Source of the DNA: a bacterium
Lineage (GTDB): Bacteria; UBA8248; JACPRG01; G963555815
DNA: 64,000 bases
Reading direction: 5' to 3'
Assembly (NCBI GenBank): GCA_963555815.3
Contig: CAUVWX020000001.1
Location: forward strand, 1,248,001 to 1,312,000
A program made the translations under genes and the position numbers. Within the stretch, counting starts at the first letter, position 1. Every line of letters starts with the position of its first letter. The notes under the pieces were generated by a model. That model worked only from the letters and a program-made list of their open reading frames with translations, did no database searches and was not told where the DNA came from. This document shows positions 1 through 64,000 of this stretch, piece after piece.

Positions 1-2238
1 CTCGGGGACCCCCGTTTGGCGGGTCCCCAGGATCTCTCCGGGCCCCCGCATCTGCAGGTCCTTTTCCGCTATGACGAAGCCGTCCTGGGTCTGCGACATC
101 ACCTTTAGGCGGGCCTTGGCCTCCTCAGTGAGAGGGGGATAGGCGTGAAGGAAACAGAAGGAGGGTGCACCGCCCCGTCCCACCCGGCCCCGTAGCTGAT
201 GGAGCTGGGAGAGGCCGAAGCGCTCGGCGTGCTCCACCCACATGACGGTCGCGTTGGGGACATCGACCCCCACCTCCACCACCGTCGTCGCCGCCAGGAT
301 GGCCACCTCGTCCGCGGCGAAGGCCCGCATCATCCGCTCCTTCTCTTCCCCCTTCATCTGGCCATGGAGGAGCCCCACAGGGTACTGCGGGAACTCCCCT
401 CTGATGCGTTCGGCCATCTCCACTGCCGCATTAAGGTCGGAACGCTCTGTCTCCTCCACCAGCGGGAGGACGACATAGGCCTGGTGTCCCGCTTTCAACT
501 CCGCCTTCAAGACTTTTCGGATTCGATCCGCCTTCCCCCCGGTGAAGACCTGGGTCTTGACGGGCTGGCGGCCGGGTGGGAGCTCATCCAGAACCGAGAG
601 GTCGAGATCCCCGTAGGCGGTCAGGGTCAGGGTCCGCGGGATGGGAGTGGCCGTCATGACCAAGATGTCAGGGGTCTCGCCCTTCTCTCGAAGGGCCGAG
701 CGCTGCATGACGCCAAATCGATGCTGCTCGTCGATGACCGCCAGAGAGAGGGCTTTGAACCGAACATCCTCCTGGATGAGGGCATGGGTCCCGATGGCGA
801 TGGCGACCTCTCCGCAAGCGAGGGCCTCAAGGGTTTTTGTCCGGCTCTTCCCCTTAAGACGTCCCGTCAGCAAGACTGCGGGAACCCCGAGGGGTTCTGT
901 AAGACCCCGAATGGTGAAGGCGTGCTGCTCTGCCAGGACTTCCGTGGGGACCATAAAGGCCGCTTGGTATCCGCTCTGGACCGCCATGAGGATGGCCTGA
1001 AGGGCCATCAGGGTTTTCCCGCTGCCCACATCCCCTTGAAGGAGTCGGTTCATGGGAAAGGGGCCCGACAGGTCTTGGGCAATTTCCCCGATGACTCGCT
1101 TTTGGGCGGTGGTCAGGGCAAAGTCCAAATGGGCCTGGAGACCTTCGGTCAGGGGGCCCTCGACACGATAGCTGAACCGCCGTTTCGACCTTTTTGTCTG
1201 GGCGCGGCGAAGGGCGAGGCCCACCTGTAGGGAAAAGAGCTCATCGAAGATGAGACGCCGGTGGCCGGGAGAGCGACCTTGGTTGAGGGAGTCCACGTTG
1301 GCCCCCTCGGGAGGAAAGTGAACCCCCTGAAGGGCCCTCGATAGGGGGATCAGGCGCTGTTGCTTCACGACGGCAGGGGGGGTTGTTTCTACTGCCCCTG
1401 CTGCAAAACCTTCCACCACCTCCTTCATCAGGGCCCGAAGGGTTCTCTGATGGAGCCCTTCTGTGGAGGGGTAGATGGGGACGATCCGTCCCAGATGGAT
1501 CGGCTCCTTGGAGCCGGGGCCCCCCTCGTCTACCTCCTCTGCCTCCGGATGATAGATCTCCAGCCTCCCGCCTCGATGTGGATTTTGACGGATCATACCG
1601 CTCAGCAAGAAACGGCGCCCAGACGGAAAATGCTGGGTCATGTAGGACGGGCGAAAGGTGAACCACACCCCTGTCAACCATCCGGTCTCATCGGCGAAGA
1701 TCACCTCGTACATCCGGCGTCCCCGCCCGGTCATGACCGGCCCCGCCCCGTGCACCTCTGCCAGCAGGGTTTCTTCCGCCCCGGGGACGAGCTGCCGAAT
1801 CTTTTTGAGGCGGCTTCGATCTGCATACTGGCGCGGGAGGAAATAGAGCGCGTCTCCCACGGTGGAGATCCCCAGGCGTGCGAGGGTCTGTGCGCGGCGT
1901 GGCCCTACCCCCTTTACGAATTGAATGGATTGTGCAAAGGGGCCTTGGCCGCTGGGGGAAAACTGGAGCAGGGCCTCAAGGCGGGGGAGGAGACTTTTAC
2001 CCTGGTTCACCCGTCGTCGCTTTTCCTCGGCGGGGAGGGCGTCAAAACCAGAAAAAGCCTTCCTGAGATCTTTGAGGAGTCCCTGGACCTCTCTGCCCGA
2101 GTGTGTCTTCAGCACCTCATCTATCCAGGCCGAAAGGGTTTTTTCGATGCCGGATACGACCGAAAGGCGAGAAGAGGCCTGTCGCGAGAGAAAGTCCAAG
2201 GGCCTTCGGATCTTCTCAATCAGAGGAGGGCCCGTCAT
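1..2238 (-). CDS. recG: ATP-dependent DNA helicase RecG (3' end runs off the window)
   Basis: Manual minus-strand translation from ATG 2238: VKGVGPRRA..LARLGI..DALYFLPRQY wedge region, and DLQMRGPGEILGTRQTG at the window edge. Absent from the ORF track because there is no stop in the window. Confidence 0.93.
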   Translation of the reverse strand, partial: MTGPPLIEKIRRPLDFLSRQASSRLSVVSGIEKTLSAWIDEVLKTHSGREVQGLLKDLRKAFSGFDALPAEEKRRRVNQGKSLLPRLEALLQFSPSGQGPFAQSIQFVKGVGPRRAQTLARLGISTVGDALYFLPRQYADRSRLKKIRQLVPGAEETLLAEVHGAGPVMTGRGRRMYEVIFADETGWLTGVWFTFRPSYMTQHFPSGRRFLLSGMIRQNPHRGGRLEIYHPEAEEVDEGGPGSKEPIHLGRIVPIYPSTEGLHQRTLRALMKEVVEGFAAGAVETTPPAVVKQQRLIPLSRALQGVHFPPEGANVDSLNQGRSPGHRRLIFDELFSLQVGLALRRAQTKRSKRRFSYRVEGPLTEGLQAHLDFALTTAQKRVIGEIAQDLSGPFPMNRLLQGDVGSGKTLMALQAILMAVQSGYQAAFMVPTEVLAEQHAFTIRGLTEPLGVPAVLLTGRLKGKSRTKTLEALACGEVAIAIGTHALIQEDVRFKALSLAVIDEQHRFGVMQRSALREKGETPDILVMTATPIPRTLTLTAYGDLDLSVLDELPPGRQPVKTQVFTGGKADRIRKVLKAELKAGHQAYVVLPLVEETERSDLNAAVEMAERIRGEFPQYPVGLLHGQMKGEEKERMMRAFAADEVAILAATTVVEVGVDVPNATVMWVEHAERFGLSQLHQLRGRVGRGGAPSFCFLHAYPPLTEEAKARLKVMSQTQDGFVIAEKDLQMRGPGEILGTRQTGVPE

Positions 2239-2369
2239 AGGCGCCCAGGAGTTGACCTGCGGAGGTGGGCGGTGGGGGCTTCAAAAAAAGTTTGCCAAGA
2301 TTCCAAGAGAGGTTTATGTTCCATGTTCCACTGAGGAAAGGTTGAGACTTACATCAAAGGGTATTTTTC

Positions 2370-2561
2370 ATGGCCAGGTGTTGCGCCATTTGCGGTAAGG
2401 GTCCCGTCGTAGGGAACCAGGTCAGCCACGCCCACAAGGCCAGCAAGCGTCGCTGGCTGCCAAACCTTCAGCGCGTCCGAATCGTCGTCAACGGCGGGGC
2501 GAAACGGGTCCTGGTCTGCACGCGCTGTATTCGCTCAGGAAAAGTCCGAAAGGCCGTTTGA
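2370..2561 (+). CDS. rpmB: 50S ribosomal protein L28 (Zn-binding type)
   Basis: [18 protein letters not shown]...RRWLPNLQ...CTRC. Confidence 0.97.
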
Positions 2562-2592
2562 AGGGAGAACGGCCCCCCCCGCTGAGGATCTC

Positions 2593-4794
2593 TCAAGAGT
2601 TCGCCACCCGCCGAAGATGTGCGGTCCCCGAGATACTCCTGACCCGCTCGGCCCGAAGCACTCCGCGCACCGTCTGAACCCTCGCCAGCAACTGTTCCAG
2701 GTGGGCCAGGTCTCTAATCTGGACTCCCAAATAGAAGACCGCCTGCCCGCTCGTGGTCGTGTGCCCCTCCAGGTGAGCGATGTTGGCATCTGATTCGGTG
2801 ATGGCGGAACTGACCCGGGCGAGGAGACCGGGCTCGTCGATGGATTCCAGCATGACCTCGACGGTGCGCCGGACGGACTCGCTGAGGTCCCATTCCGCTG
2901 GGATCTTGCGCGCAGTTTCCAGGGGGAGGCCCTGGAGGATGGGACAGTCGGCGGTGTGGATGCTCACGCCCCGGCCCCGTGTGATGAAACCCGCAATGGG
3001 GTCCCCGGGGACCGGGTTGCAGCAACCGGCGAACCGCATGGGTATCTCCTCGACGCCTTTGATCTTGACCCCCCTCAGGGTCTGGGTGCCGCTCGTTTTC
3101 TCCTTGGTGGTTGCGCCGCCCGGGGAGACAGCCTCCAGGATCTCTTGGGGCAGGAGCTTTGAGACGACCTTCCTCGGGGGAATCCGCCCGAAGCCAATGG
3201 CTTGCAGGACATCTTTTGCCGAGGCGAGGTCCAAGGACCCGGCGACCTCCTTCAAAGACTCCTCAGTGGCGTCCTCCGCCGCGCTTCGGCCGTAGCGGCT
3301 GAGCTCCCTCTCCAGGAGCTCCCGTCCCAGGGAAAGCGCCCGTTCCTTTTCCTCTACCCGCAGCCACGCCCGGAGCTTGGAACGGGCGCGCGTGGTCCGC
3401 ACAAACCTCATCCAATCCCGGTTGGGGCGCTGGTGGGGAGATGTCTCGATCTCCACCAGGTCTCCATTCTGGAGCTCATATTTCAGGGGGACCAACTTGC
3501 CGTTCACCTTGGCCCGGGCGCAGCGATTTCCAATATCGGTGTGGATCCGGTAGGCGAAGTCGACGGGGGTGGCGCCCCTTGGAAAGGCCTGCACATCCCC
3601 TTGGGGCGTGAAGACATAGACCTCGTCGGGGAAGAGGTCTATCTTGAGGTTGTCCAGGAATTCGCGCGGGTCTTTGACCTCCCTCTGCCATTCGAGGAGC
3701 TGGCGGAGCCACACGAAACGCTCGTCCTCCTCCTCTTCCTCAGGCTGTCCCTCCTTGTAGCGCCAGTGGGCGGCGATCCCCTCCTCGGCAATCAGGTGCA
3801 TCTCCTTGGTTCGGATCTGAAACTCGACCTGGCGGCCCTTGGGGCCGACGACAGTCGTGTGGATCGACTGGTAGCGGTTGCCCTTGGGCAGCGCGACGAA
3901 ATCCTTAAATCGGCCCGGGATGGGTTTCCAGAGGGAGTGAATGATGCCGAGGAGGGCGTAACAGTCTTTTACGGAGTCCGTAATGATCCGAAGGGCCGTG
4001 AGGTCGTAAACCTCCCCGAGGGGGATGCGCTGAGCCAGCATCTTCCGGTGGATGCTGTAGAGACGCTTGTGTCTCCCCTGGATCTGCCCGCGGATGCTGG
4101 CGGCCTCCAACTCCGTTTCGATGCGGCGGATCAACTCTCCGATGTAATGCTGGCGTTCCTCATGGTCGATCGCAAGGCGCCGCCTGATGTCCTCGTATTC
4201 CCTGGGACGAAGATTTTTGAACGCCTCCTCCTCGAGCTCCTCCCTGACCCATCCCATCCCCAGCCGATCGGCCAGAGGGGCGTAGATGTCGATCGTTTCC
4301 TGTGCGATGGCCTCTCGCTTTCGAGGGGAGTGATACTGAAGGGTCCGAAGGTTGTGAAGACGATCCGCCAATTTGATGAGGATGACGCGAAGGTCCTTCG
4401 CCATCGCCAGGATCATCTTTCGCAAGTTCTCCGCTTGCCTCTCCGCGCTCCCCTTGGACTCGATCTGACTGATCTTGGTCACCCCATCCACCAGCTCCGC
4501 CACCTCTTCTCCAAAGAGCTCGCGGATCTCGTCGAGTTCCACATGGGTGTCCTCGACAATGTCGTGAAGGAGGCCGGCGGCCACGGTCTGGGCGTCCAGG
4601 AGAAGCTGGGCCAGGAGGTCCGCGACCTCTAAGGGGTGCGAAAGGTAGGGCTCTCCAGAGAGACGGACCTGCCCCCCGTGGACTTTGGCGGAGTAGACAT
4701 AGGCCTTTCGAACCAGGTCCACCTCGGGTTCGGGCAGATAGGTATGGAGGTGATCGATGATGTCCTCAAGGCGGATCATCTGACCCTTAATCAC
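2593..4794 (-). CDS. spoT: bifunctional (p)ppGpp synthetase/hydrolase, Rel/SpoT family
   Basis: HD hydrolase (LLHDIVED), DRLHN, RFKD, YQSIHT, AAHWRYK, TGS (DFAYRIHT), CCNP and ACT domains. Start may be the second Met (MIRLED). Confidence 0.95.
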   Translation of the reverse strand: MIKGQMIRLEDIIDHLHTYLPEPEVDLVRKAYVYSAKVHGGQVRLSGEPYLSHPLEVADLLAQLLLDAQTVAAGLLHDIVEDTHVELDEIRELFGEEVAELVDGVTKISQIESKGSAERQAENLRKMILAMAKDLRVILIKLADRLHNLRTLQYHSPRKREAIAQETIDIYAPLADRLGMGWVREELEEEAFKNLRPREYEDIRRRLAIDHEERQHYIGELIRRIETELEAASIRGQIQGRHKRLYSIHRKMLAQRIPLGEVYDLTALRIITDSVKDCYALLGIIHSLWKPIPGRFKDFVALPKGNRYQSIHTTVVGPKGRQVEFQIRTKEMHLIAEEGIAAHWRYKEGQPEEEEEDERFVWLRQLLEWQREVKDPREFLDNLKIDLFPDEVYVFTPQGDVQAFPRGATPVDFAYRIHTDIGNRCARAKVNGKLVPLKYELQNGDLVEIETSPHQRPNRDWMRFVRTTRARSKLRAWLRVEEKERALSLGRELLERELSRYGRSAAEDATEESLKEVAGSLDLASAKDVLQAIGFGRIPPRKVVSKLLPQEILEAVSPGGATTKEKTSGTQTLRGVKIKGVEEIPMRFAGCCNPVPGDPIAGFITRGRGVSIHTADCPILQGLPLETARKIPAEWDLSESVRRTVEVMLESIDEPGLLARVSSAITESDANIAHLEGHTTTSGQAVFYLGVQIRDLAHLEQLLARVQTVRGVLRAERVRSISGTAHLRRVANS

Positions 4795-4833
4795 CCATCG
4801 GATCGAACTGCCCCAGCGAGAAAAGAAGGCCTG

Positions 4834-5046
4834 TTAAGGACCCTTCGGGCCCTCCTTGGAATCTTCTGGCTCCTTGGGGGTAATGTCGATCTGATCAGAC
4901 TGCTGAAAGCTCTTTCGGAACCCTTTGATCCCTTTGGCCAACCCTGATCCAATGCCCGGGAGCCGCTTTGCGCCGAAGAAGAGGAGGATGATGAACAAGA
5001 TGATGAGGAGTTCTGTCAGGCCAAGTCCGAAGAAGTAGAAAAACAT
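4834..5046 (-). CDS. tatA: twin-arginine translocase TatA/E
   Basis: ELLIILFIILLFFGAKRLP..G..L.KGIKGFRK. Confidence 0.93.
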   Translation of the reverse strand: MFFYFFGLGLTELLIILFIILLFFGAKRLPGIGSGLAKGIKGFRKSFQQSDQIDITPKEPEDSKEGPKGP

Positions 5047-5111
5047 TTTTCCCTCTCTCCGGTAGCGGGGCGGCCTCTGCGGCCCCTAATTTCTGATACT
5101 TACCCACATTT

Positions 5112-5140
5112 ACGATATCCCCCAGCTCTCTCTGTGTCAA
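5112..5140 (-). promoter_or_regulatory. sigma70-type promoter for tatA-spoT
   Basis: TTGACA-N17-TATCGT on the minus strand. Confidence 0.5.
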
Positions 5141-5171
5141 GAAACTCCGGAGGTGAGAGTGCCCGGGTGGC

Positions 5172-6146
5172 TCAGGCTTTTGGCAAGTCCTGGTAGGCGG
5201 GGAGGCCGGGGACCGATTCTGCCTGGATCACGGCTCGGTTGATGGCGATGGCCAGCGCCTCTTCGGCCAGAAGGCCGAGGAGGTCCAGATCCTCTTCGAG
5301 GGTCCCCGTCGACAGGGCGAGGATCACGTCTCCATCGACCTGCGTGGAGGCCGGGCGGACGGTCTTGACCAGGCCCGCTGAGGCCATCCGGGCCAATTTC
5401 CCCGCCTCTCCCTTGGTGAGGCGGGCGTCTGTGGCAACGCAACAGAGGATGGTGGCCGGAGCTCCAAAGTGGGGGTGGCCTGCACCTTGTCGCATCATCT
5501 CCCAGGTGTCGGCCAGCTCAAGACTTTCCTCCCCCTTGCGTGCCCCCGCGAGCAGCCGTCTCGACCCGTGCTCGAGGATGTCCCCGAATGCGTTGACGAT
5601 GGCCAGGGCGCCGACCGTCGACCCCTCGGGACTCCCGAGGGACCAGGTCCCGACACCCCCTTTCATGGCATGCGAGGGGCCAAAGAGCTTTCCCACGGTG
5701 GCCCCCATACCGGCTCCGTGATTTCCCTCGGCGGGGGGTTCTGAGGAGGCCCTTTCGCAGGCCTGAAGGGCCATCTCGGGAGTGGGCCGTGACTTCGGGT
5801 CGCCCACCGAGAGGTCGTAGAGGATGGCGGCCGGGACAATGGGGACGGCCGTGTCCCTCGTGGGAAAACCCACGCCCCGTGCCTCGAGGTATTGCATCAC
5901 CCCTGCCGCGGCGTCCAGGCCAAAGGCGCTGCCCCCCGAGAAAAAAACGGCGTGAATGCGGTCGGCCACATGAAAGGGGCTCAGGGCGTCCATTTGACGG
6001 GTCCCCGTCGCAGAGCCCCGCAGGTCGGCCCCCGCGATGGCCCCCTTCTCGCACAGAATGACGGTACAGCCGGTGAGACCCTTTGGGTCCTCGGCGTGGC
6101 CCACCCGAAGGCCTGACACGTCGGTGATGGCTTGCACAGGGCCCAT
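5172..6146 (-). CDS. P1/S58 family (DmpA-like) peptidase
   Basis: ITDV.GLRVGH, TGCTV, GGSAFGLDAA, G.GAG.GAT.GK, MKGG.G, VNAFGD, DGD motifs. Confidence 0.88.
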   Translation of the reverse strand: MGPVQAITDVSGLRVGHAEDPKGLTGCTVILCEKGAIAGADLRGSATGTRQMDALSPFHVADRIHAVFFSGGSAFGLDAAAGVMQYLEARGVGFPTRDTAVPIVPAAILYDLSVGDPKSRPTPEMALQACERASSEPPAEGNHGAGMGATVGKLFGPSHAMKGGVGTWSLGSPEGSTVGALAIVNAFGDILEHGSRRLLAGARKGEESLELADTWEMMRQGAGHPHFGAPATILCCVATDARLTKGEAGKLARMASAGLVKTVRPASTQVDGDVILALSTGTLEEDLDLLGLLAEEALAIAINRAVIQAESVPGLPAYQDLPKA

Positions 6147-6231
6147 CCCACCTAAAATCTCAGGACGAAGAATCTACCCATTTGTGGAAGGTGCGCCTCA
6201 GTTCACGGGGTCGAGGGGGGTTGCCCGCGTC

Positions 6232-6702
6232 TCACTCCACAAGGATCTTTCCCTGCATGTCGTTGTAGTCGACCCCACTGTAAACAGTGCTGAAGAACTC
6301 GATGACGCCCTTGGTATCTGTCCGGACCACGACCGTGATGGGCTGACCCGGCTCGAAGGACCCGAAATTTCGGATCCGTCCAGGCCGCCGAATACCGAAG
6401 CCATGGGGGACATCCTCGCTCACCAGTTTAATTTCCAGGGCTTGGCCCTGCTTGACGCGAATGAGATTCGGCGTGAAGGAGTACCTCTTTGCGGTGATAG
6501 TCACTCGGACGATGACGGACTCCTCGGGAACCTTGAGCTCAACTTTCTTTCCCCCGAAGAAGCCGCATCCCCCCAAGAACAGAGCGCTCAGAACGAGGCC
6601 CCACCCCAGGGGGCGACAGTGGGAGCGTCGGAAACCCCCGCTTCTGCCTTCAAAGTGGGAGCGTCGGAAACCCCCGCTTCTGCCTTCAAAAAAGTCCCGC
6701 AT
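6232..6702 (-). CDS. cupredoxin-fold (COX II/NosZ C-terminal-like) lipoprotein lacking CuA cysteines
   Basis: Lipobox LGGC; F.PN.I.VKQG..., S.DVPHGF, C-terminal FFSTVYSGVDYNDMQG. Start uncertain (6702 chosen). Confidence 0.7.
   Translation of the reverse strand: MRDFFEGRSGGFRRSHFEGRSGGFRRSHCRPLGWGLVLSALFLGGCGFFGGKKVELKVPEESVIVRVTITAKRYSFTPNLIRVKQGQALEIKLVSEDVPHGFGIRRPGRIRNFGSFEPGQPITVVVRTDTKGVIEFFSTVYSGVDYNDMQGKILVE
6619..6690. repeat. perfect 36-bp tandem duplication (2 copies)
   Basis: gtgggagcgtcggaaacccccgcttctgccttcaaa at 6619-6654 and 6655-6690. Confidence 0.95.
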
Positions 6703-6754
6703 CCTCCACCACCGGTCAAATGGGAAAGAAAAGGCCATGACAACGGCTAAAAGG

Positions 6755-7183
6755 TCAAGGGCCAGTGCCAGCCCCGGAGACCCCCTCACGGTCCCCTTTT
6801 TTCTTCGCCTTGGCGAGGAACCGTTCTCCATCGACGATGAACCGCTCGTGAACCCCTTCTGCGATCTTCTCCACCTCGTCGTGGGCCTCTACGTCGAAGA
6901 CGAGACGCCTGCCGTCCACCTCCCGAAGTCGTACCTGGGCCACGATTTGAAGACCCGGTGGGGTCGCCTTGAGGTGGCGGATCTGGACCAGTGTCCCTAC
7001 CGTAAAGGTTCCCGGCGGGAGATGGCTGAGGACGGCCTGACTGGCCGCATTCTCCAGAAGGCGGATCAGGACAGGGGTCGCCAGGACTTGGACCCCCTTG
7101 TTCCCCAACGTGTGGGCCAGGTCGCGCATTTCAACCGTCTGCTCGGCTCGGCCTTCCAGCCCTGGGCGAATGGTCTCTTTCAC
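6755..7183 (-). CDS. hotdog-fold thioesterase (fluoroacetyl-CoA thioesterase FlK-like)
   Basis: VLATP..I.LLENAA, TVGT.V.I.HLKATPPG, G.HERF; GTG start at 7183 inferred. Confidence 0.85.
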   Translation of the reverse strand: MKETIRPGLEGRAEQTVEMRDLAHTLGNKGVQVLATPVLIRLLENAASQAVLSHLPPGTFTVGTLVQIRHLKATPPGLQIVAQVRLREVDGRRLVFDVEAHDEVEKIAEGVHERFIVDGERFLAKAKKKGDREGVSGAGTGP

Positions 7184-7232
7184 GGTCTTGCTCCCGGTGA
7201 TGAGATAGCCCCGAGGGGCCAGGAGAATCGGT

Positions 7233-7691
7233 CTATTTAGGAAGCTTCTGGAGCTCCGTGAAGATCTCCTTAGGGTCGGGCATCTCTCGCAGGTCTTCCT
7301 CGACCTTCCGGTAGGTGATCTTCCCCGCTTTATCGATAATGACAATCGCCCTTTGGGTCATCCCGCCGGGATGAAGAACCTCATAACTTTGGGCGATCTC
7401 TTTGCTGAAATCGCTCACGACGGGGATCTGAATCCCGTAAGCCTTTACCCAAGCCCCTTGGGCCCAGGGGCTGTCCACACTGACCCCCAAGACCTCGGTC
7501 TCCAGGGCTCGGAACCGCTCGATGTTCTGAGAATACGCGGGGATCTGCTCACTGCAAACGGGGCTAAAGACAAACGGGAAGAAAGCCAGCACAACATTCT
7601 TCTTCCCTCGGTAGGAGGAAAGAGTGATCTCCCGATTCCCTGTCGCCTTTGCCGTAAAGTCGGGGGCCTGATCTCCGACTTGGGCCGCCAT
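7233..7691 (-). CDS. 1-Cys peroxiredoxin (AhpC/TSA, AhpE-like)
   Basis: VGD.APDF, FFPFVFSPVC peroxidatic motif, GVSVDS, SDF, R.IVIIDK.G. Confidence 0.9.
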   Translation of the reverse strand: MAAQVGDQAPDFTAKATGNREITLSSYRGKKNVVLAFFPFVFSPVCSEQIPAYSQNIERFRALETEVLGVSVDSPWAQGAWVKAYGIQIPVVSDFSKEIAQSYEVLHPGGMTQRAIVIIDKAGKITYRKVEEDLREMPDPKEIFTELQKLPK

Positions 7692-7850
7692 AGAACCCCT
7701 TTGAATGGATAAGACAGTTTTTTCGAGATCGGCTGTCCATAAAGCCCAATTCTCTTCAACATATTCGATAGGGGCCGGACTGTCAATTCAGCCTGTGTTT
7801 CGCTTGATTGGGGTAGCGGCGGGGTTCTGTGCGCGTCCCTCAGCCCTGCA

Positions 7851-8084
7851 CTACGAAGGAAAAATCTCTGAGACTCGCCGGGCCTGGACGGAGGATTCCA
7901 CGGCCCTGTCACTCTCGGTGAGGTACTTGACGACGGGTTGGGCGAGGTTCTCATCGACGAACAAGAGAAAATCTGTTGGGTCTCCGGGACGAAATTGAAC
8001 TGATACGATGACGGCGTCCGGCGGGATGACGTGGCCGACCAGGAGACTTCTGATCAGGTCTTCTTGAGTGTCAGGTGCTCCCAT
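7851..8084 (-). CDS. hypothetical protein
   Basis: 77-aa ORF with GAGGGG RBS, same strand as the downstream operon. Confidence 0.5.
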   Translation of the reverse strand: MGAPDTQEDLIRSLLVGHVIPPDAVIVSVQFRPGDPTDFLLFVDENLAQPVVKYLTESDRAVESSVQARRVSEIFPS

Positions 8085-8216
8085 CGTCCCCTCTTTTTTC
8101 CAATGGATTTTGCTATTGACCCCGAGAGCCTCATACCCCTAGCCTTAGGGAAGGTATGGGACCCATCGGCTTTGGCGTCGACTCCCGGGGTTTTTCTGTT
8201 CACAATTCACCCAAGA

Positions 8217-8734
8217 TGAGCCTTTCCCATTTGAGAAACCCTGTCAAGAGAAAAATAGCCCAAACGGGAAATAAGTTTTCGGCTAGACTGTCGAAGCGGC
8301 TGAAATCCGCCTTTGGCTCCCTCAGTGTGGCAGAGGTGGCCAGGAGGACGCGTTACCCCTACAGGACCGTTCACAATTACCTCCAGGGGCGAGAGCCCTC
8401 TTTGAAATTCCTCTGCGACGTGGCCGAGGAGTTTGATGTCTCCCTGGATTGGCTGCTGAAGGGGGTCCCCCCCCAAAGCGCACGAAAGGCGATGGGGCGC
8501 CCGGGGAGCAGACTGGTCCGAATTCGAGAACCGTCAAAGGGAGGTGTCATCCGGCCACTTTCTCCAGGGGAGGTTAAGCGGGTGGCTGAAGAGGAGGCGC
8601 GCTACACGTCCGCCAAGCCAGCCGACCCGGAAATCATCAGGCTGATGAAGGCTCTCGCGGACCTGAGGGAGAAAAACCCTAAAGGGTTTTCGGCGTTGAA
8701 GTCGATGGTCGAGGCGCTCAGGAAGAAGAAATAG
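8217..8734 (+). CDS. XRE/CI-like HTH transcriptional regulator
   Basis: VAEVARRT..PYRTVHNYLQG.REP..FL..VAEEFDVSLDWLL.G; start uncertain (8156 or 8217). Confidence 0.8.
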
Positions 8735-8758
8735 GGATGCCGGAGGCGAAATGGCCGG

Positions 8759-9649
8759 TCATCGTCCCTGGTTGACCTCGTGGGCAAGCTCGGCCATGGC
8801 CCGGATGTGTAAAGGCGTTGTTCCGCAGCAACCCCCGAAGAGATTTGCGCCGTTGGGGATGAGCCTGCGCATCCCTGCGGTCATCCGCTCTGGGGTCTCA
8901 TCTCATTCCAGCTCCCCGGCACGCATTTTTGGAAGGCCTGCGTTTGGTTTGCAGACGAGAAGCGCCTTGGGAAAGGATTTCCTGAGCTCCGTGAGGATGA
9001 CGATTGCCTCCTCGACGCCGTTGGTGCAGTTGGCCCCGATGAGGTCGGCCCCGGCCTGAAGGGTTTTTCGCCCGGCTTGGGAAGGGGTGACGCCGCATAG
9101 GGTCCTGGGGCCTTGTGGGCCCGGGGCAAAGGTCAGGTTCGCGATAACGGGGAGGTCCGGCCGGATCGCCTTGGCCGCTCGGATCGCCCCCTCGGCCTCC
9201 TCGACGGCCATCATGGTCTCTACCGCCACCCCGTCAATCCCTCCGTCCACGAGGCCTTGAACTTGCTCGGCGAAGATGTCGATCACCTCTTCCGGGTCCA
9301 AGGGGGGCCCCTGAGACTGCCCCGTCGGCCCCACCGAGCCAAAGACCCATTTTCCCGGTCCCGCCTCCTTGCGGGCGAGCTCTGCCGAGAGCCTGTTGAG
9401 GCGGTAGACATCCTTCTCAAGGCCAAAATTTTTGAGGCGGAATCGGTTCCCCCCGAAGCTGTTCGTATAGACAAGATTACTCCCGGCCTCAAAGTAGGAC
9501 CGATGAATCCCCCTCACCTCTTCCGGCCGAGTCTGACACCAGATCTCAGGGGGTTCGCGAGCGTCCATCCCCATCTGCCGGATCAGGGATCCCATCGCCC
9601 CATCGGCCACCAGGATCTGTTCACGGGCCGCCTGAAGAAAAGAGGTCAT
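8759..9649 (-). CDS. homocysteine S-methyltransferase family protein (MetH N-domain-like) with an in-frame TGA at 8903-8905
   Basis: DGAMGS, TNSFG, GSVGPTG, ETM, GANC, PNAGLP; after the TGA the same frame continues DETPE...GGCCGTTP.HIRA to a stop at 8759. Confidence 0.85.
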
Positions 9650-9936
9650 GTGCTCTCCTGGTCAGGGATCAGCGCTGGGAGCAGACCCTTTTATATTGGT
9701 GTGGAGCCGTCTGTGGGGGCCCGATTCGCCTAAAATGAGAAGCCTCTGTTAAGGAGTTCTAGAGAACCCATCATCACAGGACTTCTGAGAGATTATAAGA
9801 GATGTTCCTCCAATAAATACCTATCTGCCATCAGGACCTTTTAATTATTTCAAGGTAAAAACACGTTGCATTTTTTTTGAATTGGTAACAAAATTAGCAG
9901 TAGAGATCTAGGGGGATATTAAGGGGAGGATTGGTC

Positions 9937-10107
9937 ATGAAAACCCTCTTCAAGGTTGCCCTGGGATTTGTGGTTCTCTCTCTCCTCGGCTGTGCGAATG
10001 TGACGTCCGTTGTGAAATCCTACAACGTCGAGGAGAGTTTTGGGACCGCGTCAGAGGCCTATAAGGCCACTGTGTTGGAAGAGCAAAAACAGAAGCCAAG
10101 CCGTTAG
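9937..10107 (+). CDS. small lipoprotein (56 aa)
   Basis: GGAGG RBS; MKTLFKVALGFVVLSLLGC lipobox; TAG at 10105. Below the ORF-track size cutoff. Confidence 0.7.
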   Translation: MKTLFKVALGFVVLSLLGCANVTSVVKSYNVEESFGTASEAYKATVLEEQKQKPSR

Positions 10108-10354
10108 GATTCCCTTCTTCCGTTCCACCAATTCAAGGGGTTCTCTCAACCAAAATTTTTTTGAAATGTAAAGGGGCGTGATTTTAATGAGCCCCGAGGA
10201 AGGGTGCGCCCTCTGTCTTCGTTGTGAAGTCCTTTTGTCTATTTGCTGAATCCCTTTGAAATTTGAAATTTTTTCCCCTGAAACAAAAAAGCCGAATATA
10301 TTCTCCCAGATCATACATCTTCTGGGGTAATGTCTGTCGTAAGGAGGTCAACAA

Positions 10355-10882
10355 ATGAAGCTCAAAGTCTTTCTGGTAGCAGTAACGTCAATTGGTCTTC
10401 TGGGTGGAGCGGCTTTGGATGAGGCGAGAGCTCAATCTGAGATCATTCTTCGCGATTACCCCATTATATTCGAACTGTGGGAGCTGGGAAAGGAGGCATG
10501 CGAGGAGGGAGATCTTGCCCAGTGTGTGGATGCGACGCGCGACGTGAATTAGAGCCTTGAAACCCTTCGGGACTCCACAGGAGCCATCGACGAGCGAATC
10601 CTCCTCATCGGCACCCGGGCCCTTACGGCCACCGGCTTCAATGTCGCCATGGCGGTGTCCGCCGTGAACAGTGGGAACCAAGCACAGGCGTGCATTCTCT
10701 TAGGAAATGCCCTCCTCCATGCGGCCAATGCCGCTGAAGTCCTCGCATTTCTCCCTGATCCCGGCTGGGAAGATGAGGTCAAAGAGGCTGTCGCCAGTCT
10801 TCAGGCCGATGCCGTCACCCAGCGGGTCAGGCTGAGGCCCCTCGTAAACGAGGCCTGCCCCCCAGGGGAAACCTTCTTCTAA
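10355..10882 (+). pseudogene. secreted helical hypothetical protein interrupted by an in-frame TAG (10550-10552)
   Basis: AAGGAGG RBS and signal peptide (..ARA/Q); ORFs 10355..10552 and 10649..10882 are in one frame with only the TAG between them. Confidence 0.6.
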
Positions 10883-10898
10883 GGGAAGCCCAGCCCCT

Positions 10899-11768
10899 TT
10901 AGAGCGTTCGACCCACGGCGGCCACAACCGATCGGAGCCTCTCCATCAGGTGCCCGAACGCCTTGTAATCGATGGCCTGGGGTGCGTCGGTAATGGATTT
11001 TTCGGGTTCAGGGTGGACCTCCACCATTAGACCGTCAGCCCCCGCCGCGGCCGCGGCCAAGGCCATCGGCTCCACAAATTCCCTGTACCCTGTGGCGTGG
11101 CTCGCGTCAAAGATGACGGGGAGATGCGTCAGCGTCTTCAAGGCCGGGATGATCATGAGGTCCGGGTGCCACCGGATGGTGGGGAAGACGCGCTCGTAAG
11201 TCGGTCCTCCCACAATGCCCCGCTCGCAGAGCATCACCTGGGTGTTTCCCTGGCGAAGGATTCGCTCCGCCGCCCCCAAGATTTCGTCCACTGTTCCCCA
11301 GGTCCCCCGCTTCAAGAAGACAGGTGTCCGGCCGCGGCCGACCTCGTTAAGCAGGTCATAGTTCTGGAAGTTGCGGGTCCCTATCTGGAAAATGTCTGTA
11401 TGGCCTCCGACGATCTCCACGTCTCTGGGGTCCATGACTTCGGTGATGACGGGAAGTCCGCTGGCCCGCTTGGCCTCATCCAGGAGAGTCAGCCCCTCTT
11501 CCTCAAGCCCCTGAAACTTGACGGGATAAGTCGTGGGCTTGTAGGCCCCTCCCCGAAGGACGTGGGCGCCCGCCGCCTTGAGGGCCTTGGCGGCGTCCAG
11601 TATCTGCTCTCGGTTCTCAACGGAGCAGGGCCCGGCGAAGACGATGAACCTGCCGGGGTCCCCGATCTCCACACCCGAGATGGAGATCCGCGTGCCCTCG
11701 GGCTGACGGTCCCGCAGGACAAGCCCCACCTTTCCCTCTTTCTCCAGGGCCTCGACGAAACTTCTCAT
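10899..11768 (-). CDS. class I-beta DAHP synthase-like aldolase (divergent)
   Basis: AGPCSVE, LRGGAYKP, TEV, QIG.RN.QN, LKRG, LCERG, DASH, DGLMVEVHP..D..Q; KPRTS replaced by KPTTY. Confidence 0.85.
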   Translation of the reverse strand: MRSFVEALEKEGKVGLVLRDRQPEGTRISISGVEIGDPGRFIVFAGPCSVENREQILDAAKALKAAGAHVLRGGAYKPTTYPVKFQGLEEEGLTLLDEAKRASGLPVITEVMDPRDVEIVGGHTDIFQIGTRNFQNYDLLNEVGRGRTPVFLKRGTWGTVDEILGAAERILRQGNTQVMLCERGIVGGPTYERVFPTIRWHPDLMIIPALKTLTHLPVIFDASHATGYREFVEPMALAAAAAGADGLMVEVHPEPEKSITDAPQAIDYKAFGHLMERLRSVVAAVGRTL

Positions 11769-11946
11769 TCTTCGCTCCCCTGCGATTGCATCTGCTCAGA
11801 CCCGGGCCTGTCGAATCCTGCTATTCTATCACGGAGTACGAAGGCGGCTTAGGCATCCTCTCGATCTCATTTTGAGGAACAATCGGGCCCTTGAAACGCT
11901 CTCTCTCTGGCCTTACCTAGATTAAGACCCTCTACAGGGGAAAGAA

Positions 11947-12645
11947 ATGATGTTCAGGCTCCGTGGGTCAAAAAGGCTGGAAAGGGATGGCCGGGAAGGG
12001 ACCCACCGGTTCGACACGGCCCGGGAACGGATGGTGGAAGAGCAACTTCGCGGCCGGGGGATCACTGACCTCCACGTCCTTGCGGCCATGGGCAAGGTGC
12101 CGCGCCACCTCTTCGTGGAGGAAGCCCTGCAAGAGCGAGCCTATGGAGACCATCCTCTTCCCATCGGCGAGGGCCAGACCATCTCCCAGCCCTATATCGT
12201 GGCCCTCATGTGCGAGACCCTGGGGCTGAGGGGGGGCGAACGGGTCCTTGAGATCGGGACCGGATCGGGATATCAGGCGGCTGTCCTGGCCGAGCTGGCC
12301 GAGAGGGTTTACAGCGTTGACCGCTTCAAGGGGATTAGCCTTCGGGCGCGAGAGGCGTTAGAGAAATTGGGTTATCATAATGTGTTGACCCGGGTTTGTG
12401 ACGGGACCCTGGGGTGGCCCGAGGAGAACCTCTTTGACGCCATCGTCGTAGCGGCCGGCGCCCCGGCTTTGCCAGAACCCCTGATGAAGCAGCTGGCCGT
12501 GGGGGGCAGGCTGGTCATCCCCGTTGGGGACGCCCAGGGGCAGGTCCTGCTGAGGGTGACCAAGGGACCGCAGGGGCTGAAAGAGGAAAAGCTGGGCGCC
12601 TGTGTCTTTGTGAAGCTGGTCGGGAGATACGGGTGGCCCGAGTGA
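11947..12645 (+). CDS. pcm: protein-L-isoaspartate O-methyltransferase
   Basis: VPRHLFV, AY.D.PLPIG.GQTISQP, VLEIGTGSGYQAA, GGRLVIPVG. Confidence 0.95.
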   Translation: MMFRLRGSKRLERDGREGTHRFDTARERMVEEQLRGRGITDLHVLAAMGKVPRHLFVEEALQERAYGDHPLPIGEGQTISQPYIVALMCETLGLRGGERVLEIGTGSGYQAAVLAELAERVYSVDRFKGISLRAREALEKLGYHNVLTRVCDGTLGWPEENLFDAIVVAAGAPALPEPLMKQLAVGGRLVIPVGDAQGQVLLRVTKGPQGLKEEKLGACVFVKLVGRYGWPE

Positions 12646-12697
12646 AGGGCCCCTTTGATGCGGTCCTCCTGCAGAGGTTTTAAATTTCACATAGAGT

Positions 12698-12774
12698 CGG
12701 GGCGTAGCGCAGCTTGGTAGCGCGCCTGCTTCGGGAGCAGGAGGTCAGGAGTTCAAATCTCCTCGCCCCGACCA
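12698..12774 (+). tRNA. tRNA-Pro (anticodon CGG)
   Basis: CGGGGCG acceptor stem, D-arm, CCTGC-TTCGGGA-GCAGG anticodon arm, GTTCAAATC T-loop, encoded CCA. Confidence 0.97.
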
Positions 12775-12852
12775 ATTTTGTGAACTTAGAAGACCACTAG
12801 CCTGTCTCGATCTCACAGTGCAAAGAATCCAAAGTGGTCTCCACCACTTCGG

Positions 12853-13659
12853 TCAAGCTAAAACGACCTGGTCGATGGCGCCCTCTGTAAGCAAAGATAT
12901 CTTTCCCCGGCTCTCCCCTCCTTTGGCCGCTATCTTCAGAAGCATCAAATATTCCACGTTCCCTTTGGCCCCTCGAATGGGCGAGCGGATGAGATCGAGG
13001 GGCAGGAGCCTCTCCCTTTGGAAAAAGACGGTGAGGTCTTGAAGGACCTTTCGATGCTTTTCTAAGTCTTTCACTATACCCCCCCGGCCCACCTGTCCTT
13101 TTCCCACCTCGAACTGGGGCTTTATCAAGGCGACGACGGTCGATTCCGGAGCCAGCAACGGGGCGACGGCCGGGAGGACCAGCTTGAGGGAGATGAAGGA
13201 GACATCGACCGTGGCGAGATGGGGGGTCTCGGCTAAATCTTCCGGCGAGAGATAGCGCGCGTTCTTTCCCTCGATGACAGTCACGCGAGGATCCTGCCGC
13301 AACCCCCAGTCGAGCTGCCCCTGCCCGACGTCCACCGCGTAGACCCGGGTGGCCCCGGCCTGCAATAGGCAGTCGGTAAAACCGCCTGTCGAGGCCCCCA
13401 CATCGAGACAGATGAGGCCCGAGACATCTAGGCCAAAATCCTCAAGGGCCTGGGCGAGTTTGAGACCCCCTCGGCTGACGTAGCTAAGATCTTTCCTGAG
13501 CTCGATAGGGGAGGTGGGGTGGACGAGGGCGCTCGGTTTCAGGAGGAGGCGCCCCTCGACCAAGACGTTCCCCGCTTCGATGAGCTCCTGGGCACGCTCT
13601 CGACTCGACACAAGCCCCCTTTCGAGGAGGACCTTATCGAGCCGCTCTCGTTTCCCCAT
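12853..13659 (-). CDS. tlyA: TlyA family rRNA 2'-O-methyltransferase
   Basis: S4 domain RLD..L..RGL, YVSRGG.KL, LDVGASTGGFTD, DVSFISL, IKPQFE, G.KGN.EY. Confidence 0.95.
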   Translation of the reverse strand: MGKRERLDKVLLERGLVSSRERAQELIEAGNVLVEGRLLLKPSALVHPTSPIELRKDLSYVSRGGLKLAQALEDFGLDVSGLICLDVGASTGGFTDCLLQAGATRVYAVDVGQGQLDWGLRQDPRVTVIEGKNARYLSPEDLAETPHLATVDVSFISLKLVLPAVAPLLAPESTVVALIKPQFEVGKGQVGRGGIVKDLEKHRKVLQDLTVFFQRERLLPLDLIRSPIRGAKGNVEYLMLLKIAAKGGESRGKISLLTEGAIDQVVLA

Positions 13660-15581
13660 GGACTAGCACTGGAGGGGCTGTGGGGCGGGAGGAGGTGAGC
13701 AGGCTTCGGCCGGCCTCTGCGATGCCTTCAGGGTCGAGCCCTTCTAATTTCCTCAGGATGGCGGGGGCCCCGTGGGGGGCAAAGACGTCGTGCACCCCAA
13801 GACACTTGACCGAGATGCCCGCGAGGAGGTTCCGCTCGGCCAGGCATTCCAGGACAGCGCTTTCAAAGCCTCCACGAATCGTATTTTCTTCGACCGTCAC
13901 GATCCGGCCGACTCTCCGGGCCGCCTCCTCCACCAGGTTGGCATCGACAGGCTTGGCAAATCGCATGTTGACGACGCCGGCCTCGATCCCCTCCCTGGCC
14001 AGGATCTCCGCCGCCTCCAGCGAGGGATAGACCAGGTTCCCCAGCGCCAGAAAGCAGAGATCTTCGCCCTCCCGGAGGACCTCTCCGCGGCCCACCTCAA
14101 GAGAGTGAATGGTGGGGTCGAGGGGCACACCGACCCCTGAGCCTCGGGGGAAGAGCACAGCGGCAGGCCCAGGATACTCAATGGCCGTCTTCAGCAGATG
14201 CCGGAGCTCGTTCTCGTCCTTGGGGGCCATGATCACCATGTGAGGGAAGGCCCGAAGGTAGGTTAAATCGAAGACCCCGTGGTGTGTGGGGCCGTCTTCG
14301 CCCACCAGCCCAGCCCGGTCCAGGGCGAAGGTGACGGGGAGGTTCTGAAGACAGACCTCGTGGAAGATCTGGTCGTAGGCCCGCTGAAGGAAGGTGGAAT
14401 AAATGGCCGCGACGGGCTTCATTCCCTCCGAGGCGAGACCGGCGGAAAAGGCCACGGCGTGCTGCTCAGCGATGCCGACGTCATAAAAGCGGTCCGGGAA
14501 GATTTTCGCAAACTCGTCAAGCCCAGTCCCGTCCGGCATGGCGGCCGTGATGCCGATGATGCGCTCATCCTCCTGAGCGAGCTCGATGAGCGCCTTGGCA
14601 AAAACCTTCGTGTAATTGGGGGGAGAGGGTTTAGGCGGTTTTGCGTTGGTCTTGCTGCCCCGGGGGGCCACCTTTTTCGCCGTGACGCCGTGGTATTTCA
14701 CCCGGTTTTCCTCAGCAGGCTGATAGCCTTTCCCCTTCTCGGTCAGGAGATGGACGAGGACAGGTTGCTTAAAAGCCTTGATGTTTTGAAAAGTTTCCAC
14801 CATGGCAGCGATGTTGTGCCCCTCGATGGGTCCGACATAGATAAAGCCCAGCTCCTCGAACAGGACACCCGGGGAGATCAGGGTCTTCATCGCCTCCTCG
14901 AACTTTTTGGCCGCCCGAAGGGCCACCGAGCCGCCCGGCATCTGGTTCAACAGGTGTTTGAACTCCTTGCGAAAGCTCACGTAGAGGCGGCCCGTCAGGA
15001 CTCGGCTCAGATAGGTGGAGATGGCCCCGACGTTGGGGGCAATCGACATCTTGTTGTCGTTCAAGACGACGATGAAATCCCTTTTTAGATGGCCTGCGTT
15101 GTTGAGCCCCTCATAGGCCAACTCTGAGGTGAGGGCCCCGTCTCCGATGACGGCCACGACCTTGTGAGACCCCCCCCTGATGCTCGCGGGCCTCCACCAT
15201 CCCGAGAGAGGTTGAGATGGAGGTCCCTGCGTGGGCCGTCGTGAAGAGGTCGTATTCGCTCTCCCCCCGCTGGGTGAACCCGTAGAGCCCTTTGTACTGG
15301 CGCAGCGTGTCGATGCGGTCCCGCCGGCCGGTGATGAGCTTATGGGTGTAAACCTGGTGCCCCACGTCGAAGAAGATGCGGTCTCTCGGGGTATCGAAGA
15401 CATAGTGAAGAGCGAGAGTGAGCTCGACCGAGCCGAGGTTTGCGCCCAGATGGCCCCCGGTCACGGTTGTGACCACCCGGATGATCTCTTCCCGGGCCTC
15501 CTTGGCGAGGGCCTCCAATTCGTGGATGGAAAGCTTCTTCAGGTCTTTCGGACTATTAATGCGGTTCAGCAATTCGCCCAT
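13634..15581 (-). CDS. dxs: 1-deoxy-D-xylulose-5-phosphate synthase, split by a +1 frameshift in a G8 run (15170-15177)
   Basis: N part GGHLG.NLG.VEL, DVGHQ.Y.HK; C part [29 protein letters not shown]. Removing one G gives ..[16 protein letters not shown]. Confidence 0.93.
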
Positions 15582-15709
15582 GCCTTCGTCCGACCCTCCA
15601 AGCCTGGGTGGCCCTCATGGGATCCCCTGAGCGTAAACAAGGAGATCAGCGAAAAGAGCCCGAGGTGAGGCTTTGGCTCGAGCGTCAGGTTGACTTATTC
15701 TATCCCGAA

Positions 15710-16591
15710 TTAGAAATCCCGCGCCACGATGAATTCTGCAATCCCCCGCAAGGCGTCCGCCCTCTCGTCAAATTCTTTGAGTTCACCCACGGCGGATCCG
15801 ATGAGAATCTTTGCCTTATTTTTCGAATCTTCTATCCCAAAGAGGGCAGGATAGGTGGCCTTTTCCATTTCCCGGTCGCCCCCCGGGGTCTTGCCGAGGC
15901 GACCCTCCTCCCCAACCTCGTCCAGGATATCGTCCACAATCTGAAAGGCAAGCCCCACCTTTTCCCCATACCCTCTGATGGCCTCCACCTGTCCGGGTGA
16001 GCTGTCCCCAAGGACCGCCCCTGTCCACGCCGAGGTCCGGATAAGGGCGGCTGTCTTGTGCTGGTGGATGTGTTCCAGCTCCTGAGCCGAGGGTTTCCTT
16101 CCCGCATAGTCAAGGTCGGCAACTTGGCCGCCGATCATCCCCTCGGTGCCAATGGCCCGGGCCACCTCACACACGACTTGCTGAAGAACCCTGGGGTCAA
16201 GGCCCTTTGTCGCTTCGGGCGCTGTCATCAGCTCAAAGGCCATGGTGAGGAGGGCATCTCCCGTCAGTATGGCCGTGGCGTCCCCGAACATCTTGTGGCT
16301 CGTTGGCTTTCCTCGCCGAAAGTCACTGTTGTCCATGGCGGGGAGATCGTCGTGAACAAGCGAGTAGGTGTGGATGAACTCCAGGGCGGAGGCCACAGAC
16401 AGGATGTCCTTCGGAGAGCCCCCCACCGCTTCTGTCGCTGCAATCGCCAGGATGGGCCGAAGGCGTTTTCCCCCGGCGAAAAGGCTATAGCGCATGGCGG
16501 CATAGATGCCGTCCGCAGCGCGGGGGAGGACCTCATCGATCCGGGCGTCTACGACCGTCTTCTTCTCTTCTAGATACCGCCTGATGTCCAT
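15710..16591 (-). CDS. ispA: polyprenyl (farnesyl) diphosphate synthase
   Basis: GGKRLRP, HDDLPAMD..D.RRG, GQ..D, KT, FQIVDD. Confidence 0.93.
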   Translation of the reverse strand: MDIRRYLEEKKTVVDARIDEVLPRAADGIYAAMRYSLFAGGKRLRPILAIAATEAVGGSPKDILSVASALEFIHTYSLVHDDLPAMDNSDFRRGKPTSHKMFGDATAILTGDALLTMAFELMTAPEATKGLDPRVLQQVVCEVARAIGTEGMIGGQVADLDYAGRKPSAQELEHIHQHKTAALIRTSAWTGAVLGDSSPGQVEAIRGYGEKVGLAFQIVDDILDEVGEEGRLGKTPGGDREMEKATYPALFGIEDSKNKAKILIGSAVGELKEFDERADALRGIAEFIVARDF

Positions 16592-16596
16592 AGGGC

Positions 16597-16863
16597 CTAT
16601 TCGGCGGACTCCACGGAGTTCAGGAGATCTTTCTCTTCTTCCCCTTCCCCAAGGGGCCTTCGAAGGTGGCTGGCATCCCCCTTCTTGATGAGGAGCTCAA
16701 TCTTCTTCTCCGCCTGGTCAAGCTTCTTATGGCAGAGCTTCGAGAGTTTTATACCTTCTTCAAAGAGGGAGAGGGACCGTTCCAGGTTGGCTTCCCCCTC
16801 CTCGAGCTCCTGAACGATGGTCTCAAGACGCGCCATCGCCTCCTCAAAACTAGGTTCTGCCAT
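16597..16863 (-). CDS. xseB: exodeoxyribonuclease VII small subunit
   Basis: SFEEAM.RLE.IV..LE.G..L...L..FEEG..L...C...L..AE. Confidence 0.93.
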   Translation of the reverse strand: MAEPSFEEAMARLETIVQELEEGEANLERSLSLFEEGIKLSKLCHKKLDQAEKKIELLIKKGDASHLRRPLGEGEEEKDLLNSVESAE

Positions 16864-18232
16864 GGAAAGACTCCCTGGAGTTCTGGGGGTGAGATTCCTC
16901 AACAGCGCACATGATGTGGCCTCGGGCAAGGTCCACCCGGACTTTCTGCCCCGCCCCGGTGGCCGAGGCCTTCCGAAGAACCTCCAGATCCGGGAGCTTT
17001 CGGCAGATGCTGTAGCCCCGGCCCAGGATAGAGAGGGGACTTGAGCCCTGGAGCCTGGAGGCCAGGGAGGAGAGGTGCTCCTGGGAAAGACGATGGGTTT
17101 GGCGGGCAAGGCGCCCTAGAGCCGAACCCAGCGCTGAGACCTCGACCCGCCGGCGCTTGAGGAGGCCAGTGGGGGCCGCCAGGAGGAGGTTTCGACTCAG
17201 GGCCGCTCTCTGCTCTGTCCACCGGAGAACCCTCGAACGGGAGGATCGGAGAAGTTGCTCCGCGTGGTCATCCACGTGCTGGCGTCGCTCACTGAGGGGC
17301 AAAAAGGGCTGGCGGAAGGGGCGGCGTTCCAGTAGGGAGCGGAGATGTTTGTCGGAGACCTCTAGCACCCCCCGGGTTGTGGTGGTGATCCTTCGATCCA
17401 GTCTGAGGAGGTTTCTCTCCAGCTCGTCTGACTCCCGAACTGCCAGCACCGCCGCGGCCGAAGGGGTGGGGGCCCTCACGTCCGCCACGAAGTCCGCGAT
17501 GGTAAAGTCCCACTCATGGCCGATCGCACTGATGACCGGGGCCCTGGAGGCGGCGATGGCCCGGGCGACCGGCTCCTCGTTGAAGGCCCAGAGGTCCTCG
17601 ATGGACCCCCCGCCCCGTCCCACGATGACGAGGTCGAGATTTTGCTGGTTCAGGGCTGAGAGGGCCTCTGCGATCTCTGACGCGGCTCCTTCCCCCTGGA
17701 CCCGGGAGGGGGCGATAAGGACTTGAAGTCTGGCGTCTCTTCGATAGAGGATGACCAGGATGTCCCGGATGGCTGCCCCCTGAAGAGAGGTCACGACCCC
17801 GATTCGACGGGGGAGAAAGGGGAGCGATTTTTTGCGCTCAGCGTCAAAAAGCCCCTCTTGGGACAGTCTCTCCTTGAGTTGCTGGAAGGCGACCTCAAGG
17901 GCTCCCCTTCCAATGGGCTCCAGGTGCTCCACGAGGATCTGATACTCGCCACGAGGCTCGTAGACCGTGACCCCGCCCCGCACGCGGACCTCCATCCCGT
18001 CCTCGGGGTGAAACCGCAGAAGATTTCGGGTGGACTTGAAGATGACGGCCCGGATCTGACTGGCCTTATCTTTCAACGTGAAGTAGAGGTGCCCCGAGCC
18101 GGGGCTCCTCAAGTTTGAGACCTCTCCCTCTACCCGGACATCAAAGAACCCTGTTTCCAGGTGGCCCCGAATCTCTCGGGTCAGTTCGGATACCTTGTAG
18201 ATGCGGTGTTCTAAGGTGAGGGGGAGGTTCAT
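16850..18232 (-). CDS. xseA: exodeoxyribonuclease VII large subunit
   Basis: GEVSN, SGHLYFTLKD, RGGGSIEDLWAFNEE, GHE.D.TIADFVAD.RAPTPS. Confidence 0.96.
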   Translation of the reverse strand: MNLPLTLEHRIYKVSELTREIRGHLETGFFDVRVEGEVSNLRSPGSGHLYFTLKDKASQIRAVIFKSTRNLLRFHPEDGMEVRVRGGVTVYEPRGEYQILVEHLEPIGRGALEVAFQQLKERLSQEGLFDAERKKSLPFLPRRIGVVTSLQGAAIRDILVILYRRDARLQVLIAPSRVQGEGAASEIAEALSALNQQNLDLVIVGRGGGSIEDLWAFNEEPVARAIAASRAPVISAIGHEWDFTIADFVADVRAPTPSAAAVLAVRESDELERNLLRLDRRITTTTRGVLEVSDKHLRSLLERRPFRQPFLPLSERRQHVDDHAEQLLRSSRSRVLRWTEQRAALSRNLLLAAPTGLLKRRRVEVSALGSALGRLARQTHRLSQEHLSSLASRLQGSSPLSILGRGYSICRKLPDLEVLRKASATGAGQKVRVDLARGHIMCAVEESHPQNSRESFHGRT

Positions 18233-19113
18233 GGCACCCGAATTCTCCCCGCAAGCTCCCTTGCCAGGGTCTGAGTCCGATAGGCCCTCAGGGTGTGCAC
18301 CAGGAGCATCGTGACCGTCATGGGCCCAACCCCTCCCGGGACCGGCGTGATGGCGCTCGCTTTCTCCTTCACCTTTTCAAAATCCACATCCCCTACGAGC
18401 TTTTCCCCGACCCGCGAGATTCCGACGTCGATGACGACCGCCCCTTCGCGAATCATGTCGGCGGTGATAATTCCCGGAACCCCGGTGGCCGAGACCAGGA
18501 TGTCCGCCCGGAGGGTGTGGGCCTTTAGGTCATGGGTCTTGTGCTGGCAGATGGTCACCGTAGCGAGGCGGTTCACGAAAAGGGCCGAGAGAGGTTTTCC
18601 TACAATCTGGCTGGCCCCTACGATGACGACATGTTGCCCCTCAATCGGGAGACAGGCGTGTTCCAGAATAGCGATGACGCCGGCCGGGGTTGCCGGTGAG
18701 AGGGTCTCAACCCCCAGGACCAGTTTCCCATAGCTCAGGGGATGAAAGCCGTCCACGTCCTTTTCCGGGTCGACGCTCTGAAGGATGAGCCGGTCGTCAG
18801 TGCCCTTTGGAAGGGGGAGCTGGACGAGGACGCCATTGACGGATGGATCCTCATTCATCCGAGCAATGAGCTCCAAGAGGGCCTCCTGGGAGGTTTCAGG
18901 GGGAAGGTGGTGGTTGAGGGTCTCAATGCCCACCTCGGCACATGCGTGCTCTTTATTGCGGACATAGATCAGGGAGCCGGAGTCCTCGCCGACCAGAATG
19001 ACAGCGAGTTTTGGCCTCCCAAGCTTGCGGCGAACCAGATCTTCAATTTCACGCTGGATCTGGGATCGAATGGACCTTCCGATCTCCTTTCCGTCAAGGA
19101 TCCGGGCGGTCAT
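18229..19113 (-). CDS. folD: bifunctional methylene-THF dehydrogenase/cyclohydrolase
   Basis: YV.NK, VQLPLP, KDVDGFHP, VIDVGI, TPVPGGVGPMT. Confidence 0.96.
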   Translation of the reverse strand: MTARILDGKEIGRSIRSQIQREIEDLVRRKLGRPKLAVILVGEDSGSLIYVRNKEHACAEVGIETLNHHLPPETSQEALLELIARMNEDPSVNGVLVQLPLPKGTDDRLILQSVDPEKDVDGFHPLSYGKLVLGVETLSPATPAGVIAILEHACLPIEGQHVVIVGASQIVGKPLSALFVNRLATVTICQHKTHDLKAHTLRADILVSATGVPGIITADMIREGAVVIDVGISRVGEKLVGDVDFEKVKEKASAITPVPGGVGPMTVTMLLVHTLRAYRTQTLARELAGRIRVP

Positions 19114-19158
19114 GGTTTCTCCTGGAAAATGAAGGAATTAGAAGGAAAAGTGCCATTA

Positions 19159-19187
19159 ATTTTAAGGAGGATTTCGCAGGCTGTCAA
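19159..19187 (-). promoter_or_regulatory. sigma70-type promoter for the folD operon
   Basis: TTGACA-N17-TAAAAT on the minus strand. Confidence 0.6.
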
Positions 19188-19331
19188 GACGAAATCCGGG
19201 AGAGTTTATTGTTTGACGGCAGGGCGAGATTAACGAATCGCACACGCGTCAGGGTTGCTCAAAACTCCAAATTCAGTGAGAGGAAATTTTGAATGAAATA
19301 GCTGAGGTCGGGACACAGCGGGCGATGGGCC

Positions 19332-20450
19332 TCAGTCTAAAGAGGCGATGTCGGTGTAAATTCGATCCATATCGGCGGCCATCCGCTCCATGTTGAATTC
19401 CTCAAGGAGTCTTTGGTACCCCGCCCCTCCCATCGCTTTCCCCAAGGTGGGGTTTTCCAGGATTTTGGCCATCCGTTCGGCCAGGGCCTCGGTGTCCTCT
19501 GAAGGGACCAGATAGCCGGTGATTCCGTGGCGGACGAGTTCCCCTACGCCCCCGACGTCAGTCGCCACCACGGGAAGAAGACTCGCCATGGCCTCCATGA
19601 TGGAGCGGGGTAGGCCCTCCGACAGGGAGGAAAGCACAAAGAGGTCCGACGCGGCCAGGATGAGGGGCACATCGTTTCGTTGGCCCATGAACTGAAAGAA
19701 TTCCGTGAGGCCCTCCTGTTCAATTCTGCGCTCCACATTTTCCCGCTCGGGGCCGTCGCCCACCAGCAGAGTCTCAAAGTCGAGCCCCCGCCGACGGAGG
19801 ACCCCACACGCGGAGATCAGCAGATGGTGGTTCTTGACAGGCCTCAGGTTCGCCGTGCAGACGATCACCGGGCGGGGTTCGGAAGAGATCCCGAGGGCGG
19901 CCCGCGCCTCGGCCTTAGAGGGAAGATGGCGAAAGGGTTCGGGGGAAAGGCCCGTTCGGGCCAGGCAGAGCTTCCGTCGTGGAAACCCTCTTTGGACCAG
20001 GTACTCAATCACCGCCTCGGAGTTTGAGATATAGGACCGGACTAGAGGGAAGGTCCCACGGTCCGCCCAGATCCGGAGTCGATTGATAGAACGGTCGTTT
20101 GTGATCCCCCGGATGCTCCCCACCACGGCCCTCTTTCCTGCGAGCCGGGAGGCGATTCGTCCCAGGACATTTCCCTTGATGCCGTAAAGATGAACGATAT
20201 CGTAGGGTCGGTTCCGCAGGAGATGATAGAGGAGCCAAAGGGAGGGGAAGACCCCCCGCTTGCTGAGCTCCAGATGGCTGATGGAGATCCCCGCATTCCG
20301 GCATAAATCCGTCAGTGGGCCCTCTCCCTCAAGGAGGCAGACCTCGTGGCGGTAGCGCTCAGGGTCTAGCTCCCGGATGAGCTCGAAGACTTCCCGCTCC
20401 GTGCCGGCGAGATCGGCCTGCGTGAGGAGATGGAGGATGCGCAAGGTCAT
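19332..20450 (-). CDS. glycosyltransferase family 4
   Basis: L.PVKNH..LI, VGDGP, S..EGLP.S.MEAMA, T.VGG..E. Confidence 0.92.
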   Translation of the reverse strand: MTLRILHLLTQADLAGTEREVFELIRELDPERYRHEVCLLEGEGPLTDLCRNAGISISHLELSKRGVFPSLWLLYHLLRNRPYDIVHLYGIKGNVLGRIASRLAGKRAVVGSIRGITNDRSINRLRIWADRGTFPLVRSYISNSEAVIEYLVQRGFPRRKLCLARTGLSPEPFRHLPSKAEARAALGISSEPRPVIVCTANLRPVKNHHLLISACGVLRRRGLDFETLLVGDGPERENVERRIEQEGLTEFFQFMGQRNDVPLILAASDLFVLSSLSEGLPRSIMEAMASLLPVVATDVGGVGELVRHGITGYLVPSEDTEALAERMAKILENPTLGKAMGGAGYQRLLEEFNMERMAADMDRIYTDIASLD

Positions 20451-20704
20451 CTGAAGACTGAAAACCCGTCTAAGGTTAAGAACGAAAGCAACTCCTTAAT
20501 ACCCTATACCATTAGCGGTGAACGGCTCGCAAACGCCGTGACCCCCATCACCCCCGGCTAGACCCCGGCAGTGGGGCTCTCGGGGGCGGACAGGGGCGTC
20601 CTTTCCAGTAGGGGGGATTTTTGATATTCTTTAACAAACAAAGGGATGGAGCTTCTGACGGCCCCCAAGCCGGGAAGGGGTGGGGGCGCCCTCGAGGAAA
20701 AGGG

Positions 20705-21781
20705 ATGAGCCAGCGCAAGTTTTCTCGTCTAAAGCTATTGCTGTTCTCCGGGGTCACGCTCCTCTTCTTCGTCATCGCCGTTGAAGGCTACTCCCGCGTC
20801 CGAACCTACTGGGCCACTGGGAACCGGAACTACCTCTTCTGGCGGCCCAGAGTTGTCCTGAAAGAGCGTCAAAACAATGTAGGATTCCGAGGCCCCGATA
20901 TGGAATGGGCGAAGCCGCTGGAGGTGCTTCGGGTGGCGGCCCTCGGGGGATCTACGACATTTGGCTTTGGCAACACACTGGACCGGGAGACCTATCCCCG
21001 CCAGCTGGAGGAGATTCTGAGGGAGGAACATCAGCCCCTGCAGATCGAGGTCATCAACGCGGGTCTCAAGCATGGGAGGTCCCACGCGGTCCTCAAGCGC
21101 GCACCCACGGCCCTCAATTTGGGGGCGGACATCGTCGTCATCTACAGTGGCTACAACGATTATGACAAAGGAAAGGTCCCCCAGTGGGGGAAGGTCTCTA
21201 AGATCATCGGCGAATTCGGTGACTACGAAATTCAGCCAAACTTTTTCGAAAGGCTTATGCACCGCCTTTCTCTCGAGAGTGTCTTTTTCCTCCGGTTGAG
21301 AGAAAAGATCGCGAAGTACTGGTATGGAGATATCAACGCCTATTACCGCCGAAAGCAGACCCAGAAGACCGTCACGGAGGAGATCACCCTCACCCCGCAA
21401 CTTCAAGAGGCCGTGGATCAGGCGGTGCAGGGATTCGTCTCGGTCTATCGGGAGAACCTGCGGCGGGTCATCATCTTCACCCGCCTTCACGGGGCCGAAG
21501 TGGTCTTAGCCAAGATCCCCATATACCGTCAGCACCCCGGGGCCCGGCATATGCTCGAGAGCGGCTCCCTGGACGCCATCAACTGGGCCGTTGAAGAGCT
21601 GGCAGAGGAGTATGGCCTTTCCGTGGCCGACGTGGAGGGGGCCTTCGACGCCCATCCCAGGCCCGAGGACCTCTTCAACCTGGATTGGCTCCACCTGAGC
21701 CCCGAAGGCAACGGGTTAATCGCGAAGACAGTGGCCGAGACCATCCGAAAGGCGGGTCTCATCCCTAACGACTCATCCTGA
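20705..21781 (+). CDS. membrane-anchored SGNH/GDSL hydrolase
   Basis: N-terminal TM; LGGSTTFG, NAG, G.ND, D.LH; start 20705 inferred. Confidence 0.85.
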   Translation: MSQRKFSRLKLLLFSGVTLLFFVIAVEGYSRVRTYWATGNRNYLFWRPRVVLKERQNNVGFRGPDMEWAKPLEVLRVAALGGSTTFGFGNTLDRETYPRQLEEILREEHQPLQIEVINAGLKHGRSHAVLKRAPTALNLGADIVVIYSGYNDYDKGKVPQWGKVSKIIGEFGDYEIQPNFFERLMHRLSLESVFFLRLREKIAKYWYGDINAYYRRKQTQKTVTEEITLTPQLQEAVDQAVQGFVSVYRENLRRVIIFTRLHGAEVVLAKIPIYRQHPGARHMLESGSLDAINWAVEELAEEYGLSVADVEGAFDAHPRPEDLFNLDWLHLSPEGNGLIAKTVAETIRKAGLIPNDSS

Positions 21782-21782
21782 G

Positions 21783-22907
21783 ATGAAGCTCTGTTCCCCT
21801 CAGGTGGGCCTCAACCCCGGGACTCACCTCGGAGGTGCCGTGCACGACTGGGAGGTGCTGAGGGAAGTCGCGCGCCGCGGCGTTCAGATCCACATCCCCC
21901 TTCCGAGGGGGGCCTCGTGCGACCTCCAGCCCGGCTGGGAGATCCACAGGACGCCCGCTCACCGCCTTTCGTGCTACGAGTACAATTTCATCTTCGCGAG
22001 GTTTCTCCTGAAACACGGTCGTGCCTGGAACCTGGATCTCCTGCGGGTCCACAGCCCTTATGCGGTGGGGCCCGGCGTACTCTATGCGGCCCGCCACCTT
22101 GGGCTCCCCGTGGTGGCCCACTACCACCATCTGGAAGACAAATCTCTAGACTATGTCGTCAACCGTTGGACGGTCGGTCGCTACCAGGCCCTCATCACCG
22201 TCAGCCAGTTTTCAAAGGACCAGATCGCCCGCCGCTACGGCGTGGAGAGAGATCGGATCCATGTCGTTCCGAACGGCGTCGATGCCGAACGTTTTCGGCC
22301 GCTTGGGGACGGTCTGTCCATCGAGTCCACTCCCCTGGAGCCAGGCGCGCGCGTCCTGGCCTTTATAGGGAGTCTCATCCGCCGGAAGAATGTGGAGATC
22401 CTGCCGGACATTCTTGCTCGACTCCTCCCGCGTCACCCGGACCTTCATCTTCTCGTTGCCGGGGAGGGTCCAGAGCGCGAGACCCTTGTGGATGGGGCGG
22501 GGCGCTGCGACGTGGCCGACCGGGTCCACCTCCTGGGCCCCATCTCTGAGGAGGAGAAAGTTCGTCTCCTGAACCGAGCCGAGGTCTTTCTCTTTCCGTC
22601 CCGCCTGGAGGGGTTCGGGCTGGCCGTCGCCGAGGCCATGGCCTGCGGGACCCCGGTTGTGGCCGCTCGGGCGGGGGCCCTCCCCGAAGTGGTCGAGGAC
22701 GGGCTCACCGGCTGGCTCTGCGACCCGGAGGATCCTGAGGCCTTTGTGGTGGCTGTGGATCGGCTGTTGCAGGACCCGGCCCTTGGCCGAAGCACGGGGG
22801 AGGCGGGTCGACGCCGCGTCCTAGAGCGTTTTCGCTGGGAATCGGCCGGGGCCCGCATCCTGGAGATCTATGAGCGAACAGCCGTCGAATGGACCTGCAA
22901 CCGATAG
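21783..22907 (+). CDS. glycosyltransferase family 4
   Basis: VPNGVD, RKN, EGFGL...EAMACG.PVV. Confidence 0.92.
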   Translation: MKLCSPQVGLNPGTHLGGAVHDWEVLREVARRGVQIHIPLPRGASCDLQPGWEIHRTPAHRLSCYEYNFIFARFLLKHGRAWNLDLLRVHSPYAVGPGVLYAARHLGLPVVAHYHHLEDKSLDYVVNRWTVGRYQALITVSQFSKDQIARRYGVERDRIHVVPNGVDAERFRPLGDGLSIESTPLEPGARVLAFIGSLIRRKNVEILPDILARLLPRHPDLHLLVAGEGPERETLVDGAGRCDVADRVHLLGPISEEEKVRLLNRAEVFLFPSRLEGFGLAVAEAMACGTPVVAARAGALPEVVEDGLTGWLCDPEDPEAFVVAVDRLLQDPALGRSTGEAGRRRVLERFRWESAGARILEIYERTAVEWTCNR

Positions 22908-22944
22908 CTTGCGGGTTTCGGTGATCATCGGAACAAAAGACCGC
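22859..22944 (+). repeat. imperfect ~86-bp direct repeat, copy 1 (GT4 end / GT2 start)
   Basis: Matches 24172-24258; the last 33 nt are identical. Confidence 0.9.
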
Positions 22945-23165
22945 TCGGGGGTCACGGGTTTGTCGGAAGTCATCTGGCCGAGTGTCTGGTGGACTGTGAA
23001 GACATGGAGCTTTTCGGAACGCGACGGTGGCGAAACCGGACTGAGAACGTCCAACATCTTGTGGACAAAATGACCCTCTTGGAGTGCAATATCCGTGATC
23101 GGACCTCGATGGTTCGCGTCGTTCGCAGGGTTCGGCCTGGCAAAAATCTTCCACCTTGCGGCTGG
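22945..23165 (+). pseudogene. N-terminal remnant of a GDP-sugar dehydratase/reductase (gmd/rmd-like extended SDR)
   Basis: With two frameshifts it reads GVTGFVGSHLAE.L...L.ECNIRD..S...VV..VRP..IFHLAA, then is truncated. Confidence 0.7.
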
Positions 23166-23175
23166 CTAGATCCTA

Positions 23176-24162
23176 ATGTGGTTGCTGGTGAAGCGCGCTT
23201 GGTTGTGGTTCTATTTGGAGACCCAGTGGCTCCGAGTTCGATTCTTCCGGGCGCTGCGGCCGGGTTTCTCGCCCAAGGTGGTGGTGGAACGCATCGGTTC
23301 GATGGGAGACGTCCTGCTGACCACGCCAGGCTTGAAAGCGTTAAGGGAGAAATTTCCCGCATCAGAGATCGTGTATGTGACAGACGACAAGTTCCGAGGA
23401 GTTCTTGAGGGCAACCCAGCGGTGAGCCGAATCTCAAACCGCAGGCCGGCTGACTTCGACCTCCTTCTTCGTCCCTGTTATGAATATCATCGTCGAGTGA
23501 GAGGGCACGTCGTCGATCTCTTCTGCCGGCAGATGAAGGTGGACCCCGGAGACTGGCGCCTTTGCATCTACGTGGGTGACGAAGATCGCCGCTTTGCCGA
23601 GGATGTCATAAAACGCTTGGGTGCGTCTCCCGCCGTCTGCCTTCAAGTTGATGCTAGATGGTACAAGGACAAGGAATGGGAGCCGGAGCGCTGGAAAGAG
23701 GTGGTCGAATACCTCGGGGATCTGGGATGCACCGTGATTCAGTTAGGGAACCTGAGGGCCCCAGTCGTGGGTCAGGTGAACCTACTGGGAACCACAACGG
23801 TCAAACAGTTCGCAGCACTGCTTGAAAGGAGCCTCTTCTTCCTGGGGGTCGAGAGCTTAGGGGCCCATCTGGCCGCCGCCGTTGGGGCCCCGAGCGTTGT
23901 CCTGTTTGGCCCGACCGACCCAACGGTCTTCGGCCACTCCGGGGAATTGAACTTGGCGGTTCACAAAGGGCTGGACGACCACTCTTGGTTTAAGCGGGGT
24001 CACTGGAGGTCTCCCCGAAGGGGAGGCTGGATGGAAGCAATCGAAGTCGAAGACGTCAAACGCGCCATTGGTAAGCTTATGGGAACGGCGAGCCTGACCA
24101 AGCGGGCTGACCGCTTTGGGATGCCGCTCGTGCCCAGGGAGATTCGGCGGGGAACTGATTGA
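23176..24162 (+). CDS. glycosyltransferase family 9 (heptosyltransferase-like)
   Basis: SMGDVLLTTP.L.AL...FP, K.W...W, ES...HLAAA.G.P.VVLFGPT. Confidence 0.88.
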   Translation: MWLLVKRAWLWFYLETQWLRVRFFRALRPGFSPKVVVERIGSMGDVLLTTPGLKALREKFPASEIVYVTDDKFRGVLEGNPAVSRISNRRPADFDLLLRPCYEYHRRVRGHVVDLFCRQMKVDPGDWRLCIYVGDEDRRFAEDVIKRLGASPAVCLQVDARWYKDKEWEPERWKEVVEYLGDLGCTVIQLGNLRAPVVGQVNLLGTTTVKQFAALLERSLFFLGVESLGAHLAAAVGAPSVVLFGPTDPTVFGHSGELNLAVHKGLDDHSWFKRGHWRSPRRGGWMEAIEVEDVKRAIGKLMGTASLTKRADRFGMPLVPREIRRGTD

Positions 24163-24171
24163 CAATCGCCC

Positions 24172-24258
24172 CTTGGAAGATCGATGAGTGTGCGGCCGTC
24201 GAAGGGACCTGCAACCGATAACTTTCGGGTTTCGGTGATCATCGGAACAAAAGACCGC
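24172..24258 (+). repeat. imperfect direct repeat, copy 2
   Basis: Matches 22859-22944. Confidence 0.9.
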
Positions 24259-25122
24259 CCGGAGAGCCTGAGGCGATGCCTGGAGTCGGTGGCCGCTCAG
24301 AGGCGCCGGCCCGAGGAGGTACTCCTTCTGGACGACGGGACGGCCGGAGCCGCCTCCCTGGGAGAGATCCTGGAGGGGGCGGGCGTCCGCTGGCGGTACA
24401 TTCAAAAGAAAGAGCCGGGGCTGTCGCGCTCACGGAATCTGGGGGCAGGGGAGGCCGCCGGAGAGATCCTCCTTTTTCTCGACGACGACGTGGTGTTGGA
24501 TCCGGGATATCTGGAGGAGATCCTCCGTGTCTACCGCGCGCATCCCGCCGTGGCGGGTGTGGGGGGACGGTTGGAGGGGATTTTTTACAGCCCCTTGGTG
24601 ATGGGCTTCCTCAGGTTTTTCGCCTTGGATTCCAAACGGCGAGAAGGGGAGATCCTGACAAGCGGCATAGGGGTCCTCATCCGCACCATCACGGCCGACA
24701 GGCCCGTAGAGTGGCTCTCTGGATGCAACATGAGTTTTCGCCGCCAGGTCTTCGACGAGTTCCACTTCGATGAGGGGTTCGGACCCAATGGCTGGGGCGA
24801 TGACATGGATCTATCCTACCGAGTCTCGCGGAAATACCCCCTGATGGCAGCCCACAGGGCCCGCCTCGTCCACCGCGTGGACCCGGCAGGCCGGGCCGAC
24901 CCCCGAAGCCTTGGGCGTATGGAAAGTTTTTATCCCTCCCGGTTCTTCCGAAAGAACATGCCCAAGCGGCTCGTCCACCGGGTGGCATTCAGCTGGTCCA
25001 CGCTGGGCATCCTCCTGAAAAACGTCCTCCGCTTGGACCCCATGCGGATCGTGGGGAACCTGGAGGGGATTTGGGCCATCCTGAAAAAAGACCCAGAGGG
25101 AAAAAGACCGACCTCAAGTTAG
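24184..25122 (+). CDS. glycosyltransferase family 2
   Basis: SVIIGT.DR, DDG, SRN.G, FLDDD, GCNMSFR, DD.D. Confidence 0.92.
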   Translation: MSVRPSKGPATDNFRVSVIIGTKDRPESLRRCLESVAAQRRRPEEVLLLDDGTAGAASLGEILEGAGVRWRYIQKKEPGLSRSRNLGAGEAAGEILLFLDDDVVLDPGYLEEILRVYRAHPAVAGVGGRLEGIFYSPLVMGFLRFFALDSKRREGEILTSGIGVLIRTITADRPVEWLSGCNMSFRRQVFDEFHFDEGFGPNGWGDDMDLSYRVSRKYPLMAAHRARLVHRVDPAGRADPRSLGRMESFYPSRFFRKNMPKRLVHRVAFSWSTLGILLKNVLRLDPMRIVGNLEGIWAILKKDPEGKRPTSS

Positions 25123-25171
25123 GGGATAATCGAAGGACGCACTTCAACCCAAGAACCTTGAGCGGACGCGG

Positions 25172-25762
25172 ATGCCACTTACACCCTCCTCCCAGATTCC
25201 CCGGCGAAAACTCTTCTGGAAGTTCCTTTTGGACAAGGGTATCGCCGCAGTGGCTTTCGTCCCAGGCATTCCCTTGGTGGGCCTTGCGGCCCTTTGCATC
25301 AAGGTGGAGGGGGCCTTGGACGCGGGTGCCAGGGGGCCAATATTCGTTCGAGAGAAACGAGTGTCCGAAGGGACGGTCTTCGACATCCTCAAGCTTCGCA
25401 CGGAGTGTAAAGATGGAGGGCTCACCGGGGTCGGGCGCCGGTTGCGAAAGTGGTATCTGGATGAACTCCCCCAACTCTTGAACGTTCTGAGAGGCGAGAT
25501 GGCTCTGGTCGGCCCACGCCCCTATCCGGTGGCGGACTATGAGCGGTTTGTCCAAAGGGGGCACCGGGCCAAACGTCTTCTCCGGGCTGGCATCACAGGA
25601 GAGATTCAGGTCGCCAAGGCAGGACCCCGTCTAGGGGATCCGGAACTGGAAGAGGAGTATCTCCTTCGCTGCCAGATCCTCCCCGGGCACCGGATCGTCC
25701 TCTATGACCTCAGCCTCATCCTCCGCACGATTCCTGTTATCCTCAAGGGCGGAGGGCTCTGA
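25172..25762 (+). CDS. priming sugar (phosphoglycosyl) transferase, Bac_transf family
   Basis: K.RT, LDELPQLLNVLRGEM.LVGPRP, GITG..Q, DL..I.RT. Confidence 0.9.
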   Translation: MPLTPSSQIPRRKLFWKFLLDKGIAAVAFVPGIPLVGLAALCIKVEGALDAGARGPIFVREKRVSEGTVFDILKLRTECKDGGLTGVGRRLRKWYLDELPQLLNVLRGEMALVGPRPYPVADYERFVQRGHRAKRLLRAGITGEIQVAKAGPRLGDPELEEEYLLRCQILPGHRIVLYDLSLILRTIPVILKGGGL

Positions 25763-25938
25763 CTCCTCCGGGAAGAGGGGCGCTAAGTTTCTCCATCACG
25801 GGATGTGGCTGGGGTGCAAAGCCAGCACCCTCTTGTGATAGATTAAATTTTCTTGGATCCCGTAATGGTTTTTGGATTAACCGGTTGCGTAGATCGCGTC
25901 TTCGAAATTCCTCCGGATAGAGGGGACATCTTGCGTCC

Positions 25939-26949
25939 ATGAAGTCTTTGCAGGAAAAAAGGTCCACATTTCCCGAATCCGACAGGCACTTATCTCCTTC
26001 GGGGCCTTTAAAGGGGGGGTTGCCTATTGCCCTCCTTTCCTTGAAACGTCAGGCCGTCGAGACCGTTCGGGAGCTCCTGCCCCTTTCTCTTCGTCATCGG
26101 GTATACGCTCGCATAGGGCAAGACGTGGCCCGCCCTTACCGGACCGCCTTCGAGGAAAACGGGCACGATCTCTTCAAGATTATCCACATTGAGACCATGA
26201 GCTTTTGCAATGGGGGGTGCACCTTCTGCGCGGCGGCGGCGCAGTTCAAGATGATGGACGGATCCAAGATGCCGGTGGAGGTCTATGAGAAGATCCTCTC
26301 GGACCTATCCCAACTCGATTACCGGGGCCGGATCTCCCTTTACTGTAATAACGAACCCTTCCTCGACAAACGGCTGGTGGAGTTTGTGGGAATGGCCCGC
26401 AGGGCCTGTCCGCCGGCCTATATCGAGATTAAGACCAACGGGAAACTTCTCACCGTCCCCCTGGCGGAGGCGCTCTTTCAGAACGGACTCGACACCCTTG
26501 TGGTGAACGACTACAGCCGAAAGTGGAAGCACACCCAGCCCGTCCAGCGCTTTTGCGAGAAATTTGATTCCTCAAAGGGTCGGGTCGTGATCGAATGGCG
26601 CAGCGAGGTAGAGCGATTGACCAACCGAGCGGGGACCAACCCCTCGTCAAGCCCTCTGGGGAAGCCCATCCAGGGCTTCTGCATTCGCCCCTTCAAGATG
26701 CTCACCGTGAACCCTCGGGGCGATACGGCGCTTTGTAGTAACGATGTTTTCTTCCAGCACGTCACAGGGAATGTGATGAAACAATCCCTCCGGGAGATCT
26801 GGCATGGGGAGGAGTACCGGAGGGTCCGCCGGGCGTTGCTCGAAAATGACAGGACCTGCTCCTCCGTTTGCCGCGTCTGCGACTACTGGGGTTACCGGAA
26901 GGCACATGTGAAGGGGGCGTTTCAAAAATGGTTGCTCTGGATGATGTGA
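25939..26949 (+). CDS. radical SAM / SPASM-twitch protein
   Basis: CNGGCTFC, NEPFL, TNG; C..PF...G...LC..D..GN...W, C..C. Confidence 0.9.
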   Translation: MKSLQEKRSTFPESDRHLSPSGPLKGGLPIALLSLKRQAVETVRELLPLSLRHRVYARIGQDVARPYRTAFEENGHDLFKIIHIETMSFCNGGCTFCAAAAQFKMMDGSKMPVEVYEKILSDLSQLDYRGRISLYCNNEPFLDKRLVEFVGMARRACPPAYIEIKTNGKLLTVPLAEALFQNGLDTLVVNDYSRKWKHTQPVQRFCEKFDSSKGRVVIEWRSEVERLTNRAGTNPSSSPLGKPIQGFCIRPFKMLTVNPRGDTALCSNDVFFQHVTGNVMKQSLREIWHGEEYRRVRRALLENDRTCSSVCRVCDYWGYRKAHVKGAFQKWLLWMM

Positions 26950-27064
26950 ATTTCCCCCTGAATGACTCTTCGGGATTGACTCTGGTTTTCTGACACCTCT
27001 CTGGATTCCATGAGAATGAGACCTGTTTTCAAACACACCGCATATATTTTATCCCCTGTTCATC

Positions 27065-28561
27065 TTGGCATTTGCTTATATCTACTATCCCTCGTACAGC
27101 TATGAAGACCGTATATTTGAACGTGATCAGCTTTCCCAGACTCCCATGATCCAGATGGAGCAAGACCCGACACTGTTCCCCACGGACGAAATATTTCATC
27201 AGTGGAGAACAATGTTCAGGACTATTTTCTATCCTTTCGTGGCATGGATGGCCACCCATTTGGGAAGCATTAAAGCCGCGTATTTCATCTTATCGATCGT
27301 GATGGGTTTGATCTTTCTTTTTGGAGTTTATCTTCTCGTTTATGAAATTACCAAGAACCGGTTTGTGTCCGCCCTTGTTTCGTTTTTCAGCATCTTTCCG
27401 CGGGCCAGTTTTGGTGGGATCGTGTGGGCGTTCCCCGACAGCGCGAATTTTTTCACCAGGCACATCGTGGTGAACTTCGTCCCTCTTCTCTTTTTTTGGT
27501 TTCTACGAATACGCGGGCGACGAACACTGGCGCTCCTTTTTCTGGTACTGGGGCTCTTCGGAAACATCCATCCGCTGACTGCGGCCCACTTGGCGGCGTT
27601 ATTCTCGGTGACATTTCTGTTCCTGGGCAGGAAGAACCTCCCGGGCGCGGTCAAGACTTTGGTGTATTCCTTGGTTGCGTTTGTGGTTGGGTTGTCGCCG
27701 TATCTCGTCAGCGGGCCAGCGGTTCTGCAGCCGATCTTCAGCCGCGCCGCGCCGCCGATAGAGATCTTCCAATTCAGGGCTGGATCGCTGTTGATCCCGG
27801 GGTTTCGGACCATCCGCTGGGTGGGCTTTTATCTGACCATTCCAGTTTTGCTTGCGATCCCTGGTTTTCTCAAGGCGCGAACTGATCCGTCGTTTCGACA
27901 TCGTGAAACCCTGGTGATTCTTTTGGGGTCTATATTGGTTCTTTCGATCGTTGGAAACCTGGCTGTCCAGACGAGCAACAACCTGCTTCGACTTCAACCG
28001 ATTCGGATATTCGTTTACATTTATCTGGTGTTGTTTTGTTACGCGGCTGTGACGTTGAAAGAGTTGCTAGACAAGAAGAGGTGGAAGACATTTGCTGTTT
28101 GTGGACTGCTGCTCTTAGTCCCCTTCAACTCGTTGGAGGGCATGATTAAGGAGTGGCGGGGGAAGCCAGGGAAGATTTATTCGTATCAGCGGGACGGGAA
28201 ATTTTTGGATCTTGCCGCCTGGGCAGAGGCTAACACGGATAGGGATGACCTGTTCCTCACGCCTCTCGATATGTCGGCGTTTCGAATATACGCAAAACGT
28301 GGAATCGTCGTATCGATGAAGGGCGGTGGCGTGTCTATAATGTCAAAAGACTTTGCGATGGAATGGTGGAAAAGATATCAGGATCTGAATGAAGTATACA
28401 CAGGAGGAGACACAGACCTATTTTTGAAGGTTGCTGTCCGATACGGCGCAAAATACATCGTGACACCTCGGGGGAAAAGTCTTGCGGTGCCGTTGGAATT
28501 TGGGAATGATGGCTTTAACGTCTATCGGGTGCCCTCGGCTCCTCCGGAGGAGGGAAGATAA
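27065..28561 (+). CDS. polytopic membrane protein, possible GT-C glycosyltransferase/glycan modifier (AT-richer)
   Basis: Many TM segments, IHP motif, C-terminal W...NT...FR..AKR..VVS.K...W..RY. True start may be ATG 27010/27016 if one C near 27053-27056 is extra. Confidence 0.65.
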   Translation: MAFAYIYYPSYSYEDRIFERDQLSQTPMIQMEQDPTLFPTDEIFHQWRTMFRTIFYPFVAWMATHLGSIKAAYFILSIVMGLIFLFGVYLLVYEITKNRFVSALVSFFSIFPRASFGGIVWAFPDSANFFTRHIVVNFVPLLFFWFLRIRGRRTLALLFLVLGLFGNIHPLTAAHLAALFSVTFLFLGRKNLPGAVKTLVYSLVAFVVGLSPYLVSGPAVLQPIFSRAAPPIEIFQFRAGSLLIPGFRTIRWVGFYLTIPVLLAIPGFLKARTDPSFRHRETLVILLGSILVLSIVGNLAVQTSNNLLRLQPIRIFVYIYLVLFCYAAVTLKELLDKKRWKTFAVCGLLLLVPFNSLEGMIKEWRGKPGKIYSYQRDGKFLDLAAWAEANTDRDDLFLTPLDMSAFRIYAKRGIVVSMKGGGVSIMSKDFAMEWWKRYQDLNEVYTGGDTDLFLKVAVRYGAKYIVTPRGKSLAVPLEFGNDGFNVYRVPSAPPEEGR

Positions 28562-28676
28562 AAGGGTACCGAGTGAAGGAACTCCGGATGGCATGGAACC
28601 CAGAGACGGCTGAGATCTGAATTCTCTCCACTAGGGGGATCCCTTTCCAAGAGGCGGGGGACACCGAGGCCCGGGG

Positions 28677-29792
28677 GTGCCTCCCAGCGGCGCCATCACG
28701 GGGAGGTTTGTCATTTCGTCTGAGACTGCCCCAGATCGATCTCTTCGGTTTGCCGTCACCGGGACGGGGTCTATCGCAGAGGTCCACCTAAGGGCCTTGC
28801 AGGGGCATCCATGGGCTAAACCCGTCGCCCTCTATGGCCGTGATGAGGAGAGGACTGGCCGGATGGCCCAACGCTACGGCGCCCGGCCCTACACTGATTT
28901 CGCGAGCCTCCTGGACCGAGAGCGTCCTGACGCCCTGATCATCGCCAGTGCTCACCATTTGCATGAGCCCCTGGTCGAGGCGGCCCTCGAGCACAGGGTG
29001 CACACCCTGGTCGAAAAGCCCTTAGCCCTCACCCCGGAGGGCGCCGCGCGTCTCGTCGACCTCGCCGAGGAGAGGGGATGCCGGCTGGCCGTCGTCTATC
29101 AGAAGCGCTACAACGCCTCTGTCCGACGGGCCGAGGAGATCCTCCGGAGCGAGACTTACGGCCGCCCCCTCCACTGTGTCGTCATCACCCACAAACCCCG
29201 GCGGCCCGAATACTACTCCCAGCGCGGGCGATCCGAGCGGAAGGTGACGGGCGGGGGTGTCCTCATCAACCAGGCCATCCATGAACTGGACCTCCTCTGC
29301 CTTTTCTTCGGAGAGGTGGAGTCGGCCTCCGGCCTCCTGGAGACCCGCTACCACCAGGTGGACTTCGAAGATTTCGCCTCCCTCCTCATTCGGTTTCAAT
29401 CCGGCGTCGTGGCCGTGTTCCAGGCAAGCACGTTCCCCTTTCCTCACGTGCCCAACGAATTCGCCATCCACTGCGAGGGAGCAGTCCTCTACCTGGAGGA
29501 CGACCGGCTTCAGGTCCAGAGTGGGACACAATCTCCCCGGCGGTGGCGTCCTCCCTTCTATCGCCAGTGGAAGAACCGCCTGGGTCAGGTGGGGACACAG
29601 CATCATGTCATGGACGATTTTGTCTCCTCCATTCGGACTGGACGCCTCTGCCGGACCGATTCCCGAGAGACACAGGGCGCCCTTGGCATCGTGGGGGAGG
29701 CCTATCGAAGGGCGGGGGTCGTTGTGGAAAACAGGACGGCGGCAAAGGCCCTCCAAACCAGTCCTCCGGCCGAAGCGAGCTCGTCACCATGA
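28677..29792 (+). CDS. Gfo/Idh/MocA oxidoreductase
   Basis: GTGSIA..H, VEKPLA, GGG.LI.QAIH.LD. Confidence 0.9.
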   Translation: MPPSGAITGRFVISSETAPDRSLRFAVTGTGSIAEVHLRALQGHPWAKPVALYGRDEERTGRMAQRYGARPYTDFASLLDRERPDALIIASAHHLHEPLVEAALEHRVHTLVEKPLALTPEGAARLVDLAEERGCRLAVVYQKRYNASVRRAEEILRSETYGRPLHCVVITHKPRRPEYYSQRGRSERKVTGGGVLINQAIHELDLLCLFFGEVESASGLLETRYHQVDFEDFASLLIRFQSGVVAVFQASTFPFPHVPNEFAIHCEGAVLYLEDDRLQVQSGTQSPRRWRPPFYRQWKNRLGQVGTQHHVMDDFVSSIRTGRLCRTDSRETQGALGIVGEAYRRAGVVVENRTAAKALQTSPPAEASSSP

Positions 29793-31033
29793 GCGAGGGA
29801 TCTTTTAGGCCAATCCCGGGTCGAGGGAAGAGGAGCTGGACGTGGCTCTGGCTTCTCCTCATCGCCTTCGGTTTGCGTCTCGGCGCCGGTTTGGCTTTGG
29901 ACCACCTCGCGCCCCAGGGCGCGCTCTTTGTCGACACCCTGGCCTACGAGGGAGTCGGGAGGGCCCTCTCCACCTCCTGGAAGGCGGGGATCCCCCTCAC
30001 CATCGAGGGTTATGTCCAAACGCCAGAGAGCAAGGACATCCTTGGTCACGCCACCAATGACGGGGCTTACTACTACTATGTTGCATCTCTTTTCTACCTG
30101 TTCGGCGGTTGGGGTTTTCTGCCCAAGCTCTCGAACCTCCTCATTGGATCTCTTTCTGTCCTCCTCGTTTACCGGATCGCCGGGATGCTCTTCCAAGCCA
30201 GGGCGGCCCTTCTGGCAGGCCTTCTGACAGCTGTCTTCCCCTCTTTTGTCCTCGTCTCGGCGACCAGCTTGAGGGACACCCAAACGGTCTTCTTCATCAC
30301 CCTGATCGCCTGGCTCACGCTTCGGACCTATCGGCAGCCGGGCGTCTGGGGGACTGTCGGACTGGCAGCGGCCCTCGCCTATCTGCGATTCCATTCGAAC
30401 TACCTCTTCCTGACGATGACGACTCTGGCGACAATCTACCTCTTCATCCGCCCAAGACTCCTTGGGAGATACCTTCTCCCTGGAGCAGCGGCCGTCGCCC
30501 TCATCCTAGTTCTGGCGTTCCAATGGAGCCCCATCCAGATTCGCCCCTATGACACAGAGTGGTTGACAAATGTGAACATCGCTCGAAACCTCAAGGCCAT
30601 CGGAAACTTAGCCCTCTATCCGGATCTGGACATCTCGACGCTGCCGAAAGTTTTTGCCTTTCTCCCAGTCGGCCTCGGGTATTTCTTCTTCTTCCCAACG
30701 CCTTGGCAGGCCACTACCGCCCTGCAGCGGATGGCTGCGCCGGAGATGGTCCTCTGGTACTTTCTATTCCCCTTTGGAGTGGCGGGTCTCGTGGTGGCGG
30801 CCATGAGGTTGGGGAAGAGGAGGAGGGAATGTTTCTACCTGGCGGGCTTGGCGGCGGCCCTTTCCTCCATTTACGCCCTCTACGACGGAAATGTGGGGAC
30901 CATGTACCGGCATCGGCTTCACGTCCTGATGGTCTTCCTCGTGTTTTCGGGTTCCGCCCTCTTGGCCACCTATGACTTCATTCGAAAGCGAAGGGCGTTG
31001 AAGCATGAGTCAAGGGAGAAGAAAGTCCCCTAA
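29789..31033 (+). CDS. polytopic membrane protein (GT39-like / polysaccharide polymerase-like)
   Basis: ATGA overlap with upstream gene; D...Y loop, LRD, P.PWQ, N.GT..RHR. Confidence 0.65.
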   Translation: MSEGSFRPIPGRGKRSWTWLWLLLIAFGLRLGAGLALDHLAPQGALFVDTLAYEGVGRALSTSWKAGIPLTIEGYVQTPESKDILGHATNDGAYYYYVASLFYLFGGWGFLPKLSNLLIGSLSVLLVYRIAGMLFQARAALLAGLLTAVFPSFVLVSATSLRDTQTVFFITLIAWLTLRTYRQPGVWGTVGLAAALAYLRFHSNYLFLTMTTLATIYLFIRPRLLGRYLLPGAAAVALILVLAFQWSPIQIRPYDTEWLTNVNIARNLKAIGNLALYPDLDISTLPKVFAFLPVGLGYFFFFPTPWQATTALQRMAAPEMVLWYFLFPFGVAGLVVAAMRLGKRRRECFYLAGLAAALSSIYALYDGNVGTMYRHRLHVLMVFLVFSGSALLATYDFIRKRRALKHESREKKVP

Positions 31034-31150
31034 CCGGTGGCTGGCCGGACAAAATCCTTTGGACCCCGGCCTGAGACTAAAATGTCACCGGGTGCCGGGG
31101 GGCCCCTTCCCCGATAGGGGTGGCGCTCCCCCAAGCGCTGGGCCTACCCC

Positions 31151-32185
31151 GTGAAGAACGCCCTCTTCTCTTTACTGCTCCTTGTGGCTCTCTTCTTCTT
31201 GGTCGAGGGAGTCCTCAGGTTTTTCGTCTTCGAAAGTTCTGCCGTAGGCATCTGGGGGTTCAACCCTTATGGCCAGGGAGACCTGCGAGGGGGTGTTGAC
31301 TCCGTCGTACTCATCAAGCCAGAACTTCCTTACCGTTTGGTGACGGACGATGAGGGCTTTAGAACCTGCGGCCGGGAAGGCACGGAGACTTCTTTGCGGG
31401 TCCTCGCTGTTGGAGATTCCTTCACCTTTGGTCCCTATGTAGAAAATGAATCCACCTACCCATGTCTCCTTCAGGAAACCCTCAATGCAGTGGATTCAGA
31501 CCACCGATTTGAGGTCCTGAACGCCGGCATCCCCGGATATACGGTGACGGACGAGCGCCACTATCTCTTAGAAAAAGGTTTGGAGCTCAAGCCTCAAGTG
31601 GTCCTCCTTGGGATTTATACGAACGATATCGTGGACCTTGCGCCTTCTGCCCGGGCCAAGTTCGCACGGCCCGGTCACCAAGACAGGCTTCAAGGGGCGC
31701 GTTTTTATATGAGGCGCCTCGCCTGGTACGACCTGGCAGTCCGCATTCGATATGCGGCTCTCTCCAGAGGGACGCCTGCCAAAGTGCGCCCTCCCCCAAC
31801 TCCGCCTGATCGTGAGAAAGCAAGAGCCCTTACCCCGTCAGTGGGGGAATGGCAGCCCTATTGGCCGGAATATCAATCTGGCTTAAGGGGGCTTGTGAGC
31901 GACCTGCGGCAGCGCCAAATCCCCCTACTCGTCATTCTCTTTCCGCACGTCGCTCAGGTGGAGGGCAGATCTTCTGAGGAGATTCAGGAGGCCATTCGGG
32001 AGGTCTTGTTGGAAGAAGGGGTTCCCTTTATTGATCTCCTTCCTCACTTCCAAGAGGAACCCGGTGGGCTCTATCTGCTTCCTATCAACCATCATCTCTC
32101 AGCGCGTGGAAACCGCCTGGCAGCCGACCTGATCCGCGAAGCTCTCGTGAGGCACGCGCTCATTCCCGCCCCGGTCAATCGGTAA
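31151..32185 (+). CDS. membrane-anchored SGNH/GDSL hydrolase (AlgX/AlgJ-like)
   Basis: GDSFTFG, NAGIPGY, Y.ND, HH.S.RG. Confidence 0.85.
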   Translation: MKNALFSLLLLVALFFLVEGVLRFFVFESSAVGIWGFNPYGQGDLRGGVDSVVLIKPELPYRLVTDDEGFRTCGREGTETSLRVLAVGDSFTFGPYVENESTYPCLLQETLNAVDSDHRFEVLNAGIPGYTVTDERHYLLEKGLELKPQVVLLGIYTNDIVDLAPSARAKFARPGHQDRLQGARFYMRRLAWYDLAVRIRYAALSRGTPAKVRPPPTPPDREKARALTPSVGEWQPYWPEYQSGLRGLVSDLRQRQIPLLVILFPHVAQVEGRSSEEIQEAIREVLLEEGVPFIDLLPHFQEEPGGLYLLPINHHLSARGNRLAADLIREALVRHALIPAPVNR

Positions 32186-32208
32186 AGTCGAAAAGGGGAT
32201 GTTCTCTG

Positions 32209-33405
32209 TCAAGGAAGTATCGGGAGATCCTTGGTGGGGGACGATGCCGCATTTTCGTGGAAGTCCCTGGAACTTAGCAAACTCTCGATTTCGATAACAG
32301 CTTTTCGGTTCGATTCCTCTGGCAACAGTTTTTTAACCTCTGGTGAGATGATCTCCGCCAGAATCCTGTTACCTTTCGAATTCAGGTGGACTCTATCGAC
32401 GTGTGTGTCCTTGAACTGGGTCCTATCCCACATCTCGTGGAATGCATCGACGACAGCGATCCCAAGTTCCCTCCCCAAGCGGTCATAATTAGCATGTGCG
32501 CGGTAGGTTCCAATGGCCCAAAACTCATGGAGAGTGATGGAACTACGCTTTTCATTCACCAAGGTTGGCACCTGCTCTACCTTCTTGGGGTGAACGCCGA
32601 AAACCTGCTTCACTAGGAGAATTTTGATTTTCCTGGAGAGGTATTCTTGCAAGAATGATTTCATAGCGTTGTAGTGGTTTTCAGCCCATTCGCGCTCAGC
32701 CAAAATGTCCAGAATTGAAGCGTTATTTGTGGTTCTAGTGACCACTATTCCATCCAGGTCCCCCACATTCCAGCGGCTTGGTGGAGTTGCGTAGGCAAAT
32801 GAAGGGTCTCCGTGTCGCAAAAGAGCGACCTTCTCAATCAATAGGATATAGAAGAGAGAATACCTTGTTATCAGTTCCTTTGCATCAACCGTAAGCTGCA
32901 CAAAAAGGTTGTTGGTACGCGGGTACCCTAGGCCATTTTGATAGTCATTATGCCCATTGTAGACAATGATCAAATCCACTTCCGGACTACCCGCCTTGGC
33001 ATGGATAGCTCGCAGATGTCCGGAATCCGAACCGGGGATTCCAGCGTTCATCACATGAAATCTCTTTGCATTCAGACCCGCATTAAGAATGTGTTCGAGA
33101 TGCACGGGGTAAGATTGATCAGGCGGCGCTCCTGCCCCGTAGGTGGACGAGCCTCCAAATGTCATAATTTTAATTTGCTCCGCGCTTCCAGGTGGGATGG
33201 GGTCAACGGCAAAATGATGCCTTGTCAGCAAGTCCCCTTTCTCTGTAAACCCGAATAAAAGCGAATGGGGTCCTGAGCGGATCGCCCTGTAAACTCGTGC
33301 GGATCCTTCGATGCCGACGACAAACAGGATCACTGCAACACCCGTGTACAACAAGCTTTTCCACCATGGAAGTCGAACCGCCATCAGAAGAGATCTCCTG
33401 ATCAA
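32209..33405 (-). CDS. membrane-anchored SGNH/GDSL hydrolase (AT-richer)
   Basis: FGGSSTYG, NAGIPG, G.ND, DRVHLN. Confidence 0.85.
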   Translation of the reverse strand: MIRRSLLMAVRLPWWKSLLYTGVAVILFVVGIEGSARVYRAIRSGPHSLLFGFTEKGDLLTRHHFAVDPIPPGSAEQIKIMTFGGSSTYGAGAPPDQSYPVHLEHILNAGLNAKRFHVMNAGIPGSDSGHLRAIHAKAGSPEVDLIIVYNGHNDYQNGLGYPRTNNLFVQLTVDAKELITRYSLFYILLIEKVALLRHGDPSFAYATPPSRWNVGDLDGIVVTRTTNNASILDILAEREWAENHYNAMKSFLQEYLSRKIKILLVKQVFGVHPKKVEQVPTLVNEKRSSITLHEFWAIGTYRAHANYDRLGRELGIAVVDAFHEMWDRTQFKDTHVDRVHLNSKGNRILAEIISPEVKKLLPEESNRKAVIEIESLLSSRDFHENAASSPTKDLPILP

Positions 33406-33454
33406 TACGTCTTAGATTGTCTGCCTCTCACTCTAAAAGTACAGATGAGATCAT

Positions 33455-34807
33455 CTATATCCATTTTCGGACCCTACCAGAAGAGACGACCTCATTCAGG
33501 GGAGGCGGGAGACTTCCCTGATAGATGGAAAGAAGTCGGGGCAGGATACGCTCCGGGGCAAAGCGTTCCCCCAGGAGGGCCCGCCCCGCTTGACCCATAT
33601 CGGCCGCCCGGACTGGGTCTTGCAGGAGGTCGGCGATCCGGTCCGCCAGCTCTCTTGGATCACCCGGCTTGACGACGAACCCCGTCACCTGATCCTCGAT
33701 GATCTCGGGTATTCCTCCCACGCGGCTCCCCACCACCGGCTTGGAAAGGCTCATGGCCTCCAATAAGACCCGGGCGAGGGGCTCTGGCCAGGTGGAAGGC
33801 AAGATCATGACACTTGAAATCGAGAACAGATCGATGACTTCCTTGTTAGAGAGCGGAGGGATGTGAAACAGGTTTCCATTCTCTCGATAGGAATCCGGAA
33901 AGGGGATAGCTGGATTGGGGGAACCCACCACGACGAAGAGGGCCTTGGGCACCTTTTGCATCACCAGGGGGATGGCCTCAAAGAGGATATGGGCCCCCTT
34001 CCCGAATGAGATCTTCCCTGCTGCATATGTGACGAGGGGACGGCCCTCCGGAAGGCCGAACTTGATGTGGATCTCTTCGGAGGAGGAGGAGCGGGGAGCC
34101 TGAGGCGGGGGAAGGTTGTACACCGCCACCATCCTGGAAGCACACTCCGAGAAACCGCAATCGAGATAGAGTCGGCGGATCCCTTCGGAGACGGGGATAA
34201 TCGTATCCATGCGTCGAAGGCACCAGCGCCGAAGGAGGAGGTCCAGGCCTCGGTGGACCCCTCCGAGGAGGAATTTCATGCAGCCCAGCCATCGAAGTTG
34301 GGGATGATTTCGCCTCTGAAAAGCGGTGAGGCACTGAAGGTAGTTCCGTGCACCACACCTGGAAGAGATAATCTCGCCAGGGAGGGCGCAACCCTGCCCC
34401 CCCGTGCAAAGGGTGCTGGTGTCCCGAAGTGTCTGAAAAACCTTTATGTGAGAGAGGCGCCCCGCTAGGAGAGATCCGACCGCTGAATAGGAGTTCTGGG
34501 CGTGAAGGACCTCGAGTCCCTCTCGCCGGATCACCCACATCAGAAATAGGGCTTGATAGAGATAGTGGAGAGGATTCACCAGGAAGAGGCCCCGGGCCAT
34601 CTCGCCTGGACTCAGGCGCTGGGGAAAGGGATAGCGATAGATGAAAACTCCGTCTTCTACCTCCTTGGCTTGGGCCCCGTAGTTTGGCGTCACGACCACC
34701 ACCTTGTGGCCCGAGGCGGAGAGGGCGCGGGCCAGCTGACAGGTGCTTTGGGCCGCGCCGCCGACGGCGAAGGGGGGATAGTCCTCAATAACGAGCCCGA
34801 TGTTCAA
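33455..34807 (-). CDS. glycosyltransferase family 4 with a Cys-rich insert
   Basis: YPP..VGGA, KG, PS.WPEP..RV..EAM, GG.PE. Confidence 0.9.
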   Translation of the reverse strand: MNIGLVIEDYPPFAVGGAAQSTCQLARALSASGHKVVVVTPNYGAQAKEVEDGVFIYRYPFPQRLSPGEMARGLFLVNPLHYLYQALFLMWVIRREGLEVLHAQNSYSAVGSLLAGRLSHIKVFQTLRDTSTLCTGGQGCALPGEIISSRCGARNYLQCLTAFQRRNHPQLRWLGCMKFLLGGVHRGLDLLLRRWCLRRMDTIIPVSEGIRRLYLDCGFSECASRMVAVYNLPPPQAPRSSSSEEIHIKFGLPEGRPLVTYAAGKISFGKGAHILFEAIPLVMQKVPKALFVVVGSPNPAIPFPDSYRENGNLFHIPPLSNKEVIDLFSISSVMILPSTWPEPLARVLLEAMSLSKPVVGSRVGGIPEIIEDQVTGFVVKPGDPRELADRIADLLQDPVRAADMGQAGRALLGERFAPERILPRLLSIYQGSLPPPLNEVVSSGRVRKWI

Positions 34808-34834
34808 CTTGTAGTTTCTCCTTGGAACTCTGTC

Positions 34835-36439
34835 TCAGACCCTGGGCAGGGCGGGCTCTCGCGGGGCCCTTTCCTCCCGTGCCCATCTCGAAAAGAGGCG
34901 CTGGACTTCGATCCCCTTAAGGACCACCGCCACGGCCTTGAAGGCGAGCATCCCCAGGGCGGCGGCCATGGCCCCCAGGTGGCCCCCCAGCCCAAAGGAG
35001 AGGATCAAAAAAGGGGCTATCGCCACCAAGGTCCACCTCAGTTCGATGTCCATCCGTCCGATTGTGAGGAAGAAGGGGCCTTGGGGCATGGAGTAGGCCC
35101 CCGTGGCCGAGGCCAGCAGGATGATGAGATAGAGGGGAAAGGCCGCAAGGTAACTCCCGCCAGAGAACCAGAGGAAGAAGACATATCCCGCCGGAACCAG
35201 GAGGACGGAAATCCCGCCGAGCGTCAGGAGAGAGAATCTCTCGATCTTCCGGTAAGTCTGACGGAGGAATTTTAAGCCTTGGACCCTGGCCTCGGGGAGA
35301 CGACTTCGGGTATTGGTGATGAGTGGGTTGGCGAGGACCCGTGGGATGTTGGCGAGCCTAAGAGCCATCGCGAACTGACCTGTCGCCGCCAGGCCGGCGA
35401 AGTGAGAGACCAAGATCACAGGGAGGTTCTCATAGATGCTGAAGACCCCCTTGTGTGCATGGTAGGTCATGTTGACCCCAAGATACTTTCGGCAGTCCTT
35501 CAAATATCCCCCCTGGCGCCAGATCCCCCAGACAGAGAAATAGGGAGGTTGTTTTCGTCTGGCATAGACCTTGTAGGCCAGGAAGCCGTAGCCCGATCCG
35601 ATGAGATAGGCCAGCACATTGGCCCAAAGGGCACCTTGGACGCCGAAGCCAGCCGCCACTGCCCCGAGGACGAGGGCGGATCGAACAAAGGCGTCGGTGA
35701 GGCCAAGGGCGGCATGGGCCCTCATCGCCCGAAGGCCAAGGAAGAAGAGGCTCGCAAAGAGATAGAAGATGCCGGCCAGGTTTTGGAGCGTGAGGATCAT
35801 CACCAGATGAGGGGGCAGGGTTGTTCCAAAGAGGAGCGAGGAGAGAGAGCCGATCAAAAGGGACCCCACACCCAACAGGAGAAGGGAGAGGATCAGCTGA
35901 CTCTTCAGGAAAAAAGCAAGGATCCTTCGGGCTTCTTCCCTCTTTCCCCGAAGGCGCGCATCCGAAAAGAAGACAACGGCGGTATTTAGAACCGGTGGCT
36001 GGACAATTACATGGAGAATGCCATAGACGCCGAAGGCGAGTGAATAGAGGCCGAGGTCTGTCGCACCTAAGAGGGAGGCCAGGGCGAGGAAGGCCAGCAT
36101 GCGGACGGCATTGGACACAACGTGAGCCGCCTCAAGGTAAAAAGAATCTGCCACAAATTTTGTCCGAAGGACTTTTGGAAAACGCATCGACAGTTTGTTG
36201 AATGGAAATGGAAAGCGGGGCAGTTTGGGTTTTTCCGCGGCCGCTCCTGAAGGGGCCTCTACGACTGGCCGCTCCAGGAGGCCCATCATCTCTTTCCGAA
36301 GGCGTTTTGCGACGTCAGGGCGCTCCCTGGAGCGCTCTTGAGTCTCATCAGGATCGCTCAGGATGTGAAAGAGCGAGGATTCCCCTGTCTTTCTGTTCCA
36401 GAGGTATTTCCATTCCCGGGAGCGGAGGGAGACCCACAT
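34835..36439 (-). CDS. Wzx-type oligosaccharide flippase, preceded in frame by a sulfatase-like C-terminal segment
   Basis: Multi-TM MOP-type pattern (LA.LLG...LGLY, G.F..A.RL); first ~80 aa read SLRSREWKYL...LF.I.SDP.E. Confidence 0.8.
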   Translation of the reverse strand: MWVSLRSREWKYLWNRKTGESSLFHILSDPDETQERSRERPDVAKRLRKEMMGLLERPVVEAPSGAAAEKPKLPRFPFPFNKLSMRFPKVLRTKFVADSFYLEAAHVVSNAVRMLAFLALASLLGATDLGLYSLAFGVYGILHVIVQPPVLNTAVVFFSDARLRGKREEARRILAFFLKSQLILSLLLLGVGSLLIGSLSSLLFGTTLPPHLVMILTLQNLAGIFYLFASLFFLGLRAMRAHAALGLTDAFVRSALVLGAVAAGFGVQGALWANVLAYLIGSGYGFLAYKVYARRKQPPYFSVWGIWRQGGYLKDCRKYLGVNMTYHAHKGVFSIYENLPVILVSHFAGLAATGQFAMALRLANIPRVLANPLITNTRSRLPEARVQGLKFLRQTYRKIERFSLLTLGGISVLLVPAGYVFFLWFSGGSYLAAFPLYLIILLASATGAYSMPQGPFFLTIGRMDIELRWTLVAIAPFLILSFGLGGHLGAMAAALGMLAFKAVAVVLKGIEVQRLFSRWAREERAPREPALPRV

Positions 36440-37495
36440 CCCGCTCCGCTAGCAAACCGGGTTTCGCTAAGGGCCAGAAGGTCGAGGTGCTCCACCCTCC
36501 CCTCCATGAGGGGAAGGAGGCTCACGCCCTCGACGGCCCCCCCGAGGGGGATTTTTAGAGAGTCCAGGACTGTCGGGACGATATCGATCCCCCGGACCAT
36601 CTCCTCTACCTTCTTGGGGTGGCAACCCGGATAGCGGACGAGGAGTGGAACCCGGAGCTCCCCATCATAGAGATAGTGGCCGTGGGAGTGCCATTCCCCA
36701 TGTTCCCCAAAGTTCATCCCGTGGTTCCCGAAGATGAAGACAAGGTCTTCGGGCCTCAGGACGTCTAGGACCGCCCGTAGGTGGCGGTCCGCATAGGAGA
36801 GACGGCTGTCCCAGTAATCCAGGTTATATCGGCGGTGAATATGGATTGGCTCTGTGTCGTCTTCCCGATCGGTCTCATGGAAGTGAAAGTCAGGTGGATC
36901 AGGACATCGCCCGTGGATGTCGAGGTAGTGAATCATGGTGAAGTGGGGCGAGGGGGCCCTGGAGAGCCAATTGAGGGCCGTCTCGTTCGTAAGGTGGGCC
37001 ACCCGGTGGCTGCCAGCCCGGGTGGCCGTGTCCTCAGGCTGGACGGGGAGATATTCGTCAAACTGGCGACCCAGGTCGTCGAAGCGGCATCGCTTGCCCA
37101 GAAATCTCCAGCGGTTGAAAAATTCTGGCCGATAATAGCGGAGAAATCCAAAACGTGGGACCCAGTACCCCTGCCACATTGGAGCGAGCGGAGGGGACGA
37201 GCCGGGTCCGGTAACCATGGGCGGAGAGGTGCCTGGGAAGGGAGAGGAACCGCTCATCCCAGTGGAAGTCCCAGATGTTCTTCACCCGGTCAAAGGCACG
37301 GGTGTTGAGTCCTGTGAGGAAGGAGGAGAAGCTCATGTAAGTTGAAGTGGCCTGGGCGATCATGTTGGGGAAGTAGATGGCCTCTGACCGAAAGGCGTCT
37401 AGATTGGGGGTCGGGGCAGCCTCCAAGCGGGCCGTCCGAAGAGAGTCAATCACGATGAAAATGACGTTTGGCCGTCTCTTCACATCCTCAGACAC
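36358..37495 (-). pseudogene. sulfatase-like alkaline-phosphatase-superfamily protein, two frameshifts (near 37160 and near 36440)
   Basis: RPNVIFIVIDSLR, TPNLD, TYMSFSSFLTG, HGY.T; HYLDIH, GNHG..FGEHG...HG..LYD...RVPL, IDIVPTVL. Confidence 0.8.
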
Positions 37496-37699
37496 TCAGC
37501 CCGCTCCCTCAGGGGCCCCAAATCCCCTACGAATTCAAACCCTCAGAGTCTTGGTCCCATCTTGCTAAAAACTCGAATCCTATATGCCGGTATTAAAAGG
37601 GGTCAAGCCCTCATTCCACATCCCTATACTCAGGACTCAGGGGAAATTTTGGAATGCGTCATTTTCTTACATCAGTATAGAACCGATGTCGTTTTCTCG

Positions 37700-38815
37700 T
37701 CAGACACTACACTCGGGCGATGCGGAAAGCTCCGTCAAGAGTTCCCTCACAACATCAAGGTGGTTCTGGCAAGCCTGCTTCGGGGGGGTTGAGGTGATGA
37801 GGGGGACAAGGGCCTCATGGGCGGAGCCGTGAGACCGGAGCCGGACCTCCTGCCGGTCTGCCTTTAGTGGGCCAAAGACCGTGTGCGCGTCTCCGAGAAC
37901 GAAGAGGTCTCCGATCCTCTCGGTCATCAGCCGAAAGCGGGACGCCGCCTCATCTCTCAGGAAGACTGATTCGACGCCGGGGGTCTCAAGAAGGCGCTGG
38001 GCCGCCTCTTTGGTGCGCTCAGGGCGCTTGAGGAAGACATAGCAGGCCCCGCTCAGGTTCTGGTGGTGGACGACGTGTTCATCCCGGATGATGGGAATCG
38101 TCCGGGATGGGATCTTCTGGCGCGCCAGCACCCGGTCTAGATCCGCCGCCTCCCGCTTTTCCCGCATCCCGTGGTCTGCGGTGATAAAAAGCCTCCGGTC
38201 TGGGTTTTCTTCCTGGATGCGACCGAGCTCGGCGTCGAGGGCGTTGAAGTGAGCCTGGGCCTCGGGGGATTCGGGAGGATGATGGTGGGGGATGTAGTCC
38301 GTCGTCGCCGCAAAGACGAGGGTGGGTTTTCTTTTCTTCAGGACGTGTCTTACGGCTTGGAGCATCCAGAGGTCGATGGTGGAGGAATAGATGTCCTCCT
38401 TCGGGCCCACAGCCTCCACCATTTCTTTTGGCGGGGACTGGGCGGAGAAGGCGATTCCGGATCCCCGGGAGAGAAGGCGGCAAAGTTTTGCCTTTGAGGT
38501 CACAAGAGCGGTGGAAAGGCCCGCAGCTTCCGCCCGTTCTAAGAGGGTGGGGGTCGCGAGAAAGGAGGAAGACTCCATAAAAGTCTCCTCTCCTGTGTGT
38601 GAATCGTAGTGATAGTTGGAGGTGATCCCATGGATTTCTGGAAAGGACCCTGTGAGAAGAGAGGCGCAATTGACATTGGTCACGGTGGGGATGACGGCGT
38701 GGACAAGGGAGCGAGTTCCGGAGTGGCCGATGTGATCTAGATGGGGGGTTTTGACCACCTCCAGGTAGGCAGGGTCGAGTCCGTCGATGCAGAGGATGAG
38801 GACTGGGCTCTTGAT
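37700..38815 (-). CDS. phosphonoacetate hydrolase-like alkaline-phosphatase-superfamily enzyme
   Basis: ILCIDG.DP.YL, PTVTNVN..S..TG, TTDY..H, TADHGM, RIGD, LRSHG resemble PhnA; needs a non-canonical start at about 38815. Confidence 0.8.
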   Translation of the reverse strand: MKSPVLILCIDGLDPAYLEVVKTPHLDHIGHSGTRSLVHAVIPTVTNVNCASLLTGSFPEIHGITSNYHYDSHTGEETFMESSSFLATPTLLERAEAAGLSTALVTSKAKLCRLLSRGSGIAFSAQSPPKEMVEAVGPKEDIYSSTIDLWMLQAVRHVLKKRKPTLVFAATTDYIPHHHPPESPEAQAHFNALDAELGRIQEENPDRRLFITADHGMREKREAADLDRVLARQKIPSRTIPIIRDEHVVHHQNLSGACYVFLKRPERTKEAAQRLLETPGVESVFLRDEAASRFRLMTERIGDLFVLGDAHTVFGPLKADRQEVRLRSHGSAHEALVPLITSTPPKQACQNHLDVVRELLTELSASPECSV

Positions 38816-38874
38816 GGTCAGCCTCCTGTGGGACAGCCCAAATCTCGAATAAGGCGCTTATGCCTTTGTGTCTC

Positions 38875-39642
38875 TCAAGGCTTTTTGGGGGGCCAGACCT
38901 TCTGGGCCTCATGATAATCTTGAGGGGTGTCTATCTCAAAGACACCTCCCTCAATGTCTATGGTACCCACTGGGAACCCTCGTCCGGTGAGCTCAGAGAA
39001 AAAATCCGTCAGGTAGGCCTTCTCGAAGGTCGCAGCTTGTTGAAAGGCCCCTTCGGGCTGGGTGCGATAGGCCTCTGAGAGGTCCCGGTAGATGCGGCGG
39101 GCCCGTTTGGCCCCCTCAGGGGAGAATTTTGCCAGGCCGATGAACTCCCCGTGGGCCGTCTCAGGGTCTTTGAACCCTTTCCCGATCTGGACCACTTTCC
39201 CCGCGGAGGCCCAGACGAGGTCCGCCTCCTCGACGGGATGCTGGAGGCGACCCAGGTAGCGCTCCCGCCACCTTAGGTCGCACACCACACCCACTTCCCC
39301 CGGGTAAGCCAGAAGCCTCTCCACTACCTCTGGACCATATAAGATGTCCGAGTAGGCAGGAATGAATCCTTCAGCCATAAAGGGAGAGGCGCAGAACAGA
39401 GAACGAAGCGTGGCAGTATTCCCGAAGTCCGGATTTTCAAAGTAGGTGAGGCCGGGATAGTTGATGGTCTCGCCCAGGTGGCCCCGGACAAGGGCGATCT
39501 CCCTCACCTCGGCGGCCCTCAGCGACTCAAGCTGCCAATCGAGAATGGTCTTTTGGCCTATCCGATGAAGACACTTTGGAAGATCCTGGGCAAGGGGCAT
39601 CATCCGGGATCCCAAGCCAGCTGCGAGGATGATGGCCTTCAA
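38875..39642 (-). CDS. phosphonyl/phosphocholine-type cytidylyltransferase (NTP transferase)
   Basis: AIILAAGLGSR..P...PKCL, N.DF..T...SL, YSDI, GEFIGL.KFS, EIDT..D. Confidence 0.88.
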   Translation of the reverse strand: MKAIILAAGLGSRMMPLAQDLPKCLHRIGQKTILDWQLESLRAAEVREIALVRGHLGETINYPGLTYFENPDFGNTATLRSLFCASPFMAEGFIPAYSDILYGPEVVERLLAYPGEVGVVCDLRWRERYLGRLQHPVEEADLVWASAGKVVQIGKGFKDPETAHGEFIGLAKFSPEGAKRARRIYRDLSEAYRTQPEGAFQQAATFEKAYLTDFFSELTGRGFPVGTIDIEGGVFEIDTPQDYHEAQKVWPPKKP

Positions 39643-39683
39643 GATGGCTCCCTTTAGGCTAGTGGGAATTTTCTCCGGAGGTT

Positions 39684-40370
39684 TTAGCCTTCAAACCACT
39701 GCACATCCTCAATGATCCGGGCTGCCCCCCTCTTTCCAATAATGGCGAGTTCCTGGGCGGCCTCCCCCGAGAGGTTCCCGGCAAAAGTGAAGGCTAGAAT
39801 TTCGGCTGGGTCCTTGGGGTTACAGCTGAGGAAAGAGTGGGGGACGAAGGGGCGGATGTAGAAACAGTCTCCTTCCTCCATTTCCTGTCTTTTGATTTCC
39901 CCCTCCGATTTCCAGTAGAAGCGAAGCCGTCCGTGCAACACATAAGTGCACTGATGGAGGGAATGTCCTTTGTTCATCTGCAGATCCGCCTCATCGGAGC
40001 ACAGGAGGGTGAGAAGTTCCGGTTTCATGGTTGGGATCTCGGTGCTCGTCACAAGGTCAGCATATTCATAGTAGGGTTTCCCACCCCGCGTAATGGTCCG
40101 CACATAACGGTCTCGCTTTCTCAAGATCTTGACGCCGTCCGTAGTGTCCCTCGCCATGGGGAACATGTCCCGAACATTGAGGGTCATCGCTTGGGCCAAT
40201 TGTTGAATCTGGTCGAACGTTGGAGAAATCTCTCCTGACTCGATCTCCTGGATGGTTTTGACTGGCAGGCCGGCCCTTTCAGCAAGGAGATCTTGCGTCA
40301 ACTTCCCACTGTTTCGATGGGCGAGAATGAGCGTGCCGAAATCCATTGAGAGGCTAGATGTCGTCTTCAT
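39684..40370 (-). CDS. HTH-cupin non-heme Fe enzyme, HppE/HEPD/MPnS family (single-domain, MPnS-like signature)
   Basis: RGGKPYYEY.D, N.GHSLHQ.TY, G.L.FYW, GD..YI.PF.PH.F, C-terminal QWF; located within the phosphonate operon. Confidence 0.8.
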   Translation of the reverse strand: MKTTSSLSMDFGTLILAHRNSGKLTQDLLAERAGLPVKTIQEIESGEISPTFDQIQQLAQAMTLNVRDMFPMARDTTDGVKILRKRDRYVRTITRGGKPYYEYADLVTSTEIPTMKPELLTLLCSDEADLQMNKGHSLHQCTYVLHGRLRFYWKSEGEIKRQEMEEGDCFYIRPFVPHSFLSCNPKDPAEILAFTFAGNLSGEAAQELAIIGKRGAARIIEDVQWFEG

Positions 40371-40423
40371 CACCTCGCTCCTTTCAGATGGAAGACTTTT
40401 CCGTGTGGATTGTCCACCCGACG

Positions 40424-41545
40424 TCAAAACACGGCCATCAAGATCTTCTTGATGTCCTCCCGGGACAACGGCCTCGGATTGTAGCCCATTCGCTCCGGAT
40501 AAGACCAGTCTTGAATGAGTGCTTCTACGTCCCCCTCCCTAAGCCCAAGGGCCGTGAGCCTCATCGGGTGACCTGCCTCCCGAAGGAGCCGGGAGAGGGC
40601 CTTCCCGCCTGCTTCAGCGTCAGGGGCCCCAAGGGCCCGGGCAATGGCCGAGGCCGCCTCAGGGGCCGCCTCGGTGTTGAAGGGGAGGAGGGGAGGAAGG
40701 GTAATGGAGCAGGCCACTCCATGGGGAACCTGGTAGAGGAGCGTCAAAGGATAGGAGAGGGCGTGAGCCGCGGCCGTCTTCGTCTGACTGAAGGCCAAAC
40801 CTGCATGGAGGCTCGCCCGGCTCACCTCGCTCCTCGCCTTCAGATTCTGGGGGTCCTGTCTTACCCGAGGAAGACCAGCGGCCAGCCCCCTCACCGCCTC
40901 CAGGGCCAAGAGGGTGGAGATGGGGTTTCGGTTCCGAGACCAGCAGGCCTCCACCGCGTGGGAGAGGGCATCCAGACCGCTCGCCATGGTCACGGAAGGT
41001 GGAAGGGAAAGGGTCAGAGTCGGATCGACCAGGGTGAGATCCGGAAAGAGACCAGGGCCTTCAAGAGAATATTTTCTCCTTCCTTCCCAGTCCCAGAGGG
41101 TGGCCCAGGGCGTGACCTCGCTCCCGGTCCCTGCCGTCGTCGGGATAGCCACCAGGGGAAGCCGTGTCGTTCCAGGCGGCACGCCCTCTCGAAGATATCT
41201 CAAGAGCTCTTCCTCATTTGCCAAAAGTGCTACAGCCTTCGCCATATCAATGACACTTCCGCCGCCCACCGCCAGGATAATCTCGGCCCCCTTCTCCCTG
41301 GCGAGCTGGCTTGTCGTCAGGGCGCTCGAGGGGCTTGGGTTCGGGGGGACGGGCGGAGCCGCATCGACCGAGAAACCGTCGAGGAGTTTTAGTAGGCGGG
41401 CATACAGAGGGGATTGAAAAAGGTGGTTTCCGGCAAGGAGGAAGATGTGTCCTCTGAGCTCTCGAAGGAGATCAGGGAGGGTATCGAGGACCCCAATGCC
41501 GAAGTGGACAGAAGTGGGGAGGTGAAAACGGAAGTCTTCCTTCAT
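40424..41545 (-). CDS. iron-containing alcohol dehydrogenase, probable phosphonoacetaldehyde reductase
   Basis: GGGSVID.AK, PTTAGTGSE.T, DAL.HA.E..WS, T..AHA.SYP...PHG; ATGA overlap with the decarboxylase beta gene. Confidence 0.88.
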   Translation of the reverse strand: MKEDFRFHLPTSVHFGIGVLDTLPDLLRELRGHIFLLAGNHLFQSPLYARLLKLLDGFSVDAAPPVPPNPSPSSALTTSQLAREKGAEIILAVGGGSVIDMAKAVALLANEEELLRYLREGVPPGTTRLPLVAIPTTAGTGSEVTPWATLWDWEGRRKYSLEGPGLFPDLTLVDPTLTLSLPPSVTMASGLDALSHAVEACWSRNRNPISTLLALEAVRGLAAGLPRVRQDPQNLKARSEVSRASLHAGLAFSQTKTAAAHALSYPLTLLYQVPHGVACSITLPPLLPFNTEAAPEAASAIARALGAPDAEAGGKALSRLLREAGHPMRLTALGLREGDVEALIQDWSYPERMGYNPRPLSREDIKKILMAVF

Positions 41546-42108
41546 GCCACTTCGTTCTCGGACTTTAAACATTCGCGCAAACGCTGCGTTAAGACTTCGG
41601 GTGGAATGGATACCCGGCCTATGCCTGGCGTTCCCTCGGGGCTTACCTTGACCCAGAAAAATGACGGCCCCGCTTTGATGACGTTAAGGGTCTCTCTGAG
41701 CTCTGTTGGCGAGGAGAGGGTGTAGACCTCGCGGTAGCCGGCTGAGGCGGCGATGTCTGCCAAAGACAGATGGCCGCCTGGCCTTGGCTGTCCACCGGTG
41801 GATTCGTAGATGCCATTATCGAGGACGAGGTGGATGAGGCGTCCTCCGTTGGCCATTAATGGAAGGGTGCTGAGTCCCATGAGAAAGCTTCCGTCTCCAT
41901 CCAGGATCACCACTGGGCGTTCAGGGCGAAGAAGCGAGACGGCAAGGCCGAAGGAGGAGAGAAGGCCCATGGAACCTATCATGTAGAACTGGTTTGGCCG
42001 ATCTCCAAGGGCGAAGAGTTCCCGAGAGATCATCCCTGTTGTTGAGAGGAGAACTCCCTTGGACCCGAAGGCCTCCTGAATGATCTGAAGGGCCTCAGCA
42101 CGCCTCAT
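41542..42108 (-). CDS. phosphonopyruvate decarboxylase beta (ThDP-binding) subunit
   Basis: TTG.ISREL, FYM.GSMG, DGDGS.LM, DNG.YESTGGQ. Confidence 0.88.
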   Translation of the reverse strand: MRRAEALQIIQEAFGSKGVLLSTTGMISRELFALGDRPNQFYMIGSMGLLSSFGLAVSLLRPERPVVILDGDGSFLMGLSTLPLMANGGRLIHLVLDNGIYESTGGQPRPGGHLSLADIAASAGYREVYTLSSPTELRETLNVIKAGPSFFWVKVSPEGTPGIGRVSIPPEVLTQRLRECLKSENEVA

Positions 42109-42590
42109 CCGATCATCCCTTCCCGGAGGATAAGAGCTGCGGGGAGGCGCGTTTCCAGCATCTCTCGAAAGAGGGGTGAGAGACCGTCTGTGGCCTTTGG
42201 GGAGAAGACGAGAGAGGGAATTCCTAAGAGATCCAAAAGGGAGAGCATCTTTTCTCCCATGACCCAGTGTTCTGGAGCGTCCTGGCGGGTTTCCCCTCTC
42301 CAGGAGATCACCATCAGGATGGGGATGCGGTAGGGCAGGTTGAAAGAGGTTAGGCCGTTCACCACGTTTCCTAGGCCCGAATTCTGGATGAGGATGCCCC
42401 CTGGCCGCCCGCACATGTAGGCCCCGCTTGCCAGCCCCAGGGCCGTGTCCTCCCGAGCTGCGGGGAGATAGGTGACCTCAGGGTCGGCTTCGGCCTCGAT
42501 CAGGAGGGATTTCAGGAGAGAGCAGGGGACCCCTGAGAAGAAGGTGAGACCGTGCGATTTCAGAGTTGCCCAGAATCTTTGGGCGTCCAT
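42105..42590 (-). CDS. phosphonopyruvate decarboxylase alpha subunit
   Basis: FFSGVPCS.L, RED.A.G.A.G, QNSGLGN..N.L.S, WRG...DAPEH..MG. Confidence 0.88.
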   Translation of the reverse strand: MDAQRFWATLKSHGLTFFSGVPCSLLKSLLIEAEADPEVTYLPAAREDTALGLASGAYMCGRPGGILIQNSGLGNVVNGLTSFNLPYRIPILMVISWRGETRQDAPEHWVMGEKMLSLLDLLGIPSLVFSPKATDGLSPLFREMLETRLPAALILREGMIG

Positions 42591-42600
42591 CTCATCATCC

Positions 42601-44541
42601 TTAGCGGACGCGGCTCCAGGCCCGCTGATAGTCCTCAAAGGTATCCACATCCATCCAGCCGTGTAAGGCTTCAAAAGCCACCACCTTTTCTCCACGCTGG
42701 ATGAGCTCTTGGATCATGTCCGTGAAGCCCGCCTGTTCCAGGGAAGGCGCCTCGTGGAGGGGGGCGCCGGTCTTGCGTTGCAGGAGATCCTGATAGACCT
42801 CTCGAAGGATTTTCGTCCCTCGCTCCGAGAACATGCATAGGCCAACGAACTCCCCCTGAGACTGCTCTGGGTCCAGGCGGCGGCCGATCCGAAGAACTCG
42901 GGCATAAGATCCATCTCCAGCAAGACTCAGGGAGGGGTCCGTCATCACCAGCTCGGGGGGAAACTGGGCATCTTTTTTCGTCTCAGAAAAGGAGCGGTCT
43001 ACGAGAAGGCTCACATCGGCTGTGCTTCGAAGAAGCCCCTCTAAGAGCTGCCGCTCAAATAGGACGTCGCCGTACAGGAAGAGAAATGGTCCCTCCATCT
43101 CGGCTTCGGCGCAGAAAAGGGAGGAGAGGATGTGGGTCTCGCGAAAGCGCAGATTGTCATAGTAGCGAAGGTTGGGGAGATTGACCTTCTCTCTGAGGTA
43201 TCCACGGACAACCGCGATCTCTCGGATGTTCAAGGTGTTGAGGGTTTCCACCTGGCGCTCCAGAATGGATTTCCCCTTAATGTCGAGCATGGCCTTGGGC
43301 CGATCTTCGGTCAGGGGGAGAAGCTCCTCATGAGGCCCAGCCGCTACGATGAGGGCACGAAGGCGGTGACCGCCGACCGGAAGAAAGGCCTGCTCTTGGC
43401 GTTTCATGGACGAGAGGTCGATGAGCTGGTAGACGTCCTCTAGGGGGACGATCCGGTCATCCACGGCGCTCGCCTGACCCTCGGTGAGAAGGCGCTGAAA
43501 AACCTCTCGCATTCCAAAGACGCAAGCCCGGAGGGCCTGGTTGGCAAAGATAACCGCCTTGAAGCCCCAGGCGGAGAGCTCCTTTACAGATGTCGTCTTA
43601 TACATGGTCGGGACTGACACGAGGGGACAGGGCCGGTCCCACTGCCGGGCGAACTCCCGGACCTCCTCGGGGGAGGGGGACCTCGAGTGGATCAAGATGG
43701 CGTCAGCCCCAGCGTCGGCATAAGCCCGGGCCCGTCGAAGGGCCTCCCCCATCCCCCACCCGGCAATGAGTGCCTCACATCGGGCCATGACGAAAAATTC
43801 CGGCGTCTGCTGGTTTGCCTTAGCGGCTTGTAGCTTTCCGACATGCTCCTCGACAGAGACAAGCTCCTGTCTCACTCCTGGGTAGAGGCTGCATCGTTTG
43901 GGAAAGGCATTATCCTCAATACAGATCCCCGCTAGGCCTGCGCGCTCATACTCCACCACAGTTCTGATCACATTGATGGCGTTTCCGTACCCGTTGTCGC
44001 AGTCAGCAATGATGGGCAGGGCGACGGCATCGTTCATCTGGCGAGCGGCCTCCAGGTTCTCACTCATCGTCAAAAGGTTGGCGTCGGGCATCCCACGAGC
44101 CGCTGAGACCGAGAAGCCGCTGGCCCAGATGGCGTCGAAGCCCGCCTCCTCTGCGATCTTGGCACTGATCCCATCATGTGCCCCCGCCAACAGAACCACA
44201 GAGGGCCCCTCAAGGAGGGCCCTGAACTGCCGAGCCCGCGAGACGCCATTGAGCGAAACTTGGCCTGACAGAAACCTTCCTGATGAAGAACCACTCAGGG
44301 CGATTTGCTCGCCTTCGTTGTCCTTGGGAGGGAGGTGGCCGCTCGCTTGCAATAGTGAACGAAGTTCCAAGCCGTAGGCCTGGGCGAGTTTTTTAAGGAT
44401 GTTGAGGTGTGGGTCCTTGCGAATCCCCCGCTCGAGCTGGGAGATGTAAGGGCTTGAGACGCCTGAAGCCCCTGAAGCTTCACGGATAGAGAGTTTCGAG
44501 GCCTCTCTGGCCTTCTTTAGGACAGCTCCAAGCGGGTCCAT
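42601..44541 (-). CDS. pepM: XRE-HTH / PEP mutase / nucleotidyltransferase triple fusion
   Basis: N-terminal HTH (YISQLERG); GAHD..SA, WASGF, D.DNGYGN, IEDNAFPKRCS, AR.EALIAG, IHS, VPT.Y; C-terminal PLTEDRPKAML, YGDVLF, GEFVGL, W.D.DT. Confidence 0.85.
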   Translation of the reverse strand: MDPLGAVLKKAREASKLSIREASGASGVSSPYISQLERGIRKDPHLNILKKLAQAYGLELRSLLQASGHLPPKDNEGEQIALSGSSSGRFLSGQVSLNGVSRARQFRALLEGPSVVLLAGAHDGISAKIAEEAGFDAIWASGFSVSAARGMPDANLLTMSENLEAARQMNDAVALPIIADCDNGYGNAINVIRTVVEYERAGLAGICIEDNAFPKRCSLYPGVRQELVSVEEHVGKLQAAKANQQTPEFFVMARCEALIAGWGMGEALRRARAYADAGADAILIHSRSPSPEEVREFARQWDRPCPLVSVPTMYKTTSVKELSAWGFKAVIFANQALRACVFGMREVFQRLLTEGQASAVDDRIVPLEDVYQLIDLSSMKRQEQAFLPVGGHRLRALIVAAGPHEELLPLTEDRPKAMLDIKGKSILERQVETLNTLNIREIAVVRGYLREKVNLPNLRYYDNLRFRETHILSSLFCAEAEMEGPFLFLYGDVLFERQLLEGLLRSTADVSLLVDRSFSETKKDAQFPPELVMTDPSLSLAGDGSYARVLRIGRRLDPEQSQGEFVGLCMFSERGTKILREVYQDLLQRKTGAPLHEAPSLEQAGFTDMIQELIQRGEKVVAFEALHGWMDVDTFEDYQRAWSRVR

Positions 44542-44594
44542 CGATTCCCCCGAGAGATGGGTATTTTGTTAATTCCAGCAAATAAATTAGCGAA

Positions 44595-44622
44595 ATCATA
44601 ACGCTCCTTCTATCGCTGTCAA
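44595..44622 (-). promoter_or_regulatory. sigma70-type promoter for the phosphonate operon
   Basis: TTGACA-N16-TATGAT about 55 nt upstream of the pepM fusion start. Confidence 0.6.
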
Positions 44623-45014
44623 GGGGAATTTGAAGGGCCCCGGGCGACTGGCTGAGAATGGAGCTTTTCCTACGCGATACGCCGCGGTACGCTGAGGTCG
44701 CTAGTGGGGTGGGCGGATTGGCCAGTCGCCCTTCTCTTGCCAAGGCTGGGGAGAGCGCAGCGTCAAGGCCTCCTGTTCGAGAAAGGCCGTTCGCAAGATA
44801 TTATGGCGAAAGCTCCTCCTGCGAAGGCCTTGGACTGAAAGGGTCTGACCTGACACCTTCTTTTCCCGGTCCTTCTTTCATCCTTGACGAGTTAAGATGC
44901 CTGTGATATATACTGCGGCGCAAATGGGGTGCTGGCCCTAGAAGGGAGGACGTGGCCTCCAAGGGAGCGGCGCTGTCTGAGGATGTGACCCCTCTCTCTT
45001 GAGCTGAACGGCTG

Positions 45015-45932
45015 ATGGACTTTCTGTGGCACCGAAAACGCTATCCGACAGAATTGACGGTCGATGCCCATTCCGTCTGCAACGCGACCTGCGTCACCTG
45101 CCCCTACCCGAAGCTCAGCCAAGTGTTGGATCACGGCAAGATGGACTGGGACCTCTACACCAAGATCATCGACGACTTCGAGGGCATCTGCCGGCGGGAG
45201 GGTTTCCGGGGGTCCCTGAGCTATTGCAACATGAGCGAGCCCACGATCCTGAAGAACTTCTTCGACTATTTGGAGTATGCCTACCGCAAAGGATGCTTCT
45301 CCGTCTATTTCAACACGAACATGTCTTTCCTGACCCCCGCCTTCATCGACCGCCTGGTGGCAGAGAATGTCCTTCCGGACATCCATCTGAACATCATGTC
45401 CCTTGACAAGGATCAGTACGAGGAGTTCATGGGGATCGACTTTGAGACCACCATGGAGAACCTGGAGTACCTGGTGGAGCACTACGACACCCGTCAGGTG
45501 GACGCGGGCGTCCTCAGCCCCCCGCTGAATGGCAATGGGGTCAAGGAGTTCCAAATATTCTTCAAGAAGAGGAAGGTCAAAACCTATGTGGTCAAAGCTC
45601 GAGACCGGGCCCAGAACGTCCTCGACGAGATCCACCCCATCATAAATAAGACTTACGGCTGCAGGAAGAACCGGCCCTTGCGGCGGATGCTGGTGACCCA
45701 TGACGGCCGGGTCTTTCTCTGCTGCGAGGACATGGCCAATGAGGTCATCCTGGGGGATCTCAGGGAGGAGAGCGTCGAAGAGGTCTGGAACAGCGAGAAG
45801 TGTCGGGAGATCCTGGAGATCATCTACGAGGGGAAATCCGCAAACCCAAATTTCATCTGTTATCGCTGTGTCCATGGGGTGAAGAAAAAGCCCACCTTTC
45901 TTCATGAGGCCATGGGCTGGGACCCAGACTAG
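45015..45932 (+). CDS. radical SAM / SPASM-twitch protein
   Basis: CNATCVTC, EP, NTN; GC...P..DG.V.LCC.D..LG.L...W, C..C. Confidence 0.9.
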   Translation: MDFLWHRKRYPTELTVDAHSVCNATCVTCPYPKLSQVLDHGKMDWDLYTKIIDDFEGICRREGFRGSLSYCNMSEPTILKNFFDYLEYAYRKGCFSVYFNTNMSFLTPAFIDRLVAENVLPDIHLNIMSLDKDQYEEFMGIDFETTMENLEYLVEHYDTRQVDAGVLSPPLNGNGVKEFQIFFKKRKVKTYVVKARDRAQNVLDEIHPIINKTYGCRKNRPLRRMLVTHDGRVFLCCEDMANEVILGDLREESVEEVWNSEKCREILEIIYEGKSANPNFICYRCVHGVKKKPTFLHEAMGWDPD

Positions 45933-46212
45933 GTCCGTCGTTGCATTTCTTCCTTGGCGATCTTATGCGCTTTTGCGCGCCACCTCTTCTTCTTGAGCGG
46001 AACGGCTGATGGAATTTCTAAGACACCGAAAGTGCTATCCGATGAAGATAACAACGGAAGGACTCCACAACCTCTCTTCCGTGGCGCAGACACCCATGTT
46101 TGAAAGGGGTATGCAAGGGGGAAAAAGGGATTTTCGATTTCTGTCCGCCGGAAACAATTAGGCAAACCAGATCGCAATCATAGTTCTGAAGATCGCAGAT
46201 TAGAAGCCTTGT

Positions 46213-47184
46213 ATGATCCCTCATGAGTTATCTCCAAGAAAGATTAGGTTCCCTGAAACCGATCATCACTCTATTGTTTTAATTTCCGGGGCCAATCTCA
46301 GACATCAAAGGTTCGGATATCTTCTCCAAAAAGAATTTGGCGATCTGGTTTTGGCCTGGTTTCAGGTCGGAAAGCTGCCCGATTCTGCATACACAAAAGG
46401 CCGTAGAGAAAAGTTACGAATCTTGTGGGAGAAGGTGAAACGCAAACTCTCAGTAGCTTATGAGATTGAGGCCATCCGGGACTACGTAAAGAATCAGGGC
46501 TTAATTAAAAGTATAAAGAAGGGATTTGTCTCCTTCTTACCGGCGCTCCATACGATATACCTATTTCACAGACGTGGAAGGCGACAACTTTATTTGGACA
46601 AGACTTTTTTTGGACAAGAACTCGAGGAACTTAAGCTACACGCAAAATTGAGTCCCATTGTAGTAGACGATCCCCATTCGGAAGAGTTCGTTCAACGAAT
46701 CAAGAAGTTAGATCCTTACTTCCTTCTTTCCGTGGGCGGCCCCTTGTATAGCAAAAAGTTGTTGGAAAGCGTTCGGGGCGTTCCAATTAACCAACACGCG
46801 GGTTACTCGCCGAAATACAAAGGGGGCAATACAGTTGAATGGGCTCTCTATAACCGGGATCTGTATGGTGTGGGAAGTACGGTCCACATTACGACCAGCG
46901 GTGCAGACGCTGGCCCCATTTTGCGCCGGTCTCATCCATGCCTGCTGGATAGTGACACGCCCGAATGCTGTTTTGTAAAGGTCTTCAAATTGGGCAATGA
47001 ATTAGCTATCGAGGTGGTCAAAGACATTATGTTGAATAAGGAGATCTTCGTATACGATCAGCCGTCAGATGGCGGAATGACGTATCTGGGTTCGCAATTG
47101 AACAAGGATATTCTGGGAGCGATATATCGGGATTTTTCAAAAAAATGGCTGAAAAAGGAACTTGTAAGACTAAGGACCTTTTGA
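46213..47184 (+). CDS. formyltransferase-family protein (AT-richer)
   Basis: INQHAG.SP.YKG, G.TVH......DAGPI. Confidence 0.8.
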   Translation: MIPHELSPRKIRFPETDHHSIVLISGANLRHQRFGYLLQKEFGDLVLAWFQVGKLPDSAYTKGRREKLRILWEKVKRKLSVAYEIEAIRDYVKNQGLIKSIKKGFVSFLPALHTIYLFHRRGRRQLYLDKTFFGQELEELKLHAKLSPIVVDDPHSEEFVQRIKKLDPYFLLSVGGPLYSKKLLESVRGVPINQHAGYSPKYKGGNTVEWALYNRDLYGVGSTVHITTSGADAGPILRRSHPCLLDSDTPECCFVKVFKLGNELAIEVVKDIMLNKEIFVYDQPSDGGMTYLGSQLNKDILGAIYRDFSKKWLKKELVRLRTF

Positions 47185-47230
47185 AAGTCAACGTCCTTGT
47201 AACCAACAGTCACCCGCGGTAGGCGGTAGA

Positions 47231-48145
47231 ATGAAGGCAGGATGGTATATTTTCTTGTATCACAACATATCGTGGGAGGAGACTCCTTACACGCGCGGCT
47301 TGGAGCCAACTCATCCTCCGAATATCTTTCAAGATCATCTTTCACGTCTAAGTGAACTCGGAGAATTTGTTTCGATATCGGAGGGCTTAAGTCGTCTGGA
47401 TAGCGGTACTGTTTCTAGTCCAACGTTCAGTTTTTGGTTTGACGACGGGTTAGTAGGGGTCAGAAAATATGCATTACCGCTGCTTGAGAAATATAATGTA
47501 ACAGGTGGCCTTTCAGTTTGCAGTCACTTCTTTAATAGGCAGGACTTTTTTTGGCGCTTTAAACTTTCCTATCTAAGCTATATTGACGGCCTGAGATTCT
47601 TAAGACATCGACTCAAAAAATATGGATACACAAAGGGGATGTCTATTAAAGGCTTTTGCCTGGACAATTTTTCTGAGGCTATCGTTGAAGAAATCGACAC
47701 CGTTTTCAGAAACGTGACTTCGGATCCGGAGAGAGAAGACGCTTTTAGGCTATTTGAAACCAAAACCGGGCTCATGGAATTGAAGGAAAAAGAATGGACA
47801 TTGGCAAATCATACCGCTGCGCATTATCCGGTCGGTGAGGATAGTTTTCTCAGCCACTTTGAAAGGCAATTTTCTGAATGTGAGGCCGAATATAAAGCAT
47901 TGTTTGGCGAGGAGTCTAAATTTTGGGTTTTACCCTTCGATAGAGGAAAGTGTCGTTCAAGGAGGCTAATCGAAAGATTTAGAGAATGCGCCAACAATAG
48001 ATACCTGGTGCTCGTCGGGAACAAAATGAACACCCCTTCTAATACGAAAGAAAAGGTTATTTTCAGGATAACTCCGCCAGTTTGCAAAGGGACCCATCTG
48101 TATAGGTCCCTCCTGGATGTCATGAATTTCGGGACTGGCCTCTGA
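47231..48145 (+). CDS. polysaccharide deacetylase family protein (AT-richer)
   Basis: LYH, FDDG, A.P.L, NHT..H, PF. Confidence 0.8.
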   Translation: MKAGWYIFLYHNISWEETPYTRGLEPTHPPNIFQDHLSRLSELGEFVSISEGLSRLDSGTVSSPTFSFWFDDGLVGVRKYALPLLEKYNVTGGLSVCSHFFNRQDFFWRFKLSYLSYIDGLRFLRHRLKKYGYTKGMSIKGFCLDNFSEAIVEEIDTVFRNVTSDPEREDAFRLFETKTGLMELKEKEWTLANHTAAHYPVGEDSFLSHFERQFSECEAEYKALFGEESKFWVLPFDRGKCRSRRLIERFRECANNRYLVLVGNKMNTPSNTKEKVIFRITPPVCKGTHLYRSLLDVMNFGTGL

Positions 48146-48263
48146 GCAGGCCTGCGGAGCCCACTGCTCCTGGGAACCAATCCGGAAACCTTTAATACCG
48201 TTTATAATAAATTCGGCGAGCGAAAGGGGCTTGAGGGGCCAAAGGTTCTTGCGAGGTGATCAA

Positions 48264-48761
48264 ATGTTTCTCAGCGAAACGGACCGCCAGGAGGTCGAAT
48301 CCTTCCTGGCCTGGATTGAAGAGGCTTTCCGTTCGGACAGCCGGTTTCATCCCATCCATCCCAAAGACCCGGAGGTGGAAGGGGATCCCTCTGGGCTTGA
48401 GCGTTGCCTCATGATAGGCCCGCGGACCTGGGTCCAGGTTACCGCCAGTCCAGACAAGGGAGGGCTGACCGTCGCCCTCGCCACACGGGACCGCACCGTG
48501 AGCGAGGCCGTCGAGGGGAACTCCCTTCAGCTTGGAGACTCCTTCGAGGAGCTTCTCGAGGATGGCCTGGAAGACGCGGGGGAGGAGGACACCTACGCCG
48601 TCGACCACTACCATGACAGCGGGGCCTTTTTCTTCGAATCCAAGCTTCCGCTGGAGGGGAGCTGGTCGGACCTAAAGTCGCTTGAGGTGCGGGACAAGGC
48701 CCGAAAGATCATCCTTGGATATCGCCTGGGCCTTGGCCGATTCTTCTTGGACCAGGATTGA
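48264..48761 (+). CDS. hypothetical protein (acidic)
   Basis: GAGGTG RBS, ORF with host-like codon usage. Confidence 0.6.
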   Translation: MFLSETDRQEVESFLAWIEEAFRSDSRFHPIHPKDPEVEGDPSGLERCLMIGPRTWVQVTASPDKGGLTVALATRDRTVSEAVEGNSLQLGDSFEELLEDGLEDAGEEDTYAVDHYHDSGAFFFESKLPLEGSWSDLKSLEVRDKARKIILGYRLGLGRFFLDQD

Positions 48762-48775
48762 ACCGCTGACGGTGG

Positions 48776-48804
48776 GAGGGCCTCAAACAGGAGGCCCCTC
48801 TTTT
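48776..48804 (+). terminator. probable intrinsic terminator
   Basis: GAGGGCCTC-loop-GAGGCCCCTC followed by TTTT. Confidence 0.45.
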
Positions 48805-48850
48805 GTATCCCATCTGACTTTTGAGTTGCTTTCGTTCGTGAGGAGGTTTT

Positions 48851-49504
48851 ATGGGCGAGATGGACACTGGCCCGATCCGAGGGAAGGTGCTTCAGGTGAA
48901 GATCATCCCACCCCAGGGCTATTTTGCAGCGGAGCTCAAGAGGGAGCAGGTGCTTCGGGTCCTGGACGTCGAGGGTCAACAAGTGGCCGACTTGGTTTGC
49001 TTTAATCTTCACCGGCTGGAAGATAAGCTTTCCCCTCAGAATACAGTCAATCTAAACCAGTCCATCTATCCCCATGTGGGCTACTCCCTCGCCTCCGACG
49101 AGGCAAGGAAGCTTATGACCATCGTCGCCGACACCTGCGGGACCCATGACATGTTAGCGGGCGCCTGTAGTCGCTTTACCAATGAGCTCCGCTACAAGGA
49201 TCATGACACCCCCAACTGCCGCGACAACTTGGCGGCCGCCGTGAAGCCGTGGGGGATCACGTGGAAGGAGGTCCCCTACAATATGAATGTCTTTATGAAC
49301 TGTCCGGTGGAGCCTGACGGGACGTATACTATCCAGGAGCCCAAGTCCAAGGCCGGAGACTATGTGGACTTCCAGGCTAACATGGACGTCCTGGTCGCCA
49401 TCTCGAACTGCCCTCAGGTCCGAAATCCCTGCAACGCCTTTCGATTGACGTCGTTGATGGTGGTCATCTATCACCCCGAAGGACGCCGCCACGTGGTTTC
49501 GTAG
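48851..49504 (+). CDS. DUF1989 urea/guanidine carboxylase-associated family protein
   Basis: D.EG.QV.D, DTCG.HD...GAC, NC.DN, N.FMN, SNCPQ..NPCN. Confidence 0.88.
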   Translation: MGEMDTGPIRGKVLQVKIIPPQGYFAAELKREQVLRVLDVEGQQVADLVCFNLHRLEDKLSPQNTVNLNQSIYPHVGYSLASDEARKLMTIVADTCGTHDMLAGACSRFTNELRYKDHDTPNCRDNLAAAVKPWGITWKEVPYNMNVFMNCPVEPDGTYTIQEPKSKAGDYVDFQANMDVLVAISNCPQVRNPCNAFRLTSLMVVIYHPEGRRHVVS

Positions 49505-49548
49505 AAGGTTGAAAAAGGCTGTTTTCATGGGCCAAGGGGGTTTCGGCT

Positions 49549-49917
49549 GTGCCGCACGTCGTCGTGGAGGGCCCCTGTGCAGTGGGGGAATTCCACGCCC
49601 GCTTCCTTCCTGAAAAACTCCGGGCCGATGGCCGGATCATCAAATTCAATGAGAGCTTCCTCAGCGCCCTGGGGACCCTTGCCCTGGTGGAGGCGGTCGT
49701 GGTGGAAGGGGCCCTCTCGACGGGGGCTACTCCCAAGGCCTTCTTTATTGTCCTCTCCCAGCGGGAGGAGGGGGTTATCGTCCGGCTTCTTTCGGCGACG
49801 GACCCGGAGAAGACAGAAGGCGTGAAGCGGGCCCTCGCCCTCCTGGCGGCTCGCCTAAAGGCCCAAAGCCCGGCCTGTCGTTATGGAAGGACAAACCTTG
49901 AGCCTTTCCTCCGGTAA
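49549..49917 (+). CDS. hypothetical protein
   Basis: ORF co-oriented with neighbours, host-like codon usage. Confidence 0.55.
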   Translation: MPHVVVEGPCAVGEFHARFLPEKLRADGRIIKFNESFLSALGTLALVEAVVVEGALSTGATPKAFFIVLSQREEGVIVRLLSATDPEKTEGVKRALALLAARLKAQSPACRYGRTNLEPFLR

Positions 49918-50011
49918 AAACAGTTTGAAGGCTTTTTTGGAATCCGCAGGGGTTCTGGAGCCTCCCTTTGTCTGTCCTTTTAAGTTGAGTGCGCGCTAAG
50001 GAGGGGATGTT

Positions 50012-50899
50012 GTGATCCTTATCACGGGCGGGACGGGCTTTGTCGGGGGGCACGTCGTCGCTCAGGCCCTCGATGAAAATCTGAAAGTGCGCTGTCTCAT
50101 CCGTCGACCTGACTCGCCCAAGGTCCGGGCCCTTTCGGCAAAGGGGGTGGACGTGGCGGTGGGGGACATCCTTCGGCCCGATTCCCTGACACCCGCCATG
50201 GAGGGGGTGGAGGGTGTCATTCACCTGGTCGGGGTCATCTTTGAGAGGCGGGGCGCAGGTTTTCGTGAGGTCCACGTCGAGGGCACCCGGAACATTCTGG
50301 CCGCCGCCAAAGGGGCGGGCGTCAAGCGGTATGTCCACATGAGCGCGCTTGGGTCTCGCCCGAACGCCGTCAGCCGCTATCACCAGACCAAGTGGGAGGC
50401 CGAAGAAGCTGTCCGGGCAAGTGGGCTCCCCTATACGATTTTCAGGCCCTCCATCATCTTTGGCCCTGGCGATGAGTTCATCAACGTGTTTGCCCGGATG
50501 ATCCGGAGGCTTCCCTTCATCCCGGTGGCGGGGACCGGAAAGAGCCCCCTTCAGCCCATTTGGATAAAAAACCTCGCCGGGTGCTTTATTGAGGCCCTCT
50601 CGATGGAGGGGGTATCAGGAAGGGTTTATGAGGCGGGGGGCCCGGAGAAGCTCACGCTGGAGTCCATATTGGACACTATCGCCCGGGTCCTCGGAAAAAA
50701 GAGAATCAAAATTCACATCCCGATGGCCTTGATGGAGATGAACGCCGCCCTCCTGAAATTCTTGCCAAAACCTCCAGTCACCAAGGACCAGCTCATCATG
50801 CTGCGCGAGGACAACACCTGTGACGTTTCTCACCTGGTCCAGGATTTCGGGATTCACCTCTCGCCCCTTGAGGCCACGCTTCGAACCTATCTCCGATAG
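50012..50899 (+). CDS. NAD(P)-binding SDR, NDUFA9-like / epimerase family
   Basis: TGGTGFVG, HLVG, SALG, YH.TK, FRPS..FG. Confidence 0.88.
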   Translation: MILITGGTGFVGGHVVAQALDENLKVRCLIRRPDSPKVRALSAKGVDVAVGDILRPDSLTPAMEGVEGVIHLVGVIFERRGAGFREVHVEGTRNILAAAKGAGVKRYVHMSALGSRPNAVSRYHQTKWEAEEAVRASGLPYTIFRPSIIFGPGDEFINVFARMIRRLPFIPVAGTGKSPLQPIWIKNLAGCFIEALSMEGVSGRVYEAGGPEKLTLESILDTIARVLGKKRIKIHIPMALMEMNAALLKFLPKPPVTKDQLIMLREDNTCDVSHLVQDFGIHLSPLEATLRTYLR

Positions 50900-50951
50900 A
50901 TGAAAAGCGCCAGGCCACAGTGTGCAGGATCTTTCGGCAATTTCAAGGCCG

Positions 50952-52376
50952 CTAACGGGTCTCGATCAACACCACGTAGGGCGAGAATTCGCTGAAGATC
51001 TCTTCGGGACGCATGGGGGTTTCCCTAGGCGTCACGGTGATGGAGAATTTTTGGGCAAGCTGCGCTTGGTCAAGAAGGAGTGAGGCCGCTGATATCTTTG
51101 TGCCGAAGCGGATCGCCTCCACGCCTCTCTGGATCAGACCAGAGGAGGCGATACCGATGAGCTTGCCATGAGAGTCGATGACCGGTCCCCCACTGTTGCC
51201 CTCGTTGATGGGTGCCGTCATACGGAACTGGGCGATATTGTCCTGAAGGCCGGTCGTGGAGCTCACCTGCCCTGAGACGATGCTCGGCTGTCGGCTGAGG
51301 CTTGGGCCTAGAGGGTAGCCCAGGGCGTGCACCTGCTGGCCGGGCTGAATCTCGGTGCCGAATAAGTTAGGGACGAAGCCTCCCCTCTTCGGCGGCATGC
51401 CCTGCAAGAGAACCAACGCAAGGTCGTTATTGGCATCAGTCGCTACAACCTTTCTCGTATAAACCTCTCCGCTGGGAAAGGAAACCCGTATGTCTTCCAC
51501 CCCCTGCAGCACATGAAAATTGGTCAGGATATGCGAGGTCCCCTGAAGGAGAAACCCCGAACCCGCAGACCGCAATTCTTCCCTATCAGGAGGGATGGAA
51601 GACGGCACAGCAGCGCGTGGCCCCGGGGCAGGCGCAGGAGGTGGAGCTTTGGCGACGGCGGCGGGTGCTGGAGCGAGTTGGGCGAGGGCCTCGGCGAAAC
51701 CTCTTTCTCTACCAAGCTTGCCAATCGCATCGCTGAGCGTCTTAGACATACTGATCGGTGCAACCTGCGGCAGATTGTTTGGAAAGCCTACTCTTTTGGC
51801 CCCATGACCCTCCAGCGAGGCTTCCCACGCCGGATCAGAGAGCCCAGTGCCATACAAACTGACTTTGACGCCAATCGTCGCTTTAAATTCCTGGCCTGAA
51901 AACGTTCCGCCTTTCCCAAGGAATTGCGTAATTTCTGCTTCAAGTCGACCCTTGGCCCTCGCAGGAGAAGAGGCGACTCCTATTCCCAAGCGAAATAGCT
52001 CCTGGATGAGGGCCTCTTTCACGGAGAAGGCTAAAGGTGTGTCCATAACTAAACTTGAGCCGGAAGCTTCGAACACTAATCGCGGATTAACGCCGCGCCG
52101 ATCAGCAACATCCGGCACGAAAAGTTCCACATCCGCGCCCGCAGGGAGATTTAAGAAGGTGGGAGAAGTGGTGGGTGTATATGTGGGTCTCGCGATCGTC
52201 GTGGTGCAGCTGGACACCAAGAAGCTAGTGATCAGGAGGCCTGCGGCCAAACGGGCTTTGCTCAGAAAAGGACGACTTCTCTGCCTCAATTGTCTTGTCT
52301 CCCTCCAGCTGGGCCTTTTCCCCATTCCGTTTGGCATCACTAGCCTCCTTGAAGACTGATAGCTGAATAAAGGCAT
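50952..52376 (-). CDS. lipoprotein with C-terminal trypsin-like serine protease
   Basis: Lipobox VSSC, Pro/Ala linker, GSGF..TNFHV, DLA, GNSGGP; start uncertain. Confidence 0.85.
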   Translation of the reverse strand: MPLFSYQSSRRLVMPNGMGKRPSWRETRQLRQRSRPFLSKARLAAGLLITSFLVSSCTTTIARPTYTPTTSPTFLNLPAGADVELFVPDVADRRGVNPRLVFEASGSSLVMDTPLAFSVKEALIQELFRLGIGVASSPARAKGRLEAEITQFLGKGGTFSGQEFKATIGVKVSLYGTGLSDPAWEASLEGHGAKRVGFPNNLPQVAPISMSKTLSDAIGKLGRERGFAEALAQLAPAPAAVAKAPPPAPAPGPRAAVPSSIPPDREELRSAGSGFLLQGTSHILTNFHVLQGVEDIRVSFPSGEVYTRKVVATDANNDLALVLLQGMPPKRGGFVPNLFGTEIQPGQQVHALGYPLGPSLSRQPSIVSGQVSSTTGLQDNIAQFRMTAPINEGNSGGPVIDSHGKLIGIASSGLIQRGVEAIRFGTKISAASLLLDQAQLAQKFSITVTPRETPMRPEEIFSEFSPYVVLIETR

Positions 52377-52438
52377 TTTATCGCGGAAATCAGTAAACCG
52401 ACGCCGAACATTTGTCCCATATGCCGTCTCTAATCCCC

Positions 52439-52948
52439 TTATTTCTTCGAAGAGGAGCCCCTGCCAGGGGTTTTTGTTTTAGAGACCTTGATACGCCCCC
52501 CCTCCAACTGAAGGGTCACCTGCTCTTTGACCGAGGCCAGGACCACACTGGTCTCGGTCCCGGTCACCCCCTTGATGGAGCGCACCTGATCCATCAGGAG
52601 ACGGTCCAGGGCCTCGGCGTTCTCGACGCGAACCTTCAAGATGTAAGCGTGAGTCCCGGTCACACGGTGGCATTCCTGGACGGCGTCAAGGGCGTGGATG
52701 GCTTGAATGAAGGGGTCGTTGAACTTGGGGGACTCGATGGAGACCAGGACAAAGGCCGTGATGTCTTTCCCGAGCTTTTTGAAGTCCAGGAGGGCCACAT
52801 AATCCCGAATGATTCCTTGGCCCTCGAGCCTTTTCATCCGTTCGGCGACCGAGGGGGGCGTGAGCCCCACCGTCTTTGCGATCTCCAGCCCCGTTGCCCT
52901 GGCGTTTTCCTGCAACTTGTTGAGGATTTCCACGTCAATGGCGTCCAT
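52439..52948 (-). CDS. Lrp/AsnC transcriptional regulator
   Basis: MD.ID..IL..LQ.NAR...IA..VGL..PSV..R..RLE..GII..Y; ECHRVTG. Confidence 0.92.
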   Translation of the reverse strand: MDAIDVEILNKLQENARATGLEIAKTVGLTPPSVAERMKRLEGQGIIRDYVALLDFKKLGKDITAFVLVSIESPKFNDPFIQAIHALDAVQECHRVTGTHAYILKVRVENAEALDRLLMDQVRSIKGVTGTETSVVLASVKEQVTLQLEGGRIKVSKTKTPGRGSSSKK

Positions 52949-53205
52949 CTCACCCTCCCGAAGGCCTTTTACCACATTTTTTAAACTTTTTTAGCTTATT
53001 ACCTAATCTATGTTGAAATAAATTTACATAAACCTTAAATTAATACTAAGAGCCCTCGACAAGCTGGTGCGTTGACGGGACCGATGTCCTGAGAGTTTAC
53101 GCCATCTGCCGGGGGGCCGTAAAGCGGGCAAGAGGCGGCCTTTCTGCCGAATGGCCGAGAAGGGATGAGGGTTTTTGTGCACGATAGAGAGAGGAGGAAA
53201 ACCAA

Positions 53206-53658
53206 GTGGCATCTCTAAAACATGCTGCCGTCTGCACCCAGGACATCGGCGAGACCCTTGAGTTCTACGCCAAGGTCTTCGGCCTGAAAGTTGTTAAACG
53301 CATTGAGACCGATGATTTTGAAAACATTTTCCTCAGCGATGGGACGACCAGCCTCGCCATCCTTCGCTACAAGACCCAGAAGGGGGCGCAGGCCTGGACT
53401 GTCGGCCCCCCCATCCGGATGGTGGGCCTAGACCACCTGGGCTTCGCCGTCGATGATCCAGAGGAGGTCAGAGAGCGCCTGGTAGAGGTCGGGGCCCCCG
53501 TTCAGGGTCAGCCGGAACGCTACAACAGGTTTAACCTGAGTGTCCCCTTCAAGACCCGGGACCCGAACGGCGTCCTCATCGACGTCGCCTCCACCTGGCC
53601 CGGAATTAAATCTGTTGGCGAGGAACAGGAGACCCTCGTCTCCACCCTGGCGGATTGA
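53206..53658 (+). CDS. VOC/glyoxalase family protein
   Basis: H.A....D......FY..VFG, GLDH.GF.VDD, DPNG. Confidence 0.88.
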   Translation: MASLKHAAVCTQDIGETLEFYAKVFGLKVVKRIETDDFENIFLSDGTTSLAILRYKTQKGAQAWTVGPPIRMVGLDHLGFAVDDPEEVRERLVEVGAPVQGQPERYNRFNLSVPFKTRDPNGVLIDVASTWPGIKSVGEEQETLVSTLAD

Positions 53659-53994
53659 GTCGCCTGAATTGAAAAAGGGGGGCTCGTCTGTCTCGGTGCG
53701 TCGGAGGTTTAGAGCCCCCCCCTAAAATTACTTTCTCCAGTTTTTTCAGTTGGTTCGGCGTCCATCCTTGAAAAATCGAAAATCGAAAATTGAAAATTCT
53801 GGCAGTCCCGTCTGGTCTGGGGCCGGCACGAAGACCTTCTTCCGGCGTTTTTTGGATTCAGTCTTGCATCGGCCGGTGTTCTCTGGCATTTTGATATGCA
53901 GATTCTCTAAGATAAATTCAGGAGACGATTGGCCAAAGATATCGGTTTACGCGACAGATAGAGACGGTACCCCGGTCATCCCTGGAAGGGAATC

Positions 53995-56349
53995 ATGTTT
54001 CGATCCTTCTTCCACAAGTTGTGCCTGAGCGTCCTCGCCGCAATTTTTCTTGTGCCATTGTCCTACGTCGATACGGCTTTTTCAGAGGCCGAGGATCAGC
54101 ATGTCGCAGCGCCCGGCGCCGACGCGGCCGTCACGGGTTCCCTGCCCGGGGCATCCGCTTTTGATGAAATTCTTGTCGGGGAGCTCGAAGCGGCCAGGGC
54201 CAAGCAAGACCCTCAGTACAAGCCTCGCACACGCCATCTGAGGGCTGACGGCTCGGCGAAGTACACGAACCGTCTCTTCCTCGAATCGAGCCCCTATCTT
54301 CTCCAGCATGCGCACAACCCGGTGAACTGGTACCCCTGGGGTAACGAGGCGTTTGAGGCCGCGGAGAGGCTGGGCCGTCCGGTGTTTCTGTCTGTGGGGT
54401 ACTCGACCTGCCACTGGTGTCATGTGATGGAGGAGGAGTCCTTCGAAGACGAAGAGATCGCCCGTGTGCTCAACGAGAACTATATCGCCGTCAAGGTGGA
54501 TCGTGAGGAGCGCCCGGACGTGGACGCCATCTATATGAACGCGGTCCAACTTCTGACGGGCCGCGGCGGATGGCCGATGACCGTTTGGCTCACTCCAGAC
54601 CAGAAGCCTTTATTCGGAGGGACCTACTTCCCCCCCCGTGACGGCGATCGGGGTGCCCAGGTCGGTCTTCTGACCCTGTTGGACAGGATCCGAGAGGTCT
54701 ATGACACCGAGCCCGATCGCGTCGCCAGGGCGGCGGACGAGATCACGGAAAGGCTCCGGCAAAACCTGACCCCACCTGCAGGGCAGGGACTCCCCGGGGC
54801 TCCGGTCATTCATAAGGCGGCGCGATTCTACAAGGAACGCTTCGATTTGGTCTTCGGGGGAATGCAGGGAGCGCCCAAGTTCCCCAGCAGCCTATCGGTC
54901 CGTTTTCTGTTGCGTTACCACCTGCGCACGGGGGATGAGCAGTACCTTCAGATGGCGGAGGTAACGCTGGAGAAGATGGTGGCTGGAGGGATATACGACC
55001 ATGTGGGGGGCGGATTTCACCGCTACTCCACCGATGTCAGCTGGCTTGTGCCGCACTTCGAGAAGATGCTCTACGACAACGCCCTTCTCGCTCTCACTTA
55101 CCTTGAAGGCTATCAGGCGACCGGGCGAGAGGATTTCGCGCGGGTGGTGAGAGAGATCCTTCGGTACGTTGGACGGGATATGACCTCACCGAGCGGCGCC
55201 TTTTACTCCGCCACCGACGCCGACAGTCTGAATCCCGAGGGACATCGGGAGGAGGGTTGGTTTTTCACCTGGACGCCCGACGAGATCGAAGCCGTGCTTG
55301 GCAAGGACCGTGCGCGTGTCCTTGCGACCTATTATGACGTCACCGCACGGGGCAACTTTGAGGGGAGAAATATCCTAAACACACCGGGCAGCCTTGATGA
55401 GATCGCCCGTGCCCTTCGCCTTTCCCCTGAGGAGGCCCAGGCCATCGTGGAGGAATCCAAGGAGTTGCTTTATGAGGCCCGCGGCAAACGGCCTCCGCTG
55501 CTCCGGGATGAGAAGATTCTGACCAGTTGGAACGGTCTCATGATCTCAGCCTTCGCGCAGGCTGCACTGGTTCTAGAAGACGAGGACTATGCGAGGCGGG
55601 CCGAGGCGGCAGCCGATTTTATCCTCAAAAACCTTCTCAGAGGGGATCGTCTGGTTCACAGCTACAAGGATGGGCGGGCGCGTGACAATGCTTTTCTCAG
55701 CGACTACGCGTTCTTCACAGCCGGACTCCTCGATCTCTACGAGATAACGGGGAATCCCCGTTGGCTGAAAGCGGCTATCGACCTTGACGCCGTTCTGGAA
55801 AAGTTCTACGAGGACAAGGAAAACGGTGGGTTCTTCATGACGCCCTCTGACTACGAAAATCTTCTGGTCCGGGAGAAGCCGGTCTACGACGACGCCGAGC
55901 CCTCTGGAAATTCTGTAGCGGTCATGAATCTGCTCCGGTTTTACGAGTTCACAACCCAGGATCGATATCGAAAGCGGAGTGAAAAGGGATTCGAAGCTTT
56001 CAACAGTACGCTGAGGCAAGCACCATCGGCCCTCTCCGAGATGCTCTTGGCCACTGACTTTTATCTCGATAAACCCAAAGAGGTGATCATCATCACGCCC
56101 AACTCGAGGGCGGAGGCCGAACCACTGCTCGAACAGCTTCGCGCTACATTTGTCCCCAACCGGATTCTGGCCGTGGTGTCAGAGGGGGAGGAACTCGCGT
56201 CCCAGGCGAAGCTTATCCCGCTTCTTGAGGGGAGGATAGCGAAGCAGGGGAAGGCGACCGCATACGTGTGTTCGGGTGGAATTTGCGAGCTCCCCACGAC
56301 TGATCCCGAAGTCTTTGGCAAGCTGCTTCGTGAGGTGAACCCGTTCTAA
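53995..56349 (+). CDS. thioredoxin-domain YyaL/SPATA20 family protein with an N-terminal signal-like extension
   Basis: [37 protein letters not shown]. Confidence 0.93.
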
Positions 56350-56496
56350 CTAGACACCTCACCGCGTTCGGCAAACCGCTGTTCAACCGGTAGATATCCG
56401 AGACAGATCGAAAACTCCATTCCGCTTGGCCGCCAAGCAGGCCACTCCATTCTGCGAAAGAGACGAGATATCCCCCTTCAGGGCGCTAGGGGCCTT

Positions 56497-57396
56497 TTAT
56501 TCTCTGACGGAGAGAGTGGACAGGAAGAGGCGTGCGATCTGGCGGGCACGGAAGGGGAGGAACGCGTAGGCGAAGGCGTGGAGAAGGGCGGCTCTATAGG
56601 GGAAGTGGATAGGGAGGCATTTTGCGCCGGGGAGATGTTTTTCTACCTCTTGAAGGAAGATGTCCCTCGAGTGGGGCTCCTTGTGGCCGTTCAGGAGGAA
56701 GAGGCGCTTGGTTGCGAATCGCCCCGCCTTGAGCGTGTGAACGGGATCGATGGCCTCCCAGCGCTGGCGAAGGAGGTCGAGCGTCATCCCTCGGGACTCG
56801 AGTGTCCGGCGACAACGGGCGGTTTTCGGGGAATGCCAGAAGGCGGCCGCTGGGTCTCCCATCGCCAGGACCACAATGCCTGCGTCGAACTTCTCCCTGG
56901 AGAGGCTTTGAAGGGCGATGAGGCCGCCCAGGCTGAGGCCGAGGAGTCCGATGGGGCGATGGGGGCTGACTTCTCGAAAGTGTAGCAAGAGACGGCGGAT
57001 ATCTTGGAGGGACTGAAGGAAGTTGTCCCGCGTCCAGTCCACGTTGTCCGTTATCACGAGACTGCCGTTGGGATGGCCTGCGGGAGAGCGCCGGCCGTGA
57101 AGGGGCATGGTCAGAAGGCAGGATTCCACTCCCCGCTTGAGGAGCCCTTGGGTTAGAAATTGCTCGATTCGCCAGGGTCCCCTTCGCCACCCGGGTACGA
57201 TGAGGAGTAGCGGGAGTTCCCGTCCGGGTCTCTTCAGGTGGAGGGCAAAGGCGGTCCCGTTCTCTGGATAAGGCGTCCGTCTGGGACTCGGGAAGGAGAG
57301 CTCCACCTCAACACGCCCGGGGGTGGAACGCATCTTGCGAGAGGTGACAGGCTGGGCTTCTAGATGAAATTCCCCCTCTTCATCCATCTTCTTCAA
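56497..57396 (-). CDS. alpha/beta hydrolase family protein
   Basis: P.HG.R, GLSLGG nucleophile elbow; acid and His residues not clearly recognisable. Confidence 0.7.
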   Translation of the reverse strand: MKKMDEEGEFHLEAQPVTSRKMRSTPGRVEVELSFPSPRRTPYPENGTAFALHLKRPGRELPLLLIVPGWRRGPWRIEQFLTQGLLKRGVESCLLTMPLHGRRSPAGHPNGSLVITDNVDWTRDNFLQSLQDIRRLLLHFREVSPHRPIGLLGLSLGGLIALQSLSREKFDAGIVVLAMGDPAAAFWHSPKTARCRRTLESRGMTLDLLRQRWEAIDPVHTLKAGRFATKRLFLLNGHKEPHSRDIFLQEVEKHLPGAKCLPIHFPYRAALLHAFAYAFLPFRARQIARLFLSTLSVRE

Positions 57397-57447
57397 CCCT
57401 CGCCGATCCCCGTCTTGCCGGTTGTGAGGGAGAGCGTTTCGTTGTGA

Positions 57448-58110
57448 TTAGCAGTATTTTCTGTAAACTCCGTCGAGCATTGACCACATGGATTCGAGCG
57501 ACGTATTCAAGGCCCTTCTCACCTTTGCTTTTTGTTCTTTTGTCTTCGCGTGCTTTGTAATTAACTTCTTCCAAGTTTTCTGGTGCTCGATGTCAACCGC
57601 ACTGTGGACTTCAAAAAACTCTAAAGAATTTTTGTCCTTTAGATTGTAATGCTTCTTTAGCCCTTGCATTTTCAGCGCTGCGATGTCAGGGACCTGTGCC
57701 TCATAAGCGAGCAGCGCAGCGGCGCCTTCTAAAAAGCTTTTTGAAGAAAGTTTTCTTAGCGAGTCAAGCATGCCCTTTGTCTCAGGAAGCATTTTGACGT
57801 CGATCTTGTTTCTTTTTACCCCGATGCCTTCGGCAAACCGAAGCCAGAGCTCTGTATGTGGAAGATCTTTGTCTTCTTCTTCATTCAAGTTGTCCAGTAT
57901 GAGCATCCTATCTTCTTCGTCGGGGGTGTTTGAGTGCACCCTGCTTACCAACCTCGGAAACTCCGAGACAAATTTGTAGTATTGCTGTGCATAACCCCTC
58001 AGCGCCTCAAGACTGATTTCACCTTCATTCCATAGCTGGTAGAACTTGTGCTTCGACAAGTGTTTCTTATGGATGTCCTTTTCGAGCAATTGGACGAAAT
58101 CCCTTTTCAT
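57448..58110 (-). CDS. CADD/PqqC-like diiron protein (putative pABA synthase), AT-richer
   Basis: H.FYQ.W..G, YA.QYY.FV..FP, NL.EEE....H..LW..F, YE.Q.P.IA..K, FF.VH..VD..H. Confidence 0.85.
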   Translation of the reverse strand: MKRDFVQLLEKDIHKKHLSKHKFYQLWNEGEISLEALRGYAQQYYKFVSEFPRLVSRVHSNTPDEEDRMLILDNLNEEEDKDLPHTELWLRFAEGIGVKRNKIDVKMLPETKGMLDSLRKLSSKSFLEGAAALLAYEAQVPDIAALKMQGLKKHYNLKDKNSLEFFEVHSAVDIEHQKTWKKLITKHAKTKEQKAKVRRALNTSLESMWSMLDGVYRKYC

Positions 58111-58196
58111 ATTTCCACCTCCAAATTTTCAGATTTTGGATCTTTAAATTTTATCATCTCGGACCCGGTTTCAACATTTTCTTTTTAAGGTGAAAG

Positions 58197-58952
58197 TCAG
58201 TGCATGAAAGAGCCTCCGTCCACGACCAGGGTCTGACCGGCGACAAAGTCGCTTTCATCTGAGAGAAAGAAGACCACGGCCCCGACCAGGTCCTCGGGGA
58301 ACTGGCTTCGGGGGATGGCCCGGGTCTTCATCATGGCCCGGTCCTCTTCCTCCAGCTCGGGGCGGGTGGCGACGAGGGCCTCGCTTTGGGTGAGGCCCGG
58401 CGCCACGGCGTTGGCGCAGATCCCGTCCTTTCCCACCTCTCGGGCGATGGCCCGCGTGAGGGCCACTACGGCTCCTTTGGAGGCCGTGTAGTGGAGGAAG
58501 TTCGGTGTCCCCTTGAAGGAGACGCCCGAGGCAATGTTGACGATCTTCCCCTTCCCCTGGGCCTTCATGTAGGGATAAACAGCCCGGCTGCAGAGCCAGG
58601 TTCCCTTGACGTTCACGGCCATCACCCGGTCCCAGTCGGCCTCGAGGATATCGTGGAAGGGGCCGTAGCGAATCTCCGCGAAGATCCCGGCGTTGTTGAC
58701 GAGGCCGTCGATGCGGCCAAATCGCCCTTGGGTCTCTTTGGCCATGGCTTCAACGCTCTTCCCGTCGGTGATGTCGGTCCGCAGAGAGATCGCTTCAGCG
58801 CCCGCTTTTCGAACCTCCTCGGCCGCCGGCCCGCCATCAAGGATGTCAGCGATCACCACCCTGGCTCCCTCCCGGGCGAGGCCGAGGGCGTAGACCTTGC
58901 CGATCCCACGGGCCCCTCCGGTGACGATGACCACCTTGTCCTTCAAGCGCAT
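58197..58952 (-). CDS. short-chain dehydrogenase/reductase
   Basis: TGGARGIG, NNAG, YTASK, VDGG; GAGGAGG RBS before ATG 58952. Confidence 0.92.
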   Translation of the reverse strand: MRLKDKVVIVTGGARGIGKVYALGLAREGARVVIADILDGGPAAEEVRKAGAEAISLRTDITDGKSVEAMAKETQGRFGRIDGLVNNAGIFAEIRYGPFHDILEADWDRVMAVNVKGTWLCSRAVYPYMKAQGKGKIVNIASGVSFKGTPNFLHYTASKGAVVALTRAIAREVGKDGICANAVAPGLTQSEALVATRPELEEEDRAMMKTRAIPRSQFPEDLVGAVVFFLSDESDFVAGQTLVVDGGSFMH

Positions 58953-59179
58953 GGATGCCTCCTCGTCAAGGCGGGGACCGTGCCTTCGGCCGATTCCTAG
59001 AAGGAGGAACGCAGAGAGCATCACTATACTCTAAGGGGCTTGAGTGGCAAAGAGTCAGGTGTCCCTGTGAACGACGGTTTTTTTGGTAATATAGTTTTCA
59101 TCTTCACCGTGAGCGAAATGGCCCTTGTGATGACTGGCAAGCCTATCGACTCCGACACCTCTCTGGAAGCTTTGGGCGA

Positions 59180-59623
59180 ATGAAGACGACCAGCAGCAGA
59201 CTTTTCGCGGCCCTCCTCCTCGCCCTCGGAGCCTGCGGCCAAGTGGGAGAGCGGGAGTCGGTGGCCCGGGAGTTCATAGAGGCCTACTATGTCCGGGCAG
59301 ACCTGCCTGCGGCCCGAAAGGTCGCAACGGGCCTTGCCCTTCAGAAGATCGACCGCGAGATAGAGCTTCGAAAGGAGGCCGGGGATACACAGCCTTCTCC
59401 CGAGGCGGCCGGCGAGAGGTCCGTGACCTTCCAGGTCCTGGAAGAGAGGTCCCGGACAGAGGGGCGTTCCGCCTTTCTCTTTGATCTCCTCATCGGCGCA
59501 GAGCCCATCAGCTTCAAAAGGCGGACCCTCATCACCATTGGCCGGATCAGAGGGTCTGGGGAGAGGGAAGGTTGGATTGTCGTGAATTTTAGCGAGATCG
59601 ACGTGGCCCCCAACTCCCCCTAG
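59180..59623 (+). CDS. hypothetical lipoprotein
   Basis: Lipobox LGAC after a hydrophobic stretch. Confidence 0.65.
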   Translation: MKTTSSRLFAALLLALGACGQVGERESVAREFIEAYYVRADLPAARKVATGLALQKIDREIELRKEAGDTQPSPEAAGERSVTFQVLEERSRTEGRSAFLFDLLIGAEPISFKRRTLITIGRIRGSGEREGWIVVNFSEIDVAPNSP

Positions 59624-59647
59624 AGGTGAAAAAAAGGTGGGTCCTCA

Positions 59648-60376
59648 ATGAGATTTCTTCGGCCTAAACGCAATCTTTCGCCGGAGTTGTTAGACCTTCC
59701 CGCCTGCGATCCCGGGGAGGTCGCAGGAAACCTTCAAGACATAGCCCGAGTCAACCGCTATCTGGGCGGGGCTTCGGCCCTCCTGAAACCGTTGACGCGC
59801 CTTATCGAGATCGACTTTCCTGACCCAAGGGACCGCGTCACGGTCCTGGACGTGGGGACGGGGGGTGGAGACCTTCCTCGCGCCATTTGTGCTTGGGCTC
59901 GCAAAAGGGGGCGGAGGATTCACGTGCTTGGCCTGGACCGCAAGAGAGAGGTCCTCAATTGGGCCCTCGAACATTCCGACGGGTTTAGAGAGATCACCTT
60001 CATCGGGGCGGATGCCCGATGGCTCCCTTGCGCCGACCAAGCCGTCGACTACGTGACGGCCTCCCTCTTCCTCCACCACTTCTCCTCGGAGGAGGCGGCC
60101 CTTTTGCTTCGGAAATTCGTCTCCTCCTCCCGGCGAGCCGTCCTCATCAATGACCTCAGGCGCTCCTTCCTCCCCTATCTCCTCATCCTCTTCCTGACCC
60201 GTCTGGGGACCCGCAACCGTCTGACCCGTCACGACGCGCCTCTCTCAGTCCTTCGGGCCTTCACGGGAGAGGAAATGGAAGGGCTGACCCGGGAGGCTGG
60301 CTTGGGTCTCTGGAGCCTCAAGCGGGCCTTCCCCTTTCGCCTCGTCCTTATGGCCAGGCCGGTGGAGCGGGGCTGA
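59648..60376 (+). CDS. class I SAM-dependent methyltransferase
   Basis: E..D......N..LGG, LDVGTGGGD, LFLHHF, NDL.R, HDA..SV.RAF. Confidence 0.88.
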   Translation: MRFLRPKRNLSPELLDLPACDPGEVAGNLQDIARVNRYLGGASALLKPLTRLIEIDFPDPRDRVTVLDVGTGGGDLPRAICAWARKRGRRIHVLGLDRKREVLNWALEHSDGFREITFIGADARWLPCADQAVDYVTASLFLHHFSSEEAALLLRKFVSSSRRAVLINDLRRSFLPYLLILFLTRLGTRNRLTRHDAPLSVLRAFTGEEMEGLTREAGLGLWSLKRAFPFRLVLMARPVERG

Positions 60377-60567
60377 TGTGGGATGTGCTCGTTGTGGGGG
60401 CCGGGCCCGCGGGCTCAGCCGCCGCCATAGACCCATTGGCCGGCGATGGAATGGCCATGGCCCTTCGCAGCGGTGAGCTCGCTTCAAAGGCGCTCATCGA
60501 TGGCCTGAGTGAGGAAGACCCCCATCGCGCCAACCGAGGGGCTTTTCAAAAGAAAGGAAAATATTGA
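60376..60567 (+). pseudogene. internally deleted FAD-dependent oxidoreductase (geranylgeranyl-reductase-like)
   Basis: N-terminal DVLVVGAGPAGSAAA joined directly to C-terminal IDPLAGDGMAMALRSG. Confidence 0.75.
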
Positions 60568-60690
60568 CCAATCAGTCTAGACAAGTGATATTCAATCATG
60601 ACCAATCAGTCTAAATAGGTGATATTCAACCACACTGGGTCGGCGAGACTGGCCGCCCCCCTTTTGGCACAACATTGACCGACTGGTCTA
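60565..60690. promoter_or_regulatory. three TetR-type (NemR-box-like) palindromic operators, two inside a 34-bp tandem repeat
   Basis: TGACCAATCAGTCTA at 60565 and 60599; TTGACCGACTGGTCTA at 60675. Confidence 0.6.
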
Positions 60691-60710
60691 GGAAACACGG
60701 AGAAAATACG

Positions 60711-61460
60711 ATGGGCAAGCTCGAGAACAAGATTGCAGTCATCACCGGCGGTAGCAGTGGTATCGGCTTCGCAATCGCGAAACGCTTCATCGACGAAGGC
60801 GCCAAGGTCGTCATCACCGGACGCAGCCAGGAGACGCTCGACACGGCGCTCTCCGAGCTCGGGGACCAGGCAATCGGTGTCCAGGGTGACGTCGCGAGCC
60901 TCGCGGACCTCGACAGACTGTATCAGACGGTGGCCGACCGTTTCGGCAAGATCGACGTGCTGTTCGTCAACGCCGGTATCGCACCGTTCGTGCCCCTTGT
61001 CGAAGCCACGGAGCAGCATTTCGATCATCTCTTCGACGTGAACGTCAAGGGCGCCTACTTCACCGTGCAGAAGGCGCTGCCGTATCTCGCCGAAGGAGCC
61101 TCGGTTGTCCTGAATTCCTCGTTTTTGAACCAGGCCGGCCTCGAAGGTACCAGCGTCTACGCCGCCACGAAGGCTGCGGTTCGCTCGTTCGCGCGCACGA
61201 TGTCCGCCGAGCTCGCTTCGCGTAGCATTCGGGTGAACTCACTCAGCCCCGGATTCATCGAGACTCCGCTCATTGGAAAGCTCGGTCTGCCTCAGGAAGT
61301 CGTCGAAGACTTCGCGAAAGCGCTGATGGAATGCGTGCCGCTGCACCGCCCCGGTCGAGCAGACGAGATGGCGGCGGCAGCGCTGTTTCTGGCCTCTTCG
61401 GACTCAACCTACGTCGTTGGCAGCGACCTCGTCGCCGACGGTGGGTTGGGCCAGATCTGA
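60711..61460 (+). CDS. short-chain dehydrogenase/reductase
   Basis: TGGSSGIG, VNAG, YAATK, DGG; GGAG RBS before ATG 60711. Confidence 0.92.
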   Translation: MGKLENKIAVITGGSSGIGFAIAKRFIDEGAKVVITGRSQETLDTALSELGDQAIGVQGDVASLADLDRLYQTVADRFGKIDVLFVNAGIAPFVPLVEATEQHFDHLFDVNVKGAYFTVQKALPYLAEGASVVLNSSFLNQAGLEGTSVYAATKAAVRSFARTMSAELASRSIRVNSLSPGFIETPLIGKLGLPQEVVEDFAKALMECVPLHRPGRADEMAAAALFLASSDSTYVVGSDLVADGGLGQI

Positions 61461-61491
61461 CCCCTTTTTTCAAACCCAATGGAGGTAAATC

Positions 61492-61866
61492 ATGCCTGCT
61501 ATGACACCCGAGGAAATGCACAAAGTATTCTGCGATGCGTTAAATTCTGGAGATCTGGACGGTCTCATGGCTTGCTATGAGCCGGGTGCCAGTGTGATTG
61601 CGGAGCCAGGACAAGTTATTACTGACAGCAACGCACTCCGCGCAGCACTAGGCCATTTTGTTTCGATGAAAGGGACTATGAACGCTAAGACTGGAACAGT
61701 AGTGACGGCAGGTGATGTAGCTTTCATGCACGCGGACTGGACCTTCACTGGGACCGACCCTAAAAGTGGAGATACCGTTAATCTTAAGGGTCGAGCAACC
61801 GAGGTACTGAGGAAACAATCTGATGGGAGATGGCTTTATCTGATAGACCTATTTGATGACGCCTAA
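61492..61866 (+). CDS. SnoaL/NTF2-like (DUF4440) protein
   Basis: F..ALN.GDLDGL...Y, EV.RKQ.DG.W. Confidence 0.85.
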   Translation: MPAMTPEEMHKVFCDALNSGDLDGLMACYEPGASVIAEPGQVITDSNALRAALGHFVSMKGTMNAKTGTVVTAGDVAFMHADWTFTGTDPKSGDTVNLKGRATEVLRKQSDGRWLYLIDLFDDA

Positions 61867-62061
61867 CCAGGATTTCCTATTGTAATATTGGCCGTCTCCA
61901 TTATCTCCTTCAGGCGACCCGAAGCCCAGCGTCACCCCCTCGAGGCGTCCTCAGCCTCCTTGGCCTTCTCGTGGCCGACCGCTAGGCCAACGTTGTCCCC
62001 CCTCCGGGGTCCGTGATAGCCTTTCCCATCGCGCCAACCGAGGGACTTTTCAAAAGAAAGG

Positions 62062-62394
62062 ATGAGCCAGATGACCGAAGATCGGGTCAGGGAATTCGAA
62101 GAGGTCTTGGCCCTCGATCCTGAGGACGCCACGGTTCGCTTTGGGCTCAGCCAGGCCCTCGTGGACGCAGGGCGCCCAGGGGAGGCTGTCCCCCACCTTC
62201 GGGAGGCTCTGCGGGTCAAGCCGGATTACTCCATGTGCTACCACCTTCTCGGCCAGTGTCTGGAGGCGACGAAAGATGTCGACGAGGCCCAGAAGGTCTA
62301 TCGGCAAGGGATGGAAGCCGCCAAGGGGCTGGGCGATCTCCACGTCGTTCACCTCATTGAAGAGCGCTTGAAGGCAATCGGCGAAAGCTCCTGA
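62062..62394 (+). CDS. TPR repeat protein
   Basis: L..DP.DA....L...L..G...EA...L..AL...P.Y....LG. Confidence 0.85.
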   Translation: MSQMTEDRVREFEEVLALDPEDATVRFGLSQALVDAGRPGEAVPHLREALRVKPDYSMCYHLLGQCLEATKDVDEAQKVYRQGMEAAKGLGDLHVVHLIEERLKAIGESS

Positions 62395-62506
62395 ACGCTA
62401 TAACGGAGTGGGACAGGGGGTTGGATTCACTGGAAATAAAAAAAGCAGGGGTCTAAATTAAATTTTTCGTGGGTGTTTCGCCCGCGATCAGAAGGGAGAT
62501 TTCAAG

Positions 62507-62992
62507 ATGTATTACATCACCCGAAGCTCCTGGCAGCAACTTCGGGAGCGGGTCGAGGGGTTGGAACGGCAAATCAGAGTGACCCTTGCCGGGGAGATCA
62601 AGGACGCCGCAAGCTTTGGGGACTTTTCGGAGAATGCCGAGCTCGATGCCGCCCGTGAAAAGCAGCAGCTCCTCACGTTGGAGGTCAACAATCTCCGCGA
62701 AAAGCTCAGCAACGCCCAGATCATCGATGACCTCCCCATCGACGGGTCCCGAGTAGCCATTGGCACCTCTGTCTCCCTCCGGGATCTGGACTCTGGCGAG
62801 GAGATTCTATGGACTATCTTGGGGGAGATGGAGACCAACGTGGAGCGTCGGGTCATCTCCTACAGCGCCCCGCTGGCCCGGGGACTCATGGGAAAGGAGG
62901 AGGGGGATGAGGTCAGCGTTCAGGTCCCCTCTGGGCGAAGGAGTTTTGAGATCCTTAAGGTGGAACGGGCTAACCTCTCCCCAAGCGCTTGA
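62507..62992 (+). CDS. greA: transcription elongation factor GreA
   Basis: A...GDFSENAE...A, ISY.APLA.GLMGK..GD. Confidence 0.93.
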   Translation: MYYITRSSWQQLRERVEGLERQIRVTLAGEIKDAASFGDFSENAELDAAREKQQLLTLEVNNLREKLSNAQIIDDLPIDGSRVAIGTSVSLRDLDSGEEILWTILGEMETNVERRVISYSAPLARGLMGKEEGDEVSVQVPSGRRSFEILKVERANLSPSA

Positions 62993-63003
62993 CCCCATTT
63001 CCC

Positions 63004-64000
63004 ATGAAAAATGGAAGCCCCATGCCTTTCAAGCACGAGACCGCGACCACCCTGGAGGAGGCCGTCCTCCAGCTCATTGAGCAAAACGGAGGGACCCGCC
63101 ACACTGATCTCATCCGGGGGCTCATCGCGACCGCCCTCCAATTGATGGACGACGAGACTAGCCGGGGGGACCTCAAGATCCTCAACGCGACTCTCAAGGA
63201 ACTTCGTTACGCCTTCAAAGTCTTTGCCCCTTACCGCCACGTCAGGAAGGTCAGCGTCTTCGGCTCTGCCCGCACGGGGCAGGGGACACCGGAGTGCGCC
63301 CAGGCCCGGGGGTTTGCCCAAAGGATGGTCGAGGAGGGTTTTATGGTCATCACGGGGGCTGGCCCGGGGGTCATGGAGGCGGCCAACGCTGGAGCGGGGG
63401 CCGAGAAAAGTTTCGGGGTCGGCATCCTTCTCCCCTTCGGCGAGCCGATCAACTCCGTTGTCCGGAATGACCCTAAGCTCATCGAGTTCAAATACTTCTT
63501 CACCCGAAAGCTCCTCTTCGTGAAGGAGACGGACGCCTTTGTCTTTCTTCCTGGAGGTTTTGGGACGCAAGACGAGGCGTTTGAGGTCTTAACGCTCCTT
63601 CAGACAGGAAAGAGCGAGCCGATACCGCTTGTGTTCCTGGACGCCCCGGGGGGCTTTTATTGGCGCGAGTGGCTCAGTTACGTGGAGCATCATCTCCTCC
63701 GTCGAAATCTCATCTCCCAGGAGGACTTTCATCTCTTCAAGGTTACGGACGACGTCGAGAAGGCTGTGGAGGAGATCTGCGCCTTCTATCGTCGTTATCA
63801 TTCCATGCGTTTTGTCCGGGACCGTCTGGTCCTGCGGCTTTCGAACCCTCTCCCCTCGGGGCGCCTAAAAGCCCTGAGTGAGGAGTTCGCCGATATCCTC
63901 ACCCGGGGCGCGATTGAGGAGAGCGGCCCGCTTGGGGAAGAGATGAACGAGCCCGAGATCGCCCACCTCGGGCGCTTGGTGCTTCACTTCGACCGGGAGC
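63004..64000 (+). CDS. LOG/TIGR00730 family Rossmann-fold protein (3' end runs off the window)
   Basis: Manual translation: VSVFGSAR, ITGAGPGVMEAAN, FKYFFTRK, PGGFGTQDE; start 63004 or 63022. Confidence 0.9.
   Translation, partial: MKNGSPMPFKHETATTLEEAVLQLIEQNGGTRHTDLIRGLIATALQLMDDETSRGDLKILNATLKELRYAFKVFAPYRHVRKVSVFGSARTGQGTPECAQARGFAQRMVEEGFMVITGAGPGVMEAANAGAGAEKSFGVGILLPFGEPINSVVRNDPKLIEFKYFFTRKLLFVKETDAFVFLPGGFGTQDEAFEVLTLLQTGKSEPIPLVFLDAPGGFYWREWLSYVEHHLLRRNLISQEDFHLFKVTDDVEKAVEEICAFYRRYHSMRFVRDRLVLRLSNPLPSGRLKALSEEFADILTRGAIEESGPLGEEMNEPEIAHLGRLVLHFDRE

What the first reader, a model, noticed from the sequence alone, without database searches (positions are those of the whole stretch)
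33455..44541. Phosphonate biosynthesis operon wired to glycan export: candidate methylphosphonate-decorated surface polysaccharide
Seen: co-oriented, partly ATGA-coupled genes pepM-fusion, ppd alpha/beta, Fe-ADH, MPnS-like, cytidylyltransferase, PhnA-like, then sulfatase-like/flippase and GT4, with a near-consensus sigma70 promoter at the head, inside a ~29-kb glycan locus. No AEP aminotransferase is present. Known: PEP to phosphonopyruvate to phosphonoacetaldehyde to 2-HEP to methylphosphonate; the N. maritimus cluster also has nucleotidyltransferase and sulfatase-like genes, and methylphosphonate esters feed aerobic methane release. Inference: CMP-activated methylphosphonate (or HEP/HMP) is esterified onto a glycan in this bacterium.
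Basis: partly seen in the sequence, partly recalled or inferred. Interest (0 to 1): 0.85.

Follow-up and report, generated by a model that had tools for sequence, protein, structure and literature searches.

The report
Half-size methylphosphonate synthase, swappable glycan cassette
This bacterium carries a phosphonate-building gene cassette whose key oxygenase is half the size of known methylphosphonate synthases yet keeps their active-site residues, so it likely makes the methane precursor methylphosphonate and likely attaches it to a surface sugar; some strains lack that one gene, and a sister species has a phosphoramidate-type cassette in the same slot.

Summary
The operon is real and most likely biosynthetic, with four corrections. 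(1) The 'MPnS-like' gene encodes a 228-aa single HTH-cupin module, half a true MPnS. It keeps K23/R95/Y103/N133, His-Gln-His, Phe/Ile and the terminal Trp, and belongs to a family of 124 aligned single-module proteins. One relative sits in an independent ppd-adh-pepM cluster. (2) PepM has an extra N-terminal HTH and an EDNxxPKxCS loop that EDKX5NS filters discard. (3) 'Sulfatase/flippase' is one Thr-nucleophile sulfatase-like-Wzx fusion: frameshifted here, intact in three other studies' contigs and in sister genome G001. (4) Only the stand-alone cytidylyltransferase has the intact motif.

New evidence: contigs from two studies join adh directly to pntC, lacking just the oxygenase. G001 keeps the fusion and GT4 but carries a Cj1416-18-like phosphoramidate cassette instead. 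A sponge RNA run holds a piece of the oxygenase gene. Best reading: a swappable CMP-phospho-donor cassette that decorates a Wzx-exported glycan with methylphosphonate, or 2-HEP when the gene is absent. No chemistry was tested, and a pre-duplication origin is not shown. This scan already noted half-size MPnS-like proteins and EDN...CS mutases in other genomes. New variant; interest 0.72.

The parts
44595..44622 (-). sigma70-like promoter TTGACA-16-TATGAT
   Evidence: 11/12 match; function untested
42601..44541 (-). XRE-HTH + PEP mutase (EDNxxPKxCS loop) + NTP-transferase domain lacking the GxG(T/S)R motif
   Evidence: TIGR02320 298.6 bits, cut-off 319.55; best PDB hit 5unc PEP mutase, 2e-88
42105..42590 (-). 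phosphonopyruvate decarboxylase alpha
   Evidence: TIGR03297 126 bits vs sulfopyruvate decarboxylase alpha 113
41542..42108 (-). phosphonopyruvate decarboxylase beta
   Evidence: TIGR03297 159 bits vs sulfopyruvate decarboxylase beta 130
40424..41545 (-). group III alcohol dehydrogenase, likely phosphonoacetaldehyde reductase (PhpC type)
   Evidence: TIGR03405 best, 304 bits, below cut-off 423.7
39684..40370 (-). single-module (228 aa) MPnS/HEPD-family iron oxygenase; accessory gene, absent in some strains
   Evidence: junction 39643-40378/9 in runs X5, X8, X10
38875..39642 (-). stand-alone PntC/LicC-type cytidylyltransferase with intact GXG(T/S)RX4-8PK
   Evidence: PF12804; motif from PMC6697681 passage; 32% identical to the G001 cassette enzyme
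37700..38815 (-). PhnA-like alkaline-phosphatase-superfamily hydrolase; probable ATC start 6 nt after AGGAGG
   Evidence: TIGR02335 198.7, cut-off 407.55; 1ei6, 3e-51
34835..37495 (-). sulfatase-like (Thr nucleophile) domain fused to a Wzx flippase; split by frameshifts near 37188 and 36440-36450 in this assembly
   Evidence: (883-aa single ORF in G001)
33455..34807 (-). GT4 glycosyltransferase, conserved with the fusion in G001
19332..48145 (.). surrounding glycan locus: GT4, GT2, GT9, priming sugar transferase, SGNH proteins, membrane proteins, radical SAM, formyltransferase, deacetylase-like

Best explanation
The genes at 37700-44541 form an exchangeable cassette that likely converts PEP through phosphonopyruvate, phosphonoacetaldehyde and 2-hydroxyethylphosphonate (2-HEP) to methylphosphonate, the last step likely done by a half-size iron oxygenase, and the product is likely activated as a CMP conjugate and likely passed by the sulfatase-like domain of the flippase fusion onto a lipid-linked glycan before export. 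Shown: gene content, conserved active-site residues, the family, the gene-less allele, the intact fusion elsewhere and the cassette swap in G001. Inferred: every catalytic step; assembly of four identical modules (HppE-like) so that Lys23 and the terminal Trp225 come from neighbouring subunits; a covalent Thr-phosphonyl transfer; 2-HEP as the decoration in strains without the oxygenase; autoregulation by the PepM HTH; and PhnA-like salvage of phosphonoacetate or CMP conjugates.
For: The oxygenase's best PDB sequence hits are MPnS 6b9s (4e-50) and SaHEPD 6b9r. It matches both MPnS repeats (88 and 83 bits), carrying repeat-1 catalytic positions K28/R102/Y110/N145/H148/Q152/F162/I184/H190 and the repeat-2 tail W449. 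Of 124 single-module proteins, all keep R95, Y103, N133, H136, Q140, I172 and H178, and 122 keep K23. Ours has Phe/Ile, not the Tyr-Gly motif called diagnostic of class II HEPD (PMC8976061 passage). An independent locus (L016/L017) has ppdA-ppdB-adh-[226-aa homolog, 47%]-pepM/pntC with canonical EDK..NS. The model (pLDDT 88) matches HppE/HEPD/MPnS folds. The genome has a heme-copper oxidase subunit I, so O2 use is plausible, and no PhnJ was found. G001 keeps GT4 and an 883-aa sulfatase-Wzx ORF but has kinase + glutamine amidohydrolase + cytidylyltransferase in this slot. The sulfatase-like domain has Thr at the nucleophile position and is homologous (E 1e-24, 4e-13) to two Thr-type proteins beside the two-repeat oxygenase in L018.
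Against: No activity was measured. The protein fails the two-repeat architecture of MPnS, and the product markers were defined in two-repeat enzymes (recalled, paper not held). 99 of 124 single-module relatives have Tyr rather than Phe at position 151, so the marker varies in the family. PepM lacks EDKX5NS and is below the TIGR02320 cut-off; Ppd, Fe-ADH and PhnA also score below their cut-offs. The transferase-flippase gene is broken in this assembly, and the closest run X1 does not cover the breaks. A 204-nt gap and weaker promoter-like sites separate it from the cassette. L016/L017 lack any sulfatase-like or PhnA hit in the 15-18 kb held and have a B12 radical SAM gene next door. PhnA plus PhpC is also a catabolic pairing (PMC13576164 passages).
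Confidence: 0.45

Rival explanations
1. Same pathway and glycan destination, but the half-size oxygenase is HEPD-like and gives hydroxymethylphosphonate (or a mixture).
For: Its best single-domain score is to SaHEPD repeat 1 (116.7 bits vs 88.3 for MPnS); SaHEPD shares the His-Gln-His triad; Tyr is common at position 151 in the wider family.
Against: This protein and its 9-member clade mostly carry Phe and all carry Ile where SaHEPD has Tyr163/Gly184. No second dehydrogenase or aminotransferase for further HMP processing is in the operon.
Confidence: 0.17
2. The glycan carries 2-HEP; the half-size protein is dispensable, acts on another substrate (for example CMP-HEP), or is an HTH-cupin regulator.
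For: Strains lacking only this gene keep the rest of the cassette; databases label relatives as XRE regulators.
Against: The iron triad, phosphonate-binding positions and Lys are almost invariant in 124 sequences. The adh-oxygenase order is conserved at 47% identity in L016/L017. True XRE-cupin proteins of relatives score far lower, best E 5e-11.
Confidence: 0.13
3. The phosphonate goes to a lipid, a protein glycan or a small molecule, and the sulfatase-Wzx fusion is an unrelated neighbour.
For: The fusion is separated by a 204-nt gap and is broken here; L016/L017 have the cassette without it.
Against: In G001 a different CDP-donor cassette sits in the same place before the same fusion. Homologous sulfatase-like genes flank the two-repeat oxygenase in L018. 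No CDP-alcohol phosphotransferase, LicD or ATP-grasp gene was seen among the 26 ORFs scanned.
Confidence: 0.17
4. The genes are catabolic or sulfonate-directed (phosphonopyruvate hydrolase, sulfopyruvate decarboxylase, HEP dehydrogenase, PhnA).
For: Non-canonical PepM loop; TIGR02321 hydrolase scores 252 bits; sulfopyruvate decarboxylase models score close; PhnA is present.
Against: PEP mutase is the best hit in NCBIfam and PDB. There is no PhnY over cut-off and none near the operon. No phosphonate transporter was seen in the ORFs scanned. A separate decarboxylase pair lies elsewhere in the genome. A cytidylyltransferase and glycan genes fit synthesis.
Confidence: 0.08

Closest known systems
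Methylphosphonate synthase MPnS and its cluster in Nitrosopumilus maritimus (PDB 6B9S/6B9T)
   Same: His-Gln-His triad, Phe/Ile markers, Lys, Arg, Tyr, Asn and terminal Trp positions; neighbours pepM, ppd, Fe-ADH, nucleotidyltransferase and sulfatase-like genes (the N. maritimus gene list is recalled; the same set is seen in L018/L020)
   Different: One 228-aa module instead of two (457 aa); non-canonical HTH-fused PepM; sulfatase-like domain fused to Wzx; PhnA-like gene; oxygenase is accessory between strains
Class II HEPD (Streptomyces albus, PDB 6B9R; AlpG)
   Same: His-Gln-His triad; highest single-repeat score
   Different: Tyr163/Gly184 there, Phe151/Ile172 here; two repeats there
HppE/Fom4/Psf4 epoxidase (PDB 1ZZ6, 5U55)
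   Same: Single HTH-cupin module; top Foldseek hits; Lys23 and Tyr105 equivalents
   Different: His-Glu-His there; no C-terminal helix and Trp tail; needs an upstream methylation step that this operon does not encode
PntC-based phosphonyl tailoring of cell surfaces (Rice et al. 2019, PMC6697681)
   Same: PF12804 cytidylyltransferase with consensus motif beside pepM and glycan genes
   Different: Characterised PntCs activate AEP; here there is no AEP aminotransferase, and the PepM-fused copy lacks the motif
Campylobacter jejuni Cj1415-Cj1418 CDP-phosphoramidate pathway
   Same: The G001 cassette in the same slot: PRK05849 kinase-type protein (804 bits, over cut-off), gamma-glutamyl-CDP-amidate hydrolase as best hit (61 bits, below cut-off), LicC-type transferase
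   Different: No Cj1415-like kinase seen in the 19.5 kb fetched; transfer would be by a sulfatase-like-Wzx fusion rather than Cj1421/1422; equating PRK05849 with Cj1418 is recalled

Membership tests
MPnS | 2-His-1-Gln iron triad (H148/Q152/H190) | tested here: met
   H136/Q140/H178; residue roles recalled from Born et al. 2017, which was not held
MPnS | Phe162/Ile184 rather than the Tyr/Gly of class II HEPD | tested here: met
   F151/I172; Tyr-Gly motif in PMC8976061 passage
MPnS | Substrate and second-shell residues K28, R102, Y110, N145, W449 | tested here: met
   K23, R95, Y103, N133, W225 in the alignments; roles recalled
MPnS | Two tandem HTH-cupin repeats, about 450 aa | tested here: not met
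   228 aa with its own stop; homologs 203-250 aa
MPnS | 2-HEP + O2 gives methylphosphonate + CO2 | not testable with these tools
   needs an enzyme assay
Class II HEPD | Tyr-Gly motif | tested here: not met
   Phe/Ile
HppE | Single HTH-cupin module | tested here: met
HppE | 2-His-1-Glu triad | tested here: not met
   Gln140 aligns with the HppE Glu
HppE | Homotetramer | not tested
PEP mutase (PepM) | EDKX5NS motif | tested here: not met
   EDNAFPKRCS; 120 of 120 best homologs read EDNxxPKxCS
PEP mutase (PepM) | TIGR02320 cut-off 319.55 | tested here: not met
   298.6 bits, still the best model; the canonical-motif L017 enzyme also falls short at 313.5
PEP mutase (PepM) | Adjacent phosphonopyruvate decarboxylase | tested here: met
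   10-nt gap to ppdA
PntC/LicC cytidylyltransferase | GXG(T/S)RX4-8PK | tested here: met
   met in 38875-39642; absent from the PepM-fused domain in 120 of 120
Formylglycine-dependent sulfatase | C/S-x-P-x-R motif | tested here: not met
   Thr at the nucleophile position, no Pro or Arg (alignments); motif recalled
Phosphonoacetate hydrolase PhnA | TIGR02335 cut-off 407.55 | tested here: not met
   198.7 bits on the shorter GTG-start ORF
Phosphonoacetate hydrolase PhnA | Thr nucleophile and metal-ligand motifs | tested here: met
   xDG, T, DY..H, DH and RSHG motifs align with 1ei6

The most novel reading that the evidence does not exclude
A single-module methylphosphonate synthase, the architectural link between HppE and the duplicated MPnS/HEPD enzymes, works in a sponge-associated bacterium that varies its surface glycan among methylphosphonate, 2-HEP and phosphoramidate by gaining, losing or swapping donor genes in front of one transferase-flippase. 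It would be an endogenous methylphosphonate source in sponges that mpnS searches and EDKX5NS filters both miss.
Probability: 0.3. Interest if true: 0.88.

Novelty: new variant of a known kind. Interest (0 to 1): 0.72.

Why it matters
Methylphosphonate feeds aerobic methane release, and surveys count producers by canonical mpnS and by the EDKX5NS motif (passages). This locus would fail the strict motif filter and is half the expected mpnS length. A sponge study reported no detectable mpnS and concluded that methylphosphonate comes from seawater; this gene is a direct candidate to test that. The transfer step from CMP-phosphonate to glycan is poorly defined, and the fusion kept across two donor cassettes names a candidate transferase. 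The natural strains with and without the oxygenase are a ready-made comparison, and a 228-aa enzyme is an easy assay.

Tried and rejected
Half-size gene as an assembly artefact or truncation: rejected. The length is conserved in homologs, and contigs in X1 and X2 span the gene without indels. P0137 and P0150 nest inside canonical N-modules and are treated as truncations.

Pre-duplication ancestry: not shown. The seven core rows form a clade (99/94) outside the canonical N (100/100) and C (100/99) clades, but AU tests reject neither N+C together (p 0.48) nor half-size+N together (p 0.46). The tree used 42 of 80 two-repeat proteins and no named reference sequences.

Operator inverted repeats near the promoter: two 6-of-7 pairs in 165 nt, about what chance gives by my estimate. 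No Rfam match in 30000-50000. No relative in viral contigs, 0 of 91 stretches. The genome-contig scan gave 3 weak XRE-cupin loci only. Plasmid PepM hits were 35-38% identical and not followed. Atlas look-alikes are unnamed HTH clusters, a lead only.

Lockwood 2022 supplements: 12 of 51 files were searched and the residue table was not seen. No paper on a single-module MPnS surfaced in searches, but the library lacks most subscription papers, including Born 2017.
Full report
Observation. Two of nine junctions are ATGA overlaps; the others are gaps of 10-204 nt. An 11/12 sigma70-like site lies about 54 nt before pepM, although the number of such sites in the region is chance-level (9 vs 6.9+/-2.7). 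The surrounding 19332-48145 region holds glycosyltransferases, a priming sugar transferase and modifying enzymes. The genome (2.08 Mb, 2 contigs, 95.7% complete) has one PepM match, a heme-copper oxidase subunit I, no PhnJ match, and no AEP aminotransferase or PhnY over cut-off. It is the only one of 51 genomes of its phylum with a TIGR02320 match at E<=1e-70, so the cassette is likely a lineage-specific gain. The tools did not name the organism.

The oxygenase is half an MPnS. The 228-aa protein at 39684-40370 hits MPnS 6b9s (4e-50), SaHEPD 6b9r (1.5e-40) and HppE (2e-21, 7e-16). It aligns to both MPnS repeats with similar scores (88 and 83 bits). From repeat 1 it keeps the positions K28, R102, Y110, N145, H148, Q152, F162, I184 and H190 (here K23, R95, Y103, N133, H136, Q140, F151, I172, H178). 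From repeat 2 it keeps the terminal helix and W449 (W225). The numbering was counted from the alignments; the roles of these residues are recalled from Born et al. 2017, which is not held. SaHEPD has Tyr163/Gly184 at the marker positions, and a passage of PMC8976061 calls the Tyr-Gly motif diagnostic of class II HEPD. HppE has Glu where this protein has Gln. The AlphaFold model (23 sequences, pLDDT 88) matches HppE, HEPD and MPnS; the C-terminal tail is low-confidence in the monomer.

It is a family, not a broken gene. The first search gave two full-length homologs of 232-233 aa at 51-55% among 4 hits. A profile search of 1.84 billion representatives added several more. A last search found 174 proteins at E<=1e-10, of which 120 were listed; the few names given are XRE regulator or hypothetical. 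In 124 aligned single-module sequences (203-250 aa), R95, Y101, Y103, N133, H136, Q140, I172 and H178 are invariant and K23 is in 122; position 151 is Tyr in 99, Phe in 24, Cys in 1. Our protein lies in a 9-member clade. Of 24 metagenome loci, two near-identical ones (L016, L017) hold a 226-aa homolog in the order ppdA-ppdB-adh-oxygenase-pepM/pntC with a canonical EDK..NS mutase; most others hold two-repeat enzymes. In a tree of 101 modules (42 of 80 two-repeat proteins kept), the seven core rows are one clade (99/94) outside the canonical N and C clades, but the deep order is open and AU tests reject neither arrangement. A pre-duplication origin is therefore possible but not shown.

The oxygenase is accessory. 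Twenty public runs from 10 studies hold the stretch or part of it; I laid 7. Contigs in X1 and X2 span the gene, and X5 and X6 have contigs on it. Contigs in X5 and X10 (one sample) and X8 (another study, one 3019-nt contig with over 900 nt on each side) join 39643 to 40378/9, removing only this gene and leaving adh next to pntC. X5 holds both forms (depth 2.6 and 3.2). These are low-depth contigs, but the junction recurs in two studies. Because adh-oxygenase order is kept in L016/L017, loss is more likely than recent gain (inference). The RNA run X20, labelled sponge metagenome, has one 210-nt contig with one mismatch inside the gene. That suggests a sponge habitat and is only a weak hint of transcription.

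PepM and the cytidylyltransferases. The first gene has an XRE HTH before the mutase; none of the 119 other best homologs has an extension that long or an HTH annotation. The loop reads EDNAFPKRCS, and 120 of 120 best homologs share EDNxxPKxCS, so this is a conserved clade and not decay. Two published inventories filter strictly on EDKX5NS (PMC6697681, PMC8942020, passages); one allows two missing residues next to Ppd (bioRxiv 2020.11.04.368217, passages). The fused NTP-transferase domain lacks the GXG(T/S)R motif in 120 of 120, whose Arg is needed in Tde-PntC. The stand-alone enzyme has the full motif and is the likely activator.

The acceptor side. The sulfatase-like sequence runs over three frames and ends in frame with the Wzx flippase. 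Contigs from three other studies lack one base near 37188 and two near 36438-36450, which gives a continuous frame; X1, the closest run, does not cover the place. Sister genome G001 has the gene as one 883-aa ORF, and it was found in 2 of 51 phylum genomes. The break is an assembly error or a strain lesion. The domain has Thr at the nucleophile position and no formylglycine motif, has no predicted membrane segment before residue 464 and so likely faces the cytoplasm, and is homologous to two Thr-type proteins beside the two-repeat oxygenase in L018. G001 matches the window on both flanks at 88-90% but not over 37583-46052 apart from a 97-nt piece. Before the fusion it has a PRK05849 kinase-type protein, a glutamine amidohydrolase whose best model is gamma-glutamyl-CDP-amidate hydrolase, and a LicC-type transferase, resembling the Cj1415-18 genes that make CDP-phosphoramidate in C. 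jejuni (PMC11800397, passages). Two different cytidine-activated phospho-donor cassettes in front of one conserved fusion is the best evidence that the fusion is the transferase (inference).

Mechanism. Likely: PEP to phosphonopyruvate (PepM), to phosphonoacetaldehyde (Ppd), to 2-HEP (Adh), to methylphosphonate (oxygenase, O2-dependent; the four-enzyme route is reconstituted in PMC12619172, passages), to CMP-methylphosphonate (PntC), to a Thr-phosphonyl intermediate and then a sugar of the lipid-linked repeat, flipped by Wzx. Strains without the oxygenase would display 2-HEP. The PhnA-like enzyme keeps its metal motifs but is far below the family cut-off and had no hit in the 24 loci; salvage is my guess. 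Catabolic use of PhpC with PhnY-PhnA is documented (PMC13576164, passages), but PhnY is not here.

Novelty. The pathway logic is known from N. maritimus and PntC work. The single-module MPnS-type enzyme, the strain-level loss and the P-C/P-N swap on a sulfatase-like-Wzx fusion did not surface in my paper searches, which cover open-licence papers only. This scan has noted half-size MPnS-like proteins in two other genomes and EDN...CS mutases in three; those are unchecked AI notes. A sponge study found no mpnS and inferred an external methylphosphonate source (bioRxiv 2022.10.21.513280, passages). Verdict: new variant of a known kind, interest 0.72, with all chemistry untested.

Noticed in passing
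window 38815-38813 (- strand): The PhnA-like gene appears to start at ATC, 6 nt after AGGAGG; the next GTG start would cut off the metal-binding xDG motif. No substitution at this codon was listed in three other runs (list truncated). Four other genes in the unit start with TTG or GTG.
   Followed up: partly
window 44350-44541 (- strand): XRE HTH fused to PepM, seen in none of 119 best homologs; G001 has a separate, divergent XRE gene at the head of its cassette (L057:9816-10292).
   Followed up: partly
L017:5643-6533: Cytidylyltransferase with a 50-residue N-terminal extension that looks by eye like a small DNA-binding domain; a B12 radical SAM gene and an asparagine-synthetase-like gene follow.
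   Followed up: no
proteins P0006, P0007, P0016, P0017: Two-repeat family members whose middle iron ligand is Gly, Ser or Ala instead of Gln and whose markers are Gly/Ala; a separate clade (100/99), possibly a different chemistry.
   Followed up: no
proteins P0025, P0275-P0389: A large second single-module subfamily (mostly Tyr/Ile markers, C-terminal Tyr-Tyr), labelled XRE regulator or hypothetical where named.
   Followed up: partly
window 22907-23410 (+ strand): A short out-of-frame piece resembling by eye the start of a nucleotide-sugar dehydratase lies between the GT4 and GT9 genes; possible remnant.
   Followed up: no
G000:C1:176761-177866: A second split TPP decarboxylase pair (32-35% identical to PpdA/B) outside the window, perhaps a sulfopyruvate decarboxylase.
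   Followed up: partly
window 13634-15581 (- strand): The 1-deoxy-D-xylulose-5-phosphate synthase-like gene is split over two frames, another sign of indel errors or lesions in this assembly (judged by eye).
   Followed up: no
window 38881: Runs X5, X8 and X10, which hold the oxygenase-less junction, also have one extra base at the end of pntC that changes its last codons.
   Followed up: no
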